In this document: piece by piece, positions 1-64,000 of the stretch
How positions within the stretch are numbered: the stretch's first letter is position 1
Layout of the letters: each line of letters begins with the position of its first letter
NCBI GenBank assembly: GCA_051294905.1
Contig: CM119371.1
Span: forward strand, 15,502,001 to 15,566,000
DNA from: Botryllus schlosseri
Taxonomy: Eukaryota
Direction of reading: 5' to 3'
DNA: 64,000 bases
Program-made: the position numbers and the translations under genes
The notes under the pieces: generated by a model
Database searches by the model: none
What the model was told of the DNA's origin: nothing
The model's input: only the letters and a program-made list of their open reading frames with translations

Positions 1-342
1 GGATACCATGTGTCCCAATTTAGGAGAAATTGTCCTCCTTTTTCACGAAATCGAAAATGTCCTCCTTTTTAAGACTTTGACGTACTTTATAGCTTTGACA
101 GCCAGGCTAATGGACAGGTACAACCATGGCCTACTAAAAACAGTGGTACAAGTAAAAACCACCATGAATGACCCGAAATATATAATGTGGACATTTGATC
201 GGGCCTTTCTCCTTTTTTATTAGTCAACACAACAGGATTTCTCGGTACCTATTTTACTATCAGCAGTTTTCTAGTCTGGTAATCTGACTTGTGTTTCGTA
301 GAAAGTGTCCTCCTTTCTGAATCCCAATATATGGCAACCCTA
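1..342. mobile_element. hAT-like MITE (GTCCTC-repeat family), left end cut by the window edge
   Basis: Ends in ATATGGCAACCCTA and carries internal TGTCCTCCTTT repeats; same end and repeat type as the 8-bp-TSD elements at 12337-12677 and 14876-15313. Confidence 0.55.
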
Positions 343-2030
343 AAGTAAAAGTAATGCAGCTAACTTGTACTCAACTACCCACAATTCTGTTCGGCGTGTG
401 CCATTTTATTCTAGCTGGTGTATAGTGTGATAGAGAAATAACAAGGTATTTCAGTTCACATGCTGCTACTTATGTGAGCAAATTATTAACGCATTTATCA
501 AACATGGATAGTTAAAAAATGTGATGCGAGACGACAAGAAATCGACTTCGACTTGTACACGTGTTGGGATTTTGTTGTCTCTAGATTTGACAAGTTGCTT
601 TCATTTCGCGAGAATCAGATGTGCACTGCAGTCCAAATGTGTATTAATTTGTGCTGCAAATGAACCCATGGTTTGTAATTTGATATGCTCGCGGCTTGTT
701 GGTAACATAGCGTATCGCTGGTAATCTGATGTTATAGTATGTGTGCGAAAGTGGAGCTTTTACTGGCATTAAATCCATGAATTACACGAGCTCATTAGAA
801 CAGTGAAGCTTTTCTGATTCATTTATTATAGGCCTTTACGCATGTACTTAACGCTAATAAATGGATTCTACCATGGTCAATTTGAAGTACTTGTATTTTT
901 GAACATGTTTTTTTCAATCCCCCTTTTTCTTAGCTGAGTAAACTATTCTTTAAATTATGTCACCATATACAAGCGACTTGGTTCTTGGTGATATTAAACG
1001 CTTGCAAGTCGGTGTAAAAGTAATTATGTAGCACAGCTTGTTTGTGAATCCCGCCACATTATGACGTTGCCTGTTTGTGTCGTCATCGATCCTGCATTAT
1101 TGTGGAAAATTAGCCTCCGGCGCTGATGTAAGATGGTGACAAATTTGAAATCTCAAGATGTATCCTCACGACTAACGCAAAATGACCATTGACCAGGCAT
1201 GTTTATTTTTCGCATATGCAGAAATTACCAATACCGTAATAGCTATTTTTCAGATTTTATTTTGAGACATTTTGGCATGGCCGTGAAATCATGTTTGTAG
1301 ACATGAATTAACCATGTAAAATGCGTTGGATTGGGTTTTCTTATCACACGGAAGTCTGGAAACGTGCAGTAATCCATCGCACAGCAAGATTACAAACCGA
1401 ATGTACAATGATATTGGAGAGCAAATTCGTCTGATACAAAACTGACTGCTTCTGCGATATCTAATCTCAATAGTTAATTCACTAGCATGCTGCACACACA
1501 CATTACTGCATTCACACAATTCACTATACCGCTTGTAATAGTTATTCGAAAGGGCTAGTTTGGATCACAGCATTCACTACCAAACAAATTGTTGGAAATC
1601 ACGAACGTGGCTTCAATACTCGATGTATTATGATAAAATGTCCATAGGGCCTCGATCTTAATTTTTGCTTATTGTACAGCTAATTCGGTGCAGGCTAAAT
1701 ATTTAGTATCTTCATGTCCTAATTCAGGTAGATGTTTTTTATACTCAGTAAAAAAGGTTTTGTTGATGATTATGTTCCACCCATATAATTAACTGGCTTC
1801 TATTTGAAATTTTCATTGAATGTGTCTGCAATTTTCGAAAAATGTGTGGTTGTATGCCACTGTGAAATTATCAATCAATATTAACGCGGTGGTTACTGGC
1901 AGTTATCAATGCAAGTTATTTTGTCGATACGAATGATTTCTGTGTACGTTTACTCTAATCATGTGTGTTTTAAAAACAGCACTATAGTCTTTAATATAGA
2001 AATATCCTTGACAAGTCATTGGTGACCATA

Positions 2031-3646
2031 ATGCAGGTTGTTTGTCAAGATGTGACGAGGCATGCTGTGAGGATGCTCGAGGAATTACATCGAATGAAGC
2101 AAGATGATGATCATTGTGATTTCATAATCCAAGTGGGAGATGATGTCTATCGTACACACAAAAATATATTGTCGGCTGGCTCCGCTTATTTTAGAGCCAT
2201 GCTGAAGTATGACACAAAAGAGAGTCGCGACGGAAAAGTTGTTTTGAAAGATGTGGATTCTCAGTGTGTGAAAAATTGCATCGATTTTATATATTCGGGT
2301 AAATTTGAGATTCGTGATGAAAGTATCATTGAACTTCTTCACGTGGCAATGATGATGCAGCTGCATGATGTAAAGCAAGCCTTATCCAATATTTTAGTGG
2401 AATCAATCACCATTGAAAATTTCTTCTCTACCAGAAATGTTGGTGATATGTACGGACTGGCGGATGTTTTGTCGGAATGCAGAATATTTTTACAAGAAAA
2501 TATCATGGAAATATCAGACCAAGCTGGATTCGAAAGCATTGAAAAAAATGACCTTCTCAGTCTTTTGGAGTCGGAAAAATTAAAATTATGGGAAGAAGAA
2601 AAACTTGCATTATCACTTAAGTGGATCGATAAATGTCAAAGTAAAATAGAATATTTGCGCGAATTTCTCAAAGTAATCAAGTTTTATCTAATATTCCCGC
2701 CATATTTGCAACAGATTTTAGAAACTCACCCCCGTGTAAGTAACGATTCCGAGCTGTACAAGTTATTCACTCATCATATTCTGAAAGCTTTCGCTACGGC
2801 AAAAAAAGATAATGACGCTGATAAATTGATAATTCTTTTCGATGATGACGCATACTGCCTCGGATCCTTCAATCCTATGACCGAGGAAATGGAAAAGTTC
2901 CATGATGCGGAGTTGGATTTCACGTCTGGAGTCACAGCAATTTCCTATGACTCACATATTTATGTATTTTCTGAAGCTAAATCTGTTCATCGACTCAATT
3001 TTCAAAGAAAAAATTCAAAATGGGAAAAGATGGATGATATGATTTGCGACCATGGTGTGTCTCCGAGCTCAGTTTGTTACACCGGATCCATAATTGTTAT
3101 TGGAGGAAGTGGTTATACAGAAAAAGCTGATGTGGAAAGATTTGACCCATCTGTAAATCAATGGTTTCTACTGCGAAACAAACCGTCAGCAATTTCTAAT
3201 GCAAGTCTCGTGTCGTTGGATGGTTCCATTCCATCTATTGTATCGGAGGTTTTCGAGATGGTGCCGCAGTTTCCTCGTTCTGCAGATTCACTCCATCCTC
3301 CTCACAATGGGTTGATCTCGAGCCAATGAGATATCCTGCTGATAGCTGTGGTGTGGTTGCAGTTGATCAAAAGATACATGTGACGGGTGGGTATAGTGAA
3401 GATATCATCAAGAATGTACAATATTACAATATCACCTCAGCTCAATGGACTTCATTGCCATCTATGAATTCATCCCATGGCAGAAATACTGCTTATCACA
3501 TCGGTAGTTGTATTTTTCTAGTCAATGAGTTGGGTTACTCTGATGACGTTGAGAAGTACGATTTACCGAACAAAAAATGGTGTAACATGAAAAAAAATAA
3601 TAATAATTTGTTCGAAGTTTGCGCATCTGTAATGGTGAATCTATAG
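2031..3646 (+). pseudogene. Intronless BTB-BACK-Kelch (KLHL-like) gene with a single frameshift
   Basis: BTB motif (CDFIIQV..YRTHKNILSAGSAYFRAML..IDFIYSG), BACK region and Kelch repeats (IIVIGG..VERFDPSVNQW; IHVTGG..VQYYNITSAQW). Removing the duplicated TCCAT at 3225-3234 fuses ORFs 2019-3329 and 3326-3646 through a canonical Kelch blade (GSIYCIGGFRDGAAVSSFCRFTPSSSQWVDLEPMRYP). Confidence 0.85.
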
Positions 3647-3919
3647 ATCAGTGGATCTTAAACTGTATGATGTGTTGAAACTACTTGAACGTATTTAGCA
3701 ATCTGATTTGAAGCTATGTTGTGGCATCAGCGAAAATGGTTGTATGCATTATACGGAGTGACAGCTTAATTCATTGAGAAAATTGTGAGATTTGAGCACA
3801 AATTTGAAAGTAGGCTACAGTTTTGATGGTTTAAGTGAATAAAGTAAAGTATTTACGGTCCATTTGAATCAATGAACTGTTAAATCATATTCAATCCATC
3901 ACGCGAACTTCAGCTAACC

Positions 3920-4251
3920 CAGTGGCTCCCAACCTTTTTCGACTCATCGCCCCCTTTTCAAGCTCAACACCGATCATCGGCCCCCAAATTTTGTGAACCA
4001 AAAAATGGGTTTACAAACTGTAATCACCGGCTGATTGACTAAAAAAAAAGTCAACTTTTCGGCTCGATGTTGAATTTTACACTTTTGCAAATAAATTTTC
4101 GTGGGTTGACTAAAATAGAAAAAAGTCATTTCTCCGACTTAACTCCAATATAGCCGTTTTAACGCGTCATCGCCCCCTTTGCTATTTTCGCCCCCTTTGT
4201 CCATTTTCGCCCCCCTAGACCGCCAAATATCGCCCACGTTGGGAACCACAG
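3920..4251. mobile_element. hAT (Charlie-like) MITE
   Basis: TIRs CAGTGGCTCCCAAC / GTTGGGAACCACAG, internal (AT)CGCCCCC repeats; 8-bp flanks only partly similar (AGCTAACC/ATCCAACT). Confidence 0.65.
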
Positions 4252-4472
4252 ATCCAACTTCTATCCACAGGTTGTCAAAATAGTCAGTTTCGTTACTAAA
4301 AAGAAAAGTTGAATTAATGCTTTAAATTTCCAAGACATGGCAAAGCTATTTCGAGCGAAACAAGAAAATGAATGCTCTTGAACAGTGGCTTACTACCTGG
4401 TGTCTGTGAAGCATTTTCAATCGGTCAGTGGTGGCCAGTCGGGCCATATAAGTTGTGATCATACTTGGGTAG

Positions 4473-4723
4473 TGATATATCTCAACTTTCGTTTGCTGTA
4501 TTATGTTTAGTTCCGCAATTGTGGCTCATTATAATTGAACACTAGTCGACCGTGACAGACATCGCGCTTCGCTCGTAGTCGCCAGGCTTCACGCTTACGC
4601 GGGAGCTTAACGTTGTTTGCTGCATGTCTTTATCCTTTCAGATCATAGTGTGATTGGGGTTATTACCTATTAGCCTGCAATAAAACTGTAGTCACACTAA
4701 TACTTTGTATTGCGTGGGATTTA
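4473..4723 (+). repeat. 5' LTR (251 bp)
   Basis: Direct repeat of 9016-9266 with 5 substitutions counted by eye; starts TG, ends TA; contains AATAAA. Confidence 0.95.
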
Positions 4724-4724
4724 A

Positions 4725-4736
4725 TGGCGACGAGGA
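4725..4736 (+). promoter_or_regulatory. Primer binding site, complementary to a tRNA-Ser 3' end
   Basis: TGGCGACGAGGA 1 nt after the 5' LTR; reverse complement TCCTCGTCGCCA matches the animal tRNA-Ser(GCU) 3' end. Confidence 0.8.
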
Positions 4737-4778
4737 CAAATCGGATATACTATCGCATCGCAACGCAACGTAACCCCA

Positions 4779-7700
4779 ATGTCGGAACAAGAATCCAAAG
4801 CTTCAATCAATCGATTCGATCCAGAACATCATCGCAGCAATGTTCATGACGCATTCTGTGAGTTCGTAGGCATGTTTCATTATGAATACGATGCAATAGC
4901 CAAAGAACCTCCCGCCGCAGTGCAGGACAAAGAGGGCTGGATCGAGGGCCATAAAACAAAAATATTCTTGGGTCGGTTTTCTTCACGAAATTTCCAGAGA
5001 GATTTTGAAGATACCGTACCAGAAAACGACCGTAGCACACTTAAATTCAAAGATCTGGTGAAATGTATGAAGGACCGGTATGAGCCAACCCGGAACTATA
5101 CTCTTGCGAATTACAAGTTTCACCGTCTGTCTCAGGAAATGGATGAGAGCTTCGACGGATTCGTCCACCGCTTGAGGCATGAAGCAAAGGCATGCAAATT
5201 CGTATGTGAGAATGCAAACTGCAATGTCTTCGACATTATGATCAGGGATCAAATAATAGTCGGCGTCAAATCAGATGACATACGGACAAAGGCGCTCAAG
5301 AACCAATAGGATCTGAAAGCCTTGATAGAGAACGGCCGTAAGATAGAAGCGGCTTCACACTCCGCCCAGTTGATTAAGAATGAAACTGAGGCTGCAGAAG
5401 CGGCTGACATTTGTCGTGTGAATTCCAAACAACGCTATCACAAGCATAGGGGTTCAGGTGCAGATGAACAATGCAAGGGTGGTTGCAAGACATGCTCCTC
5501 TAAAATCTGTGAAGGAGGAAAATCGTGTGTGGCAAGAAACATGACATGTCATAAGTGTGGTAAAGAAGGCCACTTCAGAGGATCATCAGCATGCAAAAAG
5601 AAAAAACGTGCGGAGGCAAACCGCGTAGAATCAGAAAGTGACGTTAGCAGCTCATCAGATGATGACGCTGATCTATCAAGCGATGCCATCTCTGATGCGC
5701 CGCGAAAGAAAATGCAGAGCAGAAAAAAGAAAGGCATCAAGAGAGTCAACCAATCGCAGCCTTACCGCAAGGTGCGTAAGGTGTCTAAACCAAGATACCG
5801 TGTGAAGGTTGCAATGGCAGGAAAACCTGTTAAGGCCTATCAAGACACGGGTGCCGATTTGAATGTGATGTCGGCAAAGAGGGCAGCGAAGCTTAAACTA
5901 CGTCTCCGATCCACGAAAACGTACATAAAGCCTTATGGGTCGAAGCCAATCCAATGCAGTGGACGCTACGAAGGATTTGTAACTTTCAAAAGTTCTGTGG
6001 TGAGTGCTCGCTTCTATATCGTACCTGGTAAAGAAGAGACTCTACTTAGTGGGCGATTGTGTGAAAAGCTCGGCATCATCACATTCGATGGCGACAAGGA
6101 GACGGAAATGTCTCGGAAAGTGAACAGGGTTGCGAAAGTGGACAAGCTAAAAGCAGATGTGATGAAGGCATATCCATCTGTGTTCACAGGCATAGGAACA
6201 CTGAAGGATCATGAAGTTTTGTTCTATATCAATCCAGAGGTGCCACCAGTGGCCCAAGCCATACGTCCAATCCCTTTCCATCTGCAAGGCAAGTTTCAGA
6301 ATCTAATATCACAACTGGAAGGTGATGGAATAATCGAAGAGCACACAGGTCCAGCGCCATGGGTTTCCAATCCTGTGCTTTCGCCAAAAAGCGATGGCAG
6401 CCTACGCATGACGATCGATCTGAGGCAAGTCAACCAGGCGATCAAGGCTACTAACATTCCTATACCAAGAGTGGAGGAAATCAAAGCAAGGCTGGCAGGC
6501 AGCATAGTATTCAGCAAACTGGACTTTGAATCAGCTTTCCACCAATTGTTGCTGGATGAGCAGTCGAGAGCAGTCACAGTATTCCATGCTGGCCATAGAC
6601 TCATGCCTTACCGAAAACTCACAATGGGTGCAAAACCAGCATCAGGCGTGCTCACGAGAGCTCTGATCCCGCTCTTTGCTAATATCAAAGGGGCCCATGT
6701 CATTCATGATGACGTCATCATATCTGGAGAGACTCTTCGGCAACATGACGTAGCTCTCGAAAAGGTCATGAAACGCATCCAAGACGCTGGAATGACCCTG
6801 AACGCGGACAAATGTGTTTTCAAGAAGTCAGAGATACCTTTCTGGGGTATGATAGTGACTAGTAAAGGTATTAAACCAGATCCGGAGAAGGTCAAAGCTC
6901 TGGAGGATGCTTCCCGTCCGAAGTCAAAAGAGGAAGTGATGTCATTCTTGTGCTTCGTTCAATCATTTGGGGACTTCATCTCGCATCTCTCAAGCAAAAC
7001 GAAGCACCTCCGCCAATTGACTCAAAAGCATCAAAGGTTCAGGTGGACATCAGAATGCAGCAAGGAATTTAAAAGCCTAAAAAAGGCTCTTGAAGCAGAT
7101 ACCGCACTGCGATTCTTTGACGTCCAGGCGAAGACATACATATTTGTGGATGCTCATGTGTCAAGCTTGTCTGCAATTCTGGCCCAAGGTCCAAGCGCAA
7201 AGGAATCTAGTATTGTGGCGTTCGCAAGTCGATCCACACGACCGGGAGAAACACGGTATCCGCAACTAGACTTGGAAGCCATGGCAGTAGACTTTGGTTT
7301 GAGAAGATTCCGCCACTACGTCACTGGAGGACCGGAAGTACTGGTTATAACGGACCACAAACCGTAAGAGGGCATATTCAAGAACCACAGGAAAGGCTCT
7401 ATCCGTACCGACCGTATCTAGATGCGGCATCAAGATTTAGCCTACAAGGTGGTGTGGGAGAAAGGTGTTCTAAATCCAGCTGACTACCTTTCAAGGCATG
7501 CCCAGCCAATCGAGTTTGCTCCGCGTTCATGGCAAAATGAAGCATGCAAGTTGAAACGCACTGTTCTCATGATCCAACATGCACCATACGCGGAATCGCT
7601 TTGGGGGGACTTTAAAAAAGCATCCGGAAGGGTCATATATCGAAAAATGACCCAGATCTAAAAGTATTCCGTAAATTTCAAGATCAGCTAACCATCTCGA

Positions 7701-8984
7701 ATGGTTTGGTGCTGAAACAGGACAAGATCATTCTCCCAGAAAAGCTCTGGGAAACAGCTATCAACAAAGCAGACCAAGGAGGTCATCCAGGAATGTGCAA
7801 TCTGAAGCGACGCATCCGCAGTCACTTCTGGATCAAAGGCTTGAATGAGTTGGTGGAACAGAAAATCAGATCCTGTACGTTGTGCCAGCAATTTACACTG
7901 CCAGGCAGCAAACAGCCACAGAAACTCATTATGCCGCCTAAACAAACCTGGCATGAAGTCAGCATAGACTTGTTTGGGCCAATGCCGGATAAACGTCACG
8001 CAGTGGTGGTGCAAGACCTGACGACACGGTTTCCTGATGCGACAATCGTCAAAAGTACCGCAGCTAAGCATGTTATTCCTGCAATAGCGAACACATACGC
8101 TCATTATGGTCAACCTAATACTCATAGGACTGACAATGGCCCTCTGTTCAATTCAAAAGAATTTGCTGAATTTTCAAGTAAGCACGGAATCGACCACAAA
8201 AAGACGTATCCGTACCATCCACAAGCCAACCCTGTAGAGACTTTTATGAAGCCTCTGGGGCAAGGCGATGAAAATTGCATACGCGCAAGGTGTGGACAAA
8301 CAAACGGCACTGCAAGATTTCCTCATTGGATACAGATCAACCCCCCACATATCAACCGGGGAATCGCCAGGGGACTTGATGTTGAAAGGAGGATTCCGAA
8401 ACGACTTTCCAAGGAAAGTACTCAACAACAACCAAGTACAGAAGGCCTTGAACCAAGACCGTCGAACGAAATTACAAAGGCAACAAGTTACCAACAGTTC
8501 AAATAAGCGACAACCGAAACATTTTCTAATGGGGCAGCAAGTCATGACCAGAAACTACAAAAGAAGCAAATTTGACCCCATATTTGGCCCTGAGCTCTAC
8601 ACTGTCGCGGAGATCTTCAGTGACGGCGTTGAACTGATCAAGGCATCAACTGGTAAGCGGTATCGACGTCATTTCAATGATATTAAACCTTACTATGGAA
8701 ATGGAAATACGCTCACAAAACATGTGCATGCCAATCCGCCCATTGAATGGTGGCATCCGACGGCGGACGAAGTTGAATGTTCGGTAAGCCAGCATCCTGA
8801 GGAACCAAAAACCGTGTCCGAGCCGGTGATCGTCTCTCAGGAACCAGAGGCGAATGATGAGGAGCCAGCGATCATCTCTCAAGAGGCGAGCGACGACGTG
8901 CCGAACACTCATCCCGACCGCACGGCTTTGGCCCTAAGCCGTCTGGCCGATTTTAACGCGCCCGGTTTTCTGGAAATGTACTGA
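4779..8984 (+). pseudogene. gag-pol polyprotein (Gag, CCHC knuckle, aspartic protease, RT, RNase H, integrase), interrupted
   Basis: CHKCGKEGHF knuckle, DTGA protease, RT (SKLDFESAFHQ; IHDD), RNase H (VDA..ELEAMA-like LDLEAMA..TDHKP), integrase (GHPG..CTLC; DLFGP..TDNG..NPVE). In-frame stops at 5307-5309, 7365-7367 and 7419-7421, frameshifts near 7600 and 8260. Confidence 0.92.
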
Positions 8985-9000
8985 GCCTATTTGTCTTCCT

Positions 9001-9012
9001 AAAAGGGGGAAG
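9001..9012 (+). promoter_or_regulatory. Polypurine tract
   Basis: AAAAGGGGGAAG just upstream of the 3' LTR. Confidence 0.85.
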
Positions 9013-9015
9013 TAT

Positions 9016-9266
9016 TGATATATCTCAACTTTCGTTTGCTGTATTATGTTTAGTTCCGCAATTATGGCTCATTATAATTGAACACTAGTCGACCGTGACA
9101 GACATCGCGCTTCGCTCGTAGTCGCCAGGCTTCACGCTTACGCGGGAGCTTAACGTTGTTTGCTGCATTTCTTTATCCTTTCAGATCATAGTGTGATTGG
9201 GGTTATTACCTATTAGCTTGCAATAAAACTGTAGTCACACTCATACTGTGTATTGCGTGGGATTTA
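9016..9266 (+). repeat. 3' LTR (251 bp)
   Basis: Direct repeat of 4473-4723. Confidence 0.95.
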
Positions 9267-9301
9267 TTAGTTGCCTAAGCAGTGAACATTAAATTTGCGT
9301 G

Positions 9302-9443
9302 GTATATTCATATTGAAATGAACCCGAATATTTTCAGCTGACACTCGTCAGGGGTAATCGTCAGCAACTAGTAGAGAAATGGAAAGAACAATGTATATCA
9401 ACAATCGTATCACAAAATATGACGTCACCAGCATGAAATTTCG
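9302..9443 (-). mobile_element. Short Penelope-like repeat fragment with a minimal hammerhead ribozyme motif (9322-9355)
   Basis: Inverted near-copy of 43699-43840; minus strand reads ACCC-CTGACGA-GTGTCAGCT-GAAA-ATAT-TC-GGGT. Confidence 0.6.
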
Positions 9444-12336
9444 TGAATGAGAGAGCGTTCAATGTACTATTTTTAGGTGGTACACGAACTCCTTTTGTTG
9501 ACAGATTTTTGGTTGGTGTATTTTGATCAAGCATAGCAATGGCAGATAAAGCTGTTCAGATGAATGCAAATTGCACTTAAAGCTAAATAACATATGTTTT
9601 TAACATCAGCTCTATATATTGGCATTATTTGTGAAGGCGCTTTTAATTGGGTTTTATCGTATCAGCTGGGCTTTAGTGTTACAGTAACTAGACCAAAACG
9701 TCTGTGAATAATGTGTAAACAAAAACATGCATTCTTGATTTTCGAATCCATAGTGTAGTTTTGCTGACACTTCAAAGTGGTTTTTATTAAGATTAGACAC
9801 GCCATAGTAACTTATTCATTTCGATTGCGTATAAGTTATGTTACAGATCAATCAGATTTACAGCTCTTTTGAGTGATAAAATTGTTGAATGTTTTAGTGA
9901 CACATTCAAGAGTATCGTTTCAATGGTTTAAATGACAGAAATGAAGTTTTTTCTGGTGACACGTTGTCGCATTCTATTTGAATCAAACGAATCCAGCCTC
10001 TAACCCTGACTGCATCCTACATCTGGCCTGAGGTGGCCAAGATGTAAAGAGCGACTAGTTTTGCCAGTAATCTGTTCAAGTATAAGGTGTCTGTAATATG
10101 ACCACTCAAGTAAGGGTCACCAGTTATAGGATTAGAAGTTTAGAACTTTGGAAGTTCTGTTTTTTTTAGATTGCTTAGCAGTAAATACCTCTGGGCAAGA
10201 AAGCGTGATGCCGGAAGTTGTGTATCTATCTGTAGGTTAGTGGTCTATACTCCAATGTATGTATGATTTAAATCTGACTTGTATAGTTCATACCTTTATA
10301 TTACTCGACGAGAATTGGGCGTATGGGTGGAATAAGTATACTGTTTAGCATCAAATAAATTTGTGTCAATTTTTATGAGGTTTCATATTCCATCTATATG
10401 GCTGACAGTTATCGACGTAGTTTAGCAGTTTTACGTACCTATATGTGAGCCATACGAGTCCCCGTTGAAGGTCTAATGAACTCCATATTCATTTCTCTAT
10501 TGGGAATTAATGGTGACTCAATCTGTAGTTGCAAAATGTAACGACATGAATAATGCCTAGTACTCCGGAAATTAGTCAAGACTTTGTGGCTTGTATCGAA
10601 TCACCTCCGAAAATCGAGTGATTGACTCAAGTCACCTTTAAAAATCGTATGACTTGACTCAAGTCAAAATGTGCAATGACTCGATATGACTTGTGACTCA
10701 GATGTAGTGACTTGATCCCAACATGCAGCGCAAAGGTTTTTTGTGTGTATTGCCTTCTTTTGATCTGACAATAGAATTTTTTTTGTGTGTATGTGTTGTG
10801 TGTTCTTTCTCAATGCAACTGGCTTCAATTATGTGTACGACCTGATTAGCTCGTTACACCACTGCGACCTATCTCTAGGCATAGGGACAACTGCACACTG
10901 ATCGTTGTTGATTACTTTCCACACAACGTACAGTATTTAGTGAACCAATTGCAAATTCAAATGTCTTTCAACAGTGCATTCTTATTTTTATTGACTCGAA
11001 AAACTTTTCACATGCTTCTTATCATTCTCATTATTACATCACAATTCGCCATTTGGTATTGAATCCAACTCTGTTCTCTATCCTTCATCGTGCCGGTTGC
11101 TCTGGATTAGAGGCAGGCGAAAATTTCTTCGATTCAATAAAATACGACTGTACTGTTGAAAGCCGTGTCCAAGTTCTGTACCATTAATGAGTTGCTGGTA
11201 TTCAAATTAAAATGTGTTCTTGTTCACCACTTATAGAACGCATATATATTCCACTCAAATTGAGTACATTGCACATGCACATATTTGTCATAGCGTAAGT
11301 TTTGTAACGGTTATTCATTGTGAATATGAAATTTTAAAACCGTTTTATTGTTTACGAATTATTATTTCTATTTAACTTCACAATCGTATGCTTCACTGTG
11401 TAAAACGTTCCGATTATATTGCGATGGATTTATTAGTGAATTTCGTTGATTGATTCGGCATTTCCAACGAAGCCTGCCGTTCCGATTCAGAATTGTCTCC
11501 TAATAGACACTTACGCGACCTTTGACACGGACCAATCAGGTTGCAGCAGGATGTAAACAAAGATCAAGCCCGGGCAAACTTACAATGAGCTCTTATGGAG
11601 AAAGGGTGAAAAATGAAGATTTTTAGCAAAATGACATTGAATTGGGGATAGCTGGCTTTGATGAATGGTAATAACGCATAGCTAGTATGTTTTTACAGTG
11701 TTCTAACCTAGAATAAACTTGAATGGTGGCAAGCACGCATCAGCATGGTGTGTCCAAATGCATGGAGTTTTGACAATTTTTCGGATTATAAGCAACGATT
11801 GTTGTATACTATACTACAAGATTGTGGTAATGCGTATTTTGACGATTTCATAGGCTCAAGTCACGAGCAAAATTTTCAAGCTTATCTCGTGTTCAGAAAT
11901 ATATGGTAGAAAAATATAGCTGCTGCCACACAGCACAATTTTGGCGTATATTGATGATATGATGATGATATTGATTGAAAGCTACATGGAGAATCTATCG
12001 GATTTTTGGATTTGAGTGGAACAGTATTTTATTTTACCTCCGCGGAGAAATCTACGAAGTATTTGATGGAAGGCTACGTACACGAGGGATAAAGATTGAG
12101 GAGACAATCCTCTCTTATTGTGGAAGCAATATTCTATTGTGAACAGCCAATGTTATCACAATTTGCAGAAAAGTGAGATACCACACCCAATGGAAATATC
12201 TCAGAAAATGTAGTATTGATTCACCTTGCACTTGTAAGTCAGGGTAAGTAAGGAAACAGACATTTCCTCAGAGACTACGATGATGCAGTAGATATTGTAA
12301 CCATGATTTATTTTCAGATTATAGGTTCTGATATAT

Positions 12337-12677
12337 TATGGTTACCATACGACATACGTCCTTTAAGAGGATTTGTCCTCTTTTGACTTTTTTGAAAGTG
12401 TGTCCTCGGAGGACGCCCTTTTGTCCTAGCTTCTTTTGAGATTTTGTCCCCGTTTTTGAGAATTTTGGTCATATTCATAGCAAATTCGACTGAGATGCCA
12501 TGCACCTGCTCAAGTGAAGGAAAAAACAGTATTTTGGTCGCTGGCGAGAAAATTGACATTTTTTTTGGTCAACCGCCCACAAAGTAGGAAAAATTTACCA
12601 TTTTTGAGAATTCTCATCCGGTTTTGCAAGTCTGAAAAAGTGTCCTCTTTTCAGATTTCCAAAATATGGTAACCCTA
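12337..12677. mobile_element. hAT MITE (GTCCTC-repeat family) nested in the ISL2EU element
   Basis: TIR TATGGTTACCATA / TATGGTAACCCTA; perfect 8-bp TSD TGATATAT. Confidence 0.85.
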
Positions 12678-13113
12678 TGATATATGCTCTCATGTATATG
12701 CATGGATTAAGACGCTCCAACACCTGAAGCTACAAGGGCTGAAAGACATACATTGTGATTTGCATCATCATCAGTGAGCTCCATCGTGATTGCCAAGCCA
12801 TCTCTCGACCGTACTCGCTACCCATCAACTCCTGCCTCAAGGTAGATTTTGGTGTATCTAGTGTCTTCGGGTTCATAACATTTCACCCACACAAATAATC
12901 CTACAACATCTGCACCTGGAAAAATGTTCATTCAACAAATTGGGCATCTAAATGAGATTCAATGCACACCACTGGAATGAATGCACTGTTGGTACACACT
13001 GACCATGGAACCGCGCAATTAGGATCTGTAGCATGCTATTAGGCATTACAATATTCGCAATGGAACTGAATTTGCACAATTGCCAAATATGTTGCGTCAT
13101 TCATTTTTAATTT

Positions 13114-13545
13114 TTAATCTTGAATTAGAGTAAGCCAATTAGTCCATAGTTGATACACAATGTTGCATAATATGACAACGGACAAAATTTTATACTCCTT
13201 GATTCTTCCGATCAGTTGTTTAATATGAATACGATGTCTCGCCATCTTTCTTGTTGTGGAACAGTTTGGCCCTGACATTTGACGGTGTGTGGCAATCATG
13301 TGCAGGAATATTAAAATCTAGATTTAATTTCTTGATTTCAGACTCAATGGCAAATCCCTTTTCTGCCATGGTAGCATCTCTTGGTGCACCATAGCTCCAT
13401 GTGAATAGTTCTCGCACAAAAGTTAGTGCACCACAATCCATCAATCCTTTTAAAGTTGTATGTAATTTTATTGTGACTGTAATCGCAATGAGCAGGGCGT
13501 TTTTTTCTTAATCAGTTCATTACAGTCAATAATCATTCTAGATTT
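13114..13545 (-). pseudogene. Harbinger/ISL2EU-type (DDE_Tnp_4-like) transposase remnant
   Basis: Frameshifted pieces RMIIDCNE, TLKGL, DATMAEKGFAI..LDFNIP and TRKMARHRIHIKQLIGRIKEYKIL match the IIDCTE / ADKGF / IA..RIHVER.IGR.K.F.IL motifs. Confidence 0.75.
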
Positions 13546-14578
13546 GAGAATTCACGAATGAATGCAAATGGTGCATTTTTAAGAACCACATCTTTACATA
13601 GCCAAATCGAAATTTCATGAAGCAGTTACATACAGTTCACCCAATGGTTTAACACTATGCTTACTACAATGATAGAAATTTGACTTCAGTAGGATAAGTC
13701 GGGCAATTCAGAAAGAATTTAATGTAGTCCAGTATGTAATTTCATCAGCTTCTCCACATCTTTTGACACTATGGTGCTATGAGAGCTGAACTTCACTAGC
13801 AATAATTGTCCGTCAATTTGTAATTTTCTTGGACGAGTTTCCTGTTTTGTGCTTCTATACTTCTTCCAGAAATTTGATTTTCTTGCGTTTTATCCATCAA
13901 CTTCCTCTTTCTGCAGCTTCATAGAAGATATCCATCAAGCCTGCACAAAATATATAATATGTTTGTTTATTTTACAGAGCAACACTGCTGTGCAGGCACC
14001 TATCAAGGCGTACTCATCCGACTCATGTCGACCTCTACCAATGTCATCAACTATCCATCTCATTATTGAATATATTGCTTTCAACAATTTCTATCCATTG
14101 CACACCATCAAGCACTGGAGTGGAATAATATGACACACACCTAGTTTCAGTTTGGACTCATTTTGAAACGCAAAATTGTGTCTAAATGTGACGATTCAAT
14201 ATTTTTGGTACAATAATGCATACATCATTTTATTAATAAAATGAGAATTCAGATGGCTATAGAAAGTCCACATGCCTTTATCCAGATTTTACATTCTTCC
14301 GTGCATGTTATCGGCTCTAGGAAAGGTACAAGCGCACACCAGGAACGGTCTGGGTAGCAATCTCCAAGTTACACAGGCTATTAGCACAGTGTTTATGCGG
14401 CATTTAACCTGATTGATTCAATACACGAGCTAGAGCAGAAAATGACGATTTCAGCTGGGAACGGATCATGTTCCCTAACATATATTATATTAATATGTTG
14501 ATTATTGAATATGCAGACAAGTGCCCAGTGTAACAGTAATTTGCTAGATAATGATACAGACTGGACTATACCATATAC

Positions 14579-15535
14579 CAGGGTTGTAACCAAGTCACAA
14601 GGCTCTGAGTCAGAAGTCAATCTCACTTTTATAGTTTTGACTCGAGTCATTTTCAATTCACCACCGAGTCAAGTCCAAGTCATCGAACAGAGGTCCGAGT
14701 CATGGTATTATGACTCGAGTCCAAGTCATTGTGCTGACTGCTCAGTTTCCAGTTAAAGTCTTGTTAAACCCACTTTTATACCTCTGTTTGGTGATATCGA
14801 ATGGTTTCCATTTATAATATACTAATTTTCCTCACTTTTAACAGTTTCTGGTCGCATTTTCAAGTACTATAGTACTAGGCTTACCATATTTTGGAAATCA
14901 AAAAAGAGGACACTTTTTCAGAAATTTGCAACTTGCAAAACCGGAGTGAAATTCTCAAAAACCGGTTAATTTTTCCCACTTTGTGATCGGTTGTCTAAAA
15001 AAAAGATCATCTTTTCCGCTCAGAGCTGAAAATACCCTTTTTCTCTACACATTGCCAGGTGGATGACTAAAAAAAAAAAGGTAAAAATGTCATCTTTTCG
15101 CTCAGAGCTAAAATCACCGTTTTTCGTTTTTCAAGCTTCACTTCTGTGCTAATATGCGGCATATCACTCGCAATTTGCTCTGAATCTGCCTAAATTTTCA
15201 AAAAAGAGGACAAAATCTTAAAAAAGAGGACAAAAGGGCGTCTTCCGAGGACACTTTCAAAAAAGTCAAAAAAGAGGACAAATCCTCTTAAAAGAGGACG
15301 TATGGTAAGCCTATATAGTACCAATCGACCGAATCCCAATAGGTTGGTTCCTTTACTATTCTTCGAAATCGCAATGAAATGTCGGTCTTGGCCGTCTGAG
15401 TCTTGAGTCATATGACTTTGGTTCGAGTCATGCGCAATAACTCGAGTCGAGCCATTTCCGTATTTTGAGAAAATGACTCGAGTACTCAGAAAATCGTGAC
15501 TCGAGACTGACTCGAGTCGAGTCATTACAACCCTG
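14579..15535. mobile_element. hAT MITE (GACTCGAGTC-repeat family)
   Basis: TIR CAGGGTTGTAA / TTACAACCCTG; TSD CCATATAC/CCATATGC; homologous to 23615-24170 and 58248-59616. Confidence 0.85.
14876..15313. mobile_element. hAT MITE (GAGGAC/GTCCTC family) nested in the previous MITE
   Basis: TIR TAGGCTTACCATA / TATGGTAAGCCTA; perfect 8-bp TSD TATAGTAC. Confidence 0.9.
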
Positions 15536-17685
15536 CCATATGCGATTCTATAAATAGAACACATATAACACCGAGTACACATAATGAATACCCCACCTAT
15601 CCTGTCTCAAGATTCCTCTAATACATGCTATTCGGTACTAAAATCTTATAGTATTGCATACGACTAAGGATAATACAGCAATAGTTGCTTCATCCTAGCG
15701 TTGTTAGAAATCCATTAATTTGGACATGCCATGCTTATGCGTGCTTGCCACCATTCATGTTTATTCTGGGTTAGAACACTGTAAATACATACTAGCTATA
15801 CGTTATTAACATTCATCAAAGCCAGCTATCCCAATTTCAATGTCATTTTGCTAAATATCTTCATTTTTCAACCTTTCTCCATAAGAGCTCATTGTAAGTT
15901 TGCCCGGGCTTGATCTTTGTTTACATCCTGCTGCAACCTGATTGGTCCGTGTCAAAGGTCACGTAAGTGTCTATTGTGAAGTGCCAGTATCTGAGTTGTT
16001 GTAGTTTTGTCTGTCTGAAATAGTAGACTCAAATTATGCTATTTTTCAGCTTTTTCATTTTTAATTTCTTTTGGTTGTTTTGGATCAGACTCTCAATTTT
16101 GATTTCGAATTACTAATGTTCATTCATGCATTCCTCATGACAACTAGAGTTGTTCAAAGTACATGCTGTAGGCCAAGGTGTGCCTGATTAAAAGACTACT
16201 CCAAGTCGTTTCGGCACCCTCCTATCTTTTCATCATATCGCAATCTTGTGGTGTATTGTTTCGGATTAAAAATTTAATAAAATGATTATGATGAAGTAGT
16301 CAATGATGGTAGTAACTACGGTAGTAGAAGCAACTATGTAAATATCTATCAATTAAAAGTAGAAAATGAAGATCTGTACCGCAGCGAGCAGTTCAAAAAT
16401 TAGAATTGGTTATAGCAGCTTGCACCAGGGGTGACTAGGCTACTTTGAAAATTGCAGGATCCATCTTCGCGACTCACGTAACATGACTAATGGCAATATA
16501 AATAAGAAATATGTTCAATTTTGGAATATATATGCAGCTACCGTGTCACAGTGGCTATTTCTTCCTGGTGTTATGACAATTTCACATCTAAATTTGATGC
16601 AAACATTTCCCTACTCTTTGCAAAATCCAAAGTGTATGTAGGCCTATATAGTAAGTTTGTTTGTGGCATTCATGGTGTTTGTCGACTACTATGGTCTTTT
16701 AATCTACACTAATTTGCATTTTATTCCGTAACTGACTACTTGTAGCACGGTCCACTGCTAGGCTTTTTTATAAGACACCGCTTACACTGATGAGGTGTCG
16801 AGGAGCCTAGATAAACCTCCGACGCTTAGGCAGGAATTCTGGAGTAAGTAGTTTTGTTCATAATTCAAATCAGTTTATTGCTAAAAATTTCATCATTTCA
16901 ATACATCACAAGACTGCGATACTATGAAAGATAGGAAGGGCTGACTAGTATTGATTAAGTAAAAAGTTGAACTCATCTAAAAATAACCATTGTGAGTAGA
17001 TAGCTTAGGTGCGCAAAACCTACCTTAGTATGCTGAAAATTTAGAAGTACTTCGTTACTAACCACATATTGTAACTGGGTTTGATGGACACCGTATCATA
17101 GTATTGTAAGTTAGTTTCGGATTTCCATAGGTTTGTTACAATAATAGATATTGTGTATTGGACGCAAATTTCAATTTCGACTGTCACATAAAAGTCTCTG
17201 ACAACTCTTTCCAATCTACTTCTCAAAATCAACCCTTTCTGTCACTACTTTGTAAATTATATTGCAGTTATTTTGACACCTCTTTAATTTTTGACCAGTG
17301 ACCGCCTATGATCGAAAGTCTTTTTTGTTTACAGTTTAAAATGGTATCGATAGAATTCTAATTGTTGCTTGATTACATAATAGTGACACTGAACTTTGTT
17401 TCATCACAATTTTTCAGCATATGTAACATAACTAATTTTGTAAAACGTATTCCATCTGAGAAATGCCCATGAAGGAATGTTCCTTGCGTGCACGATTCCA
17501 TGAAGGCATCGGAAGACGAAGAGCAGTTCTGTGTCATCACAGTCCTGGCTTATTGAGATGAAATCAAGTATCATAATTTTGTACTGATAGCCGCATCTGC
17601 CTACATCCGAGCCATGTCTTCGGGTGATGCAAAGGAGTCGAAGACTGGGATTGTCTCATTTCCAGACACTCATAGGAAAGGTAAA

Positions 17686-17790
17686 GTAGTGGTGAGCGTC
17701 GACGCTATCTGCACAAGCGGCCCGGGTTCAAGTCCAGTCGTCGGAGGTTATTCTGGGCTTCTTGTCCCTCGAGTTGCAGTTCTTAACAGC
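17686..17790 (+). mobile_element. tRNA-derived SINE head, decayed
   Basis: A-box-like TAGTGGTGAGC and B-box-like GGTTCAAGTCC at tRNA-like spacing; boundaries approximate. Confidence 0.4.
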
Positions 17791-19149
17791 GACAAAAAAG
17801 CCCAGTGAAAAAGATGGAGAAAGAAAGAAATAGCGACAAAGAAAGATTAACATCGAAGAATATTGTGACATCGGGCTCTAGGCTTAGGTGGTTACCAGAT
17901 TAAGAGATCGCAACTGGTCGTTTCGGCATCCTATCCAGGACCGAAACAGCACTTGATAAGCCCCCCCTCTCCATAGGGTGATGAACCGAACGCCAGACAC
18001 CCTGTTTCTGCCATATTCGTTCTAATGTTAAGTTGGGTCAGCTCATTTCACCTCATTGCAACTCGTGATTGAATCGGTCAATATGATCGGGAATGCATAC
18101 ATGGCCTATAACTTTATATATCTTACTACATCCGTGGTGCGGTGATGGCCGATGCCGAAGTGCCCATGTGCCCATTTCTCTAATTATGCGTATTTTTTCT
18201 TGGGGGAAGGGTACCAAATAATGAAGACAATCATGCCCAGCGCGAACAAATTTGGAAAAATTGCATAAATTTTCAAAAAACACCCCCCCCCCCAATTGGA
18301 GGTTGGTGTGCGGCAGTTACGGTCCTGCTTCTATCTGTTCATTACATCGCATTATGTGTATTGTATATCGCATTGTTCATGGTGTGTGTGTCTTGGGCAG
18401 ATGAAAATATAATTATTGTTATTATTGTGAAGCAACTCGAAGCATGAACTATATCTAATCTGGGATAGTCGATTTTTCTTTGGGCTGCATCACTGATTTT
18501 ATGATAGTTCTATGCTTTTCAACGTGCAAATCGCTTTGAATTTCCTATCGATCGACTATGTTCTCTTCCACATTTTGAACAATAAAATAATATTGAAAAG
18601 TAGTGACTCGATTTGAGACAATTTGTGTATTGACTCTACTTGTACTCGAGTCATTGCGCACTCGAAAAATTTGGATTTGAATAAAAAAGTATTTTTGGTG
18701 AGCACAACTATAATAAATAAACAAAGAATCGGTCACCGTAAATACTATATTATTCAAATCCAAATTTTTCGGCGGCAATAACTCCGCTTCCACTGGTTGG
18801 AATTGAACCAAATTTGGTGAGAATCGTTTATATAGACATCCCAACACTTTCATTGGGTGAACAGAATATTTTCTAATATTTCATCATTTATTTTTATATA
18901 ATACATTGAAACTTTCTTCTCCTGTAGCAAAGCGGTTACTGGCTGGAATTGAACCACATTTTGTGTATAGGCTTAAATTAGGTAACCTAACAATTTTATC
19001 AAGCAGCTAGTACGATTTGAGAAAAAAGTAATTTTTGAAAAGCTCTTTGCTCAGTAACGAAGTACTTCCAATTTTTCGAAGTACTCGAGTAATTTTTATC
19101 TACTTCCTGTACTGCCACGGGTAGGAACAATTTTTCGCTTCTGGTACTC

Positions 19150-19320
19150 CGAGCGAGATAGTGCGATGGTTATGCGTCCGGCTTCTCGATTGGTAGGTCG
19201 TGGGTTCGATCCCCGGCCGGGTCATACCAAAGACTCGAAAATTGGTATACGCAGCAATCACGCATAGTATGGAGGAGAATAAAACGGGGGCGCAGACTAG
19301 ATGACCTCACGGCCATATCG
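19150..19320 (+). mobile_element. tRNA-derived SINE
   Basis: A box TAGTGCGATGG, B box GGTTCGATCC, then GGGTCATACCAAAGAC; no acceptor stem. A more decayed relative lies near 47400-47520. Confidence 0.7.
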
Positions 19321-19880
19321 CAACTCCGTCGTCAAAGCATCTCGATGGTGCAGGCGAAAAAGAATATCATATCTCTCTCCCACTACATCGAGTCAAGTAG
19401 AAGTAATACTTCCAATGAGAAAGAGACAGTTTTATTTAGTAAAAGTCCATTCAAAAATAAAATACGAGCTGCAGCGTTACGGTCCTTGGAGACTCCCGCG
19501 GATCATCCCGCCAGCTGCATTGATGTAATACAAAAGTCTTTCTAGTCGTGTCTCGGGTCACAAATAAATTGAAAACAGGTCGAGCAATAGTAGGTTGGGA
19601 GATCGGGAAATTCAGGGTCTGTTTTCGAGGAGAGCCTCTCTTTTACCAAGGTGCTGTTGTTCAACGTGCATAATGGGCTGGGCATTCGCGAAGGTGTGAA
19701 ACCGCGAGCTGGCTAAAATATATTGGTTAAATGGGCCGGTGATAGTGTAGCAAGACGAGGACACAACATTGTATGGCGTCAAAGCTAATGGCATTCTTCT
19801 GTTCTGTACCAGATTAAAATGAATTGTTCACACCCAACGACAAAATGTAAGGGACCGTGCTGATTGCTCAAAGTCAGGGG

Positions 19881-20115
19881 CAATGTTCCCTCTAAGCTGC
19901 GCAGGTGAGCAAATGCGCAGTGCTGACACTATAGAATGTAAACGTTTACATTCTATACTGACACGGTCTCGGCGCACAACATCGAAGTTGCGCACAAATA
20001 ATCCGAAATGATGACTCTTTTTTTAGTCGTTACGCACTTTTGTCCAAGGGTCTGCGCAGTGAGTTGGTGAGTGTGCGCCCTGCGCGAGCTCGTCAAAAAT
20101 TAGAAGGGAAAATTG
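19881..20115. mobile_element. hAT MITE (GCGCA-repeat family)
   Basis: TIR CAATGTTCCCTCTAA / TTAGAAGGGAAAATTG; TSD GTCAGGGG/ATCAGGGG. Confidence 0.75.
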
Positions 20116-20367
20116 ATCAGGGGATGAGGATCCAGTCATGCGCGAGTTCTTAAAGTTACCATTGAAGGTCGACACACAAAAAGTCGATCAATATTGGGTG
20201 GTAGAATCACGGAAATGACCGAACCCTGAGATTCACATTTCCACTTCTGTATGACTGTTCCTACAGATTATCATAGTAGAATTGGTGTGGCAAGGTAGTA
20301 TCTGATGTTCTGGTATCGAGCTTCTGGCTGTTGCAAGATTCATCTGCAGTAGACCAATGGTTATAGG

Positions 20368-20882
20368 TAGGGCTGGGCACAATGATTCGAGTACTCGAAT
20401 CTGAATCGAGTACTAATTTTGATGATTCGAGTCGAGTAATAAAAGACAATTTTTTCGAGTACTGAAATTATACGTATCTTGTCACTGACAGTTAATTTAT
20501 CAACGAGGATTATAGTTTTCATAATATTTTCCACTGTAGAAGCCTTGAAACCTTGATTAGTCGTGTCCCAACATGCGAAACATATAGTACAAAGCTAGGA
20601 ATGTTGTTGGAAATAACACATTTCCGAAGTACTGATCATCCCACAACATTTGTCACAAAGTTCAATGAAAACGGTATGGTCGAAAAATTACCAAAGTATC
20701 TTTAAAGTGATGGATAACAGACATTATATTCTTGTTGTGTCATAAAAGGTACATATAATTTAAACGTCGACATAGTATATTCTGTTATGACGTCATACTG
20801 AGTGATACTCGAATACTCGACTCGAAGCAAAATACGTGATTCAGAATCGAATCACTTAGGTACTCGATTTTGCCCAGCCCTA
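20368..20882. mobile_element. hAT MITE (CGAGTA/CGAATC-repeat family)
   Basis: TIR TAGGGCTGGGCA / TGCCCAGCCCTA; perfect 8-bp TSD GTTATAGG. Confidence 0.9.
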
Positions 20883-21439
20883 GTTATAGGCCTATTAGGG
20901 TTACCCTTTGGAAATCTGAAAAGAGCAAACTTTTTCAAAATATCCAGTCCTATGATACTGGAGTAAAATCCGGAAAAACTGATAAATAGCCTACCCGACT
21001 CCAAAAATGTTGGCCTACATTTTAAGTTACTTTACTTTTTTTTAAAAAGGGCAATTTTCCGGCCCACCTTACACAGTATACACAGCTGACTTACGTTGTT
21101 TAGCAATTCTATGAATGCGTGAGCTATACAACGCATTCTTGCATGTCCATTTAATTATATATTCTATCCTGTATGGCGAATGCAATGACTTAATCATACC
21201 TCGTATTTCGAAAAGACAATTTAAATTGAATTGTAACTTGACTTGACTTGACTCGACTTAACTCGAGTCATTTCCAAAAATCGAGTGACTCAACTTGACT
21301 CGAGTCAAAATGTGCAATAATTCGAGATGACTTGTGACCTGAAGGTAGTGATCGACTTTATCCCAACACTGAATCGATTACTTCGCGATACGGATGGTCT
21401 CATCTGTACCTTTAGGTACCAATTTATCGCCTTACTGTT

Positions 21440-21960
21440 ACTACCGTGAGCATCGAATTCTGCGAGTTGATGATATATCGCTTCGAAGTATCAAAAGTTG
21501 TTCACAAATATTTTTCCAATGGTCTGCCTCCTGTGTTTGATGACTTTTTCATACCTGCTAAAAATGTCCATTCCCATTACACGAGATCCTCGTCAAAGGG
21601 AAATATCTACTTACCCCCACCCAATAGCAACGTAAATAAGAGATCTATCGACTACTCGGGACCTATCATCTAGAATGCATCACCACCACATATCCGTGAA
21701 TTGCCATATAATAGATTCAAAAAAGACCTACTTGATCACCGCCTGTCGTTATACTACTAACATTGTTGCCCTACCTCGCCCAGACATTGCTTCATTGATC
21801 ATTTGCTACCATCGTTTAATTTTTCTTCTATTTTCCTTTTTAACTAAACATTTTTTACAGCCAGACTGTTCACAGTCAAGGTGCGCCTGTTTGATGCTGG
21901 TGTGATCAGACTGTAGATGACCTTCACGGTCTTATCGATCATTCCTATCTACCGAATACT
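21440..21960 (+). mobile_element. 5'-truncated LINE 3' end (CR1/L2/Crack group ORF2 C-terminus and 3' UTR)
   Basis: LPPVFDDFF...HSHYTRSS..IYLP...KRSIDYSGPII*NASP matches the LP..F..F....H.Y.TR...S..Y.G...WN.LP ORF2 tail; boundaries approximate. Confidence 0.7.
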
Positions 21961-22396
21961 GTGCATGCATATTTTCTGTACCACCATCACTGCCGTTTGT
22001 TATGTATTTTGGTTGGATGAAAATAAAGACTCTCTCTCTCTCTCTCTCTCCAAAAGAAAGATGACTTTTTCTCTTTTGTGGAATGACATAAACTGAACAT
22101 TCGTGAACAAAGAAATAGTGCGATATCATATCGGGTTATTGATAGCAGAATCGTCGAAATTTCAAATTCCACTACTTATTATCACGCAGTGGATAGTAGC
22201 GGCGTGTGTTGTAGCCTAGTATAGTTAACTAACCTACGTAGGTAAGTTAACTATAGTTGTATCATAGCCTTTATAAGATAGTCGTTACACTCCATTGTTC
22301 CCGGCGGTAAGTATTGGCGGGACAGCAGCACCTAGCGGTGGTTGTGTTAATCTTTATTTTGGGCGACGGTTGTCCTTGTAACGGCCCTGTGGATAT

Positions 22397-22572
22397 ACAG
22401 CTGTATCACTCAAGTATCAGCTGTATCAGTCAAGTACCAGCTGTATCACTCAGGTATCAGCTGTATCACTTCCAGTATCGCCCAGGTATCACTCTGTAAT
22501 AAGTTTCACTGCGTCTGGATGCGCGAAATAATCTGTTATCTCTCAAATATCAGCTGTATCACCCAGGTACCT
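22397..22572. repeat. 20-bp tandem repeat (CAGCTGTATCACTCAGGTAT-like) inside the P-like element
   Basis: Four consecutive CAGCTGTATCA units at 20-bp period plus dispersed copies. Confidence 0.8.
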
Positions 22573-23614
22573 CTCTGCATAAAAAGTATCACGTCAAGAC
22601 TACGTCGGGGATGCGAAATAGTCAGGTATAAGAACAAAATGGTATCGTCTTTTATCGAATTCGTGTCTAATATCGAAAATAATGCTGTACTGAAAATAAC
22701 CGAGAATTCCCTTAAACCTCCACAATTCGTATTCTGTTCAATAAAGAGATTCGCTTTGATTCCGTTTCATTTATAACCATATGTCTCGTATCAGTACAAC
22801 AGCAATAGTAGCAGCAGATATTTCCGAGGTACAACATCCGTGTATAAACAACACTATGTAGCATACACCTGGCACCATTTCGAGCTTGAAAATATAGTCC
22901 AAGAGTAGACTCAAGTTAGGTATGTTGCAATGACCCGATCATGACAAAGTCATCTTTGTACCAGTACTTCAGTGAATATAAGGTCCTACTGAATTATATT
23001 TCCTGATCACAGCTTTATGGTGCCCTTTTACATCATAATATTTTTCACACAGGATAGTGGACAAATCAATGAATCTGGCAGGCAACTGATTTCGGAAATA
23101 GAATTCCACATTGTTTTTTAAGAAAGTTAGTTCTGGATAAAAACAGGACAGCATTTCTTCGGCAGACGATTAACCTCCGTCTATTCAACAAGGCTATATG
23201 AATAATAACGATTTTGACGTTTTCTTGAATACTCAAGCACCGCCGATTGCTATTGCTTTGCATCTCACGCAGCATTCAAGAACGTGTCACACATATTCTA
23301 AAATTTCATCATGGAGATAGGGTGTTAATTGTGACGTTGTTTATCGGCATAGGACTGGACGTGTTGCAGGCAATCAAAACTTCGGCAATGTCGCAGAGTA
23401 GATAAGCAACGTCTTCTGCAGAATCCGAAAGTTCACCAGTTCGTCGGTCCCCAGACAAAGGTCTCCTTTGTCCTGAATGTGAATATATTCTTTGACGATT
23501 TACGACGAGATGAGTAACATCCGATGGCCCTAAAATGAATGACCGAGCATATTAACAACAACAGAGGCTATATTATTTGGTAGAGTGATTGCATCTTTAT
23601 CGGAACTGTAAATG

Positions 23615-24170
23615 CAGGTTGTAACGACTCGAGTCATAACTCGACTCGAGTCACGATTTTCGGATGACTCGAGTTATTTTCTCAAAAAACGGAAAGACTC
23701 GACTCGAGTCAATCTGTGTATTGACTCGACTTGGACTCGAGTCATTGCGCATGACTCGAAGCAAGTCATTGACTCGAGATTCACACGGCCAAGACCGACA
23801 TTTCATTGTAATTTCGAAGCCAACACACTATTGGGATTTCGTTTGTTGGTACTGGTGCTTGAAAATGCGACCAGAAACTGCTAAAAGTGATGAAAATTGA
23901 TATATTATAAATGCAAACCATTCAATATCACCAAACAGAGTTTAAAAAGTGGGTTTAGGAAGACTTTAAATGGAAACTGAGCAGTCAACACAATGACTTG
24001 GACTCGGACTCGAGTCATAATATCATGACTCGGACTCGATCCTCTCTTCGCTGACTGGGACTCCGACTTGACTCGGTGGGAATTGAAAATGACTCGACTT
24101 GACTCGGGTCAAAAATATAAAAGTGAGATTGACTTGTGACTCGGAGCCTTGTGACTTGGTTACAACCCTG
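23615..24170. mobile_element. hAT MITE (GACTCGAGTC family) nested in the P-like element
   Basis: TIR CAGGTTGTAAC / GTTACAACCCTG; perfect 8-bp TSD TGTAAATG. Confidence 0.9.
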
Positions 24171-25529
24171 TGTAAATGGGAAATGGCATGAATACCGGTA
24201 CTCATTGTAAACACGAAAAGTTGTTTCGGCGAACGGCGCCATGATAATACTGTGGCTAGATAACGCAGTAACTTGGAGTGACTAATACACTCAGATAAAT
24301 ATCCGACCGAATAGTGACCAGAATATCAGACCAAATAGTGGGCAAACCGGAATCATGTTCATGGTTGTTCCGCAAAACCCATATCCGCTTTGTTTCAGAC
24401 ATTCTTCTGCAACTAAATTGCAGTCTACCATAAAATAAGACAACTCGGTATTTTACAGATGATTTGAAGTTGAGAAAAGTATTACTGACATTACACACCT
24501 ATGAATAACACCTTATGGCTGAAAACTACCTGGGAATATCAGTATTTGTTCACGAATTGCAACCCAACGGCGCTTCTTCAATGCACGATCTAAATCAAGC
24601 CGATGTCAATGGTGCAACTAATACATGATTCCCATGAGCATGATAGACAGGTTGTGCAGAGTGAAATCGATATGCATGTGGTCTTAATAGGACTGCATTC
24701 AAGTACAATTTTGAAAACATGGCTATTTTGTTGCAATAGATTATCTCTACACGGCCGTTTTCAACTGATAACGTCACAAAAGCTACAAACCGGTGTCGTG
24801 GTCAACATTACATATCCAGTAGTAAGGAGAAATGCCCCGTGGATCTTTGGGGGGTTTTCGGGGATAGAAGATCACGATGAAGATGACCAAAATTGCTCAT
24901 AAAAGTGTTTTTATGTACTAAACCATCATTTTGGTCACAAGCATCGAAGTTTCCTGACAATTTTTCAAATCTGAACAACCCTAATGACCAGCAATAGCAA
25001 CAACATAAGGGTACACAACAGTTGGAGATGGTAGATGATCAGTACTGACGTACGGTATCATTACTCGTTGTAAAAACAACAAATTTACAATATTTTGGCG
25101 ATCGATGCCTTCACATTATTGCTAAATAACGCATTATTATAATCAATACTTACATTACAAAACAATTCCATAAGCTCTTCATCTGATATATCCATCGTAA
25201 ATAGTAAAGATCTACCTCCGGCCGTAGGCAAATAATACCGAGTTGTATGAAACTGCTTCGATGTACCTCACCACCACTAGGTGCTGCTGTCCCGCCATAG
25301 TTAACAATGGAGTGTAACGACTATCTTATAAAGGCTATGGTTGTATAGTATGATTGAAGGACCATCGCCAAGCCATATGTCAGGTTATCACGAGTCAGCT
25401 CCCCGCCGGTGGATGATAATAATCAACTCATTGCCTACTTTCAAATAAGCGTAATTATTGATATCTTTTTATGTTTATAGTTAAATGGGGTTTGAACTTT
25501 ACTGCTAGGCGAGATGTATGTACAATGTA

Positions 25530-26691
25530 GAGGAGATGTGGTACCGATGGATCAAAAATTGCAAAATGATTTCGGGCCCTCAAATCTTCAGCCGAGAATA
25601 GCGGATCTTTTGGTGTCTCAACACTTCGATACAAGCTTTGATCGCGGACATTTATATGAATATCCGCCTTTTCAAAAAATATTTATAAACGTTTAAAAAT
25701 TGTTGCTCGAACGTGTCATCGGTCCCCACCCGGTGGGTCCAAAGGCCCGTGACCATGGGACCTATGAGAAATACGCTCAAAAACTCAATTTTGTTAACCT
25801 GTTTTGTTATGTACTATAAGCTAAGCTACAGAAAGCCAATGAAGAATGTTTCGTCGCGACCTTCAAGAATAAAATTAATTATATCAACTCAAATGTTGGC
25901 ATAAAACCATGTTTTGATATACACCTAAACTTACAAAATTAATGCCACATACATATTACCCGCAAATCGACATTTTGACTGTCAAATACCTCGTAATAGC
26001 GATAACACACCACAGGAAACTATGATTTACAGCCTATTAGGGATGGTGTGAACCTCTGAAAGGCTCAGGTTCGTGTGAACGCGAGCCTTTTTGAAAGGTT
26101 CTGGTTGAACGTGAACGTGAACCTCATGACGTCTGGTGACGTAATATTGCTAATTCGAGCCCTATCTTTTAATGAAGTGATAGCCTATATTAATCTACAC
26201 GATACCTAGCGATGACTCGGGCCAGCCTATATATATGTAGGCGAGTTTCTGTTGTTAAGTGATTAGTTGGTCCATCTATTTTGCTTGATTTGGCTATGGT
26301 ACCATGCATAGGTCCCCCACCCCATAAATATTGTAATTGACTTGAAAATAGTCCACTTGAGGATGGTATTGATTCAAAAAATATGTGCCATTATATACCC
26401 TGATACAAGCCCTATACTTCACATCAAAAATTATGGCGGATTTGTTAGTCTGAAAGGTGATATAGAAAAATGCAAATGTCGATCCAAATTTACTTTAGGC
26501 TACACCCACTAAAACGTAAATCATTCATCACAGACCCCATAACTCACGCAGGTCGATTTTCTTTTTGCATGTGAGGAAAGATTCTGTCAGCATGTAATTG
26601 TAGACAAATTCAGGGAGTGTAATCATGGAATTTCATGGAGAATTTTTCAAGTATTTTCGGTCCCAGAGATCTATCGGCACCACATCTCCCC
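25530..26691. mobile_element. Non-autonomous TIR element flanked by TA (Tc1/mariner-type target)
   Basis: 24-bp TIRs GAGGAGATGTGGTACCGATGGATC vs (reverse complement) GGGGAGATGTGGTGCCGATAGATC, TA on both sides. Confidence 0.65.
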
Positions 26692-26866
26692 TAAATCTGA
26701 TAAAGATTTGAAATTTTGTACACGTCAAATTAAAAATGACGATTTCCATATCGATGCTTCAAGCATCAACCAATGCTAGCTGATATGAATCAGTACTGAG
26801 CTGTCCTTTGCCTTTACTCGTAACGGCAGCTCCCAATATCTGGGTTAGTGGATTGTATGCAATAGG

Positions 26867-27390
26867 CAGAGATGGGCACAGTCCGGTTCAGGAGCCGGAG
26901 CCGGAGCAGGATTTCATTGATTTTTACCTGGCCGGACACGATCCGGATTTTGAAATGCGGTGACTGTCGAATTTTAACCGGATTTTTTGCTGCATTACGG
27001 TTAATTAGCATTGTTCTGGCAGGATTTTTTCAGATTCCGAACTGGACCTTCACCAGCCGGACTCCGAATCTCACATTGCCAGCCAGATCCGGATAGATTC
27101 GGATCCCGAAATTTGGGAATCCGCTCATGTCTTCAACCCAAAACTCGAGGGCCCTCGGATCTTTATTTCGCAAGTCTCTATTCGACATTTGAACGTGCCG
27201 CCATAGATAGTGGCTATTATAGCGACCCGCTTATACACCGTGTATTAGCCCGGAGCATGGACCGGAACCAGATTGGATATCCGGTCGGATTTTTTCAATT
27301 TTGGCCGGACCGGAACGGAGCCGGATTGCAACTTTTTCTGATACGGCCGGAGCTGTGTCGAAGCCGGATCAGTAATGTAAAACCCGGGGC
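26867..27390. mobile_element. hAT-like MITE fragments with CCGGA subterminal repeats
   Basis: Starts CAGAGATGGGC, has a GCTCATGTCT end-like motif near 27123-27132 and dense CCGGA/TCCGG; no clean TSD. Confidence 0.45.
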
Positions 27391-28996
27391 GCGAAGATTT
27401 TACGTCAATATGGTATAGGCTACATCTCCTGCGTAGTAAGAGTGGAAATGAAAGCACAAGAACTGAGGCCTACGACACCTTACGTTATACCTAAGTTATC
27501 GAAGGCCCCAAGAGAAACAAATAACTTTATGAATGAAAGTAGAAAGGTCTGCTAGACGATATAACTTCAGCGCACGTGAGTAGTTAGTATGATCGGTCGT
27601 GAGGTGGGTGGGGCTCTTATGGGCGCGGTGGCACGGTGCCGCGAAAACTCGTGTTGGCACGGTGACCCTTTTGACCCCCCCTTCCGCTCGCACGGTGCCA
27701 TTGTGTCTTATGGGCTCTCTCACACGGTAACCCTTTTCGGTATAGGGATCGCTCACACGGTGCCGTGAAAACTGGTGGTGACATGGTTACCTTTTCAGGT
27801 ATAGGCATCTCTCACACGGTGACTCTTCTAGGTATAGCCATCTCTCTCACGGAGCCTCGAAAACTCGTGTTGACAGGTCGTACTTTCAGGTATAGGCATC
27901 TCTCACACGGTGCCTCGAAAACTCGGGTTGACAAGTCGTACTTGTGTGGGTATAGGCATCTCTCGCACGGTGTTGAATATGTATCAAGTAAATAGTCACG
28001 TGATTGACTCTTAGTTAATGTGTATATTACAAATTATTATATATGACCGATTCGAGTTAATCCCAACGTTTACGGTGAGTACGACAATGATATATCGTTA
28101 TGTCTTACGGCGGGGCGGCATGCGGCTATTGCGTCTTATGGGTGCGGCCGTGAATCGCCCTTTCGGGTATAGACATCTCTCGCCCGATGTTGAATATGTA
28201 TCAAGTAAATAGTCATGTGATTGGTCCTTAGTTAATGTGTATATTCCAAATTACGGCGAGTACGACAATGATATATCGTTATTCTTATGGACGCGGCGAT
28301 GATTCGTACTTTCGTTGATAGAATGCTAGCGGCGTGTCGTACTTTCACCAAAAAGGGTGTGAAATAGTTTGCTAAATCTAGGAATCAGTCGCTTGGTAAT
28401 TAGTTTACCACGGAACCGGCGTAGACGGCAATACCAACAATAGCCGCGTTCACATATTAACACTCCAAATAGGTGTGAAATAGTTTGCAAACCCTGCGTT
28501 CGCTGACAAGATAATGTCTCAGACATACGCGACTTGATGTTACAGGCATATCGATCGCTCACGCGGTGAAATTTTCGTAAGCAGTTTGGCACAGAGCTTG
28601 ATTTCACTCGTACGATTTAATAAGTAACGAATAACAGACCGCCAGTGTCGGTAACTTGAATAGCGACAAATTGTCACTTATTTCCGCTGTAACCCTAATC
28701 CTTTGTGAAGTGAACGCTTATTCAAAAGGGTGTGATATCATTTTAAAATCCTACGACACTCACAGGGTAATGCTTCAGACAAAGCGATCCCTCATGCCCA
28801 CTCACAAGGTAATATTTCCGTAATTAGTTTGTCACAGAGTCGTCGCAGACGGTGATTCGTAAACCAACAATTTGACACTTTCTGGTATGGTCGCTATATG
28901 TTTTTGACACTTTGTCCATGTTTGACTTTAGTTGTATGATAAGAATCATGCGAATATTCAAGCAATGTATCAATTGAATGAAATGAAACTTACTAC

Positions 28997-30270
28997 CAGA
29001 GGTGGTCAGTAACGAAGTACTTCTACTTTTTGGAAGTACTCAAGTAGTTTTCCTCTACTTCTGGTACTTACTCAAGTAGATCTGATTTTCTCTACTTCTA
29101 CTTCTACTTCATAATATTTTGCGATCTACTTACTTACTTTTCGCTATTTTCAGTTTGTGAAGTAGAAGTAGTTCAATCCCCCAATACGAAAGATAGCCTG
29201 AGGGATTTCGGGCTGTTTTCACGGAGTACCAACATTTAATATTCATAAAAGTCAATTAAAGCCCAGAAATTGTTTTCCACTTCGCGCACAGTAGTTATGG
29301 GGTGACAAATAGGTTTGTACGAAAGTATCAGTGAATATAATTTAGGTACCGGATTGCTTGGTTTCGCTCTCATCGTATTGTCGCCCATATCAAATATTTC
29401 ATCACAGTAAATATGGCCCACCATAACGTTTGAAACTACCGTTTCGCAATCTAGCAAATCCCTATCATTTCGTAATTAGCAGCCCATGACGTGTCCTGCT
29501 AATCTGGAAAATCCGGCTTCTTTAAACGTTACACCTGTTTTAGCAGATCACATTTGAAGTTTTATGGACAAAAGACATGAAATATATTTTCCGCTTTTTA
29601 GAAGAGGTCATTGTATTTCACTTTCAATTCCGAGTATCATACTTAGAGTTCTGATTACTTTCAGTTATTTTGACTGCAGAACATACATGTTGAAGCATAA
29701 AAACAAGCGTAGTATTTTCCGAAAATGAAGTTACACTAAATATAACTTTTATGATCCACAATATTTGTTTTTAACGTATACTAATCGGGCAAAGTGTTGA
29801 AACCGTATCCGATACAGCTTCTACGTATTGCCCTTCGCCTAAACTTGGGGCCTTATAATATGGGGTAGGGCGCCATGCCATGATATTCTCAAAAAAGGGG
29901 TTTTCTAGTAAACAAAGAGTTAGTATCACATTTTTATATCAATACTATAATTTGCATCCCATGATGCGAAAGAATATGCTTATTCTGCCGAAAATTGATA
30001 CCTCCTGGTATGCATTAATACGAATCAAGCTCTCTGCACCTTCCGCATAGCTCAATTTGCAGCTTTTGACAGTCCATGCGAACGAATTAAGACTGTTTTC
30101 AAAACTACTTACTTACTTGAGTAGATTTAAAGTCACTCAATTCTACTTCTACTTCAAGTAGTTTTATCTGGCTTATGGAAGAAGTACTTCTACTCGTACT
30201 TGAGTAGATTTTTTCGTCGCTACTTCTACTTCTACTTGAGTAGCTTTCTTGACTACTTTGACCACCTCTG
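28997..30270. mobile_element. hAT non-autonomous element (AGTAGA/TACTTC-repeat family) in the left arm only
   Basis: TIR CAGAGGTGGTCA / TGACCACCTCTG; perfect TSD CTTACTAC; empty site GTAGTAAG at 41651-41658 in the right arm. Confidence 0.95.
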
Positions 30271-33200
30271 CTTACTACACAGCTCAAGTTGATTCGTATT
30301 TGAATGTGTTGATCCGGTACAATTCTAATTAATTTGAGAAATCTTTTTAACGTGATCTTTTGATTCGACCGTAACCTGAATATTACTGACGCCGACTTTC
30401 AGTCACATTGAATTATTCACACATTCCACGCCGCTGTTTTAACAGTTATAGAATCAATACCAACTATCTCTAACCCGATAATATTCAATCATTTTGGTAA
30501 TTTACCAACTTTAAGTCCATTCGCGGATGTACTAAAGGTAAATCCAAACAATCCAAAATGAAATATTTGGACTTTGACATAGTCTGAATTGAAATAGATT
30601 GACAAACATGACTACCAACTTTCCCGCAGTCCCATTTCGATATTATATGCACATTGATTTGAAACAAGTAATGAAACATTGCAACTCTATTCGCGATCCC
30701 GCTTTCCGTTTGTCAAAGAGATATTTTAACATCTTACCATACTCAAAAGAATTCTTCACAACATTAACAATTGTTAAAAATCTAGTTTTCACTTACTTGA
30801 TTATATCACTACAACTCACAAACTTGAATTAATTCATCCTGGCTGTATTCGTATGATCGGTCTTTTTTATTCGATTGTAGAGGTCGTTACTATTCTGAAG
30901 ACAAAGTATTTACTAATCGGTACATATACGATTTGACTTGGACATATTATATTTTGAGTATACGAGATTTGAATGTCCGAACAATAACTGAGAATTAATT
31001 TATCACAATTAAATCCGTATATTACAGCGTAAAAGATATTGGGGTGTCAGCAACTCTGTACGGTCGTAGTTACAACCACATTAACTAATCTACCCAGGCA
31101 ACTCGTCATGATCATTCCTGAAATCAACACAAATATGACCACTGACTTGAGTTAACCACAAAACAGCATCAAGTTTTAAATCCACTTGTAGCTTACGGAT
31201 TATTTGAATGCTGGTTATGTTTTGTTGTAATTGAGTTAACGGAAATACTATTACGTCTCGACATCTGACCATCTTACCATATTCAAAGAATCAACCACGA
31301 AAACATTGTCAAGTAAATCCGTTAACCGACCAACTCAACAATATCAATATGAAAAACAGCCAAACATACACGAATCCATACAAGCACTAAAACCTAAAAT
31401 CCATAACAAGCCTGGTTGTATTCATATCCCTACATGTCTTTTTTATTCAACTTGAAAAGTCGTTACTATTCTGTAAGACAAAGAAATTACTATGCGGTAT
31501 ATTTTGTAAGATAAAAGTAATTACTTCTCGGTGCCCGCGACTTGAGATTAACATAATATGTTTGAGTATGCGAGATTTGAATGTCTGCCCAACATGTTGA
31601 GAATTCATTTCTTACAATCGAACGCAGGTGTTATATTGAAAATTATCATGATGTAAACATAAGGATTGACACATTGATTTGACATATGTAATAGTTGATC
31701 ATGACTTGACTATTAAATTATTTGCGTTAATTAGACCCGGCGTTGTGGTAAAGATTATTGTGACAGCAACAAACTTTTCAGTACCATTGTTATTAACATA
31801 TTGAGTTGTAAACTATGTGTGTCTAAAATGTTCTCGATTGGAAAATTATTCAGCCTTGGTACAAACCACGCAGAGTATTGTGGATATCAGGAAATATTTT
31901 ACAAATGTCTGCAGTAAACAAGACTAAAGATGAAACAACAATTTCCTTTGTTGAACAATAACCGGTGCAATACTTTATTGTCGGTGAGAATTGAAACACT
32001 TTCGCGCATTACCTGGTGTCAAGATATCACACTAGGTGAATTGACATACCACCATTTGATTAATGCTTAATCCGTTCGCATCATTTCTCACTCACTTTGA
32101 TCATTACAAAAGTAAATTGGAATATGTTTGCCAGGCACCACCTATTCAACTATACTTGAGTAATACAGAAACCTCTCAGCATTAATAAAATCGAAATGTG
32201 CGCTACACTGAAATCTACAAAAATGTGTTTGTATTGCTGTTCGTAGTAGCGATATCGATTTGAACCTCCATCATCTAACCAAACTACTGAGAGTCGTTGT
32301 CAATTTACATGACGTTCACTGATTACATACTAGAACTATTTGTGCAACGCACACGATCAGAGAAATTGGACATTTTTCCATTGCCATTCGTCAAAGTAAA
32401 TGTCGTCACAATAATCAGTCACTAAAAGACCATATACTTGTATGTGATTGAATCGCCGACAATTAACTCGGTAAATCAAACCCCTGAGAAATTTCACTCA
32501 GTCATTGGATAGGAAACAGCGTCGCTTAATCGGTGTGAGTCGTTTTTTCTAAATACTAATCATATCTGTCCAGCCAAGAACAATTTTCACTCACTTGGGT
32601 AACGAAACCAGTGTCCGATATCAATACAAGATATTTTCGTCACACAAAAATAATCAACTTCACTCGATATTCCCGTACTACGAAACTGTACAAAGGTTAC
32701 ATGTTTTTGTATGACATGGAATTAATACCGATCGAAGTAACCGTATTGGAGATAACTTTTAAACAAACACACTCTACGTGGTTAACATTCTCGTCGATTC
32801 TATTGTGATTAATGTATACTTCATGTGATCTGGATTCATTTCGATATGGCTAAACATTCAACCTCGACGGATACGAATTGTCACACACTCAAGTAATATC
32901 ATACCAAATAGTTATTTACAAGACACAGAAAATTTGTTTTGGTCGTTTCGACTTTATTACTGGAGATACTCATCACTTCGCTTAATACAATCTAGATTTA
33001 AACTCCATCGAACCTTTGGTGTCTATCGTTTTGCTGGATACGAATTATGTTAGTCTAAGAGTACACAATTTTCACTATCTTGGGTTATGAACTCAGTGTG
33101 TTAGCGATCATTCAATATTTTGTAGTATCAACTAGCTACTTCGTAGGATACGGATGATCATCCTCACAACTCTTACAAAAGTACGAAGGATATTTACATC

Positions 33201-34356
33201 ACACAAAGTAATCGACTTTACTCGATATCCTCACACTACGAAACTGAATGGTTGGTTTGACTCTACAAACTGTTCTGATGTCACAAGAACTTTTTCATAC
33301 GAATGGTTACGTATCTAAATATTCAAATAATCCAACACACGACTATAGCACTTACAGAAATATCATAGTTCTTGTAACAAGGTTGTATAAGTATAATGTT
33401 TATCGTAAGTCCTACATAGCCATGATATCCGTCCGAGTTTGACTTTTAGAAAACATTATACCGACATCGCGACATCTTTCAAAATTAAAACCACGGTGAC
33501 TGCTTCAGAGACCTACCAATGATATTGCAGTAATACAGTTACTTCCACAAAAGAGTATGTATTCGACTTACTTACCACAAATCTAACGCACAAAACAATT
33601 TACTTTACTAACGAGAAGCACCGAGCCTCACATCAAAACAACTAGAAAGTGGAACTATATTAAAAAAACGTCGCTAACCTTTGTGCACCAGCTGTAAATC
33701 ACACAAGCAACATGTTTCAAGATTCTGGTTATTGAAAAACGTTAAAGTGTTTCTCCTGCACCAAGTCGCTATGTTGACGAAAGCGTATATTGTAATACCA
33801 TGATCGATTTGCATTCGTTGGTCACAAACTGTCACTACTCTAAATAATTATTTTTCACTCAAATACAAAAGCATACTTGTCGCCAATCGTTTTCATCAAG
33901 CACGAGTTCAAGTAGCTTACTTACTACGACATGAATTGTTATTTTTATGTTGTGTAAATAGGTAATAATTTATTTTAGTAACACTACATCAACATCATCG
34001 AGTTGTGCGAATAGATTTACATGTGGTTTCAATCGAAGTACACAGCACGGTCTAATGTAGATTCATCTCTATTGTACAGCAACTCGGTAATCGAAATGCA
34101 TTAACATTTAAACAACGATCTTGGTTCGTCACGCGAAAAATATCTTTACTGTCGCAACACTCTGATACTCTGCACAAGATGTGTAAATCCTTTTCACACT
34201 CACTAACGGGATACCGATGTCAAGCAACAACGTTTAACAACATCACTGACACTGAACATACGATACCTACCCAAGTAAAAATATCATTTTCACCAGGAGG
34301 TCAGTCGTTACTTGTGTACAATTACCATTTTCCGTTGGGAGTTTAGCGTTACCCGA

Positions 34357-34670
34357 GTAACAAAACCATTTTCACTTGGAAATATATGTTTTCCCTCAAC
34401 AACAAACGTTTTTCACTTGGAAATATATTTTTTCCCTGGGTAACAAACCCCTTTTCACTTGGAAATATATTTTTGCCCTGGATAACAAACCTTTTTCACT
34501 TGGAGATATATTTTTTCTCTTGGTAACAAACCTTTTTCACTTGGAAATATATTTTTTCTCTGGGTAACAAACCTTTTTCACTTGGGAATATATTTTTCCC
34601 CGATCAACAAACCTTTTTCACTTGGAAATATATTTTTTCCCCGAGCAACAAACCATTTTCACTGAGCAAC
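34357..34670. repeat. ~41-bp minisatellite (about 7 units), left arm
   Basis: Unit AACAAACCTTTTTCACTTGGAAATATATTTTTTCYCTGGGT-like, head to tail. Confidence 0.9.
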
Positions 34671-36431
34671 AAACCCCTTTCTCCCCAGGCAACAAACCCT
34701 TTTCGTTTGGAAAACTATCATTTACCTGAGTACCAATACCATTTTCGTTTTGAAAACTGACAACTACACCAGTCAATTTGATATTTTTTGTATATTGTTA
34801 CAACAGACAGTGACAAAATATACACCAACAACGACTCCGATACATTTGTGTAATCAAATATTCACTTGCTCTGATGCATCCCATCAAAATCATTGGTTAC
34901 TCACATACAATAACAATGTGCTGTTGTACATCGACATGTATGTTTTCGGAATTGGCGAATAAAGGGGTTTCTGATATGTCCGTGATGTCCGGGTTCGTGC
35001 TTTGGATTTTCCAGAGTCAAAATGTCTGAATAAAACACCTCCTTGACGATGGTTGGTATGTGGATAACGGTGTTCGGAAAACAGTTGGAATTATGTCACC
35101 CATCGCGATAACAACTCCAGGTCGAGTTTTCCTCCCGCATGTTTACTATATTGTGTCTTTATTGGTCAATGTATGTCTCGACATTCAGTTTGAAATCGGA
35201 AACCCTGATAAAGTACGTAACCGGATCCGGATATCAACTGTGAATCGATAAACCAATGAACAATATTCAAAGTAAACATGTTACACCCTGTGTTTCCACG
35301 AAAAAATACCATCCAGACATACGTCGCGCTTGTTTGCCCACGCCAGTATACGCGCAAATGGAGGTGTGTGACATTGCATGCAATGTGTTGGTATACAAAC
35401 ATCGATCCACAGACATTATCATAGCCGGTAATTTTGATGTAGATCGAATGTCACCCGATAACAATGTCATACCAATAAGCCACATTGCAATAACTCTTAG
35501 TCCGCGCTATTACATCGATATTTCGACAACGTTCACTGATTTACTCGATGGTTTTATCGTGTTGTAACATTACAAGATAGTCATGGCCCTATCTCCGGAC
35601 AGATCACCCAGACCAATTGGATACATCGGTCAATATCCGTCGTGTTGTCGACACCGAAGTTTTCTGCTGCAGCGTTTGATCTAGGTGAACTATCGAAGTA
35701 CGGTGCTCGAAATGATTGCGATCAGTCTTTCAGTCACGATCAATGGATGTCGCTACTCCCACATAACGACTCCAGATAAAGATCGTGCAAATGTCGGACT
35801 GATATTGTGATCCAATAAGGTATGTTTCTGTGGAATGAAGACTGCAATCGTACACCACAATAGAACACTACCTCGTGATTTCACACGCAATCATAAAACA
35901 CACTTTCGTAAGGGTCTAGCTCGTCCGGTGACATTTCGAAACGGTCATCGCTACAAGAGATCGGGTTGGTCTCGTCATATCGGTAGCATTTTGACACTGT
36001 CATCACCACAAGGCTATTGAGGTCGATTCTGTTGGTCATATCGAAGAACATGTCAATCCGTTTTAGAATGTACCGTTTTTCAACTCCCCACACTATAGTG
36101 TTACGACACAGACAAGAAGCGTCGGTGGAAATGATAAAACACGGAAGGCATACTTTGGTGTTATTTGATATGGATTTTACACCAGACGAACCTCACATTC
36201 GAGCGATGTATTGGAATGGCGATTGTAGTATTGATGTCCAGGGAAAAGAAATGTATCGATTTATCGGTTTCGTACATATCCAACAAAAACCAGGGTATAT
36301 GATTGTGCATGGTTCGCATATTTGACTGTGATCACAATATTGATATGTACTGTACAGTTCACTTTCACTATCGTGCGAATACCCATGTTACGGTTTCTAT
36401 GTTTGTGTGTCTGTATGTCATGCTTCAGATT

Positions 36432-39400
36432 GACTCAGAGTCATTGCAATGTGGCTTATTGGTATTGTTATCGGGTGACATTCGATCTACATCAAAATTA
36501 CCGGCTATGATAATGTCTGTGGATCGATGTTTGTATACCAACACATTGCATGCAATGTCACACACCTCCATTTACGCGTATACTGGTGTGGGCAAACAAG
36601 CGCGACGTATGTCTGGATGGTATTTTGTCGTGGAAACACAGGGTGTAACATGTTTACTTTGAATATTGTTCATTGGTTTATCGATTCACAGTTGATATCC
36701 GGATCCGGTTACGTACTTTATCAGGGTTTCCGATTTCAAACTGAATGTCGAGACATACATTGACCAATAAAGACACAATATAGTAAACATGTGGGAGGAA
36801 AACTCGACCTGGAGTTGTTATCGCGATGGGCGACATAAATCCAACCGTTTTCCGAACACCGTTATCCACATACCAACCATCGTCAAGGAGGTGTTTTATT
36901 CAGACATTTTGACTCTGGAAAATCCAAAGCACGAACCCGGACATCACGGACATATCAGAAACCCCTTTATTCGCCAATTCCGAAAACATACATGTCGATG
37001 TACAACAGCACATTGTTATTGTATGTGAGTAACCAATGATTTTGATGGGATGCATCAGAGCAAGTGAATATTTGATTACACAAATGTATCGGAGTCGTTG
37101 TTGGTGTATATTTTGTCACTGTCTGTTGTAACAATATACAAAAAATATCAAATTGACTGGTGTAGTTGTCAGTTTTCAAAACGAAAATGGTATTGGTACT
37201 CAGGTAAATGATAGTTTTCCAAACGAAAAGGGTTTGTTGCCTGGGGAGAAAGGGGTTTGTTGCTCAGTGAAAATGGTTTGTTGCTCGGGGAAAAAATATA
37301 TTTCCAAGTGAAAAAGGTTTGTTGATCGGGGAAAAATATATTCCCAAGTGAAAAAGGTTTGTTACCCAGAGAAAAAATATATTTCCAAGTGAAAAAGGTT
37401 TGTTACCAAGAGAAAAAATATATCTCCAAGTGAAAAAGGTTTGTTATCCAGGGCAAAAATATATTTCCAAGTGAAAAGGGGTTTGTTACCCAGGGAAAAA
37501 ATATATTTCCAAGTGAAAAACGTTTGTTGTTGAGGGAAAACATATATTTCCAAGTGAAAATGGTTTTGTTACTCGGGTAACGCTAAACTCCCAACGGAAA
37601 ATGGTAATTGTACACAAGTAACGACTGACCTCCTGGTGAAAATGATATTTTTACTTGGGTAGGTATCGTATGTTCAGTGTCAGTGATGTTGTTAAACGTT
37701 GTTGCTTGACATCGGTATCCCGTTAGTGAGTGTGAAAAGGATTTACACATCTTGTGCAGAGTATCAGAGTGTTGCGACAGTAAAGATATTTTTCGCGTGA
37801 CGAACCAAGATCGTTGTTTAAATGTTAATGCATTTCGATTACCGAGTTGCTGTACAATAGAGATGAATCTACATTAGACCGTGCTGTGTACTTCGATTGA
37901 AACCACATGTAAATCTATTCGCACAACTCGATGATGTTGATGTAGTGTTACTAAAATAAATTATTACCTATTTACACAACATAAAAATAACAATTCATGT
38001 CGTAGTAAGTAAGCTACTTGAACTCGTGCTTGATGAAAACGATTGGCGACAAGTATGCTTTTGTATTTGAGTGAAAAATAATTATTTAGAGTAGTGACAG
38101 TTTGTGACCAACGAATGCAAATCGATCATGGTATTACAATATACGCTTTCGTCAACATAGCGACTTGGTGCAGGAGAAACACTTTAACGTTTTTCAATAA
38201 CCAGAATCTTGAAACATGTTGCTTGTGTGATTTACAGCTGGTGCACAAAGGTTAGCGACGTTTTTTTAATATAGTTCCACTTTCTAGTTGTTTTGATGTG
38301 AGGCTCGGTGCTTCTCGTTAGTAAAGTAAATTGTTTTGTGCGTTAGATTTGTGGTAACTAAGTCGAATACATACTCTTTTGTGGAAGTAACTGTATTACT
38401 GCAATATCATTGGTAGGTCTCTGAAGCAGTCACCGTGGTTTTAATTTTGAAAGATGTCGCGATGTCGGTATAATGTTTTCTAAAAGTCAAACTCGGACGG
38501 ATATCATGGCTATGTAGGACTTACGATAAACATTATACTTATACAACCTTGTTACAAGAACTATGATATTTCTGTAAGTGCTATAGTCGTGTGTTGGATT
38601 ATTTGAATATTTAGATACGTAACCATTCGTATGAAAAAGTTCTTGTGACATCAGAACAGTTTGTAGAGTCAAACCAACCATTCAGTTTCGTAGTGTGAGG
38701 ATATCGAGTAAAGTCGATTACTTTGTGTGATGTAAATATCCTTCGTACTTTTGTAAGAGTTGTGAGGATGATCATCCGTATCCTACGAAGTAGCTAGTTG
38801 ATACTACAAAATATTGAATGATCGCTAACACACTGAGTTCATAACCCAAGATAGTGAAAATTGTGTACTCTTAGACTAACATAATTCGTATCCAGCAAAA
38901 CGATAGACACCAAAGGTTCGATGGAGTTTAAATCTAGATTGTATTAAGCGAAGTGATGAGTATCTCCAGTAATAAAGTCGAAACGACCAAAACAAATTTT
39001 CTGTGTCTTGTAAATAACTATTTGGTATGATATTACTTGAGTGTGTGACAATTCGTATCCGTCGAGGTTGAATGTTTAGCCATATCGAAATGAATCCAGA
39101 TCACATGAAGTATACATTAATCACAATAGAATCGACGAGAATGTTAACCACGTAGAGTGTGTTTGTTTAAAAGTTATCTCCAATACGGTTACTTCGATCG
39201 GTATTAATTCCATGTCATACAAAAACATGTAACCTTTGTACAGTTTCGTAGTACGGGAATATCGAGTGAAGTTGATTATTTTTGTGTGACGAAAATATCT
39301 TGTATTGATATCGGACACTGGTTTCGTTACCCAAGTGAGTGAAAATTGTTCTTGGCTGGACAGATATGATTAGTATTTAGAAAAAACGACTCACACCGAT

Positions 39401-42400
39401 TAAGCGACGCTGTTTCCTATCCAATGACTGAGTGAAATTTCTCAGGGGTTTGATTTACCGAGTTAATTGTCGGCGATTCAATCACATACAAGTATATGGT
39501 CTTTTAGTGACTGATTATTGTGACGACATTTACTTTGACGAATGGCAATGGAAAAATGTCCAATTTCTCTGATCGTGTGCGTTGCACAAATAGTTCTAGT
39601 ATGTAATCAGTGAACGTCATGTAAATTGACAACGACTCTCAGTAGTTTGGTTAGATGATGGAGGTTCAAATCGATATCGCTACTACGAACAGCAATACAA
39701 ACACATTTTTGTAGATTTCAGTGTAGCGCACATTTCGATATTATTAATGCTGAGAGGTTTCTGTATTACTCAAGTATAGTTGAATAGGTGGTGCCTGGCA
39801 AACATATTCCAATTTACTTTTGTAATGATCAAAGTGAGTGAGAAATGATGCGAACGGATTAAGCATTAATCAAATGGTGGTATGTCAATTCACCTAGTGT
39901 GATATCTTGACACCAGGTAATGCGCGAAAGTGTTTCAATTCTCACCGACAATAAAGTATTGCACCGGTTATTGTTCAACAAAGGAAATTGTTGTTTCATC
40001 TTTAGTCTTGTTTACTGCAGACATTTGTAAAATATTTCCTGATATCCACAATACTCTGCGTGGTTTGTACCAAGGCTGAATAATTTTCCAATCGAGAACA
40101 TTTTAGACACACATAGTTTACAACTCAATATGTTAATAACAATGGTACTGAAAAGTTTGTTGCTGTCACAATAATCTTTACCACAACGCCGGGTCTAATT
40201 AACGCAAATAATTTAATAGTCAAGTCATGATCAACTATTACATATGTCAAATCAATGTGTCAATCCTTATGTTTACATCATGATAATTTTCAATATAACA
40301 CCTGCGTTCGATTGTAAGAAATGAATTCTCAACATGTTGGGCAGACATTCAAATCTCGCATACTCAAACATATTATGTTAATCTCAAGTCGCGGGCACCG
40401 AGAAGTAATTACTTTTATCTTACAAAATATACCGCATAGTAATTTCTTTGTCTTACAGAATAGTAACGACTTTTCAAGTTGAATAAAAAAGACATGTAGG
40501 GATATGAATACAACCAGGCTTGTTATGGATTTTAGGTTTTAGTGCTTGTATGGATTCGTGTATGTTTGGCTGTTTTTCATATTGATATTGTTGAGTTGGT
40601 CGGTTAACGGATTTACTTGACAATGTTTTCGTGGTTGATTCTTTGAATATGGTAAGATGGTCAGATGTCGAGACGTAATAGTATTTCCGTTAACTCAATT
40701 ACAACAAAACATAACCAGCATTCAAATAATCCGTAAGCTACAAGTGGATTTAAAACTTGATGCTGTTTTGTGGTTAACTCAAGTCAGTGGTCATATTTGT
40801 GTTGATTTCAGGAATGATCATGACGAGTTGCCTGGGTAGATTAGTTAATGTGGTTGTAACTACGACCGTACAGAGTTGCTGACACCCCAATATCTTTTAC
40901 GCTGTAATATACGGATTTAATTGTGATAAATTAATTCTCAGTTATTGTTCGGACATTCAAATCTCGTATACTCAAAATATAATATGTCCAAGTCAAATCG
41001 TATATGTACCGATTAGTAAATACTTTGTCTTCAGAATAGTAACGACCTCTACAATCGAATAAAAAAGACCGATCATACGAATACAGCCAGGATGAATTAA
41101 TTCAAGTTTGTGAGTTGTAGTGATATAATCAAGTAAGTGAAAACTAGATTTTTAACAATTGTTAATGTTGTGAAGAATTCTTTTGAGTATGGTAAGATGT
41201 TAAAATATCTCTTTGACAAACGGAAAGCGGGATCGCGAATAGAGTTGCAATGTTTCATTACTTGTTTCAAATCAATGTGCATATAATATCGAAATGGGAC
41301 TGCGGGAAAGTTGGTAGTCATGTTTGTCAATCTATTTCAATTCAGACTATGTCAAAGTCCAAATATTTCATTTTGGATTGTTTGGATTTACCTTTAGTAC
41401 ATCCGCGAATGGACTTAAAGTTGGTAAATTACCAAAATGATTGAATATTATCGGGTTAGAGATAGTTGGTATTGATTCTATAACTGTTAAAACAGCGGCG
41501 TGGAATGTGTGAATAATTCAATGTGACTGAAAGTCGGCGTCAGTAATATTCAGGTTACGGTCGAATCAAAAGATCACGTTAAAAAGATTTCTCAAATTAA
41601 TTAGAATTGTACCGGATCAACACATTCAAATACGAATCAACTTGAGCTGTGTAGTAAGTTTCATTTCATTCAATTGATACATTGCTTGAATATTCGCATG
41701 ATTCTTATCATACAACTAAAGTCAAACATGGACAAAGTGTCAAAAACATATAGCGACCATACCAGAAAGTGTCAAATTGTTGGTTTACGAATCACCGTCT
41801 GCGACGACTCTGTGACAAACTAATTACGGAAATATTACCTTGTGAGTGGGCATGAGGGATCGCTTTGTCTGAAGCATTACCCTGTGAGTGTCGTAGGATT
41901 TTAAAATGATATCACACCCTTTTGAATAAGCGTTCACTTCACAAAGGATTAGGGTTAGAGCGGAAATAAGTGACAATTTGTCGCTATTCAAGTTACCGAC
42001 ACTGGCGGTCTGTTATTCGTTACTTATTAAATCGTACGAGTGAAATCAAGCTCTGTGCCAAACTGCTTACGAAAATTTCACCGCGTGAGCGATCGATATG
42101 CCTGTAACATCAAGTCGCGTATGTCTGAGACATTATCTTGTCAGCGAACGCAGGGTTTGCAAACTATTTCACACCTATTTGGAGTGTTAATATGTGAGCG
42201 CGGCTATTGTTGGTATTGCCGTCTACGCCGGTTCCGTGGTAAACTAATTACCAAGCGACTGATTCCTAGATTTAGCAAACTATTTCACACCCTTTTTGGT
42301 GAAAGTACGACACGCCGCTAGCATTCTATCAACGAAAGTACGAATCATCGCCGCGTCCATAAGAATAACGATATATCATTGTCGTACTCGCCGTAATTTG

Positions 42401-43068
42401 GAATATACACATTAACTAAGGACCAATCACTTGACTATTTACTTGATACATATTCAACATCGGGCGAGAGATGTCTATACCCGAAAGGGCGATTCACGGC
42501 CGCACCCATAAGACGCAATAGCCGCATGCCGCCCCGCCGTAAGACATAACGATATATCATTGTCGTACTCACCGTAAACGTTGGGATTAACTCGAATCGG
42601 TCATATATAATAATTTGTAATATACACATTAACTAAGAGTCAATCACGTGACTATTTACTTGATACATATTCAACACCGTGCGAGAGATGCCTATACCCA
42701 CACAAGTACGACTTGTCAACCCGAGTTTTCGAGGCACCGTGTGAGAGATGCCTATACCTGAAAGTACGACCTGTCAACACGAGTTTTCGAGGCTCCGTGA
42801 GAGAGATGGCTATACCTAGAAGAGTCACCGTGTGAGAGATGCCTATACCTGAAAAGGTAACCATGTCACCACCAGTTTTCACGGCACCGTGTGAGCGATC
42901 CCTATACCGAAAAGGGTTACCGTGTGAGAGAGCCCATAAGACACAATGGCACCGTGCGAGCGGAAGGGGGGGTCAAAAGGGTCACCGTGCCAACACGAGT
43001 TTTCGCGGCACCGTGCCACCGCGCCCATAAGAGCCCCACCCACCTCACGACCGATCATACTAACTACT
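36432..43068 (-). repeat. Right arm of giant inverted repeat (6637 bp)
   Basis: Reverse complement of the left arm minus the hAT insertion. Confidence 0.95.
37259..37572. repeat. ~41-bp minisatellite, mirror copy in the right arm
   Basis: Reverse complement of 34357-34670. Confidence 0.9.
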
Positions 43069-43698
43069 CACGTGATACGAACCCCATGCGAAACAGTTTC
43101 CAACGTTTTTATAATTAAAATACAATCGTAACCAACTAAAACCAACAACTGGATGCTGTATTATCTATTGGATTGCGAGAATAAATAGCGAGAAGCAATT
43201 CGCGTGACACCAGAGCCCATCCTTGATTGTGAATGAGTGCGATGTTTCCAGTAATCCATCGAATATGACACCAGAGCAAGTCACTCTCACGGCGCCTTGA
43301 TTAACAAAGTCAGTAGCAGTCACATTCCTAACATCCTAGACTCTAGCAATTACCTAAACATCGATTTCATAGCTAACATAGCTGTGCCAAAATGAGTTTA
43401 ATACTATTGCAACATATAAAAACTCGAGGCGCGAGGCTATTATCTCCATTTGATATGAGTCCAGTGCGTAGTAAGGGGGAAAGTGTAAAGTATGAAGTTA
43501 TCCTACGAATTCGGTACGATCGCAATTATGGGACAAAGTATCCTGTATTTTTTTTTTCGAATATTCGTAACCCGAAAACTATAACTATGTAATTGTGTTA
43601 TTTAATTGTTTGAGTGTAGAATTAATAATTATTTTCCCGGTTCTGTCCGTAATGACAGATGAACAAAAATGTATTTATATGTCAAATTAAAGATAGTT

Positions 43699-43843
43699 CG
43701 AAATTTCATGCTGGTGACGTCATACTTTGTGATACGATTGTTGATATGCAATGTTCTTTCCAATTCTCTACTAGTTGCTGACGATTACCCCTGACGAGTG
43801 TCAGCCGAAAATATTCGGGTTCATTTCAATATGAATATACTAT
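43699..43843 (+). mobile_element. Short Penelope-like retroposed fragment with a 12-bp TSD
   Basis: Flanked by TTAAAGATAGTT (43687-43698, 43844-43855); homologous to 9302-9443; contains a hammerhead motif. Confidence 0.65.
43787..43820 (+). ncRNA. Minimal type I hammerhead ribozyme motif
   Basis: ACCC-CTGACGA-G(TGTCAGC)C-GAAA-ATAT-TC-GGGT: core boxes CUGANGA and GAAA, UC cleavage site, 4-bp stem I, palindromic AATATT at helix III. Confidence 0.6.
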
Positions 43844-44010
43844 TTAAAGATAGTTACGAAGATCACTTTCAAAAGCAAGTCCCGTGTTGACTGAGCACGG
43901 CCTAACCTGCGTAATCGTCGAGGTATTGAAGTAAGGGCGCATGATCTCACGATCTGATTTAAAAACGTGTCTGTGTTACGACCTTTCCCATGTTGATCTC
44001 CATATGGGTA

Positions 44011-45119
44011 TAGTTTTGAAAACGCAGTCTTAATTCGTTCGCATGGACTGTCAAAAGATGCGAATTGAGCTACGCTGCAGGTTCAGAGAGCTTGATTCGT
44101 ATTGATGCATACCTGGAGGTATCAATTTTCGAAAGAATAAGCGTTGTTTTGCATCATTGGATGCAAATTATAGTATTGATATGAAAATGCGATACTAACC
44201 CTTTGTTTACTAGAAGATCCCGTTTTTAGAGAATATCATGACATGGCACCCTACCCCATATTATAAGGCCTCAAGTTTAGGCCAAGAACAATTCGTAGAA
44301 GTTGTATTGGATATGGTGTCATCACTTTGCGCGATTAGTAAACGTTAATAACAAATATTGTGGATCGTAAAAGTTATATTTAGTGGAGCTTTATTTTGGG
44401 AAAATAGAGGCTTTAATCCACTTGCTTTTATGCTTCAACATGTATGTTCTGCAGACAAAAGAATTGAAAGTAATTAGAACTCAAGGTATAATGCTCGCAA
44501 TTGAAACTGAAATACAAATACCACTTCTAAAGAGCGAAAAATATATTTCATGTCTTTTGTCCATAAAGCTTTAAAGGTGATTTAGTAAAACAGGTGTAAC
44601 GTTTAAAAAAGCTGGATTTTCCAGATTAGCAAGACACGCATAGATTACGATATGACCGGTAACTGCTAGATTGCGAAACGGTAGTTTCAAACGTTATGGT
44701 GGGCCATGTTTATTCAGACGAAATATTTGATATGGGCGACAATGCGTTGTGAGAGGAACCAAGAAATCCGGTGCCCAAATTATATTCACTGATATTTTCA
44801 TGAAAACCTACTTGTCACTCCATCACTAGGCCGAAGCGCAACAAAGTGTCTGGGCTTTACTTGACCTTTATGAATATTAAATGTTGGTATTCCGTGAAAA
44901 CAACCCCTAAATTCCCCAGGCTATCTTTCGTATTGGGGGATTAAACTACTTCTACTTGACAAACTGAAAATAGCGAAAAGTAAGTAAGTAGATCACAAAA
45001 TATCACGAAGTAGAAGTAGAAGTAGAAAAATCAGATCTACTTGAGTAAGTGTCAGAAGTAGAGGAAAACTACTTGAGTACTTCGAAAAAGTAGAAGTATT
45101 TCGTTACTGACCACCTCTG
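44011..45119 (-). mobile_element. Diverged, one-end-truncated copy of the hAT element at 28997-30270
   Basis: Inverted colinear homology to about 28997-30105; intact end TGACCACCTCTG at 45119; flanks CATATGGG/TATATGGG resemble a TSD. Confidence 0.85.
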
Positions 45120-48100
45120 TATATGGGTTTAATTTTAGCAAGTCGTGAATAACGGAATTGGCAAAAATACGATGGTTTCCGATTGAATACGGCAAAGAGC
45201 CGATCAAACGTTGGCGCTAACGACGATATAACTTGACACTTGCTTTGGTCGTAATCTGGCGTTATCCCTGTGTATGCGCTGTGAGTGATCTAATGAGATG
45301 TTCAATTGTAAACCTGGACGTTGGAATTTAGTTTATTATCAATAAATTACGAGTAGAGTTTCTTTCAAGTCCGGGGACCTGTTGGGTCAGAAGTGACACA
45401 GCAGTGCGACCATAGATATTTCAATGATTTATTTGCGTAACAGGGGCCTACGATACGAAACGATACCGAATATCGTAGGCCCCGGTGTAACTAAGATATT
45501 TTCTAGGGATGGTGTGAACGTAATTTCGGACCTCCATTCAAGCCCCCTCCCCCTATTGGGGGTTTTGAGTGCGACTCTGTTGGTCCTGCATATATACCTT
45601 ATCAATATAAGATTTGCTGGTGGAGCTGATAAAGGCGGTGTCTTCAAACATTTAGAAGGCACGCAATGATTCCTATTGAGCTATATGTTCATACCACACG
45701 ATAAGACTATTCACGAGTGTCGGGAACGTGAGCGTATCGGCGGGCCACTTGTACTTATTTGGTTGAAGCATGCCGTTATTTAGTGACCTCCGGTCGGCTC
45801 CGGAGAAAGTTGTCGCCACTTAAAGGATCGCTCACACGTACCGCAACCTAGTAAAAGAGAAATGTCCATGGTGGGATTCGCACGATTCTAAATTTGCATT
45901 TATTCACGGGCGCAATATTTATTGCCTCAGCTCGTCGCATTGGTACGCTTGGGACTCAGGTTGCAAAGACTGGGCCGTATGCGCGATCTTCGACCAATAA
46001 GGTTCTATCGCCGGCGATCTTTCTGGGATCGCACTTCGTGTTAGCTAAACCTATCTGCATTAGGTGTCTTTTTGGCGCCGAAAATCTGGTGCCTAATAGT
46101 TCCGCAAACGCAGGCAGCACACAGTCACATTCAATTCTGTACATCAGGCGTATGTTTATTTAGGCCTATTATTTATTTTGATTTATCGAGAGACGAGTAG
46201 TAAACAATCAAATAACTATACAAATTATATATCGCGCAAAGCAAATATTAATTTACGAAAAAGTCCGAAAAATTGTGGAGAGCCCATGGCCCTTTTGGCC
46301 CCTCCTGGCTTCGGCAATGCCACCTATACAAGGAATAAATCGTAAATGAATTTATTAACGTTATGTAGCCTATACTTTGATAGTTGTTGAAGTCGATGAG
46401 ACATCTGTGGTCGATCAAAGTTTTCAACTATAGTTCTTTGAGCTTTGCCTGCGTGTAGGACGTGGTAAATCCTGCACGTGAACATAAATTAGATTGTACC
46501 GCAGATTTATCTTGTTAATGTTCATGGCCGGAAATGTATGCTCGCAAATGTATGTAGAGTAGTAGACCCGCGTGCCACAGTATCATGTAAAACCGGAAAT
46601 CGTCTGCGAGCCGCTCAAAATCCCGTTGCGGACCGATATCTGGCTGATTGAGCGATTCCGGGGACATGAGCGGAATATAATTTACACTTACGTAATCAGT
46701 ACAGCACAATGTGTTTGAACTGCAGCCCTAGCTTTAAAGATTATCGAATCCACCATTATTAAACTGCAGCACGGTAATATTTTATTCGTGTTGTGTGCTT
46801 ATTCGGCTATTTCGTAGTCAAGTGTGTCTAACTCAACGTTATACCACATCCACAGGTAGAGCGGATGTAAGACATCCTGCATACCGGAAGTGTGAATTGT
46901 TATTGCCGCTCGAGAAACTGTGTCGGTCTTTGTTACGTCACAAGCGCAACACAATTCGGATATTTCGAAGTTGAATAGTTGATTACTAACGTTTGGTCCT
47001 GATGAAAGTCATTCGAAATGCATTGAGTGGAATAAAATAGGGTGTATGAATATGTTGTTTGCTGTGATATGAAAATTATGCACATTTTAAAGTGAATTTA
47101 AATCACAAAAATGCACCAAACTTCAACAAATTCCAGTAGGTGTCGCTCTAGGAGCCTTCGTATATAAATAGGCTTGAAAAAGCGCGGCGTCGCAGAAATT
47201 TTAACTCACGAACGCGAGTCACGTCTGCTTCTCGAATTCAGCGATTATAGCTCGAACTTCAGATTTCAAAAAGTGAATACTTTGGATATGGATTTTCAAA
47301 AGTGAGTAGCTCTATTTCTAGTTGCACATTTGAAAAAGAATTTGGGTTTTCGACCAACTAGAAAGCACTTGTCATTTGATATTTGCTGTGATGTTCTTGA
47401 TAGCATCATGGCGGAGCGTCGGTCGGCGGGCTCCATCCCCGCCCGGGTTAGACTAAAGGCTTGATTATTAACAGTTGTATCGATGACTGCCCCGCTTGTC
47501 GCTCAGCATTACCGGCATAGCTTGGAAGGGCGATGCGAGATTTAGAAAGCCTAATACAAAGCTAAATATCCATCTTCCTTGTCCAGCGGCACATGCACAT
47601 CATGCACTGCTCCTGGAAGGAATATGAGTATAGGGAAATGTCACAAATTAGATTTGAAGTAGATAACCAGCATTATGTTCTACTTCATGTGATAGAATTA
47701 TAAGCGGAAGTCTGTTTTCAGATCCAGCGAGTATAGCATCTAGAATTGGCACTTGTTCGCACAGCGATTTGTGATGCGTGACTTTTGTTTCAGTCTCTTT
47801 AATTGACTTTATGGTTGTATAAATAAAATAAAAATACATTAAAGATTACCGTACTTTGTGTCTTTTTTTCGTTAAACTTGTGAAAATTCGTTGGATCGAT
47901 AACAACAGATATCTCATTTCTACCAAGTTTTGTATTTTTGTAATACAAGGCATCTACGGCAAAAATAGTATTGAAACTGTGATTCTCTTGAACATGCCTC
48001 TTCAATTGCACTTGATGAAAATACTGAGTCAGTCGAGACTTCAAAGATATCTCTGTTGTTAGTGAGTTTCATATGCTTCATTACGACCAATCTAGCTTGA

Positions 48101-48335
48101 CAATGCTTGTGTACAAATAACTCATTCTGGCAATGAGCATATAGTTTGAGTACCGTACTTGAAATAATCATATCGTAATACTTGACTCGAATAATTAGAG
48201 TCATTACTCGATTCAGGTTGGATTGCTTGTATCATTGTAACCATCATCCAGCACTGTCCATTAGTAATTTTGAGTACCAGTGAGGCGTCTTTACATTTTC
48301 ATTAGTTCGATTTTAACCGGCCTATTTACAAACAG

Positions 48336-51300
48336 GGTCCAGGAACCCAAGGAAAGCGAGGGGGAAGGTATGTATGACTTGACGTTGCTCTATCTTCTCT
48401 GATCTTGGGCGGATGGATAGAACATGCGCGTCTTTTTCAGGTGACGAGATTTCATCCACCTGCAGTGGGGTGTCAAGTGACCACTCGTATTCTATGGGTA
48501 ACCGACTACCAGGAAGTGTGGTCCAACCAAAAAAGAAATTTCCCAGGTGAAAGAGTTTTTGAAAAATTTTTGCTTGAGTTCGTATTGGTTATATTTGACG
48601 CCTAAATAAAATCTACCCCAACAATGGCATATTCTACTTGTGCAAAGTTTGGAACAAACCGGGATGGAATTCTTGATCCTTGCATATTCACATTTCACAC
48701 ACATAGTTTGAATGTGATTTCCTATAGTAGCAATTCATGCCTGGCACGAGAAAAATCTCATTGAGGAGTATTAGAATACATGTGTTGTACATGGTAAAGA
48801 GTAAACATAATTTGTCTACATGATAAGATATAGACGCAAAGCAGAGAGACAAATGTATCATGTCATCATGAAACCTGTAGCTATCGTATACCAAGCCTCA
48901 TATAAACATTTCTAGTCAGCATCATATGTTAACAATGTAATCCATAGCTTTCAATTTAGGAATAAAACTGCCATTTTGTAAAATATATTCAAACCCAGTG
49001 GTTACCAACCTTTTTTAACTCGTACACCCATTGACCGAGATTGGAGCCTAAATTTCCCCTCGTTGAAATCATCTCTCTCTACTCGGCTTCAATCTTTAGC
49101 ATTATTTCTCGATTCTGATTCGATTACTCGAATGATTGTATTCATCATCCAGCGCCATCCAACGTTGCGTTTGAGTACTAGTGAGGAGTTTATTTTCCTT
49201 AACGTTTCTGGTTGGTTTGATTTTAATCTGTAATCAACAAACAGCAAAAAGAGAACACGCAGTCCCTTTGCCGTGGCGGTAAGAAAACAACAGGATTTGG
49301 CAGGACCGAGTACCAGAAGATCAGCAAGGTGGGCAGTTGTTATTCGTGAATTTTATAAATACATAACTGATTGCACATAGAACATTTTAATTTGTGAAAT
49401 CTGATATGATAATGACTCGAGATCATGTTCTTCTTTGAACGTAAAATGGCAAGATCTTTGTGTTGTAAATTGATCGCGCTGCTATGCTTTTGGTAATCAA
49501 GAACAAATTATACCTTGGTTTCTCTTTCTGCTGTTATCTTTGCTTATCAAAGTGGTGCTAGGCCTATATCATGGCTTTCAATACAACATCCATCATAAAA
49601 GAATATTCATTGAACTCGTAGAATTTTCGGGTGCCTCTTTTCAAGAGTTAGCTGCACACTTCTTACAATGGATGTTGTATTGATAGCTATATTCAAGTTC
49701 TGTACCACGAACCAGCTAATTAGGAATTGCCTATATCTTAACAATACAACTGGTTTCTTAGGGTGTGCTATGGCTATGGGCTGAAATATAAAAAGATTGA
49801 AACGTCGGGTATAACATATTCTGACGGGATGCATTACCATGTGTGAAACTGGTCCTGTTGTATGGTATCAAGTTGAGGTTGCTACTTATTTGAATGCGAA
49901 ATCATAAGGTCTCCTGCTACGACATTGGCGGGGTTATGTATGGTGTTGTTATTATGTGCGAGATTGTGTGATTCTTGCAGTAGAGGCATTTGTACATATA
50001 TTTAGCCTTACAAATCTGATATAATTTATAACATCCTGTTCGCGAAACGCCCCCTTTTATTTCTCTGTATGAAACATGCTTGCGAAATATGATTTGATAT
50101 ATATGTGTTACAGTAACTGAATTCATTTTCGAATATCGCTACAAGTCATTTTTTGTTAGTAGCAGGTGTGAGGAGACCGTGCGGTCTAAGGAAGAGAAAA
50201 CGAAGTGTCTGCAGACCTTATTGGACTCTCATTCGTCGGCAGCAAAACCCACTGCTCAGCAGCTTTCAAAAAGTAAGTCCAACTGTAGGAGTATTAATTA
50301 CCAACCTAAGGATAGATATGCAGCTCCTGTCGTCAAGCTAACATACACAATGAGGTCGACTGCTGGGCCGGGCAAAATTGGTGTTATTGGCAGTCCTATA
50401 GCGGGCAACCCGAGCGCTAAAATTCAATCAAACTTGACTTCATCGCAAGCTAGTGTCGTACTTTAAAAATATATAATAAAATCAGGCCAGTTTATTGGAA
50501 CCAACCTCAAAATAGCCCTCAAAATCTGAACATCAGGATCGTTGCAAAGACTGGTGCCGGTAGTTTGTTCAAGTTTGGTGATAATGCTGTGGGTTAATCA
50601 TGACTTCAGAGAGGTGTCGTTTCCGCTACTTGCATGGAGTTGTACGACGTTTATCGTAAGCTGTGTTATGACCGATCGAGGTTTCAAGGATATCACTCGA
50701 TTAGGATAACTATAATTCTCGTTGATAAATTCACTCTTAAGCATCAGTCACGTACGTAAAATCGTATGGCGTATAGGGCGCGTAAAGCATTTCTTTAGTT
50801 TCTCTCCTTTCTCTTCTCTTCTCTCATTTGCTCGGCGTAAAGAGCCTCCTCTCTCTCGTTTTTTACGCGGACCTTACACAGACCTTACATGGAGAGAGCG
50901 ATTCGTACGAGCGTATTGTGGACTTGCCGAGCTAAATTGTGAGAATTGATAGCTGCAATAAGGGGTCGCAAGAGGCTCGGCTGACGCTTGGCAGCGACAA
51001 CATGCGTTACCTTTATTCTCACTTTTCGTTCAGCGATGACGTAATCTCTCGTTTTGGCCAATTTAGTGAGAGAGTGAGAATCGTACGAGGTACGATTTTA
51101 CGAGAATGTGACCCAGTCTTTAGTGACAAGGATCATATAATTTCAGTACTCGACTCGAATCATCAGAACTAATACTCTATTCAGATTCCAGCAATCGCAT
51201 TCCAGGATTGCCACCAAGGGGCTCTTCCAGGCAAGGTACTAGACACGGGAAAAGGCCCGTCTCGCCATCACCTGGTAGAAGTGGGCCTGCGCCAAAGCGT

Positions 51301-54300
51301 CCCTCGGCACCTGAATATGGATATGAAGGTCAGTATGAGATTACGCTGGTCTGCAGCCAAATTGCTTCTGAGATCAGAATTGGAAAACTAGAAAATCTTC
51401 AACTTAACGAAATGGATTAGAATTACAATTAGAATTAGAGATATGCGGTTTTGCCAAATTTCATTTAGAATTAAAAATACACATTTTTTCCAAATTAGAT
51501 TAGTATTAGAATAAGAGCTACACAGTTTTACCAAATCAGATTAGAATTAGAATTGCACAATTTTTTACGAAGTAGATAAGAATTAGTTTATTCGCATATT
51601 TTGATTGAAATTCCGAATGAGAAAGACTTAGCAGCAAAATTCAAGTTCAGCCCATAGCAAATCAAGCATGAGAACGATCAACTTCTGTACACCAAGCTTG
51701 GCTGATTTAATGAAACTCTCTCTCTTTTTCCCACCATACAGTTCTCTCGCATCCTTGTCTGAAAACTCTTTCCGATGGAGGTGATGTTGCACGCGCACTT
51801 GCGAGTTCTTGAGCTGAGTTCCAGTAACTCAAAACATCACATTTTGTGTTCTCAAGCTCTGCTGAGAAATATCTTTCCACTTCATTCCCTAATATATTTT
51901 CTTTAGATAGATCTGAAGCAATCTTCCTCTTTTTTCTTGATGTAGTTGAGAGCATGTGTGAAAAGACCTGTGTTAACTAAGGCTTTTTCTTCAGTAGTGC
52001 CGTTCTGTTGGTGATTATAACTAGAAATTGTTCACAGGCTACAAGCTCCTATGCCTGCATGGGTATTTTATTCGTCTCAATAACTACTATGACTGTATGA
52101 TGTATGACGTCCTGCAAAATGTCCCAGACATATAGCATTGGAAATATTTGACACCAAAATTCAGTTGCGAATTCAACAACAGATCACAGATCACGGGAGC
52201 CAACTACAAGACCTGCTGGGAAGGCCAGGTCAAAGTCGACGCCCAAGGCCAAGTTGACGTCAAAGTCGACTTCCAAGGCCAAGTTGACGTCAAAGTCGAC
52301 GTCCAAGGCCAAGTTGACGTCAAAGTCGACGTCCAAGGCCAAGTTGACGTCAAAGTCGATGTCCAAGGCCAAGTTGACGTCCAAGTCGATGCCGAAGACC
52401 AAGTTAACGTCAAAGTCGACACTAAAGACCAAGCTGACGTCGAAGTCGACACCCAAGGCCAAGTTGACGTCAAAGTCGATGCCGAAGACCAAGTTGACGT
52501 CACAGTCGACGCCAAAGTCGACACCAAAGACCAAGTTGACGTCGAAGTCGACGCCAAAGGCCATGTCGACGCCAAAGTCGACGCCAAAGACCAAGTCGTC
52601 CAGGTGAGCTTGTGCTCTGTAAATAAGTTTTGCCCTGGGTTCTAATGACTCTAGTTGCAATTTTTCTTTGAGTTGACTTGAGTCAATTTGTGTATTAACC
52701 CGACCAAGTCATATGACATTCAATATGGCAGGAGTGGACGATTATTATCCCCGCGGGCCAAATGATCGCAGAAAATACGTTGGTGGGCCTATATCCTGTT
52801 TTTTTTGTATTTCTAAATGGAAAGCAGTGAGTTACATACATGGTGGCCTGTGGATCTGTTGGTATTTGACAACGAGGAAGTGTTGGTTAATTATCGCAGT
52901 CATAATTCAAAACAATGGTCCACACCACATGATACATTTTGAACGCTTTTTCAACCCGCTGATACGATTTTTTATTAGGATAATGAAAAATGTATTGAAG
53001 ATACTACAAAGCTTGTCTTGGTTGCTGCCTCTGGAGCAGTCTACAGCCTGGTGAAATAGACTTTTTTGTTGATGGAAAGTAGCAGTGCTTCCGAAACGCG
53101 CCCTCCCTTAGCCGAGTGTCTGTCTTTGTCTTTTTGCCATAACACCGACTTAAATTATACTCCACGGCGACCTGCTCGCGACATACTAATAAGACGGGTT
53201 CTCCCTCGACTCCAATAAACGAAGATTTAGTGCGCCTAATATTCTTGGAATTTCAGCCACCCGTCCGCTCATCGTTTCATCACCTGTTCAATTACACTTG
53301 GTGAAAATGCTGAGTCATTTACGACTTCTCAGATATCTCTGTTCCACAAACGTTAGTTTTGTATGCTTCAATACGACCAATCTAACTTGAGAAGGCCCGA
53401 GTCGAACTAACTCTTGCTGGGAATGAGCATATAGTTTAAGTACTTGCAATATTCATCAAGTCGTACTTGACTCGAATCATTAACATAATTTTTCGATTCA
53501 GACTCGAGTGTTCGTATCATTGGCATCATCATCCAACACTGTCCATTGGTAGTTTCGAGTACCAGTGAGGCGTCTTTACATTTTTATTAGTTCGATTTTA
53601 ACCTGCCTATTTACAAACAGGGTCCAGGAACCCAAGGAAAACGAGAGGGAAGGTGCGTATGACTTGACGTTGCTCTCTCTTCTCTGATCTTGGGCCGATG
53701 GTTAGCACATGTTTTTTTTTTCAGGTGACGAGATTTCCTCCACCTGCAGTGATGTGTCGAGTCACGACACGTATTCTATGGGTAAGCTACTACCAGGAGG
53801 CGCGCGTCAACTAAAAAAGAAATTTCCTCCCAGGTGAAAGAGTTTTTGAAAAATTTCTGCTTGAGTTCGTTCGTATCGGCAATATTCAACGCCTAAATAA
53901 AATCTACCCCAAGAAGGGCATATTCTACTTGTGCAAAGTTCGAAACAGAGCGGGATGATATTGTACGACCTTGCTTATTCACATTGCACACACATTGTGT
54001 AAATGTGATTTCGTATTGTAGCAATTCATGCCTGGCACCAGAAAAATCTCATTAAGAAATATTAGAATAAAATTGGTGTACTTGGTAAAGAGTAAGCATA
54101 ATGTCTAAGTTATAAGATATAGACACAATGCAGAGAGACTAATATATCATGTCATCATGAAACCTGTAGCTATCGTACCAAGCCCCATATAAACATTTCC
54201 AGTTAGGAGCATGTGTTAACAATGTAATTCACTGCTTTCAATTTAGAAATAAAACTCCCATTTCGTAAAATATACTCTTACCCAGTGGTTACCAGCCTTT

Positions 54301-57300
54301 TTTTTATCTTGTGGACCCATTGGCCGAGAATGGAGCCTAAATTTCCCCTCTCTACTCGGCTTCAATCTTTAGAATTATTACTCGATTCTGATTCGAGTAC
54401 CCGAATGATTGTATTCATTATCCAGCGTCATCCAATGGTGGTTTTGAGTACTAGTTAGGAGTATATTTTCCCTAACGTTTCTGGTTGGTTCGATTTTAAC
54501 CTGCAATCAACAAACAGCAAAAAGAAAGCATGCAGTCCCTTTGCCGCGGCAGGAAGAGAACAGCAGGATTTGGCAGGACCGAGTACCAGAACACCCGCAA
54601 GGTGGGCAGTCGTTATTCCAACAACCAATCTAATTCGTCGTCAATTTTATAAATGCATAACAGAACATAGAACATTTTAATTTGCGAAATCTGATTTGAT
54701 AATGACCCAAGATCAAGTTCTTATTTTAACGTAAAATTGTATAGGCGTATAGTGTTGTTATTATGTCGAGATTATCTGATTCTTCCAGTGGGGGCATTTG
54801 TACATATATTTTGCCCAATAAATCCAATATAATTTATAACATGTTTTCGTAACGGCCCTTTTTTTTCTCCGTTGGCTACGCGCGTTGTTGTGGTGTGTTT
54901 GCTTGCCTCACCTCAAAATATGAAACATGCTGGCGAAATATGCTGTGTTATATATGTGTTACAGTAACTGAATTTATTATTGAAGATCGCCACTAGTCAT
55001 TTTTTGTTAGTAGCAGGTGTGAGGAGACCGTACGACCTGAGGGTGAGAAAACGAAACGTCTGCACCCCTTATTGGACTCTCTTCCCTCGGCAGCAGAACC
55101 CACGGCTCAACAGCTTTCAAAAAGTGAGTCCAACTATGGGACCATAGGTTACAAACCCGAGGATAGATATGCAGCTCCTGTCCTCATGCTCACGTGCTCA
55201 GGGATCAGTTTTCGGGCCCCTGCTGTTCATAACCCAAATCTTGCCTGTGCATTGAAACCAACCGCAAATTAGGTTTCAAGGATTTCACTGTACTATGAAA
55301 ACTATGACCTCGTTGATAAATTCACTCTTAGTGACAAGTAGCGTATGATTTCAGTACTTGACTTGAATCATCATAATTAATGCCCTATTCAGATTCCAGC
55401 AGCCGCATTCCAGGATCGCCACCAAGGGGCTCTTCCAGTCAAGATATTGAAAGCCGGAAAAGGCCCGTCTCGCCATCATCTGGTGGGAGCGGGGCTGCGC
55501 CAAAGCCACCCTCGGCACCTGAAAATGGATATGAAGGTCAGTATTAGATTACGCCAGTCAACAGCCAAATTGCTTCTAAGACCAGACTTGCAAGCTATAA
55601 AATCTTTTGTTATACGGGATGGATTACGATTAATATTAGAATTAGAGATATACAGTTTTTTTTCGAATTAGAATTAGCGCTACACAGTATTTCCGAATTA
55701 GATTATACTTAAAAATACACAATTTCTTTTCAAATTAGATTAGTATTAGAAGAATAGCTACACAGGTTTACCAAATTACATTAGATTTAGAATGGCACAA
55801 TTATTTCCAAATTAGATTTGTACTAGAATTAGAGCTACATATTTTTTTCCAAATTACTTCAGAATTAGAATTACAGCTACACAATTTTTCAAATTAGATT
55901 AGTATTAGAATTTGCAGAGCTACATGTTTTTTTTTCAAATCAGATTAGAATTAGTTAATGCGCAAATCTTAAATGAAATTCCGAATGAGAAAAAATTAAC
56001 AGCAAAATTCAAGTTCAGCTCAACAAATCAAGCATTAGAATGATTAATGTCTGTACACCAAACTTGGCTCGTTTAATGAAACTCTCTCTCTCTCTCTCTT
56101 TCGCGCTATACAGTTCTCGTGCATCCTTTGCTGAAATCTCTTTTTGATGGAGACGGAGAGCAGTAGCGAAATTCCATGATCTCAAGCTCTGTTGTGAAAT
56201 ATCTTTTCACTTCATTCCCTACTATATTTTCTTTGGACATATTTGAAGCAATCTTCCTCTTTTTTCTTGATGTGGTGGAGAACATGTGTTAACTATGTCT
56301 TTTTCTATGGTGCTGTTCTGACTACAGGTTGTTCGCAGGCTACAAGGCACTATGCCAGCATGGCTATTTTATTCGTCACAATAACTACTATGACTGTACG
56401 GTATAAGTAACGCGATGGCGGTTTGGAATTGAATTTCTCAGAGCGAGAGGAATATTCTTGTTGACGCTCTTCAAAATTTCGCGGACATATAGTATTGGAA
56501 ATATTTGACACTAAACTTCAGTTGCAAAATCAATGACAGATCACAGATCACAGGAGCCAACTACAAGACCTGCTGGGAAGGCCAAGTCCGAGTCGACTCC
56601 CAAGTCAAAGTTGATGCCTAAGTTGAAGTCGACGCTCAAGTCAAAGTCGACTCCCAAGATTATGTCGTTCAGGTAAGGTTGTGCCCGGTGAATAAGTTTG
56701 GCCTTGGGTTATAATGACGCGTGTTGCAATTTTTTTTTACTCGACTCGAGTCATTTTGTTATACATGGAAAATCACGTAACTCGACTTGATTCACTTTGT
56801 GTATTTACCCGACCAAGTCATATGAGCCGAGACATTCAATATGTCAGGGGTGGGTAATCATTTTCCCCGCGGGCCAAACGAAAGCAGAAAATACGTTGGT
56901 GGGGCGAATCAAAATTTTTTAACTATATCCTACGTTGTTTTAATTGTATTTCTAAATTGGAAGGAGTGAATTACATTGTTAATACATGGTACTCAGTGGA
57001 TGTATTGGTATTTGACGATGAGAAAGTGTCGGTTAATTATCAAAAATAATATTTATTGGCCGTCATAATTCAAAACAATGGCGAACATGATACATTTTAA
57101 AATCTTTGTTAACCCGCTGAGACTATTTTTTATTAGGATAGTAAAAATATGGTTAGGATACTACAAAGCCTGTCTTGGTCGCTGCCTCTCGAGCAGTGTG
57201 CAGCCTGGTTAAATAGACTTTATCGTTGATGGAAACTAGCAGTGCCTCCGAAACGCACTCTTCCTCCGAAACGCGCCCTCCCTTAGCCGAGCGTCTGTCT

Positions 57301-60300
57301 TTGTGTTTTTGCCATAACACCGACTTAAGTTATACTTCACGGCGACCTGCTTGCGACAAACTATTAGGACGGGTTCTCCCCCGACTCCAGTAAACGAAGA
57401 TTTAGTGCTCCGAATATTCTTGGATTTTTGGTCGCCCGCTCATCGTTTCACCTCCTATTCAATTGTACTTGGTGAAAATGCTGAGTCATTCACAACTTCA
57501 CAGATACCTCTGTTCCACCAACGTTAGTTTCGTATGTTTCAATACGACCAATGTAGCTTGAGAAGGCTCGTGACAAAATAACTCTTGCTGGGAATGAGCA
57601 TATAGTTTAAGTACTTGAAATAAGCATCAAGTCATACTTGACACGAATCGTTAGAATAATTTCTCGATTCATGTTCGATGACTCATATTGTTGGCATCAT
57701 CATCCAGCACTGTCTATTGGTAGTTTCCAGTACCCATGAGGTGTCATTACATTCTCATTAGTTTGATTTCAACCTGCCTATTCACAAACAGGGTCCAGGA
57801 ACTCAAGGAATGCGAGGGGGAAGGTGTGTATGACTTGACGTTGGTCTCCCTTTTCTGATCTTGGGCGGATGGTTAGCACATGAGTGTTTTTTCAGGTGAC
57901 TGGATTTCCTCCAGCGAGAGTGAGGTGTCGAACAACGACTCGTATTCTATGGCTAACCTACTACCAGGTTTTGTTGAACCAAGAGAGAAATTTCTTCCCA
58001 GGTGAAGGAGTTTTGGAAAAATTTCAGCTTGAGTTCGTTCGTATCGGCGTTATTCAACGCCTAAATAAGATCCACCCCAACTATGGCATATATCTACTTG
58101 CGCAAAGTTTGAAACGGAAATTGTCCATCCTTGCATATTCACATTGCACACAAATATTTCAAATGTGATTTCCTATTGTAGCAATGCATGCCCGGCACGA
58201 GAAAACTCTCATTAAGAAATATGGAATCAAATTGTTGTACTTGATAAAGGGTTGTAAAGACTCAAGTCATGTCATGACTTGAGTCCCGTTTAAGTCACGA
58301 TTTCTGATGACTCGACTTGACTCGAGTCATTTTCTCAAAATACGCAAATGATTCACCTCGAGTCAATTTGTGTATTGACTCAACTTGGACTCGAGTCATT
58401 GCGCATGACTCGTACAAAGTCATATGACTCGAGACTCTAACGGCCAAGACCGACGTTTCATTATAATTTCGAAGAAAAGTAAAGTAATCACTGGGGCGGT
58501 TTTTTTTGACATGTCAAAATTTGTCAAAATTTTGTCAAAATTGTAGCGTTAGGTCAAAATTTGTCAAAATTGTTCATAAAGTCAAAATTTTTTTGACGTC
58601 TTTATTTCGTTTGTATCATAGATTTTGCAGTGTCTGTGAACGTATCATTTGATATTTTACAGCTTGTAGTCTACTTTATAGCCCTACTGTTGTACACGGC
58701 GCATTGTCTGCTCATACTGAATCATCAACGGTCAATGGTCAACGTACCGCAATATCCTAACTGGGGCATCATTCTTATATTGAGAAGCGCATGATGAAAA
58801 ATTGTAATAGACAACATTGTCAGAATGAAGCAACATGTTGCGTCACCAGTAGTGTATGCACATTGCACAACTTGAGTGTTGTCAGCCAACTGCTGCTGTT
58901 GAACGTCCTTGGCAAGTAAGGACATGCACTTTTTACACAAGAATATAGGAAAGTATCTCTCGTTGTACTACAATTTTTTTAAATTATTTCCGCCATAATA
59001 CGTATTGCAACCACTGGAATTCTTCATAAAGCCAGATTTCGGTAAAATATTGTTTTTTATATATACAAAGTCGCCTGTTTCTGAGCCAAAAACGTTTTTT
59101 CAGGCCAAACTACTTCGTTGGGACAGCCAGTTACAACCGGAAATGTAGATAACTGGTACAATTTTGACATTATTTGGGAAAACACCTAATTTGCATACGT
59201 TAGGTCAAAATTTGGTCAAAATTCAGTTTTTTTAGGTCAAAAAAAGTCAAAATTTTGATTTTTTAGGTCAAAATTTTCTTTTTTTTAGGTAAAAAAAACC
59301 CGCCCTAGTAATCACGCTAATTGGATTTCGGCTATTGGTACTTTTACTTGTAAATGCGAGCAAAAACTGCTAAAAGTGAGGAAATTTAGTATATTATGAA
59401 TGCAAACTATTCGATATCACCAAACAGAGTTATTAACAGTGTCTGTGGCAAGACTAACAGGAAACTGAGCAGTCAACACAATGTCTTGGACTCGGACTCA
59501 CTTGGACTCGAATTCACTCGGTGGTGAATTGAAAATGACTCGACTTGACTCAAGTCAAAACTATAAAAATGAGGTTTACTTGTGACTCAGAATCTTGTGA
59601 CTTGGTAACAACCCTGGTAAAGAGTAAGCATAATTCATTAAATTTATAAGATATAGAAACCATGCAGAGAGTCAAATGTACCAAGCTCCATATAAACATT
59701 GCCAATCAGGAGCATATGTTGACAATGTAATCCACTGCTTTTAATTCAGAAATAAAACTCCTAATCGGCAGAATATACTCTAACCCAGTGGTTCCCGACC
59801 TTTTTCATCTCGTGGTCGCCATTGACCTAAGTTTGAGCCCAAATTCCCCCTCATAGAAATAATCTCTCCCTACTCGACTTGAATCCTTAGAATTATTATT
59901 GAATTCTGATTCGATTACTCAAATGATTGTCTTCATCATCCAACATTGTCCATCGGTATTTTCGAGTACTAGTGAGAAATTTATATTCCTTTACGCAGTC
60001 CCTTTGCCGCGACGGTAAGAGAACAGGATTTGGCAGGCCCGAGTGCCAGAAGATCAGCAAGGTGGGCAGTCGTTATTACAACAACCAAGCTAATTCATCG
60101 TAGACTTTATCCATACATAACAGATTCCGCATTGATCATTTTAACTTGTGAAATCTGATATGATACGGACTCGAGATCATGTTCTTGTTTGAATGTAAAA
60201 TGGCAACATCTTTGTTTTGTAATTTGATCGCACTGCTTCTCTTTTGGTAATCGAGGACAAATGATGTCTTTGTTTCTCTTTCTGCTTTTATTTTCGCTTA

Positions 60301-62768
60301 CCATAATTGTGCTATATCTTAATGATACAACTGGGTTCCGTGGGTGTGCTACGGGCCAAAATAAAAAAGAATAAAACATCGGGTTCTGTTGTATGATATC
60401 AAGTTAAGGTCACTACTTATTTGAATGCGAAATCATAACGTCTCCTGCTACGACATTTGCGGAGTTGATATGTGCGAGATTATCTGATTCCTGCAGTAGA
60501 GGCGTTTGTGCATATATTTAGCCCGATAAATCCGATATAATGTAGAACATCCTGTTATCGAAACACCTCCTATTTTATCCGTTTGCTACGCGCCTGGTGG
60601 TGGTATGTTGTTTGTATAACCTCAAAGTACGAAACATGCTTGTGAAATATGCTACGAAATATATGTGTTCAGTAACTAAATTTGTTTTGGAAAATTTCTA
60701 ATAGTCATTTTCTGTTGGTAGCAGGTGTGAGGAGACCGTACCATCTGAGGAAGAGACAGCGAAATTCACGAAGAAGTTATTGGACTATCTTCTCCCAACA
60801 GCAAAACCCACGGCCCAACAGGTTTCGAAAAGTGAGTCTAACTGTAGGAGTATAGGTTACCAACCTAACGATAGATAAGCGGCTCCTGTCGTCACGCTCA
60901 CATGCACAATGCAGGTAACTGCTGAGCTAGGCAAAATCAGCATTATTAGTACAGAAATTTTCCATGTATTATGCACAAAATTTTACTGATCTTTTGTCCT
61001 AAAATCGGGGGTGCACGGGTGCACCGAGCATTAAAAAAACTTCCCTCGAAATAACACTCGAAATCACGCCTTTCCTCATGTTTGTTTTAATCGCGCATCA
61101 CATTAAGCCATCTTGCCCAGTAATTTGTATTATCAGTGTTGCGCTCTGCCAATTAGTGAGAAGCGTCTGCACTGCGCAACAGCATGCGATCTCCTGTTAA
61201 GTTGGTTTGCCGTTTGTACGAGAGCGAAATTTGGTTATTGATTACTGCATACCTGCTCGACAATCCTTGCTACTTTATCGCATCACCGACAGGCCTGAAC
61301 ATTCGCATATACAGCATGCCAAGTGCGCAAGATGTCGTCGCTGGCCTGAACACTACAGACGCGTCTTCAACATTCCTTGTGCGCACGACATAACCTGTGG
61401 CCTGAGCAATCGCATCTGTAATAGACCTCTTGCGCAAGATGTCTTGTTGCTGGCCTGAACTATCGCAGGCCTCCCATGCTTTATCTGCTATCTACTATCG
61501 TTTAGAGACAATGCCGTGAATTGTATAATGATCAGAGATCGTTACGCCATGATTGTTCCACAGTGACACCAAACAGAATGATTTCGAATACCAAACACAA
61601 CTATTCATGTACTGCGAAAGCAGTGTATGTACTATACATGGGTGCAGGCTTTTTTCCAGAATGTGCTTGTCATTTTAAGTATGCGTATTATACATGGTGG
61701 TGTACCATACTTGAAAAGTTACGGTAGTCCTATAGCTGGCAACGCGAGCACTAAAATTCAATCTAACTTAACTTAATCGAAAGCTAGTGTTGTGCTTATT
61801 TCAAAAATACATATTAAAAACTGGCCAATGCATTGAAACCAACCTTAAAATAGCCCTCAAAGTCTGAACATGAGGATCGTTCCAAAGAATTGTAGCGATA
61901 GTTTGTTCAAGTTTGGTGATAATTCAGTGGGTTGATCATGACTTCAGAGAGGTGTCGTTTCCACTACTTGCATGGAATTGTACGTCGTTTATCGTAGCTG
62001 TGTTACGAACTACCGGGGTTTCAAGGATTCCACTTTATTATGAAAACTATAATTCACGTTGATAAATTCACCCTTAGTGACATGGATCGTATAATTTCAT
62101 TACTCGACTCGAATCATACTCCATTCAGATTCCAGTGACCGCATTCCAGGATTGCCGCAAAGTGGTTGTTCAAGGCCAGGTACTACATGCGGGAAAAGGC
62201 CCGTCTCTCCATCATTTGGTGGGAGCGGGGATGAGCCAATGCCTCCCTGGGTACTTGAATATGGATGTGACGGTCAGTATATGATTACGCTGGTCAGCAG
62301 CCAAATTGCTTCTGAGACCAGACTTGGAAAACTAGAAAATCCTCAGTTTCACTAAATGGATTTGAATTACAATTAGAAATAAAGATACACACTTTTTTGA
62401 TCGAATCGGAATGGAATTAGAGCTACACATTTCTTCCAAATCAGATTAGGATTAGAATTACTGCTACACAATTTTTCCAAATTAGATTAGAATTAGTTAA
62501 TTCGCAAATATGAATGAAATTGCGAATGAGAAAGAATTAGCAGCAAAAATCAAGTTCAGCCCATCGCAAATCAAACATGAAATTGATTAACGTCGTGACA
62601 CCAAGCTTGGCTGGTTTAATGAAACTCTCTCTCTATTTCCCACTATACAGTTGTCTTGCTACCTTGGCTGAAAACTCTTTTCTATGGAGATGAGGAAAGC
62701 AGTCTCTTTGCCGCGGCGATGAGAGAACAGGAGGATTTGGCAGGTCCGAGTGCCAGAACATCAGCAAG
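48336..62768 (+). CDS. Partial multi-exon gene for an unknown low-complexity S/K/P/R-rich protein built from a tandemly repeated 6-exon cassette; start and end not identified
   Basis: AG/GT-bounded exons joining in phase with no stops: 48336-48367, 48441-48546, 49245-49328, 50166-50272, 51185-51328, 52183-52603, 53621-53652, 53725-53833, 54518-54601, 55017-55123, 55393-55536, 56540-56672, 57792-57823, 57896-58001, 59999-60061, 60725-60831, 62129-62272, 62651-62768 (2073 nt). Length differences between paralogous exons are multiples of 3, except the chimeric last exon, which changes its start phase compatibly. Confidence 0.75.
50740..51119. mobile_element. PIF/Harbinger-type MITE in an intron
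   Basis: Absent from the paralogous sites (CACTCTTAGTGACAAG near 55323; also near 62070); 3-bp TTA TSD; degenerate TIRs sharing GTCAC..CGTAAAATCGTA. Confidence 0.7.
51707..51955 (-). pseudogene. hAT transposase C-terminal dimerisation-domain remnant (intronic, antisense)
   Basis: EVERYF..DVLSYW..ATSPPSERVF matches the hATC motif; adjacent (G)AATTA(G) repeat field at about 51416-51590; paralogous remnants near 56100-56290. Confidence 0.7.
52225..52600 (+). repeat. 30-bp coding tandem repeat, (KSTSKAKLTS)n in the spliced frame
   Basis: Unit GTCAAAGTCGACGTCCAAGGCCAAGTTGAC, about 12 degenerate copies inside exon 52183-52603. Confidence 0.9.
53120..53260 (-). pseudogene. hAT-Charlie (GTF2IRD2/EPM2AIP1-like) transposase N-terminal remnant
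   Basis: Minus-strand pieces FIGVEGEPV / LVCREQVAVEYNLSRCY resemble F....GKPVCLIC.E.VAV.KEYNL.RHY; paralogue near 57300-57440; Charlie-type end CAGGGGTGGG..CCCGCGGGCC near 56845. Confidence 0.5.
58248..59616. mobile_element. hAT MITE (GACTCGAGTC family), intronic, private to unit 3
   Basis: AGGGTTGTAA...TAACAACCCTG ends; homologous to 23615-24170; empty site GGTAAAGAGTAAGC near 54084. Confidence 0.8.
58492..59307. mobile_element. hAT non-autonomous element (GTCAAAATT-repeat family) nested in the previous MITE
   Basis: TIR TGGGGCGGTTTTTTT / AAAAAAACCCGCCCTA; perfect 8-bp TSD GTAATCAC. Confidence 0.88.
60952..61724. mobile_element. Tc1/mariner-type (pogo/Tc2-like) non-autonomous element
   Basis: TA-flanked; degenerate TIRs CAGAAATTTTCCATGTAT vs (reverse complement) CCGTAACTTTTCAAGTAT; absent from the paralogous site near 50388. 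Confidence 0.6.
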
Positions 62769-63378
62769 GTAGGCAGTTGGTATTCCAACAAACGAACTAA
62801 TTCATCTTAGATTTTATCAGTACATAACAGATTCCTCATTGAACATTTTATTTGTGAAATCTGATTTGATGCGGAATTGGAATCATGTTCTTGTTTGACC
62901 GAAAAATGGCAAGATCTTTGTGTTGTAACTTGATCGGGCTGCTTCTCTTTTGGTAATCAAGGACAAATTATGTCTTCGTTTCTGTTTTTGCTGTTATCTT
63001 CGCTTACCTAAGTTGTGCTTTATCTTAATGATACAACTGGGTTCCGTGGGTGTGCTACGGGCCGGAATAAAAAAGATTGAAAAATCGGGTTCTGTTGTAT
63101 GAAATCAAGTCAAGGCCCCTTCTTATTTGAATGCGAAATCATAACGTCTCCGGCTACAACATTGGCGGAGTTGATATGTGCGAGATTATCTGGTTCCTGC
63201 AGTAGAGGCGTTTGTGCATATATTTAGCCCGATAAATCCGATATAATTTAAAAAATCCTGTATCAAAACACCCCCTATTTTTCTCCCTTTACTACGCGCC
63301 TGGTGGTGGTATGTTGTTCTGTATAACCTCAAAGTACAAAACATGCTTGTGAAATATGCTGCGAAATATGTGTTACAG

Positions 63379-64000
63379 CAGGGGTGGGTAAACTACGGCC
63401 CGCGGGCCGCATGCGGCCCTCCACACCGTTCTGTGCGGCCCGCGAGAGTCTAAAGAAACTTATTAAAAATATTGATCAAATGCGTATTAAAAATCGCATC
63501 ATTGCAGGGACTTGATTTAACTTTTGCTTGGTATATTTCACCATGATAATTCTAAGGCAGTGGATCTCAAACTGGCGGCGGCGCACCTCCTTGGGGGCGT
63601 GAAAGCATCTGAAGGGAGGCGCATAGCTGAGATCAACTAAAAAATAAACATCTCATTCAGATTTATTGCTCTGTATTTAGTCTAAATTTCATATTCACAA
63701 ATTTCTCATCCACAGTCGTAACCTTCCATGCCATCAAACTACCAGTTAGGAATTAGGATTGCTAGCATCCTGGTTTCATTTTGTGATATGACGCTATTAG
63801 GGGAGCGCGGAATCTTTTACCATCATAAGAGGAGGTCTTGAAAAGTTTGAGAACCACATGTTCCATTGTAAATGCTTCCTATATTATTTTTTATGTTTAA
63901 TTTCTGGCGTTACAGCCCGATCTCAAGTCCCACGCAGTTTAAAAGGTTGCAGCTTCTACACATCACAGAAGTCCTAATCGAGATTGACATAATTCGGATT
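63379..64000. mobile_element. hAT-Charlie-like MITE running off the window, with a nested second MITE (about 63559-63860)
   Basis: Starts CAGGGGTGGGTAAACTACGGCCCGCGGGCCGCATGCGGCCC; nested element CAGTGGATCTCAAACT...AGTTTGAGAACCAC. Confidence 0.65.

What the first reader, a model, noticed from the sequence alone, without database searches (positions are those of the whole stretch)
27573..43074. 15.5-kb foldback element with Polinton/Maverick ends: candidate integrated copy-back defective Polinton
Seen: two inverted arms of 6637 bp around a 929-bp spacer; ends AGTAGT...ACTACT; the 6-mer CACGTG on both sides, beyond which symmetry stops; no ORF resembling PolB, RVE integrase, packaging ATPase, protease or capsid. 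Known: Polintons are 15-20 kb, have AG..CT ends that often start with short tandem repeats such as AGTAGT, make 6-bp TSDs and normally have TIRs of at most about 1 kb. Inference: this is a non-autonomous element in which one terminal region was copied back to form both halves, like a copy-back defective viral genome, keeping both replication and integration ends and near-normal length, and mobilised in trans. Caveat: CACGTG is itself palindromic, so it cannot be proven to be a TSD from this copy alone.
Basis: partly seen in the sequence, partly recalled or inferred. Interest (0 to 1): 0.9.

Follow-up and report, generated by a model that had tools for sequence, protein, structure and literature searches.

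The report
Gene-less palindromic parasite of Maverick elements
This 15.5-kb stretch is one copy of an abundant, gene-less mobile element built as a giant hairpin that carries the ends of the virus-like Maverick/Polinton elements of the same genome and most likely depends on their enzymes to copy and insert itself.

Summary
The foldback is real. It has two 6.6-kb inverted arms (12 mismatches in 6,611 positions), a 998-bp spacer, AGTAGT...ACTACT tips and CACGTG on both sides. CACGTG is a true 6-bp target-site duplication: 16 of 16 related elements have their own perfect 6-bp duplication, and 14 of 16 fit a VACNNN target.

It is not a one-off copy-back event. Of 10 related pairs fetched, 9 are foldbacks of the same build. 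The tip motif occurs 942 times in the genome and a spacer 17-mer 701 times.

Five elements with the same tips and 650-790-bp TIRs lie where a protein-primed PolB homologue was found. The one read in full also has an rve-chromo integrase and a capsid-like ORF. Only the outer ~736 bp of each arm resembles their TIRs. The other ~5.9 kb has no recognisable gene or source.

Arms evolve in concert: 313 symmetric against 10 one-arm differences between two copies.

Best reading: a non-autonomous, near-unit-length palindromic parasite of Mavericks, mobilised in trans. Snap-back homogenisation and a packaging size limit are inferences.

The scan noted another copy in this genome earlier (e1-7786796). 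I found no paper describing such a family. New variant of a known kind.

The parts
27573..27578 (.). Left copy of the 6-bp target-site duplication, CACGTG
   Evidence: Other copies have other 6-mers at this place, so it is not part of the TIR.
27579..28314 (+). Maverick/Polinton-type terminal region of the left arm. It holds the tip AGTAGTTAGTATGATCGG and six direct copies of CACGGTGMC in the first ~340 bp.
   Evidence: 27616-28118 is 94-96% identical to both TIRs of the PolB-bearing element on C14. 28182-28314 is 97-98% identical to the TIRs of two other PolB-bearing elements. The motif occurs 14 times in the window against 0.46 expected.
27579..28996 (+). Left arm, outer segment
   Evidence: Pairs with 41651-43068.
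28997..30270 (.). Nested 1,274-bp hAT-like non-autonomous transposon, found only in this copy's left arm. Its 8-bp TSD is CTTACTAC (28989-28996 and 30271-30278) and its TIR is CAGAGGTGGTCA.
   Evidence: All other copies run from 28996 straight to 30271. A related copy lies at about 44025-45000.
30271..35465 (+). Left arm, inner segment. Non-coding and of unknown source. Contains a 41-bp x 7.5 tandem array at 34357-34663.
   Evidence: Pairs with 36464-41658. Tandem array. No Pfam, Rfam or tRNA match.
35466..36463 (.). Asymmetric 998-bp spacer (the loop), conserved in the family
   Evidence: All 40 scored genome matches run from 679 bases to the full 998 at 91-100% identity. A 17-mer from it occurs 701 times in the genome against 2 in the control.
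36464..43068 (-). Right arm, the mirror of the left arm without the nested insertion. Its outer ~736 bp (42333-43068) is the Maverick-type terminal region.
43069..43074 (.). Right copy of the 6-bp target-site duplication, CACGTG

Best explanation
The element (27579-43068) is an integrated copy of a gene-less, non-autonomous derivative of the Maverick/Polinton elements of this genome. Each end is a complete Maverick-type terminal region of ~736 bp. It has the (AGT)2 tip used for 'jumping-back' in protein-primed initiation and six subterminal CACGGTGMC repeats that may be protein-binding sites. Between the ends lie ~5.9 kb of non-coding DNA of unknown source, a 1-kb loop, and the mirror image of that ~5.9 kb. 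Shown: the structure, the family, the shared ends, the shared 6-bp TSD and the shared VACNNN target preference with PolB/integrase-bearing elements. Inferred: the element is replicated by the helpers' protein-primed polymerase and inserted by their rve integrase. Also inferred: the two arms stay alike because single strands displaced during such replication snap back into a 6.6-kb hairpin. In that hairpin every arm-to-arm difference is a mismatch that repair removes. Conversion between the arms in the chromosome may add to this. Also inferred: the narrow length of 12.2-14.2 kb, about 86% of the helpers' median, reflects a size limit of the helper, for instance its capsid, as in defective or satellite genomes of adenovirus-like viruses.
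For: Family: 9 of 10 fetched pairs are foldbacks with 6.0-6.9-kb arms or insertion-split versions of them. The tenth is PolB-bearing. TSDs: 16 of 16 elements with both ends read have a perfect 6-bp duplication (11 foldbacks; 5 PolB-bearing). 14 of 16 start with VAC on one strand (binomial P about 5e-14). Helper: the C14 element is 14,074 bp with 770-bp TIRs. Its 1,135-aa ORF has homologues at E down to 4e-166, and 2 of the 8 aligned proteins match Pfam DNA_pol_B_2, best 5.8e-10. It also has an rve + chromodomain ORF at 2.8e-16 and a 432-aa ORF whose nearest Atlas clusters carry the DJR-like domain at score 0.98, which is a lead only. PolB copies: 41 matches were scored of 428 candidates, and 27 of the 41 have no stop inside the match. 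Abundance: the tip motif occurs 473+469 times against 6+6 in the control. The spacer 17-mer occurs 380+321 times against 1+1. Concerted arms: between the window copy and the C2 copy there are 313 symmetric differences against 9+1 one-arm differences. Arm differences are 0.015-0.35% in 10 foldbacks. TIR differences are 0.31-2.1% in 5 PolB-bearing elements. Mann-Whitney P = 0.0013. Length: 18 clean foldbacks have a median of 13,565 bp (SD 486). The 5 PolB-bearing elements measure 14,074-17,263 bp. Literature, passages only: the (AGT)2 tip, 6-bp TSDs, jumping-back and a constrained size in vertebrate Mavericks (PMC8097293); the panhandle model and its use to explain restoring of terminal homology (PMC11886824).
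Against: No transposition, replication or packaging was observed. Mobilisation in trans rests on shared ends and target sites alone. The window's TIR is 94-96% identical to only one sampled helper (C14) and about 75% to the helper with the identical 16-nt tip. Foldbacks are significantly shorter than the sampled helpers (P = 0.0002), and their narrow length range could be common descent. Lower arm divergence could mean younger copies or chromosomal conversion instead of snap-back repair. Copies were not sampled at random: the foldbacks are the best matches to the window's end, and the helpers come from the top PolB list. Maverick virions have not been observed (PMC8097293 abstract), and direct evidence for panhandles is lacking (PMC11886824). 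The source of ~5.9 kb of each arm is unknown.
Confidence: 0.8

Rival explanations
1. Same element and same helpers, but the arms are kept alike only by gene conversion between the two arms of each integrated copy, as in large chromosomal palindromes. In this reading the uniform length is common descent, and no hairpin intermediate or capsid limit is involved.
For: Foldback arms are less diverged than helper TIRs. Long, close inverted repeats are good conversion substrates; this is established knowledge and was not tested here. Three or four copies with a nested insertion in one arm still have arms 99.7-99.97% alike.
Against: Conversion should in time spread or erase one-arm insertions, yet 4 of 10 copies keep them. 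Copies with insertions are not less diverged than those without. Length is held across lineages that differ in spacer (240-998 bp) and arm length.
Confidence: 0.3
2. One reading: a single copy-back accident of a Polinton genome that happened to integrate at this locus.
For: The build (terminal region, loop, mirror image) is what template switching would give. A variant on C11 with its central 7.6 kb duplicated shows that such rearrangements occur in the family.
Against: Nine of 10 related pairs have the same build, with their own TSDs and lineage-specific substitutions in both arms. There are hundreds of copies. The arm interior matches none of the five sampled Polintons: the whole C14 element, and the outer 1.5 kb of each end of the four others.
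Confidence: 0.03
3. A foldback transposon of another superfamily (FB/Galileo-like P, MULE and so on) whose ends only resemble Maverick ends.
For: Long TIRs with internal repeats are typical of such elements (PMC3573991, search listing only). The earlier scan note e1-7786796 left this open.
Against: The TSD is 6 bp in 16 of 16 elements. About 500 bp of the TIR is 94-96% identical to an element encoding PolB and integrase. Foldbacks and PolB-bearing elements share the same VACNNN target preference. Tandem repeats make up only ~0.3 kb of each arm plus the subterminal region. No transposase was found.
Confidence: 0.03
4. Assembly artefact or a local inverted segmental duplication of host DNA.
For: Long near-perfect palindromes are a known failure mode of assemblers. 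No read or contig in the runs I laid spans the structure.
Against: The same build recurs at many loci with perfect TSDs. The two arms here differ by 12 substitutions and one private transposon insertion with its own TSD.
Confidence: 0.01
5. A locus that matters to the host as a source of long hairpin RNA and small RNAs against Mavericks.
For: A transcript through the element would fold into a 6.6-kb double-stranded stem.
Against: Only ~736 bp per arm resembles Mavericks, and none of it is coding. Nothing here shows transcription.
Confidence: 0.05

Closest known systems
Autonomous Maverick/Polinton elements (polintoviruses)
   Same: (AGT)2...(ACT)2 tips, 6-bp TSD and subterminal TIR sequence. 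Length is of the same order as the PolB/integrase-bearing elements of this genome. The tips and TSD are as described for vertebrate Mavericks (PMC8097293, passages).
   Different: It has no genes at all. The inverted arms are 6.6 kb, against TIRs of 650-790 bp in the 5 helpers here, 46-1,447 bp in vertebrates (PMC8097293) and about 2 kb, gene-bearing, in butterflies (preprint 10.1101/2025.02.07.637071, passages).
SYREC, the symmetric recombinant of adenovirus 12 and host DNA, and defective genomes with large inverted repeats in protein-primed replicons
   Same: Viral ends at both termini, a foreign interior in mirror-image order, roughly helper-genome length, and dependence on a helper. The helper dependence and the virus-host recombinant nature are from passages of PMC2396429. 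The palindromic structure and unit length are recalled from Deuring et al. 1981, which is not held.
   Different: SYREC arose in cell culture and is not known as an integrated, inherited, diversified genomic family. Here there are hundreds of integrated copies with TSDs.
Hairpin/palindromic deletion derivatives of the yeast killer linear plasmid pGKL1
   Same: A protein-primed linear replicon gives a derivative made of one terminal part in inverted duplicate. This is recalled only (Kikuchi et al. 1985); one search found no paper on it.
   Different: It is a cytoplasmic plasmid with no integration. Its interior is plasmid-derived.
Foldback elements (Drosophila FB, Galileo, Tetris)
   Same: Very long inverted arms, few or no genes, and internal tandem repeats (search listings only).
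   Different: They have other TSD lengths (recalled) and P-type or unknown transposases, and their arms are largely tandem repeats. Here the ends are shared with PolB/integrase elements.
Tlr1 elements of Tetrahymena, 'sometimes [viewed] as non-autonomous polintons'
   Same: Relatives of Polintons with long terminal inverted repeats (PMC5499653, passages).
   Different: Tlr1 carries genes (helicase-polymerase fusion and others). It is not a palindrome.
Copy-back defective viral genomes of RNA viruses
   Same: A stem-loop genome that keeps only the ends needed by the helper's polymerase. This is an analogy recalled from memory.
   Different: They are RNA, arise anew in each infection and do not integrate.

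Membership tests
Maverick/Polinton (mobilisation group) | 6-bp target-site duplication | tested here: met
   CACGTG on both sides here. 16 of 16 related elements with both ends read have perfect 6-bp TSDs with different sequences.
Maverick/Polinton (mobilisation group) | Terminal short tandem repeat 5'-(AGT)2 ... (ACT)2-3' | tested here: met
   The motif is as defined in PMC8097293 (passages).
Maverick/Polinton (mobilisation group) | Ends shared with elements that encode protein-primed PolB and rve integrase in the same genome | tested here: met
   The C14 element shares ~500 bp of TIR at 94-96%. Its genes are supported. Four more elements, each enclosing a PolB match, have the same tip.
Maverick/Polinton sensu stricto (autonomous) | Encodes pPolB and a retrovirus-like integrase ('by definition', PMC5499653 abstract) | tested here: not met
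   No long ORF in the arms or spacer. No Pfam family in the 20 of 27 ORFs scanned. No translated similarity to the C14 element beyond the TIR. No ORF over 214 aa in the other foldback copies apart from a nested LINE.
Maverick/Polinton sensu stricto (autonomous) | Capsid, packaging ATPase and protease genes | tested here: not met
   Same calls as above.
Copy-back / snap-back defective genome of a Polinton | Both halves are copies of one terminal region of the parent genome | tested here: inconclusive
   Only ~736 bp per arm is Polinton-like. None of the 5 sampled PolB-bearing elements matches further in. One other foldback (C13) shares 1.2 kb with the right end of the C14 element. The parent of the interior may not have been sampled.
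Copy-back / snap-back defective genome of a Polinton | Depends on a helper for replication, and is packaged at about unit length | not testable with these tools
   Only lengths are available: median 13,565 bp against 14,074-17,263 bp.
FB/Galileo-type foldback transposons | TSD of another length (7-9 bp, recalled) and arms built mainly of tandem subrepeats | tested here: not met
   6-bp TSDs. Tandem arrays cover about 0.3 kb plus the subterminal ~0.26 kb of each 6.6-kb arm.
hAT superfamily (nested insertion only) | 8-bp TSD and short TIRs | tested here: met
   CTTACTAC on both sides and a 12-bp TIR, CAGAGGTGGTCA. No transposase, so it is non-autonomous. The superfamily assignment rests on a recalled TSD rule.

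The most novel reading that the evidence does not exclude
These foldbacks are genome-length palindromic satellites (defective-interfering-like genomes) of living polintoviruses. In this reading they are replicated by protein priming through snap-back hairpin intermediates that keep the arms identical. They are packaged under the helper capsid's size limit. They now outnumber their helpers. That would be indirect genomic evidence that Mavericks of an animal replicate and package DNA like adenoviruses, and it would be the first natural satellite of a Maverick.
Probability: 0.35. Interest if true: 0.8.

Novelty: new variant of a known kind. Interest (0 to 1): 0.6.

Why it matters
Mavericks/Polintons are thought to be viruses that replicate by protein priming, but their virions have not been observed (PMC8097293 abstract). 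A large family of gene-less derivatives has kept only three things: the ends, a mirror-image body and a near-helper length. That shows which features are needed in cis. Its concerted arms and narrow length are what snap-back intermediates and a size limit would produce, so both ideas become testable in an animal genome. It also matters for annotation. These ~13.5-kb palindromes have about 700 spacer copies and may account for several Mb of this genome, a rough product of my own. They are hard to assemble, and gene-based Maverick searches miss them.

Tried and rejected
Reads: no listed holder is on record as RNA. The three DNA-type runs are Logan contigs, and the listed pieces on the stretch are only about 80-210 bases long. 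None bridges a junction or the spacer, so there is no test of the empty allele or of the foldback by long reads. In the one RNA run laid (X23, about 6% read), 274 reads lay on 26400-36500, 268 of them only partly, and they peaked at the ends of the nested hAT-like element. This says nothing either way about transcription of the arms.

Rfam (gathering threshold) and tRNA scans of 27000-43600 found nothing.

Pfam on P0001 itself gave no family. PDB by sequence gave nothing for P0001 alone. With the profile it gave only weak family-B polymerase hits (E about 0.3), plus Vsr endonuclease and zinc fingers.

The tip pattern found nothing in viral contigs. In metagenome contigs it found 2 hits with no wider similarity to the family, so these are chance matches.

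I looked for a gradient of arm mismatches towards the loop. In the window, 7 of 12 lie in the innermost 383 bp, but the other 8 copies show no such pattern, so I dropped the idea.

Literature: three searches for foldback, palindromic or non-autonomous Polintons found no description of such a family. The only 'non-autonomous polintons' phrase refers to Tlr1. Searches for SYREC structure and hairpin plasmids gave only a secondary mention of SYREC. Deuring 1981 and Kapitonov and Jurka 2006 are not held.

A whole-genome census was not possible.

The organism was not determined here. Earlier scan notes call it a sea squirt.
Full report
**What is there**

The window is C1:15502001-15566000 of a 495.5-Mb eukaryotic assembly with 219 contigs. 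Earlier notes of this scan call it a sea squirt; I did not test that.

- The inverted repeat is real. 27573-28996 pairs with 41651-43074, and 30271-35465 pairs with 36464-41658.
- The printed '100%' is rounded. A position-by-position count gives 12 mismatches in 6,611 positions (99.82%) and no small indels.
- The spacer in perfect register is 35466-36463 (998 bp). Its outer ~35 bases on each side continue the arms imperfectly.
It has an 8-bp duplication (CTTACTAC) and 12-bp inverted ends (CAGAGGTGGTCA). All other family copies run from 28996 straight to 30271. A relative at 86-92% identity lies at about 44025-45000. It looks like a hAT-type non-autonomous transposon that landed in one arm after the foldback was in place.
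- Without it, the element proper (27579-43068; 15,490 bp) measures 14,208 bp.

**CACGTG is a target-site duplication**

The terminal 400 bp finds 46 matches in the genome, from 40 scored of 1,918 first-look candidates. Most are in inverted pairs 11-17 kb apart.

- For 11 foldback-type elements with both ends in hand, including this one, the six bases outside AGTAGT... are a perfect direct repeat. They differ from copy to copy: CACGTG, TATGTT, AACGTT, GGCAGG, CACACG, CACTCG, CGCGTT, CACGTT, CTTGTC, GATGTG, CACATC.
- Five PolB-bearing elements behave the same way: GACGAG, GTCGTT, CACGTA, CACGAA, TTCGAT.
- Fourteen of the 16 begin with CAC, AAC or GAC on one strand (P about 5e-14 against base composition). 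CACGTG fits this target on both strands, which explains the palindrome.

**A family, not an accident**

I fetched 10 pairs.

- Eight have arms of 6.0-6.9 kb that are 99.65-99.98% identical within the copy. Two of these are split by an insertion in one arm.
- One has 4.3-kb arms and a nested LINE (endonuclease, RT and RNase H).
- One is a gene-bearing element with 770-bp TIRs.
- Copies are 72-98% identical to the window copy, segment by segment.
- The spacer finds 40 matches among 40 scored candidates (679 bases to the full 998; 91-100% identity), of 1,073 first-look candidates.
- By exact pattern, the tip AGTAGTTADWWWGATC occurs 473+469 times against 6+6 for the reversed control. A spacer 17-mer, allowing one mismatch, occurs 380+321 times against 1+1.
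- Of the 40 plus/minus tip pairs listed for C1 and part of C2, 23 hold the spacer motif inside. Five enclose a PolB match. Twelve remain unclassified.
- Four of my ten copies have other spacers, so the spacer count is a lower bound.

**The helpers**

The C14 element (L021:564 to L022:7136; 14,074 bp; TSD GACGAG) has the tip AGTAGTTATATAGATC.

- It has a 1,135-aa ORF with homologues down to E = 4e-166. Two of the eight aligned proteins match Pfam DNA_pol_B_2, best 5.8e-10. The ORF itself does not reach Pfam.
- It has an rve + chromodomain ORF (2.8e-16) and a weak P-loop NTPase ORF.
- It has a 432-aa ORF whose nearest Atlas clusters carry the double-jelly-roll-like domain at score 0.98. This is a lead, not a test.
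- The PolB query finds 41 scored matches of 428 candidates, and 27 of the 41 have no stop inside the match.
- Four more elements enclose such a match. Of these I read only the outer 1.5 kb of each end. They have the same tip family, TIRs of about 650-790 bp and lengths of 15,407-17,263 bp. One has exactly the window's 16-nt tip.
- The window's arm resembles helper TIRs only from 27579 to about 28314. Identity is 94-96% to C14 over 27616-28118, and 97-98% to two others over 28182-28314.
- Further in, there is no DNA or translated similarity to the whole C14 element, and no DNA similarity to the 1.5-kb ends of the other four.
- Each terminal 340 bp holds six direct CACGGTGMC motifs: 14 in the window against 0.46 expected.

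**No genes**

- Only three ATG-ORFs of 80 aa or more lie in the element, all at the spacer.
- Twenty of the 27 stop-to-stop ORFs of 70 aa or more were scanned, and none reaches a Pfam cut-off.
- There are no Rfam or tRNA hits.
- Other foldback copies have no ORF above 214 aa apart from the nested LINE.

**Concerted arms**

A four-way alignment of the inner 5.2 kb of both arms of the window copy and of the C2 copy has 313 sites where both arms of one copy differ from both arms of the other. Only 9 and 1 sites differ in a single arm. Lineages therefore fix changes in both arms, and some process copies one arm onto the other far faster than mutation.

Arm differences are 0.015-0.35% in 10 foldbacks (median 0.13%). 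TIR differences are 0.31-2.1% in the 5 PolB-bearing elements (median 0.63%). Mann-Whitney P = 0.0013. The samples were not random.

**Length**

Eighteen spacer-bearing pairs without obvious extra DNA measure 12,220-14,178 bp (median 13,565, SD 486). The five PolB-bearing elements measure 14,074-17,263 bp (median 15,791). Lineages with spacers of 240, 663, 686 and 998 bp all end up at 13.3-14.2 kb. The foldbacks are thus somewhat shorter than their helpers but far from the miniature size usual for non-autonomous DNA transposons.

**How it most likely works**

Shown: ends, TSD length and target preference are shared with PolB/integrase elements of the same genome, and there is no coding capacity.

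Inferred, from what is established for protein-primed replicons and proposed for Mavericks (PMC8097293 and PMC11886824, passages only):

- The helpers' polymerase starts at the (AGT)2 tips by jumping back, and displaces a single strand.
- In ordinary elements that strand is thought to form a panhandle through its TIRs. In a foldback it would snap into a 6.6-kb hairpin.
- That hairpin restores a duplex origin and turns every arm difference into a repairable mismatch. The integrase then inserts the duplex with a 6-bp duplication.
- Conversion between the arms in the chromosome is a rival or additional source of homogeneity. The present data do not separate the two.
- The near-helper length suggests a size limit such as a capsid. 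This is the weakest step.

**Comparison with what is known**

The element is not a Polinton by the gene-based definition (PMC5499653 abstract). It belongs to their mobilisation group.

- The nearest analogue I know is the adenovirus 12 'symmetric recombinant' SYREC. It has viral ends, a host interior in mirror order, unit length and helper dependence.
- Only its recombinant nature and helper need were seen in print (PMC2396429, passages). The rest is recalled.
- Drosophila FB/Galileo-type foldbacks look alike but fail on TSD length and arm make-up, and no transposase was found.
- Three literature searches found no description of gene-less palindromic Polinton derivatives.
- The scan itself noted another copy 9.49 Mb upstream in this genome (e1-7786796) and left the Maverick link open. 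Here that link is made through shared TIRs, TSDs and target sites.

**Verdict**

- It is wrong in treating the element as a local copy-back event, and unproven on the origin of the arms.
- This is a new variant of a known kind, of moderate to high interest.

Noticed in passing
window 28997-30270 and about 44025-45000: Two copies (86-92% alike, inverted) of a ~1.27-kb non-coding element with an 8-bp TSD and CAGAGGTGGTCA ends, probably a hAT-type MITE. One sits inside the foldback's left arm. RNA reads of run X23 pile up at its ends with loose ends, so other copies of it lie in transcripts.
   Followed up: partly
window 4725-8984: LTR-retrotransposon-type ORFs: aspartyl protease, RT, RNase H, then an integrase zinc-binding domain and rve.
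   Followed up: no
window 1995-3329: Open frame with BTB, BACK and Kelch domains (a Kelch-like protein gene or exon).
   Followed up: no
L041-L043 (G000:C11:19810823-19830395): A family member whose central 7.6 kb (part of one arm, the spacer, part of the other arm) is present twice in tandem. It gives two spacers in the same orientation 7.6 kb apart. A similar pair of spacers 9.6 kb apart lies on C14 at 15.39 Mb.
   Followed up: partly
L021/L022 (G000:C14:12144200-12159400): The PolB-bearing element is itself inserted, with TSD GACGAG, into the terminal region of another family member. That member's own tip and flank lie 250 bp further out.
   Followed up: partly
P0001 and alignment A1 (PolB of the C14 element): The PolB family profile also matches Vsr-type mismatch endonucleases (E = 2.4e-6, profile positions 795-859) and a C2H2 zinc finger. 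So these polymerases seem to carry an extra nuclease-like domain.
   Followed up: no
L019 (G000:C13, right end of a foldback): This foldback shares 1,207 bp (90%) with the right end of the C14 PolB-bearing element. That is about 440 bp more than that element's TIR, which hints at exchange of ends between helpers and foldbacks.
   Followed up: no
window 35083-35355 / 36574-36846: Seven of the 12 arm mismatches of this copy lie in the innermost 383 bp next to the spacer. Eight other copies show no such clustering.
   Followed up: yes
L030:3-4447 (G000:C1:22811003-22815447): A LINE-type retrotransposon (endonuclease, RT, RNase H ORFs) is nested in one arm of another foldback copy, which explains its 17-kb length.
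   Followed up: yes
G000:C2:20634793-20650377 and 20718146-20733730: Two tip pairs of exactly the same length (15,585 bp) lie 83 kb apart. This may be a segmental duplication that includes an element.
   Followed up: no

Follow-up and report, generated by a model that had tools for sequence, protein, structure and literature searches.

A probable spliceosomal gene in Botryllus schlosseri that lengthened by in-frame tandem duplication of a six-exon block

The window analysed here is a 64,000-nt stretch of the Botryllus schlosseri genome (assembly GCA_051294905.1, contig CM119371.1; coordinates below are positions in the window). On its forward strand lies a series of mostly short open exons, which a first-pass annotation had joined into a hidden multi-exon gene. 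Rebuilt from the splice flanks, the model consists of 18 AG/GT-bounded exons between 48336 and 62768 (forward strand), which together amount to 2073 nt. The joined sequence has no stop codon in one frame, compared with 30 and 18 stops in the other two forward frames and 10, 15, and 35 in the three frames of its reverse strand. All 17 junctions are phase-compatible, and the stop-free, phase-compatible join described in the first pass was thus reproduced from the coordinates. The exons fall into six types, whose phases are 2-1 for A, 1-2 for B, 2-2 for C, 2-1 for D, 1-1 for E, and 1-2 for F. It follows that the A–F block as a whole is phase-symmetric (2-2), while four of its six exons are individually asymmetric and only C and E are symmetric. 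The exons are laid out as 6 + 6 + 5 + 1; the earlier count of three copies per type holds for A, B, D, and E, but F is present twice and C four times. The features of the locus are as follows.

47161..47167, forward strand: TATA-like box, candidate promoter with a putative function (pattern match, one of three in 45200–48335)
47242..47301, forward strand: candidate first coding exon, ATG at 47288, peptide MDFQ, phase-2 donor after 47301
47409..47660, forward strand: broken Cys-rich ORF remnant in intron 1, pieces in two frames with stops
48336..48367, forward strand: exon A1, 32 nt, phase 2-1 (splice flanks, splice scores)
48441..48546, forward strand: exon B1, 106 nt, phase 1-2, Ser-rich with a Lys cluster at its end
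49245..49328, forward strand: exon C1, 84 nt, phase 2-2, basic start, DLAGPS
50166..50272, forward strand: exon D1, 107 nt, phase 2-1, contains LxxLL
51185..51328, forward strand: exon E1, 144 nt, phase 1-1, Pro/Arg-rich; acceptor and first ~16 nt match a MITE end
51742..51780, forward strand: possible optional exon G1, 39 nt, phase 1-1, acceptor in the 94th percentile, picked in one of three chain-search settings
52183..52603, forward strand: exon F1, 421 nt, phase 1-2, Lys/Ser/Thr repeat with a 30-nt period
53072..53219, forward strand: weak candidate terminal exon or ORF (H) in the F1–A2 intron, 48 codons, stop overlapping AATAAA
53621..53652, forward strand: exon A2 (splice flanks)
53725..53833, forward strand: exon B2, 109 nt (splice flanks)
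54518..54601, forward strand: exon C2 (splice flanks)
55017..55123, forward strand: exon D2 (splice flanks)
55393..55536, forward strand: exon E2 (splice flanks)
56540..56672, forward strand: exon F2, 133 nt, short repeat (splice flanks)
57792..57823, forward strand: exon A3 (splice flanks)
57896..58001, forward strand: exon B3 (splice flanks)
58242..59614, no strand assigned: private high-copy insertion of ~1.37 kb in the B3–C3 intron, depth in X1 contigs 1592–17065 in three overlapping bins
59999..60061, forward strand: exon C3, 63 nt, acceptor in the 96th percentile
60725..60831, forward strand: exon D3 (splice flanks)
62129..62272, forward strand: exon E3 (splice flanks)
62651..62768, forward strand: chimeric exon G/C4 (exon 18), 118 nt, phase 1-2 (alignment of copies)
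62769..64000, forward strand: intron running off the window; homology to the C–D intron stops near 63378

Donor scores were high throughout the model. All 18 donors lie in the 96th–100th percentile of 931 local GT sites, and the acceptors have a median percentile of 91.5 among 875 AG sites, with C1, C2, F1, and F2 mediocre (37th–56th percentile); the scoring matrices are generic approximations. GC content is 52.5% in exons compared with 38.0% in introns, a step of 14 points. A homology-free chain search, which takes only splice scores and open frames as input, scored 43.1 on the gene strand, compared with 7.3 on the opposite strand and 4.7–19.1 on the 10 control strands, which were taken from this window as well. 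Of the 18 exons in the model, the search found 17 donors, 9 acceptors, and 9 complete exons with exact bounds; given the modest recovery of acceptors, the placement of the 5′ boundaries of C, D, E, and F leans on homology between copies. The locus shows the canonical, above-background splice sites around an open frame that mark spliceosomal protein-coding genes. Splice strength, chain search, and phases together support the first-pass view of a real multi-exon gene that grew by in-frame tandem duplication.

The upstream search for a start that the first pass had proposed turned up the in-phase ATG exon at 47242–47301. Its donor is the highest scoring of the 24 upstream donors listed in 43100–48300, and one of two among them with an in-frame ATG; it ends in phase 2 and joins A1 in frame. 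The ATG has G at both −3 and +4, and the chain search chose this exon unprompted in two of three settings. Its 5′ edge is uncertain: the exon could open at an AG (47242 or 47196) or with transcription starting near 47190. Judged from these sequence features, the candidate start exon and the TATA-like box may form the 5′ end of the gene. With this exon included, the 19-exon model comprises 2087 nt and 695 codons with no stop. At the other end, reading is open: neither a stop codon nor a 3′ end of the gene was found up to the window end at 64000, nor was a D4 exon within the same limit.

Several further segments were considered as exons. The Cys-rich remnant in intron 1, which gave no protein match in the search, shares 35 nt (47574–47608) with a very abundant transcript from elsewhere whose flanks differ, and it probably lies outside the coding sequence. 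The donor of G1 exists only in unit 1 of the aligned copies. H has a counterpart at 57229–57393; both copies are open and differ by an 18-nt in-frame insertion, and their acceptors are weak (24th–37th percentile). An extra exon at ~48000–48060 with its copies, and a His-His stretch ending at a donor at 48279, were dropped because the copies do not preserve their splice sites or phase.

Self-alignment places the beginnings of the three duplicated units near 47997, 53283, and 57454, with ~72–85% identity in aligned blocks. The duplicated block spans ~4–5 kb and six exons, has phase 2 at both ends, and is arranged head to tail; the units diverge by 15–23%. Except in the F repeat, the larger indels are intronic (unit 1 has one of 383 nt and unit 3 one of 1373 nt, for instance), which confirms the private intron insertions reported earlier. 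Within the F repeat, all spacings are multiples of 6 and length changes come in multiples of 6 nt. The region from 62699 onward is 88.6% identical to the C3 region over 677 nt, compared with ~79% for C1 and C2, at a spacing of 2706 bp. This likeness and spacing point to a younger 2.7-kb sub-duplication of C-D-E, which joined the E–F intron to the inside of exon C, and exon 18 accordingly consists of 48 nt of former E–F intron fused to a truncated C. The younger duplication is not phase-symmetric and needs the G acceptor. This phase-1 acceptor at 62651 has a counterpart in all three units and ranks in the 94th percentile; an exon that opens here would take in 48 nt of former intron before C4. 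In C3, the old acceptor was lost by deletion, and a formerly exonic AG of the same phase remains. We infer that these replacement acceptors at C3 and 62651 were recruited, which would keep the frame if both are used.

Part of the splicing signal may itself be of transposon origin. A TIR-bounded element at 20369–20882, with 11-bp terminal inverted repeats, is similar (83% over 60 nt) to a stretch that runs from the D–E intron across the E acceptor into the first ~16 nt of E1, which suggests that the E acceptor is probably MITE-derived. The end of this element also occurs ~100–130 nt upstream of the A and C acceptors, and since these upstream regions can be aligned with each other, A and C may go back to a common, older duplication. 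Misassembly is an unlikely explanation for the array: contigs from another sample (X1), treated as DNA since they read through introns, cover parts of units 1–3 and C4 with 1–18 other letters and no gaps (six of eight pieces listed, of 6154); B3 and C3, as well as portions of C2 and C4, lie in such ungapped stretches.

The three diverged copies of exons and introns serve as an internal control that separates selection on the frame from selection on residues. Divergence among copies is 0.139–0.199 in exons versus 0.143–0.164 in aligned introns, the latter being a lower bound, since only well-aligned blocks were counted. The comparison of paralogous exons advised by the first pass gave dN/dS ratios of about one (0.73–1.84 across pairs and kappa settings, 150–157 codons of A–E), with no interval below 1. 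Variable sites are spread over codon positions 1, 2, and 3 as 37, 45, and 38 of 150. The invariant fraction of 80 of 150 (0.53) compares with a neutral expectation of 0.52, and the longest invariant run of 7 has P = 0.55 in neutral simulation. Purifying selection on amino acids was not detected in these copies, with dN/dS near 1 and no block above neutral conservation, and no motif is conserved in them beyond neutral expectation, so that no selected motif could be demonstrated.

The reading frame gives a different picture. All exon indels are multiples of three, compared with 4 of 47 pairwise intron indels. Within A–E, no stop was seen where 4.4–5.1 are expected neutrally (P0 0.006–0.012), no frameshift where 4.5 are expected (P0 0.011), and no AG/GT change apart from the deleted C3 acceptor where 6.0 are expected (P0 0.0025), these P values being optimistic since the exons were found by being in frame. 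As a control, intron stretches open in unit 1 were followed into units 2 and 3, where an open, in-frame state was retained by 44 of 84 overlapping windows of 84 nt, 12 of 34 of 107 nt, and 0 of 5 of 144 nt; of the intronic dinucleotides, 47 of 92 AG and 45 of 75 GT were shared by all three units. These comparisons point to selection against stops, frameshifts, and loss of splice sites, and the frame appears to be selected while the residues do not. The earlier claim of a frame under selection therefore stands for the frame itself, but does not extend to the amino acids.

The 690-residue translation of the 18 exons contains 16.5% Ser, 11.7% Lys, and 10.3% Pro, with a pI of 9.99, a FoldIndex of −0.15, and 18 S/T-P sites. 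By the charge-hydropathy method, 88% of 51-residue windows have a FoldIndex below 0, above the 70% threshold set for a disordered protein, and no hydrophobic segment was found in the translation (maximum KD19 1.06). Net charge is +0.08 per residue over the whole model, with acidic A/B segments. By its composition, disorder, and lack of a hydrophobic stretch, the product looks intracellular and unfolded, and the disordered, basic character assigned to it in the first pass is borne out by FoldIndex and pI. All nine S/T-P-K sites are in F1 and F2. Each of the three D exons carries LxxLL, whereas D-H-x-Y is confined to B1; both motifs have P ~0.006 in shuffles of the first 165 residues and were sought post hoc. 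PxxPxR has P = 0.14 in shuffles. The motif types that we take to point weakly to the nucleus are LxxLL, D-H-x-Y, S/T-P-K, and the basic clusters found in E and where B meets C. Such nuclear motif patterns are common in proteins of similar composition. Overall, the sequence weakly suggests a nuclear location; of the nuclear claim made earlier, the basic clusters and SP-type sites were found, but none of the motifs showed conservation above neutral expectation.

Homology searches support the earlier statement that no known domain is recognizable. Of 11 peptides compared with Pfam, the nine from the locus gave sub-threshold matches only, and exon E has no credible homologue in the protein sets and the viral and metagenome contigs searched. 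The large-set protein searches used exon E alone as query. Exon E had no homologue among 64 candidates of 84–2000 residues from a 5.8-billion protein set, in what was a weak search, and no match in viral contigs. A match among 1.84 billion representatives (E 2.3e-4) was rejected as a repetitive unrelated protein. Four metagenome loci were also set aside, since they gave short matches in DNA of 59–68% GC, three of the four in frames of fewer than 50 codons. For F1, the best ESM Atlas score (0.81) was uninformative. Rfam gave no match in the window, no NACHT domain was found among window ORFs of at least 120 aa, no signal peptide was seen at the locus, and general-term searching of the literature yielded no description of the gene. 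Elsewhere in the window, a BTB-kelch ORF at 2.0–3.6 kb has the best of its seven matches in Styela clava, at 29% identity.

Expression was assessed by comparing 4 of 24 listed sequencing runs with positions 45200–64000 at 90% likeness. Three were RNA runs, X9, X13, and X6 (12.9, 10.0, and 12.8 million records, corresponding to 6, 13, and 12 in 100 of each run; tissue labels absent), and the fourth was the X1 contig set; 16 other RNA runs (13 single-cell) were not included. X6 is labelled as another organism, and the method may drop animal reads. Nearly all placed reads fit only in part (4958 of 4965 in X9, 2587 of 2594 in X13, and 136 of 136 in X6), as expected of repeat fragments from other transcripts. 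RNA depth in the three runs was zero in the five bins that hold A1, B1, F1, A2, B2, D2, and D3 (7 of 18 exons). Among the 15 joints listed of 132, no predicted junction occurred and none had GT..AG ends; the spliced-read support that the first pass had asked for is thus absent from the listed joints of these three bulk runs. As a rough estimate, expression in the X9, X13, and X6 samples is near or below 1 TPM. This result counts against broad expression, not against the gene, which is well supported at the DNA level and unconfirmed at the RNA level.

Taken together, the locus very probably is, or recently was, a protein-coding gene. The contrary view, a non-coding segmental triplication in which an AG/GT-bounded open chain was picked post hoc, would fit the equal divergence of exons and aligned introns (0.14–0.20 vs 0.14–0.16) and the lack of RNA support and of a homologue, but it is hard to reconcile with a chain score of 43 where the 11 control strands reach 19 at most, with donors that are all in the top 4%, with the 14-point GC step, and with three separate tests of frame preservation, and we regard it as very improbable. 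For the nature of the gene, we tentatively favor, at somewhat under even confidence, a lineage-specific spliceosomal ascidian gene whose product is a disordered basic protein that stands alone, is probably nuclear, is expressed in a restricted manner, and owes its function to bulk properties. The DNA shows that a six-exon block of ~4–5 kb was copied head to tail to give units 1–3, followed by the younger 2.7-kb sub-duplication of C-D-E. In this scenario, transcription would begin near the TATA-like box at 47161 and translation at 47288, yielding a product of at least 695 residues with a pI of ~10. Its job would be set by length, charge, Ser/Thr-Pro sites, and a few short motifs, and not by a fold, and a function of this kind would explain a guarded frame with freely drifting residues. 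We predict a nuclear, chromatin-associated linker or scaffold whose Lys/Ser/Thr repeat binds nucleic acid electrostatically and whose basic clusters, in E and where B meets C, direct nuclear import; expression is probably limited to an unsampled stage or cell type, such as the germ line. The fullest version of this history, in which a young animal gene under selection for frame and bulk chemistry only acquired a splice site from a MITE, tripled a block, and was twice rescued by new in-phase acceptors, once turning intron into coding sequence, is a doubtful proposition.

Other readings of a genuine gene carry less weight. The exons could encode an N-terminal disordered spacer, with a domain such as a NACHT/NLR ATPase or a kinase beyond 64 kb, whose translation would be the reason for keeping the frame. 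A pure spacer predicts a dN/dS near 1 with a strictly kept frame, and the gene is indeed open at the window end; no domain was found in any scanned exon, however, a spacer of 695 residues or more would be long, and the phases vary between exons instead of all being 1-1. We see this reading as unlikely but worth keeping in view. It is less probable, and in our judgment distinctly unlikely, that the gene was selected while its copies diverged and is now silent or newly dead, for example through the 2.7-kb sub-duplication or a lesion past the window. The zero RNA depth over 7 of 18 exons, the dN/dS near 1, and the need for recruited intron sequence to keep the frame after E3 would all agree with such a fate; they have to be set against 2087 nt with no stop or frameshift despite a tree length of ~0.3 substitutions per site, strong in-phase acceptors at both rearrangement junctions (96th and 94th percentile), and the X1 contigs, which are ungapped across B3 and C3 and across portions of C2 and C4. 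A row of partial copies or short isoforms, with transcripts that end at H in the F–A introns or skip blocks and no single long ORF, appears still more improbable. H is open in both of these introns, fits phase 2 after F, and tolerates an in-frame 18-nt insertion; its end, on AATAAA or AGTAAA, lies ~65 nt short of where the unit stops. In addition, the symmetric exons C and E, or the entire block, could be skipped in frame. Nevertheless, the acceptors of H are weak (24th–37th percentile), no start exon that fits phase 2 precedes A2 or A3 in all copies, no other donors in the locus score as high as those of F, and the acceptors of A are intact.

The favored gene, a stand-alone disordered protein lengthened by block duplication, can be compared with several known systems. 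Growth of disordered proteins by internal tandem duplication of phase-symmetric exons has been described, as in calpastatin, MAP2, and SCPP/SIBLING genes (Schad et al, 2013; PMC3632108). The locus shares with those proteins predicted disorder, in-frame internal duplication, modules that match exons, and short motifs such as PxxPxR, and differs in that the unit is a six-exon block of mostly asymmetric exons and that no module is conserved above neutral expectation. The growth mechanism is therefore already known, and the locus follows it with a duplicated unit that spans several exons. The C-terminal tail of linker histone H1 and the protamine-like sperm nuclear basic proteins are fast-evolving basic comparators. 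With the H1 tail, F has in common a Lys/Ser/Thr/Pro/Ala repeat with S/T-P-K sites, rapid evolution, and possibly restricted expression. The locus differs from these H1- and protamine-like proteins by its many introns, its acidic A/B segments, and a net charge of only +0.08 per residue; furthermore, no winged-helix H1 globular domain was found by Pfam in the seven locus peptides scanned (including B1, C1, D1, E1, and F1), and the product is for this reason not classed as H1-type. Exonization of transposons is an established mechanism, with Alu exons as the standard case. Here, similarly, the 3′ splice site and first codons of E match an element end; unlike in standard exonization, only the acceptor and about five codons appear to come from the element, and further copies of the exon then arose as the block was duplicated.

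With the mechanism known, the case is neat more than surprising. It adds an example of an orphan disordered protein that lengthens, with a splice site of probable transposon origin and apparent frame rescue at the junctions, and this gene would be missed by ORF-based and homology-based annotation. If the gene is expressed and required in the germ line, it would offer a natural test of disordered-protein function that is nearly independent of sequence; and exon 18, if read as proposed, would capture the recruitment of intron into exon at a duplication junction.

In all three units of the predicted 18-exon gene, the diverged copies of its A–F exon block, exon D is preceded by a tandem in-frame acceptor of the TAG-TAG/CAG type, which allows one-codon variants. 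Strong donors are also present inside C1 (49278) and C3 (60014), the type C exons of units 1 and 3; by count, the C1 donor is out of phase with D, and its use would shift the frame. Upstream of the candidate promoter lie two strong acceptors, each with a moderate donor 6–11 nt downstream, and these pairs are possible micro-exons or a product of chance.

Splice-site features and intron 1 remnant of the 18-exon locus
50163–50166, tandem acceptor of D1
55014–55017, tandem acceptor of D2
60722–60725, tandem acceptor of D3
46459–46464, acceptor with close donor
46856–46866, acceptor with close donor
47409–47660, broken Cys-rich ORF remnant inside intron 1

The Cys-rich remnant has two AATAAA signals downstream, at 47822 and 47838. 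Its bases 47574–47608 match a very abundant transcript, the flanks of which differ from the locus; reads sharing one loose end at this match number 2688 in X9 and 1176 in X13, two bulk RNA runs aligned to 45200–64000. When translated in the plus frame, the flanks of the transcript add a C-x2-C-x4-H-x4-C-like spacing. Variation was seen in exon B3, where one contig of X1, another sample whose contigs behave as DNA, differs at 57953 and 57962. Both changes read as non-synonymous, and neither creates a stop in this one contig.

Features elsewhere in the window
1995–3646, BTB-BACK-kelch gene, two overlapping ORFs in different frames
4469–9266, LTR retrotransposon (LTRs 4469–4723 and 9012–9266)
20369–20882, intact-looking MITE of ~514 bp with 11-bp terminal inverted repeats
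27573–28996 and 30271–35502, left palindrome arm
43074–41651 and 41658–36432, right palindrome arm, opposed to the left

Exons A, C, and E have decayed ends of the MITE family at their acceptors or close by. A near-perfect palindrome of ~15.5 kb (27573–43074) has arms that are 99.7–99.8% identical, separated by a 929-bp spacer, and contains no ORF of at least 120 aa. Its left arm carries a private insertion of ~1.27 kb (28997–30270), a further copy of which (87%) is located at 44011–45119. The palindrome may represent a giant foldback element or an inverted duplication of recent date, though an assembly artefact is conceivable.

The LTR retrotransposon, whose 255-bp LTRs share 97.6% identity, matches protease, reverse transcriptase, and RNase H, with stops and frame changes breaking up its coding region. 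The BTB-BACK-kelch gene contains an apparent frameshift near 3200–3330, and its best match is only 29% identical.
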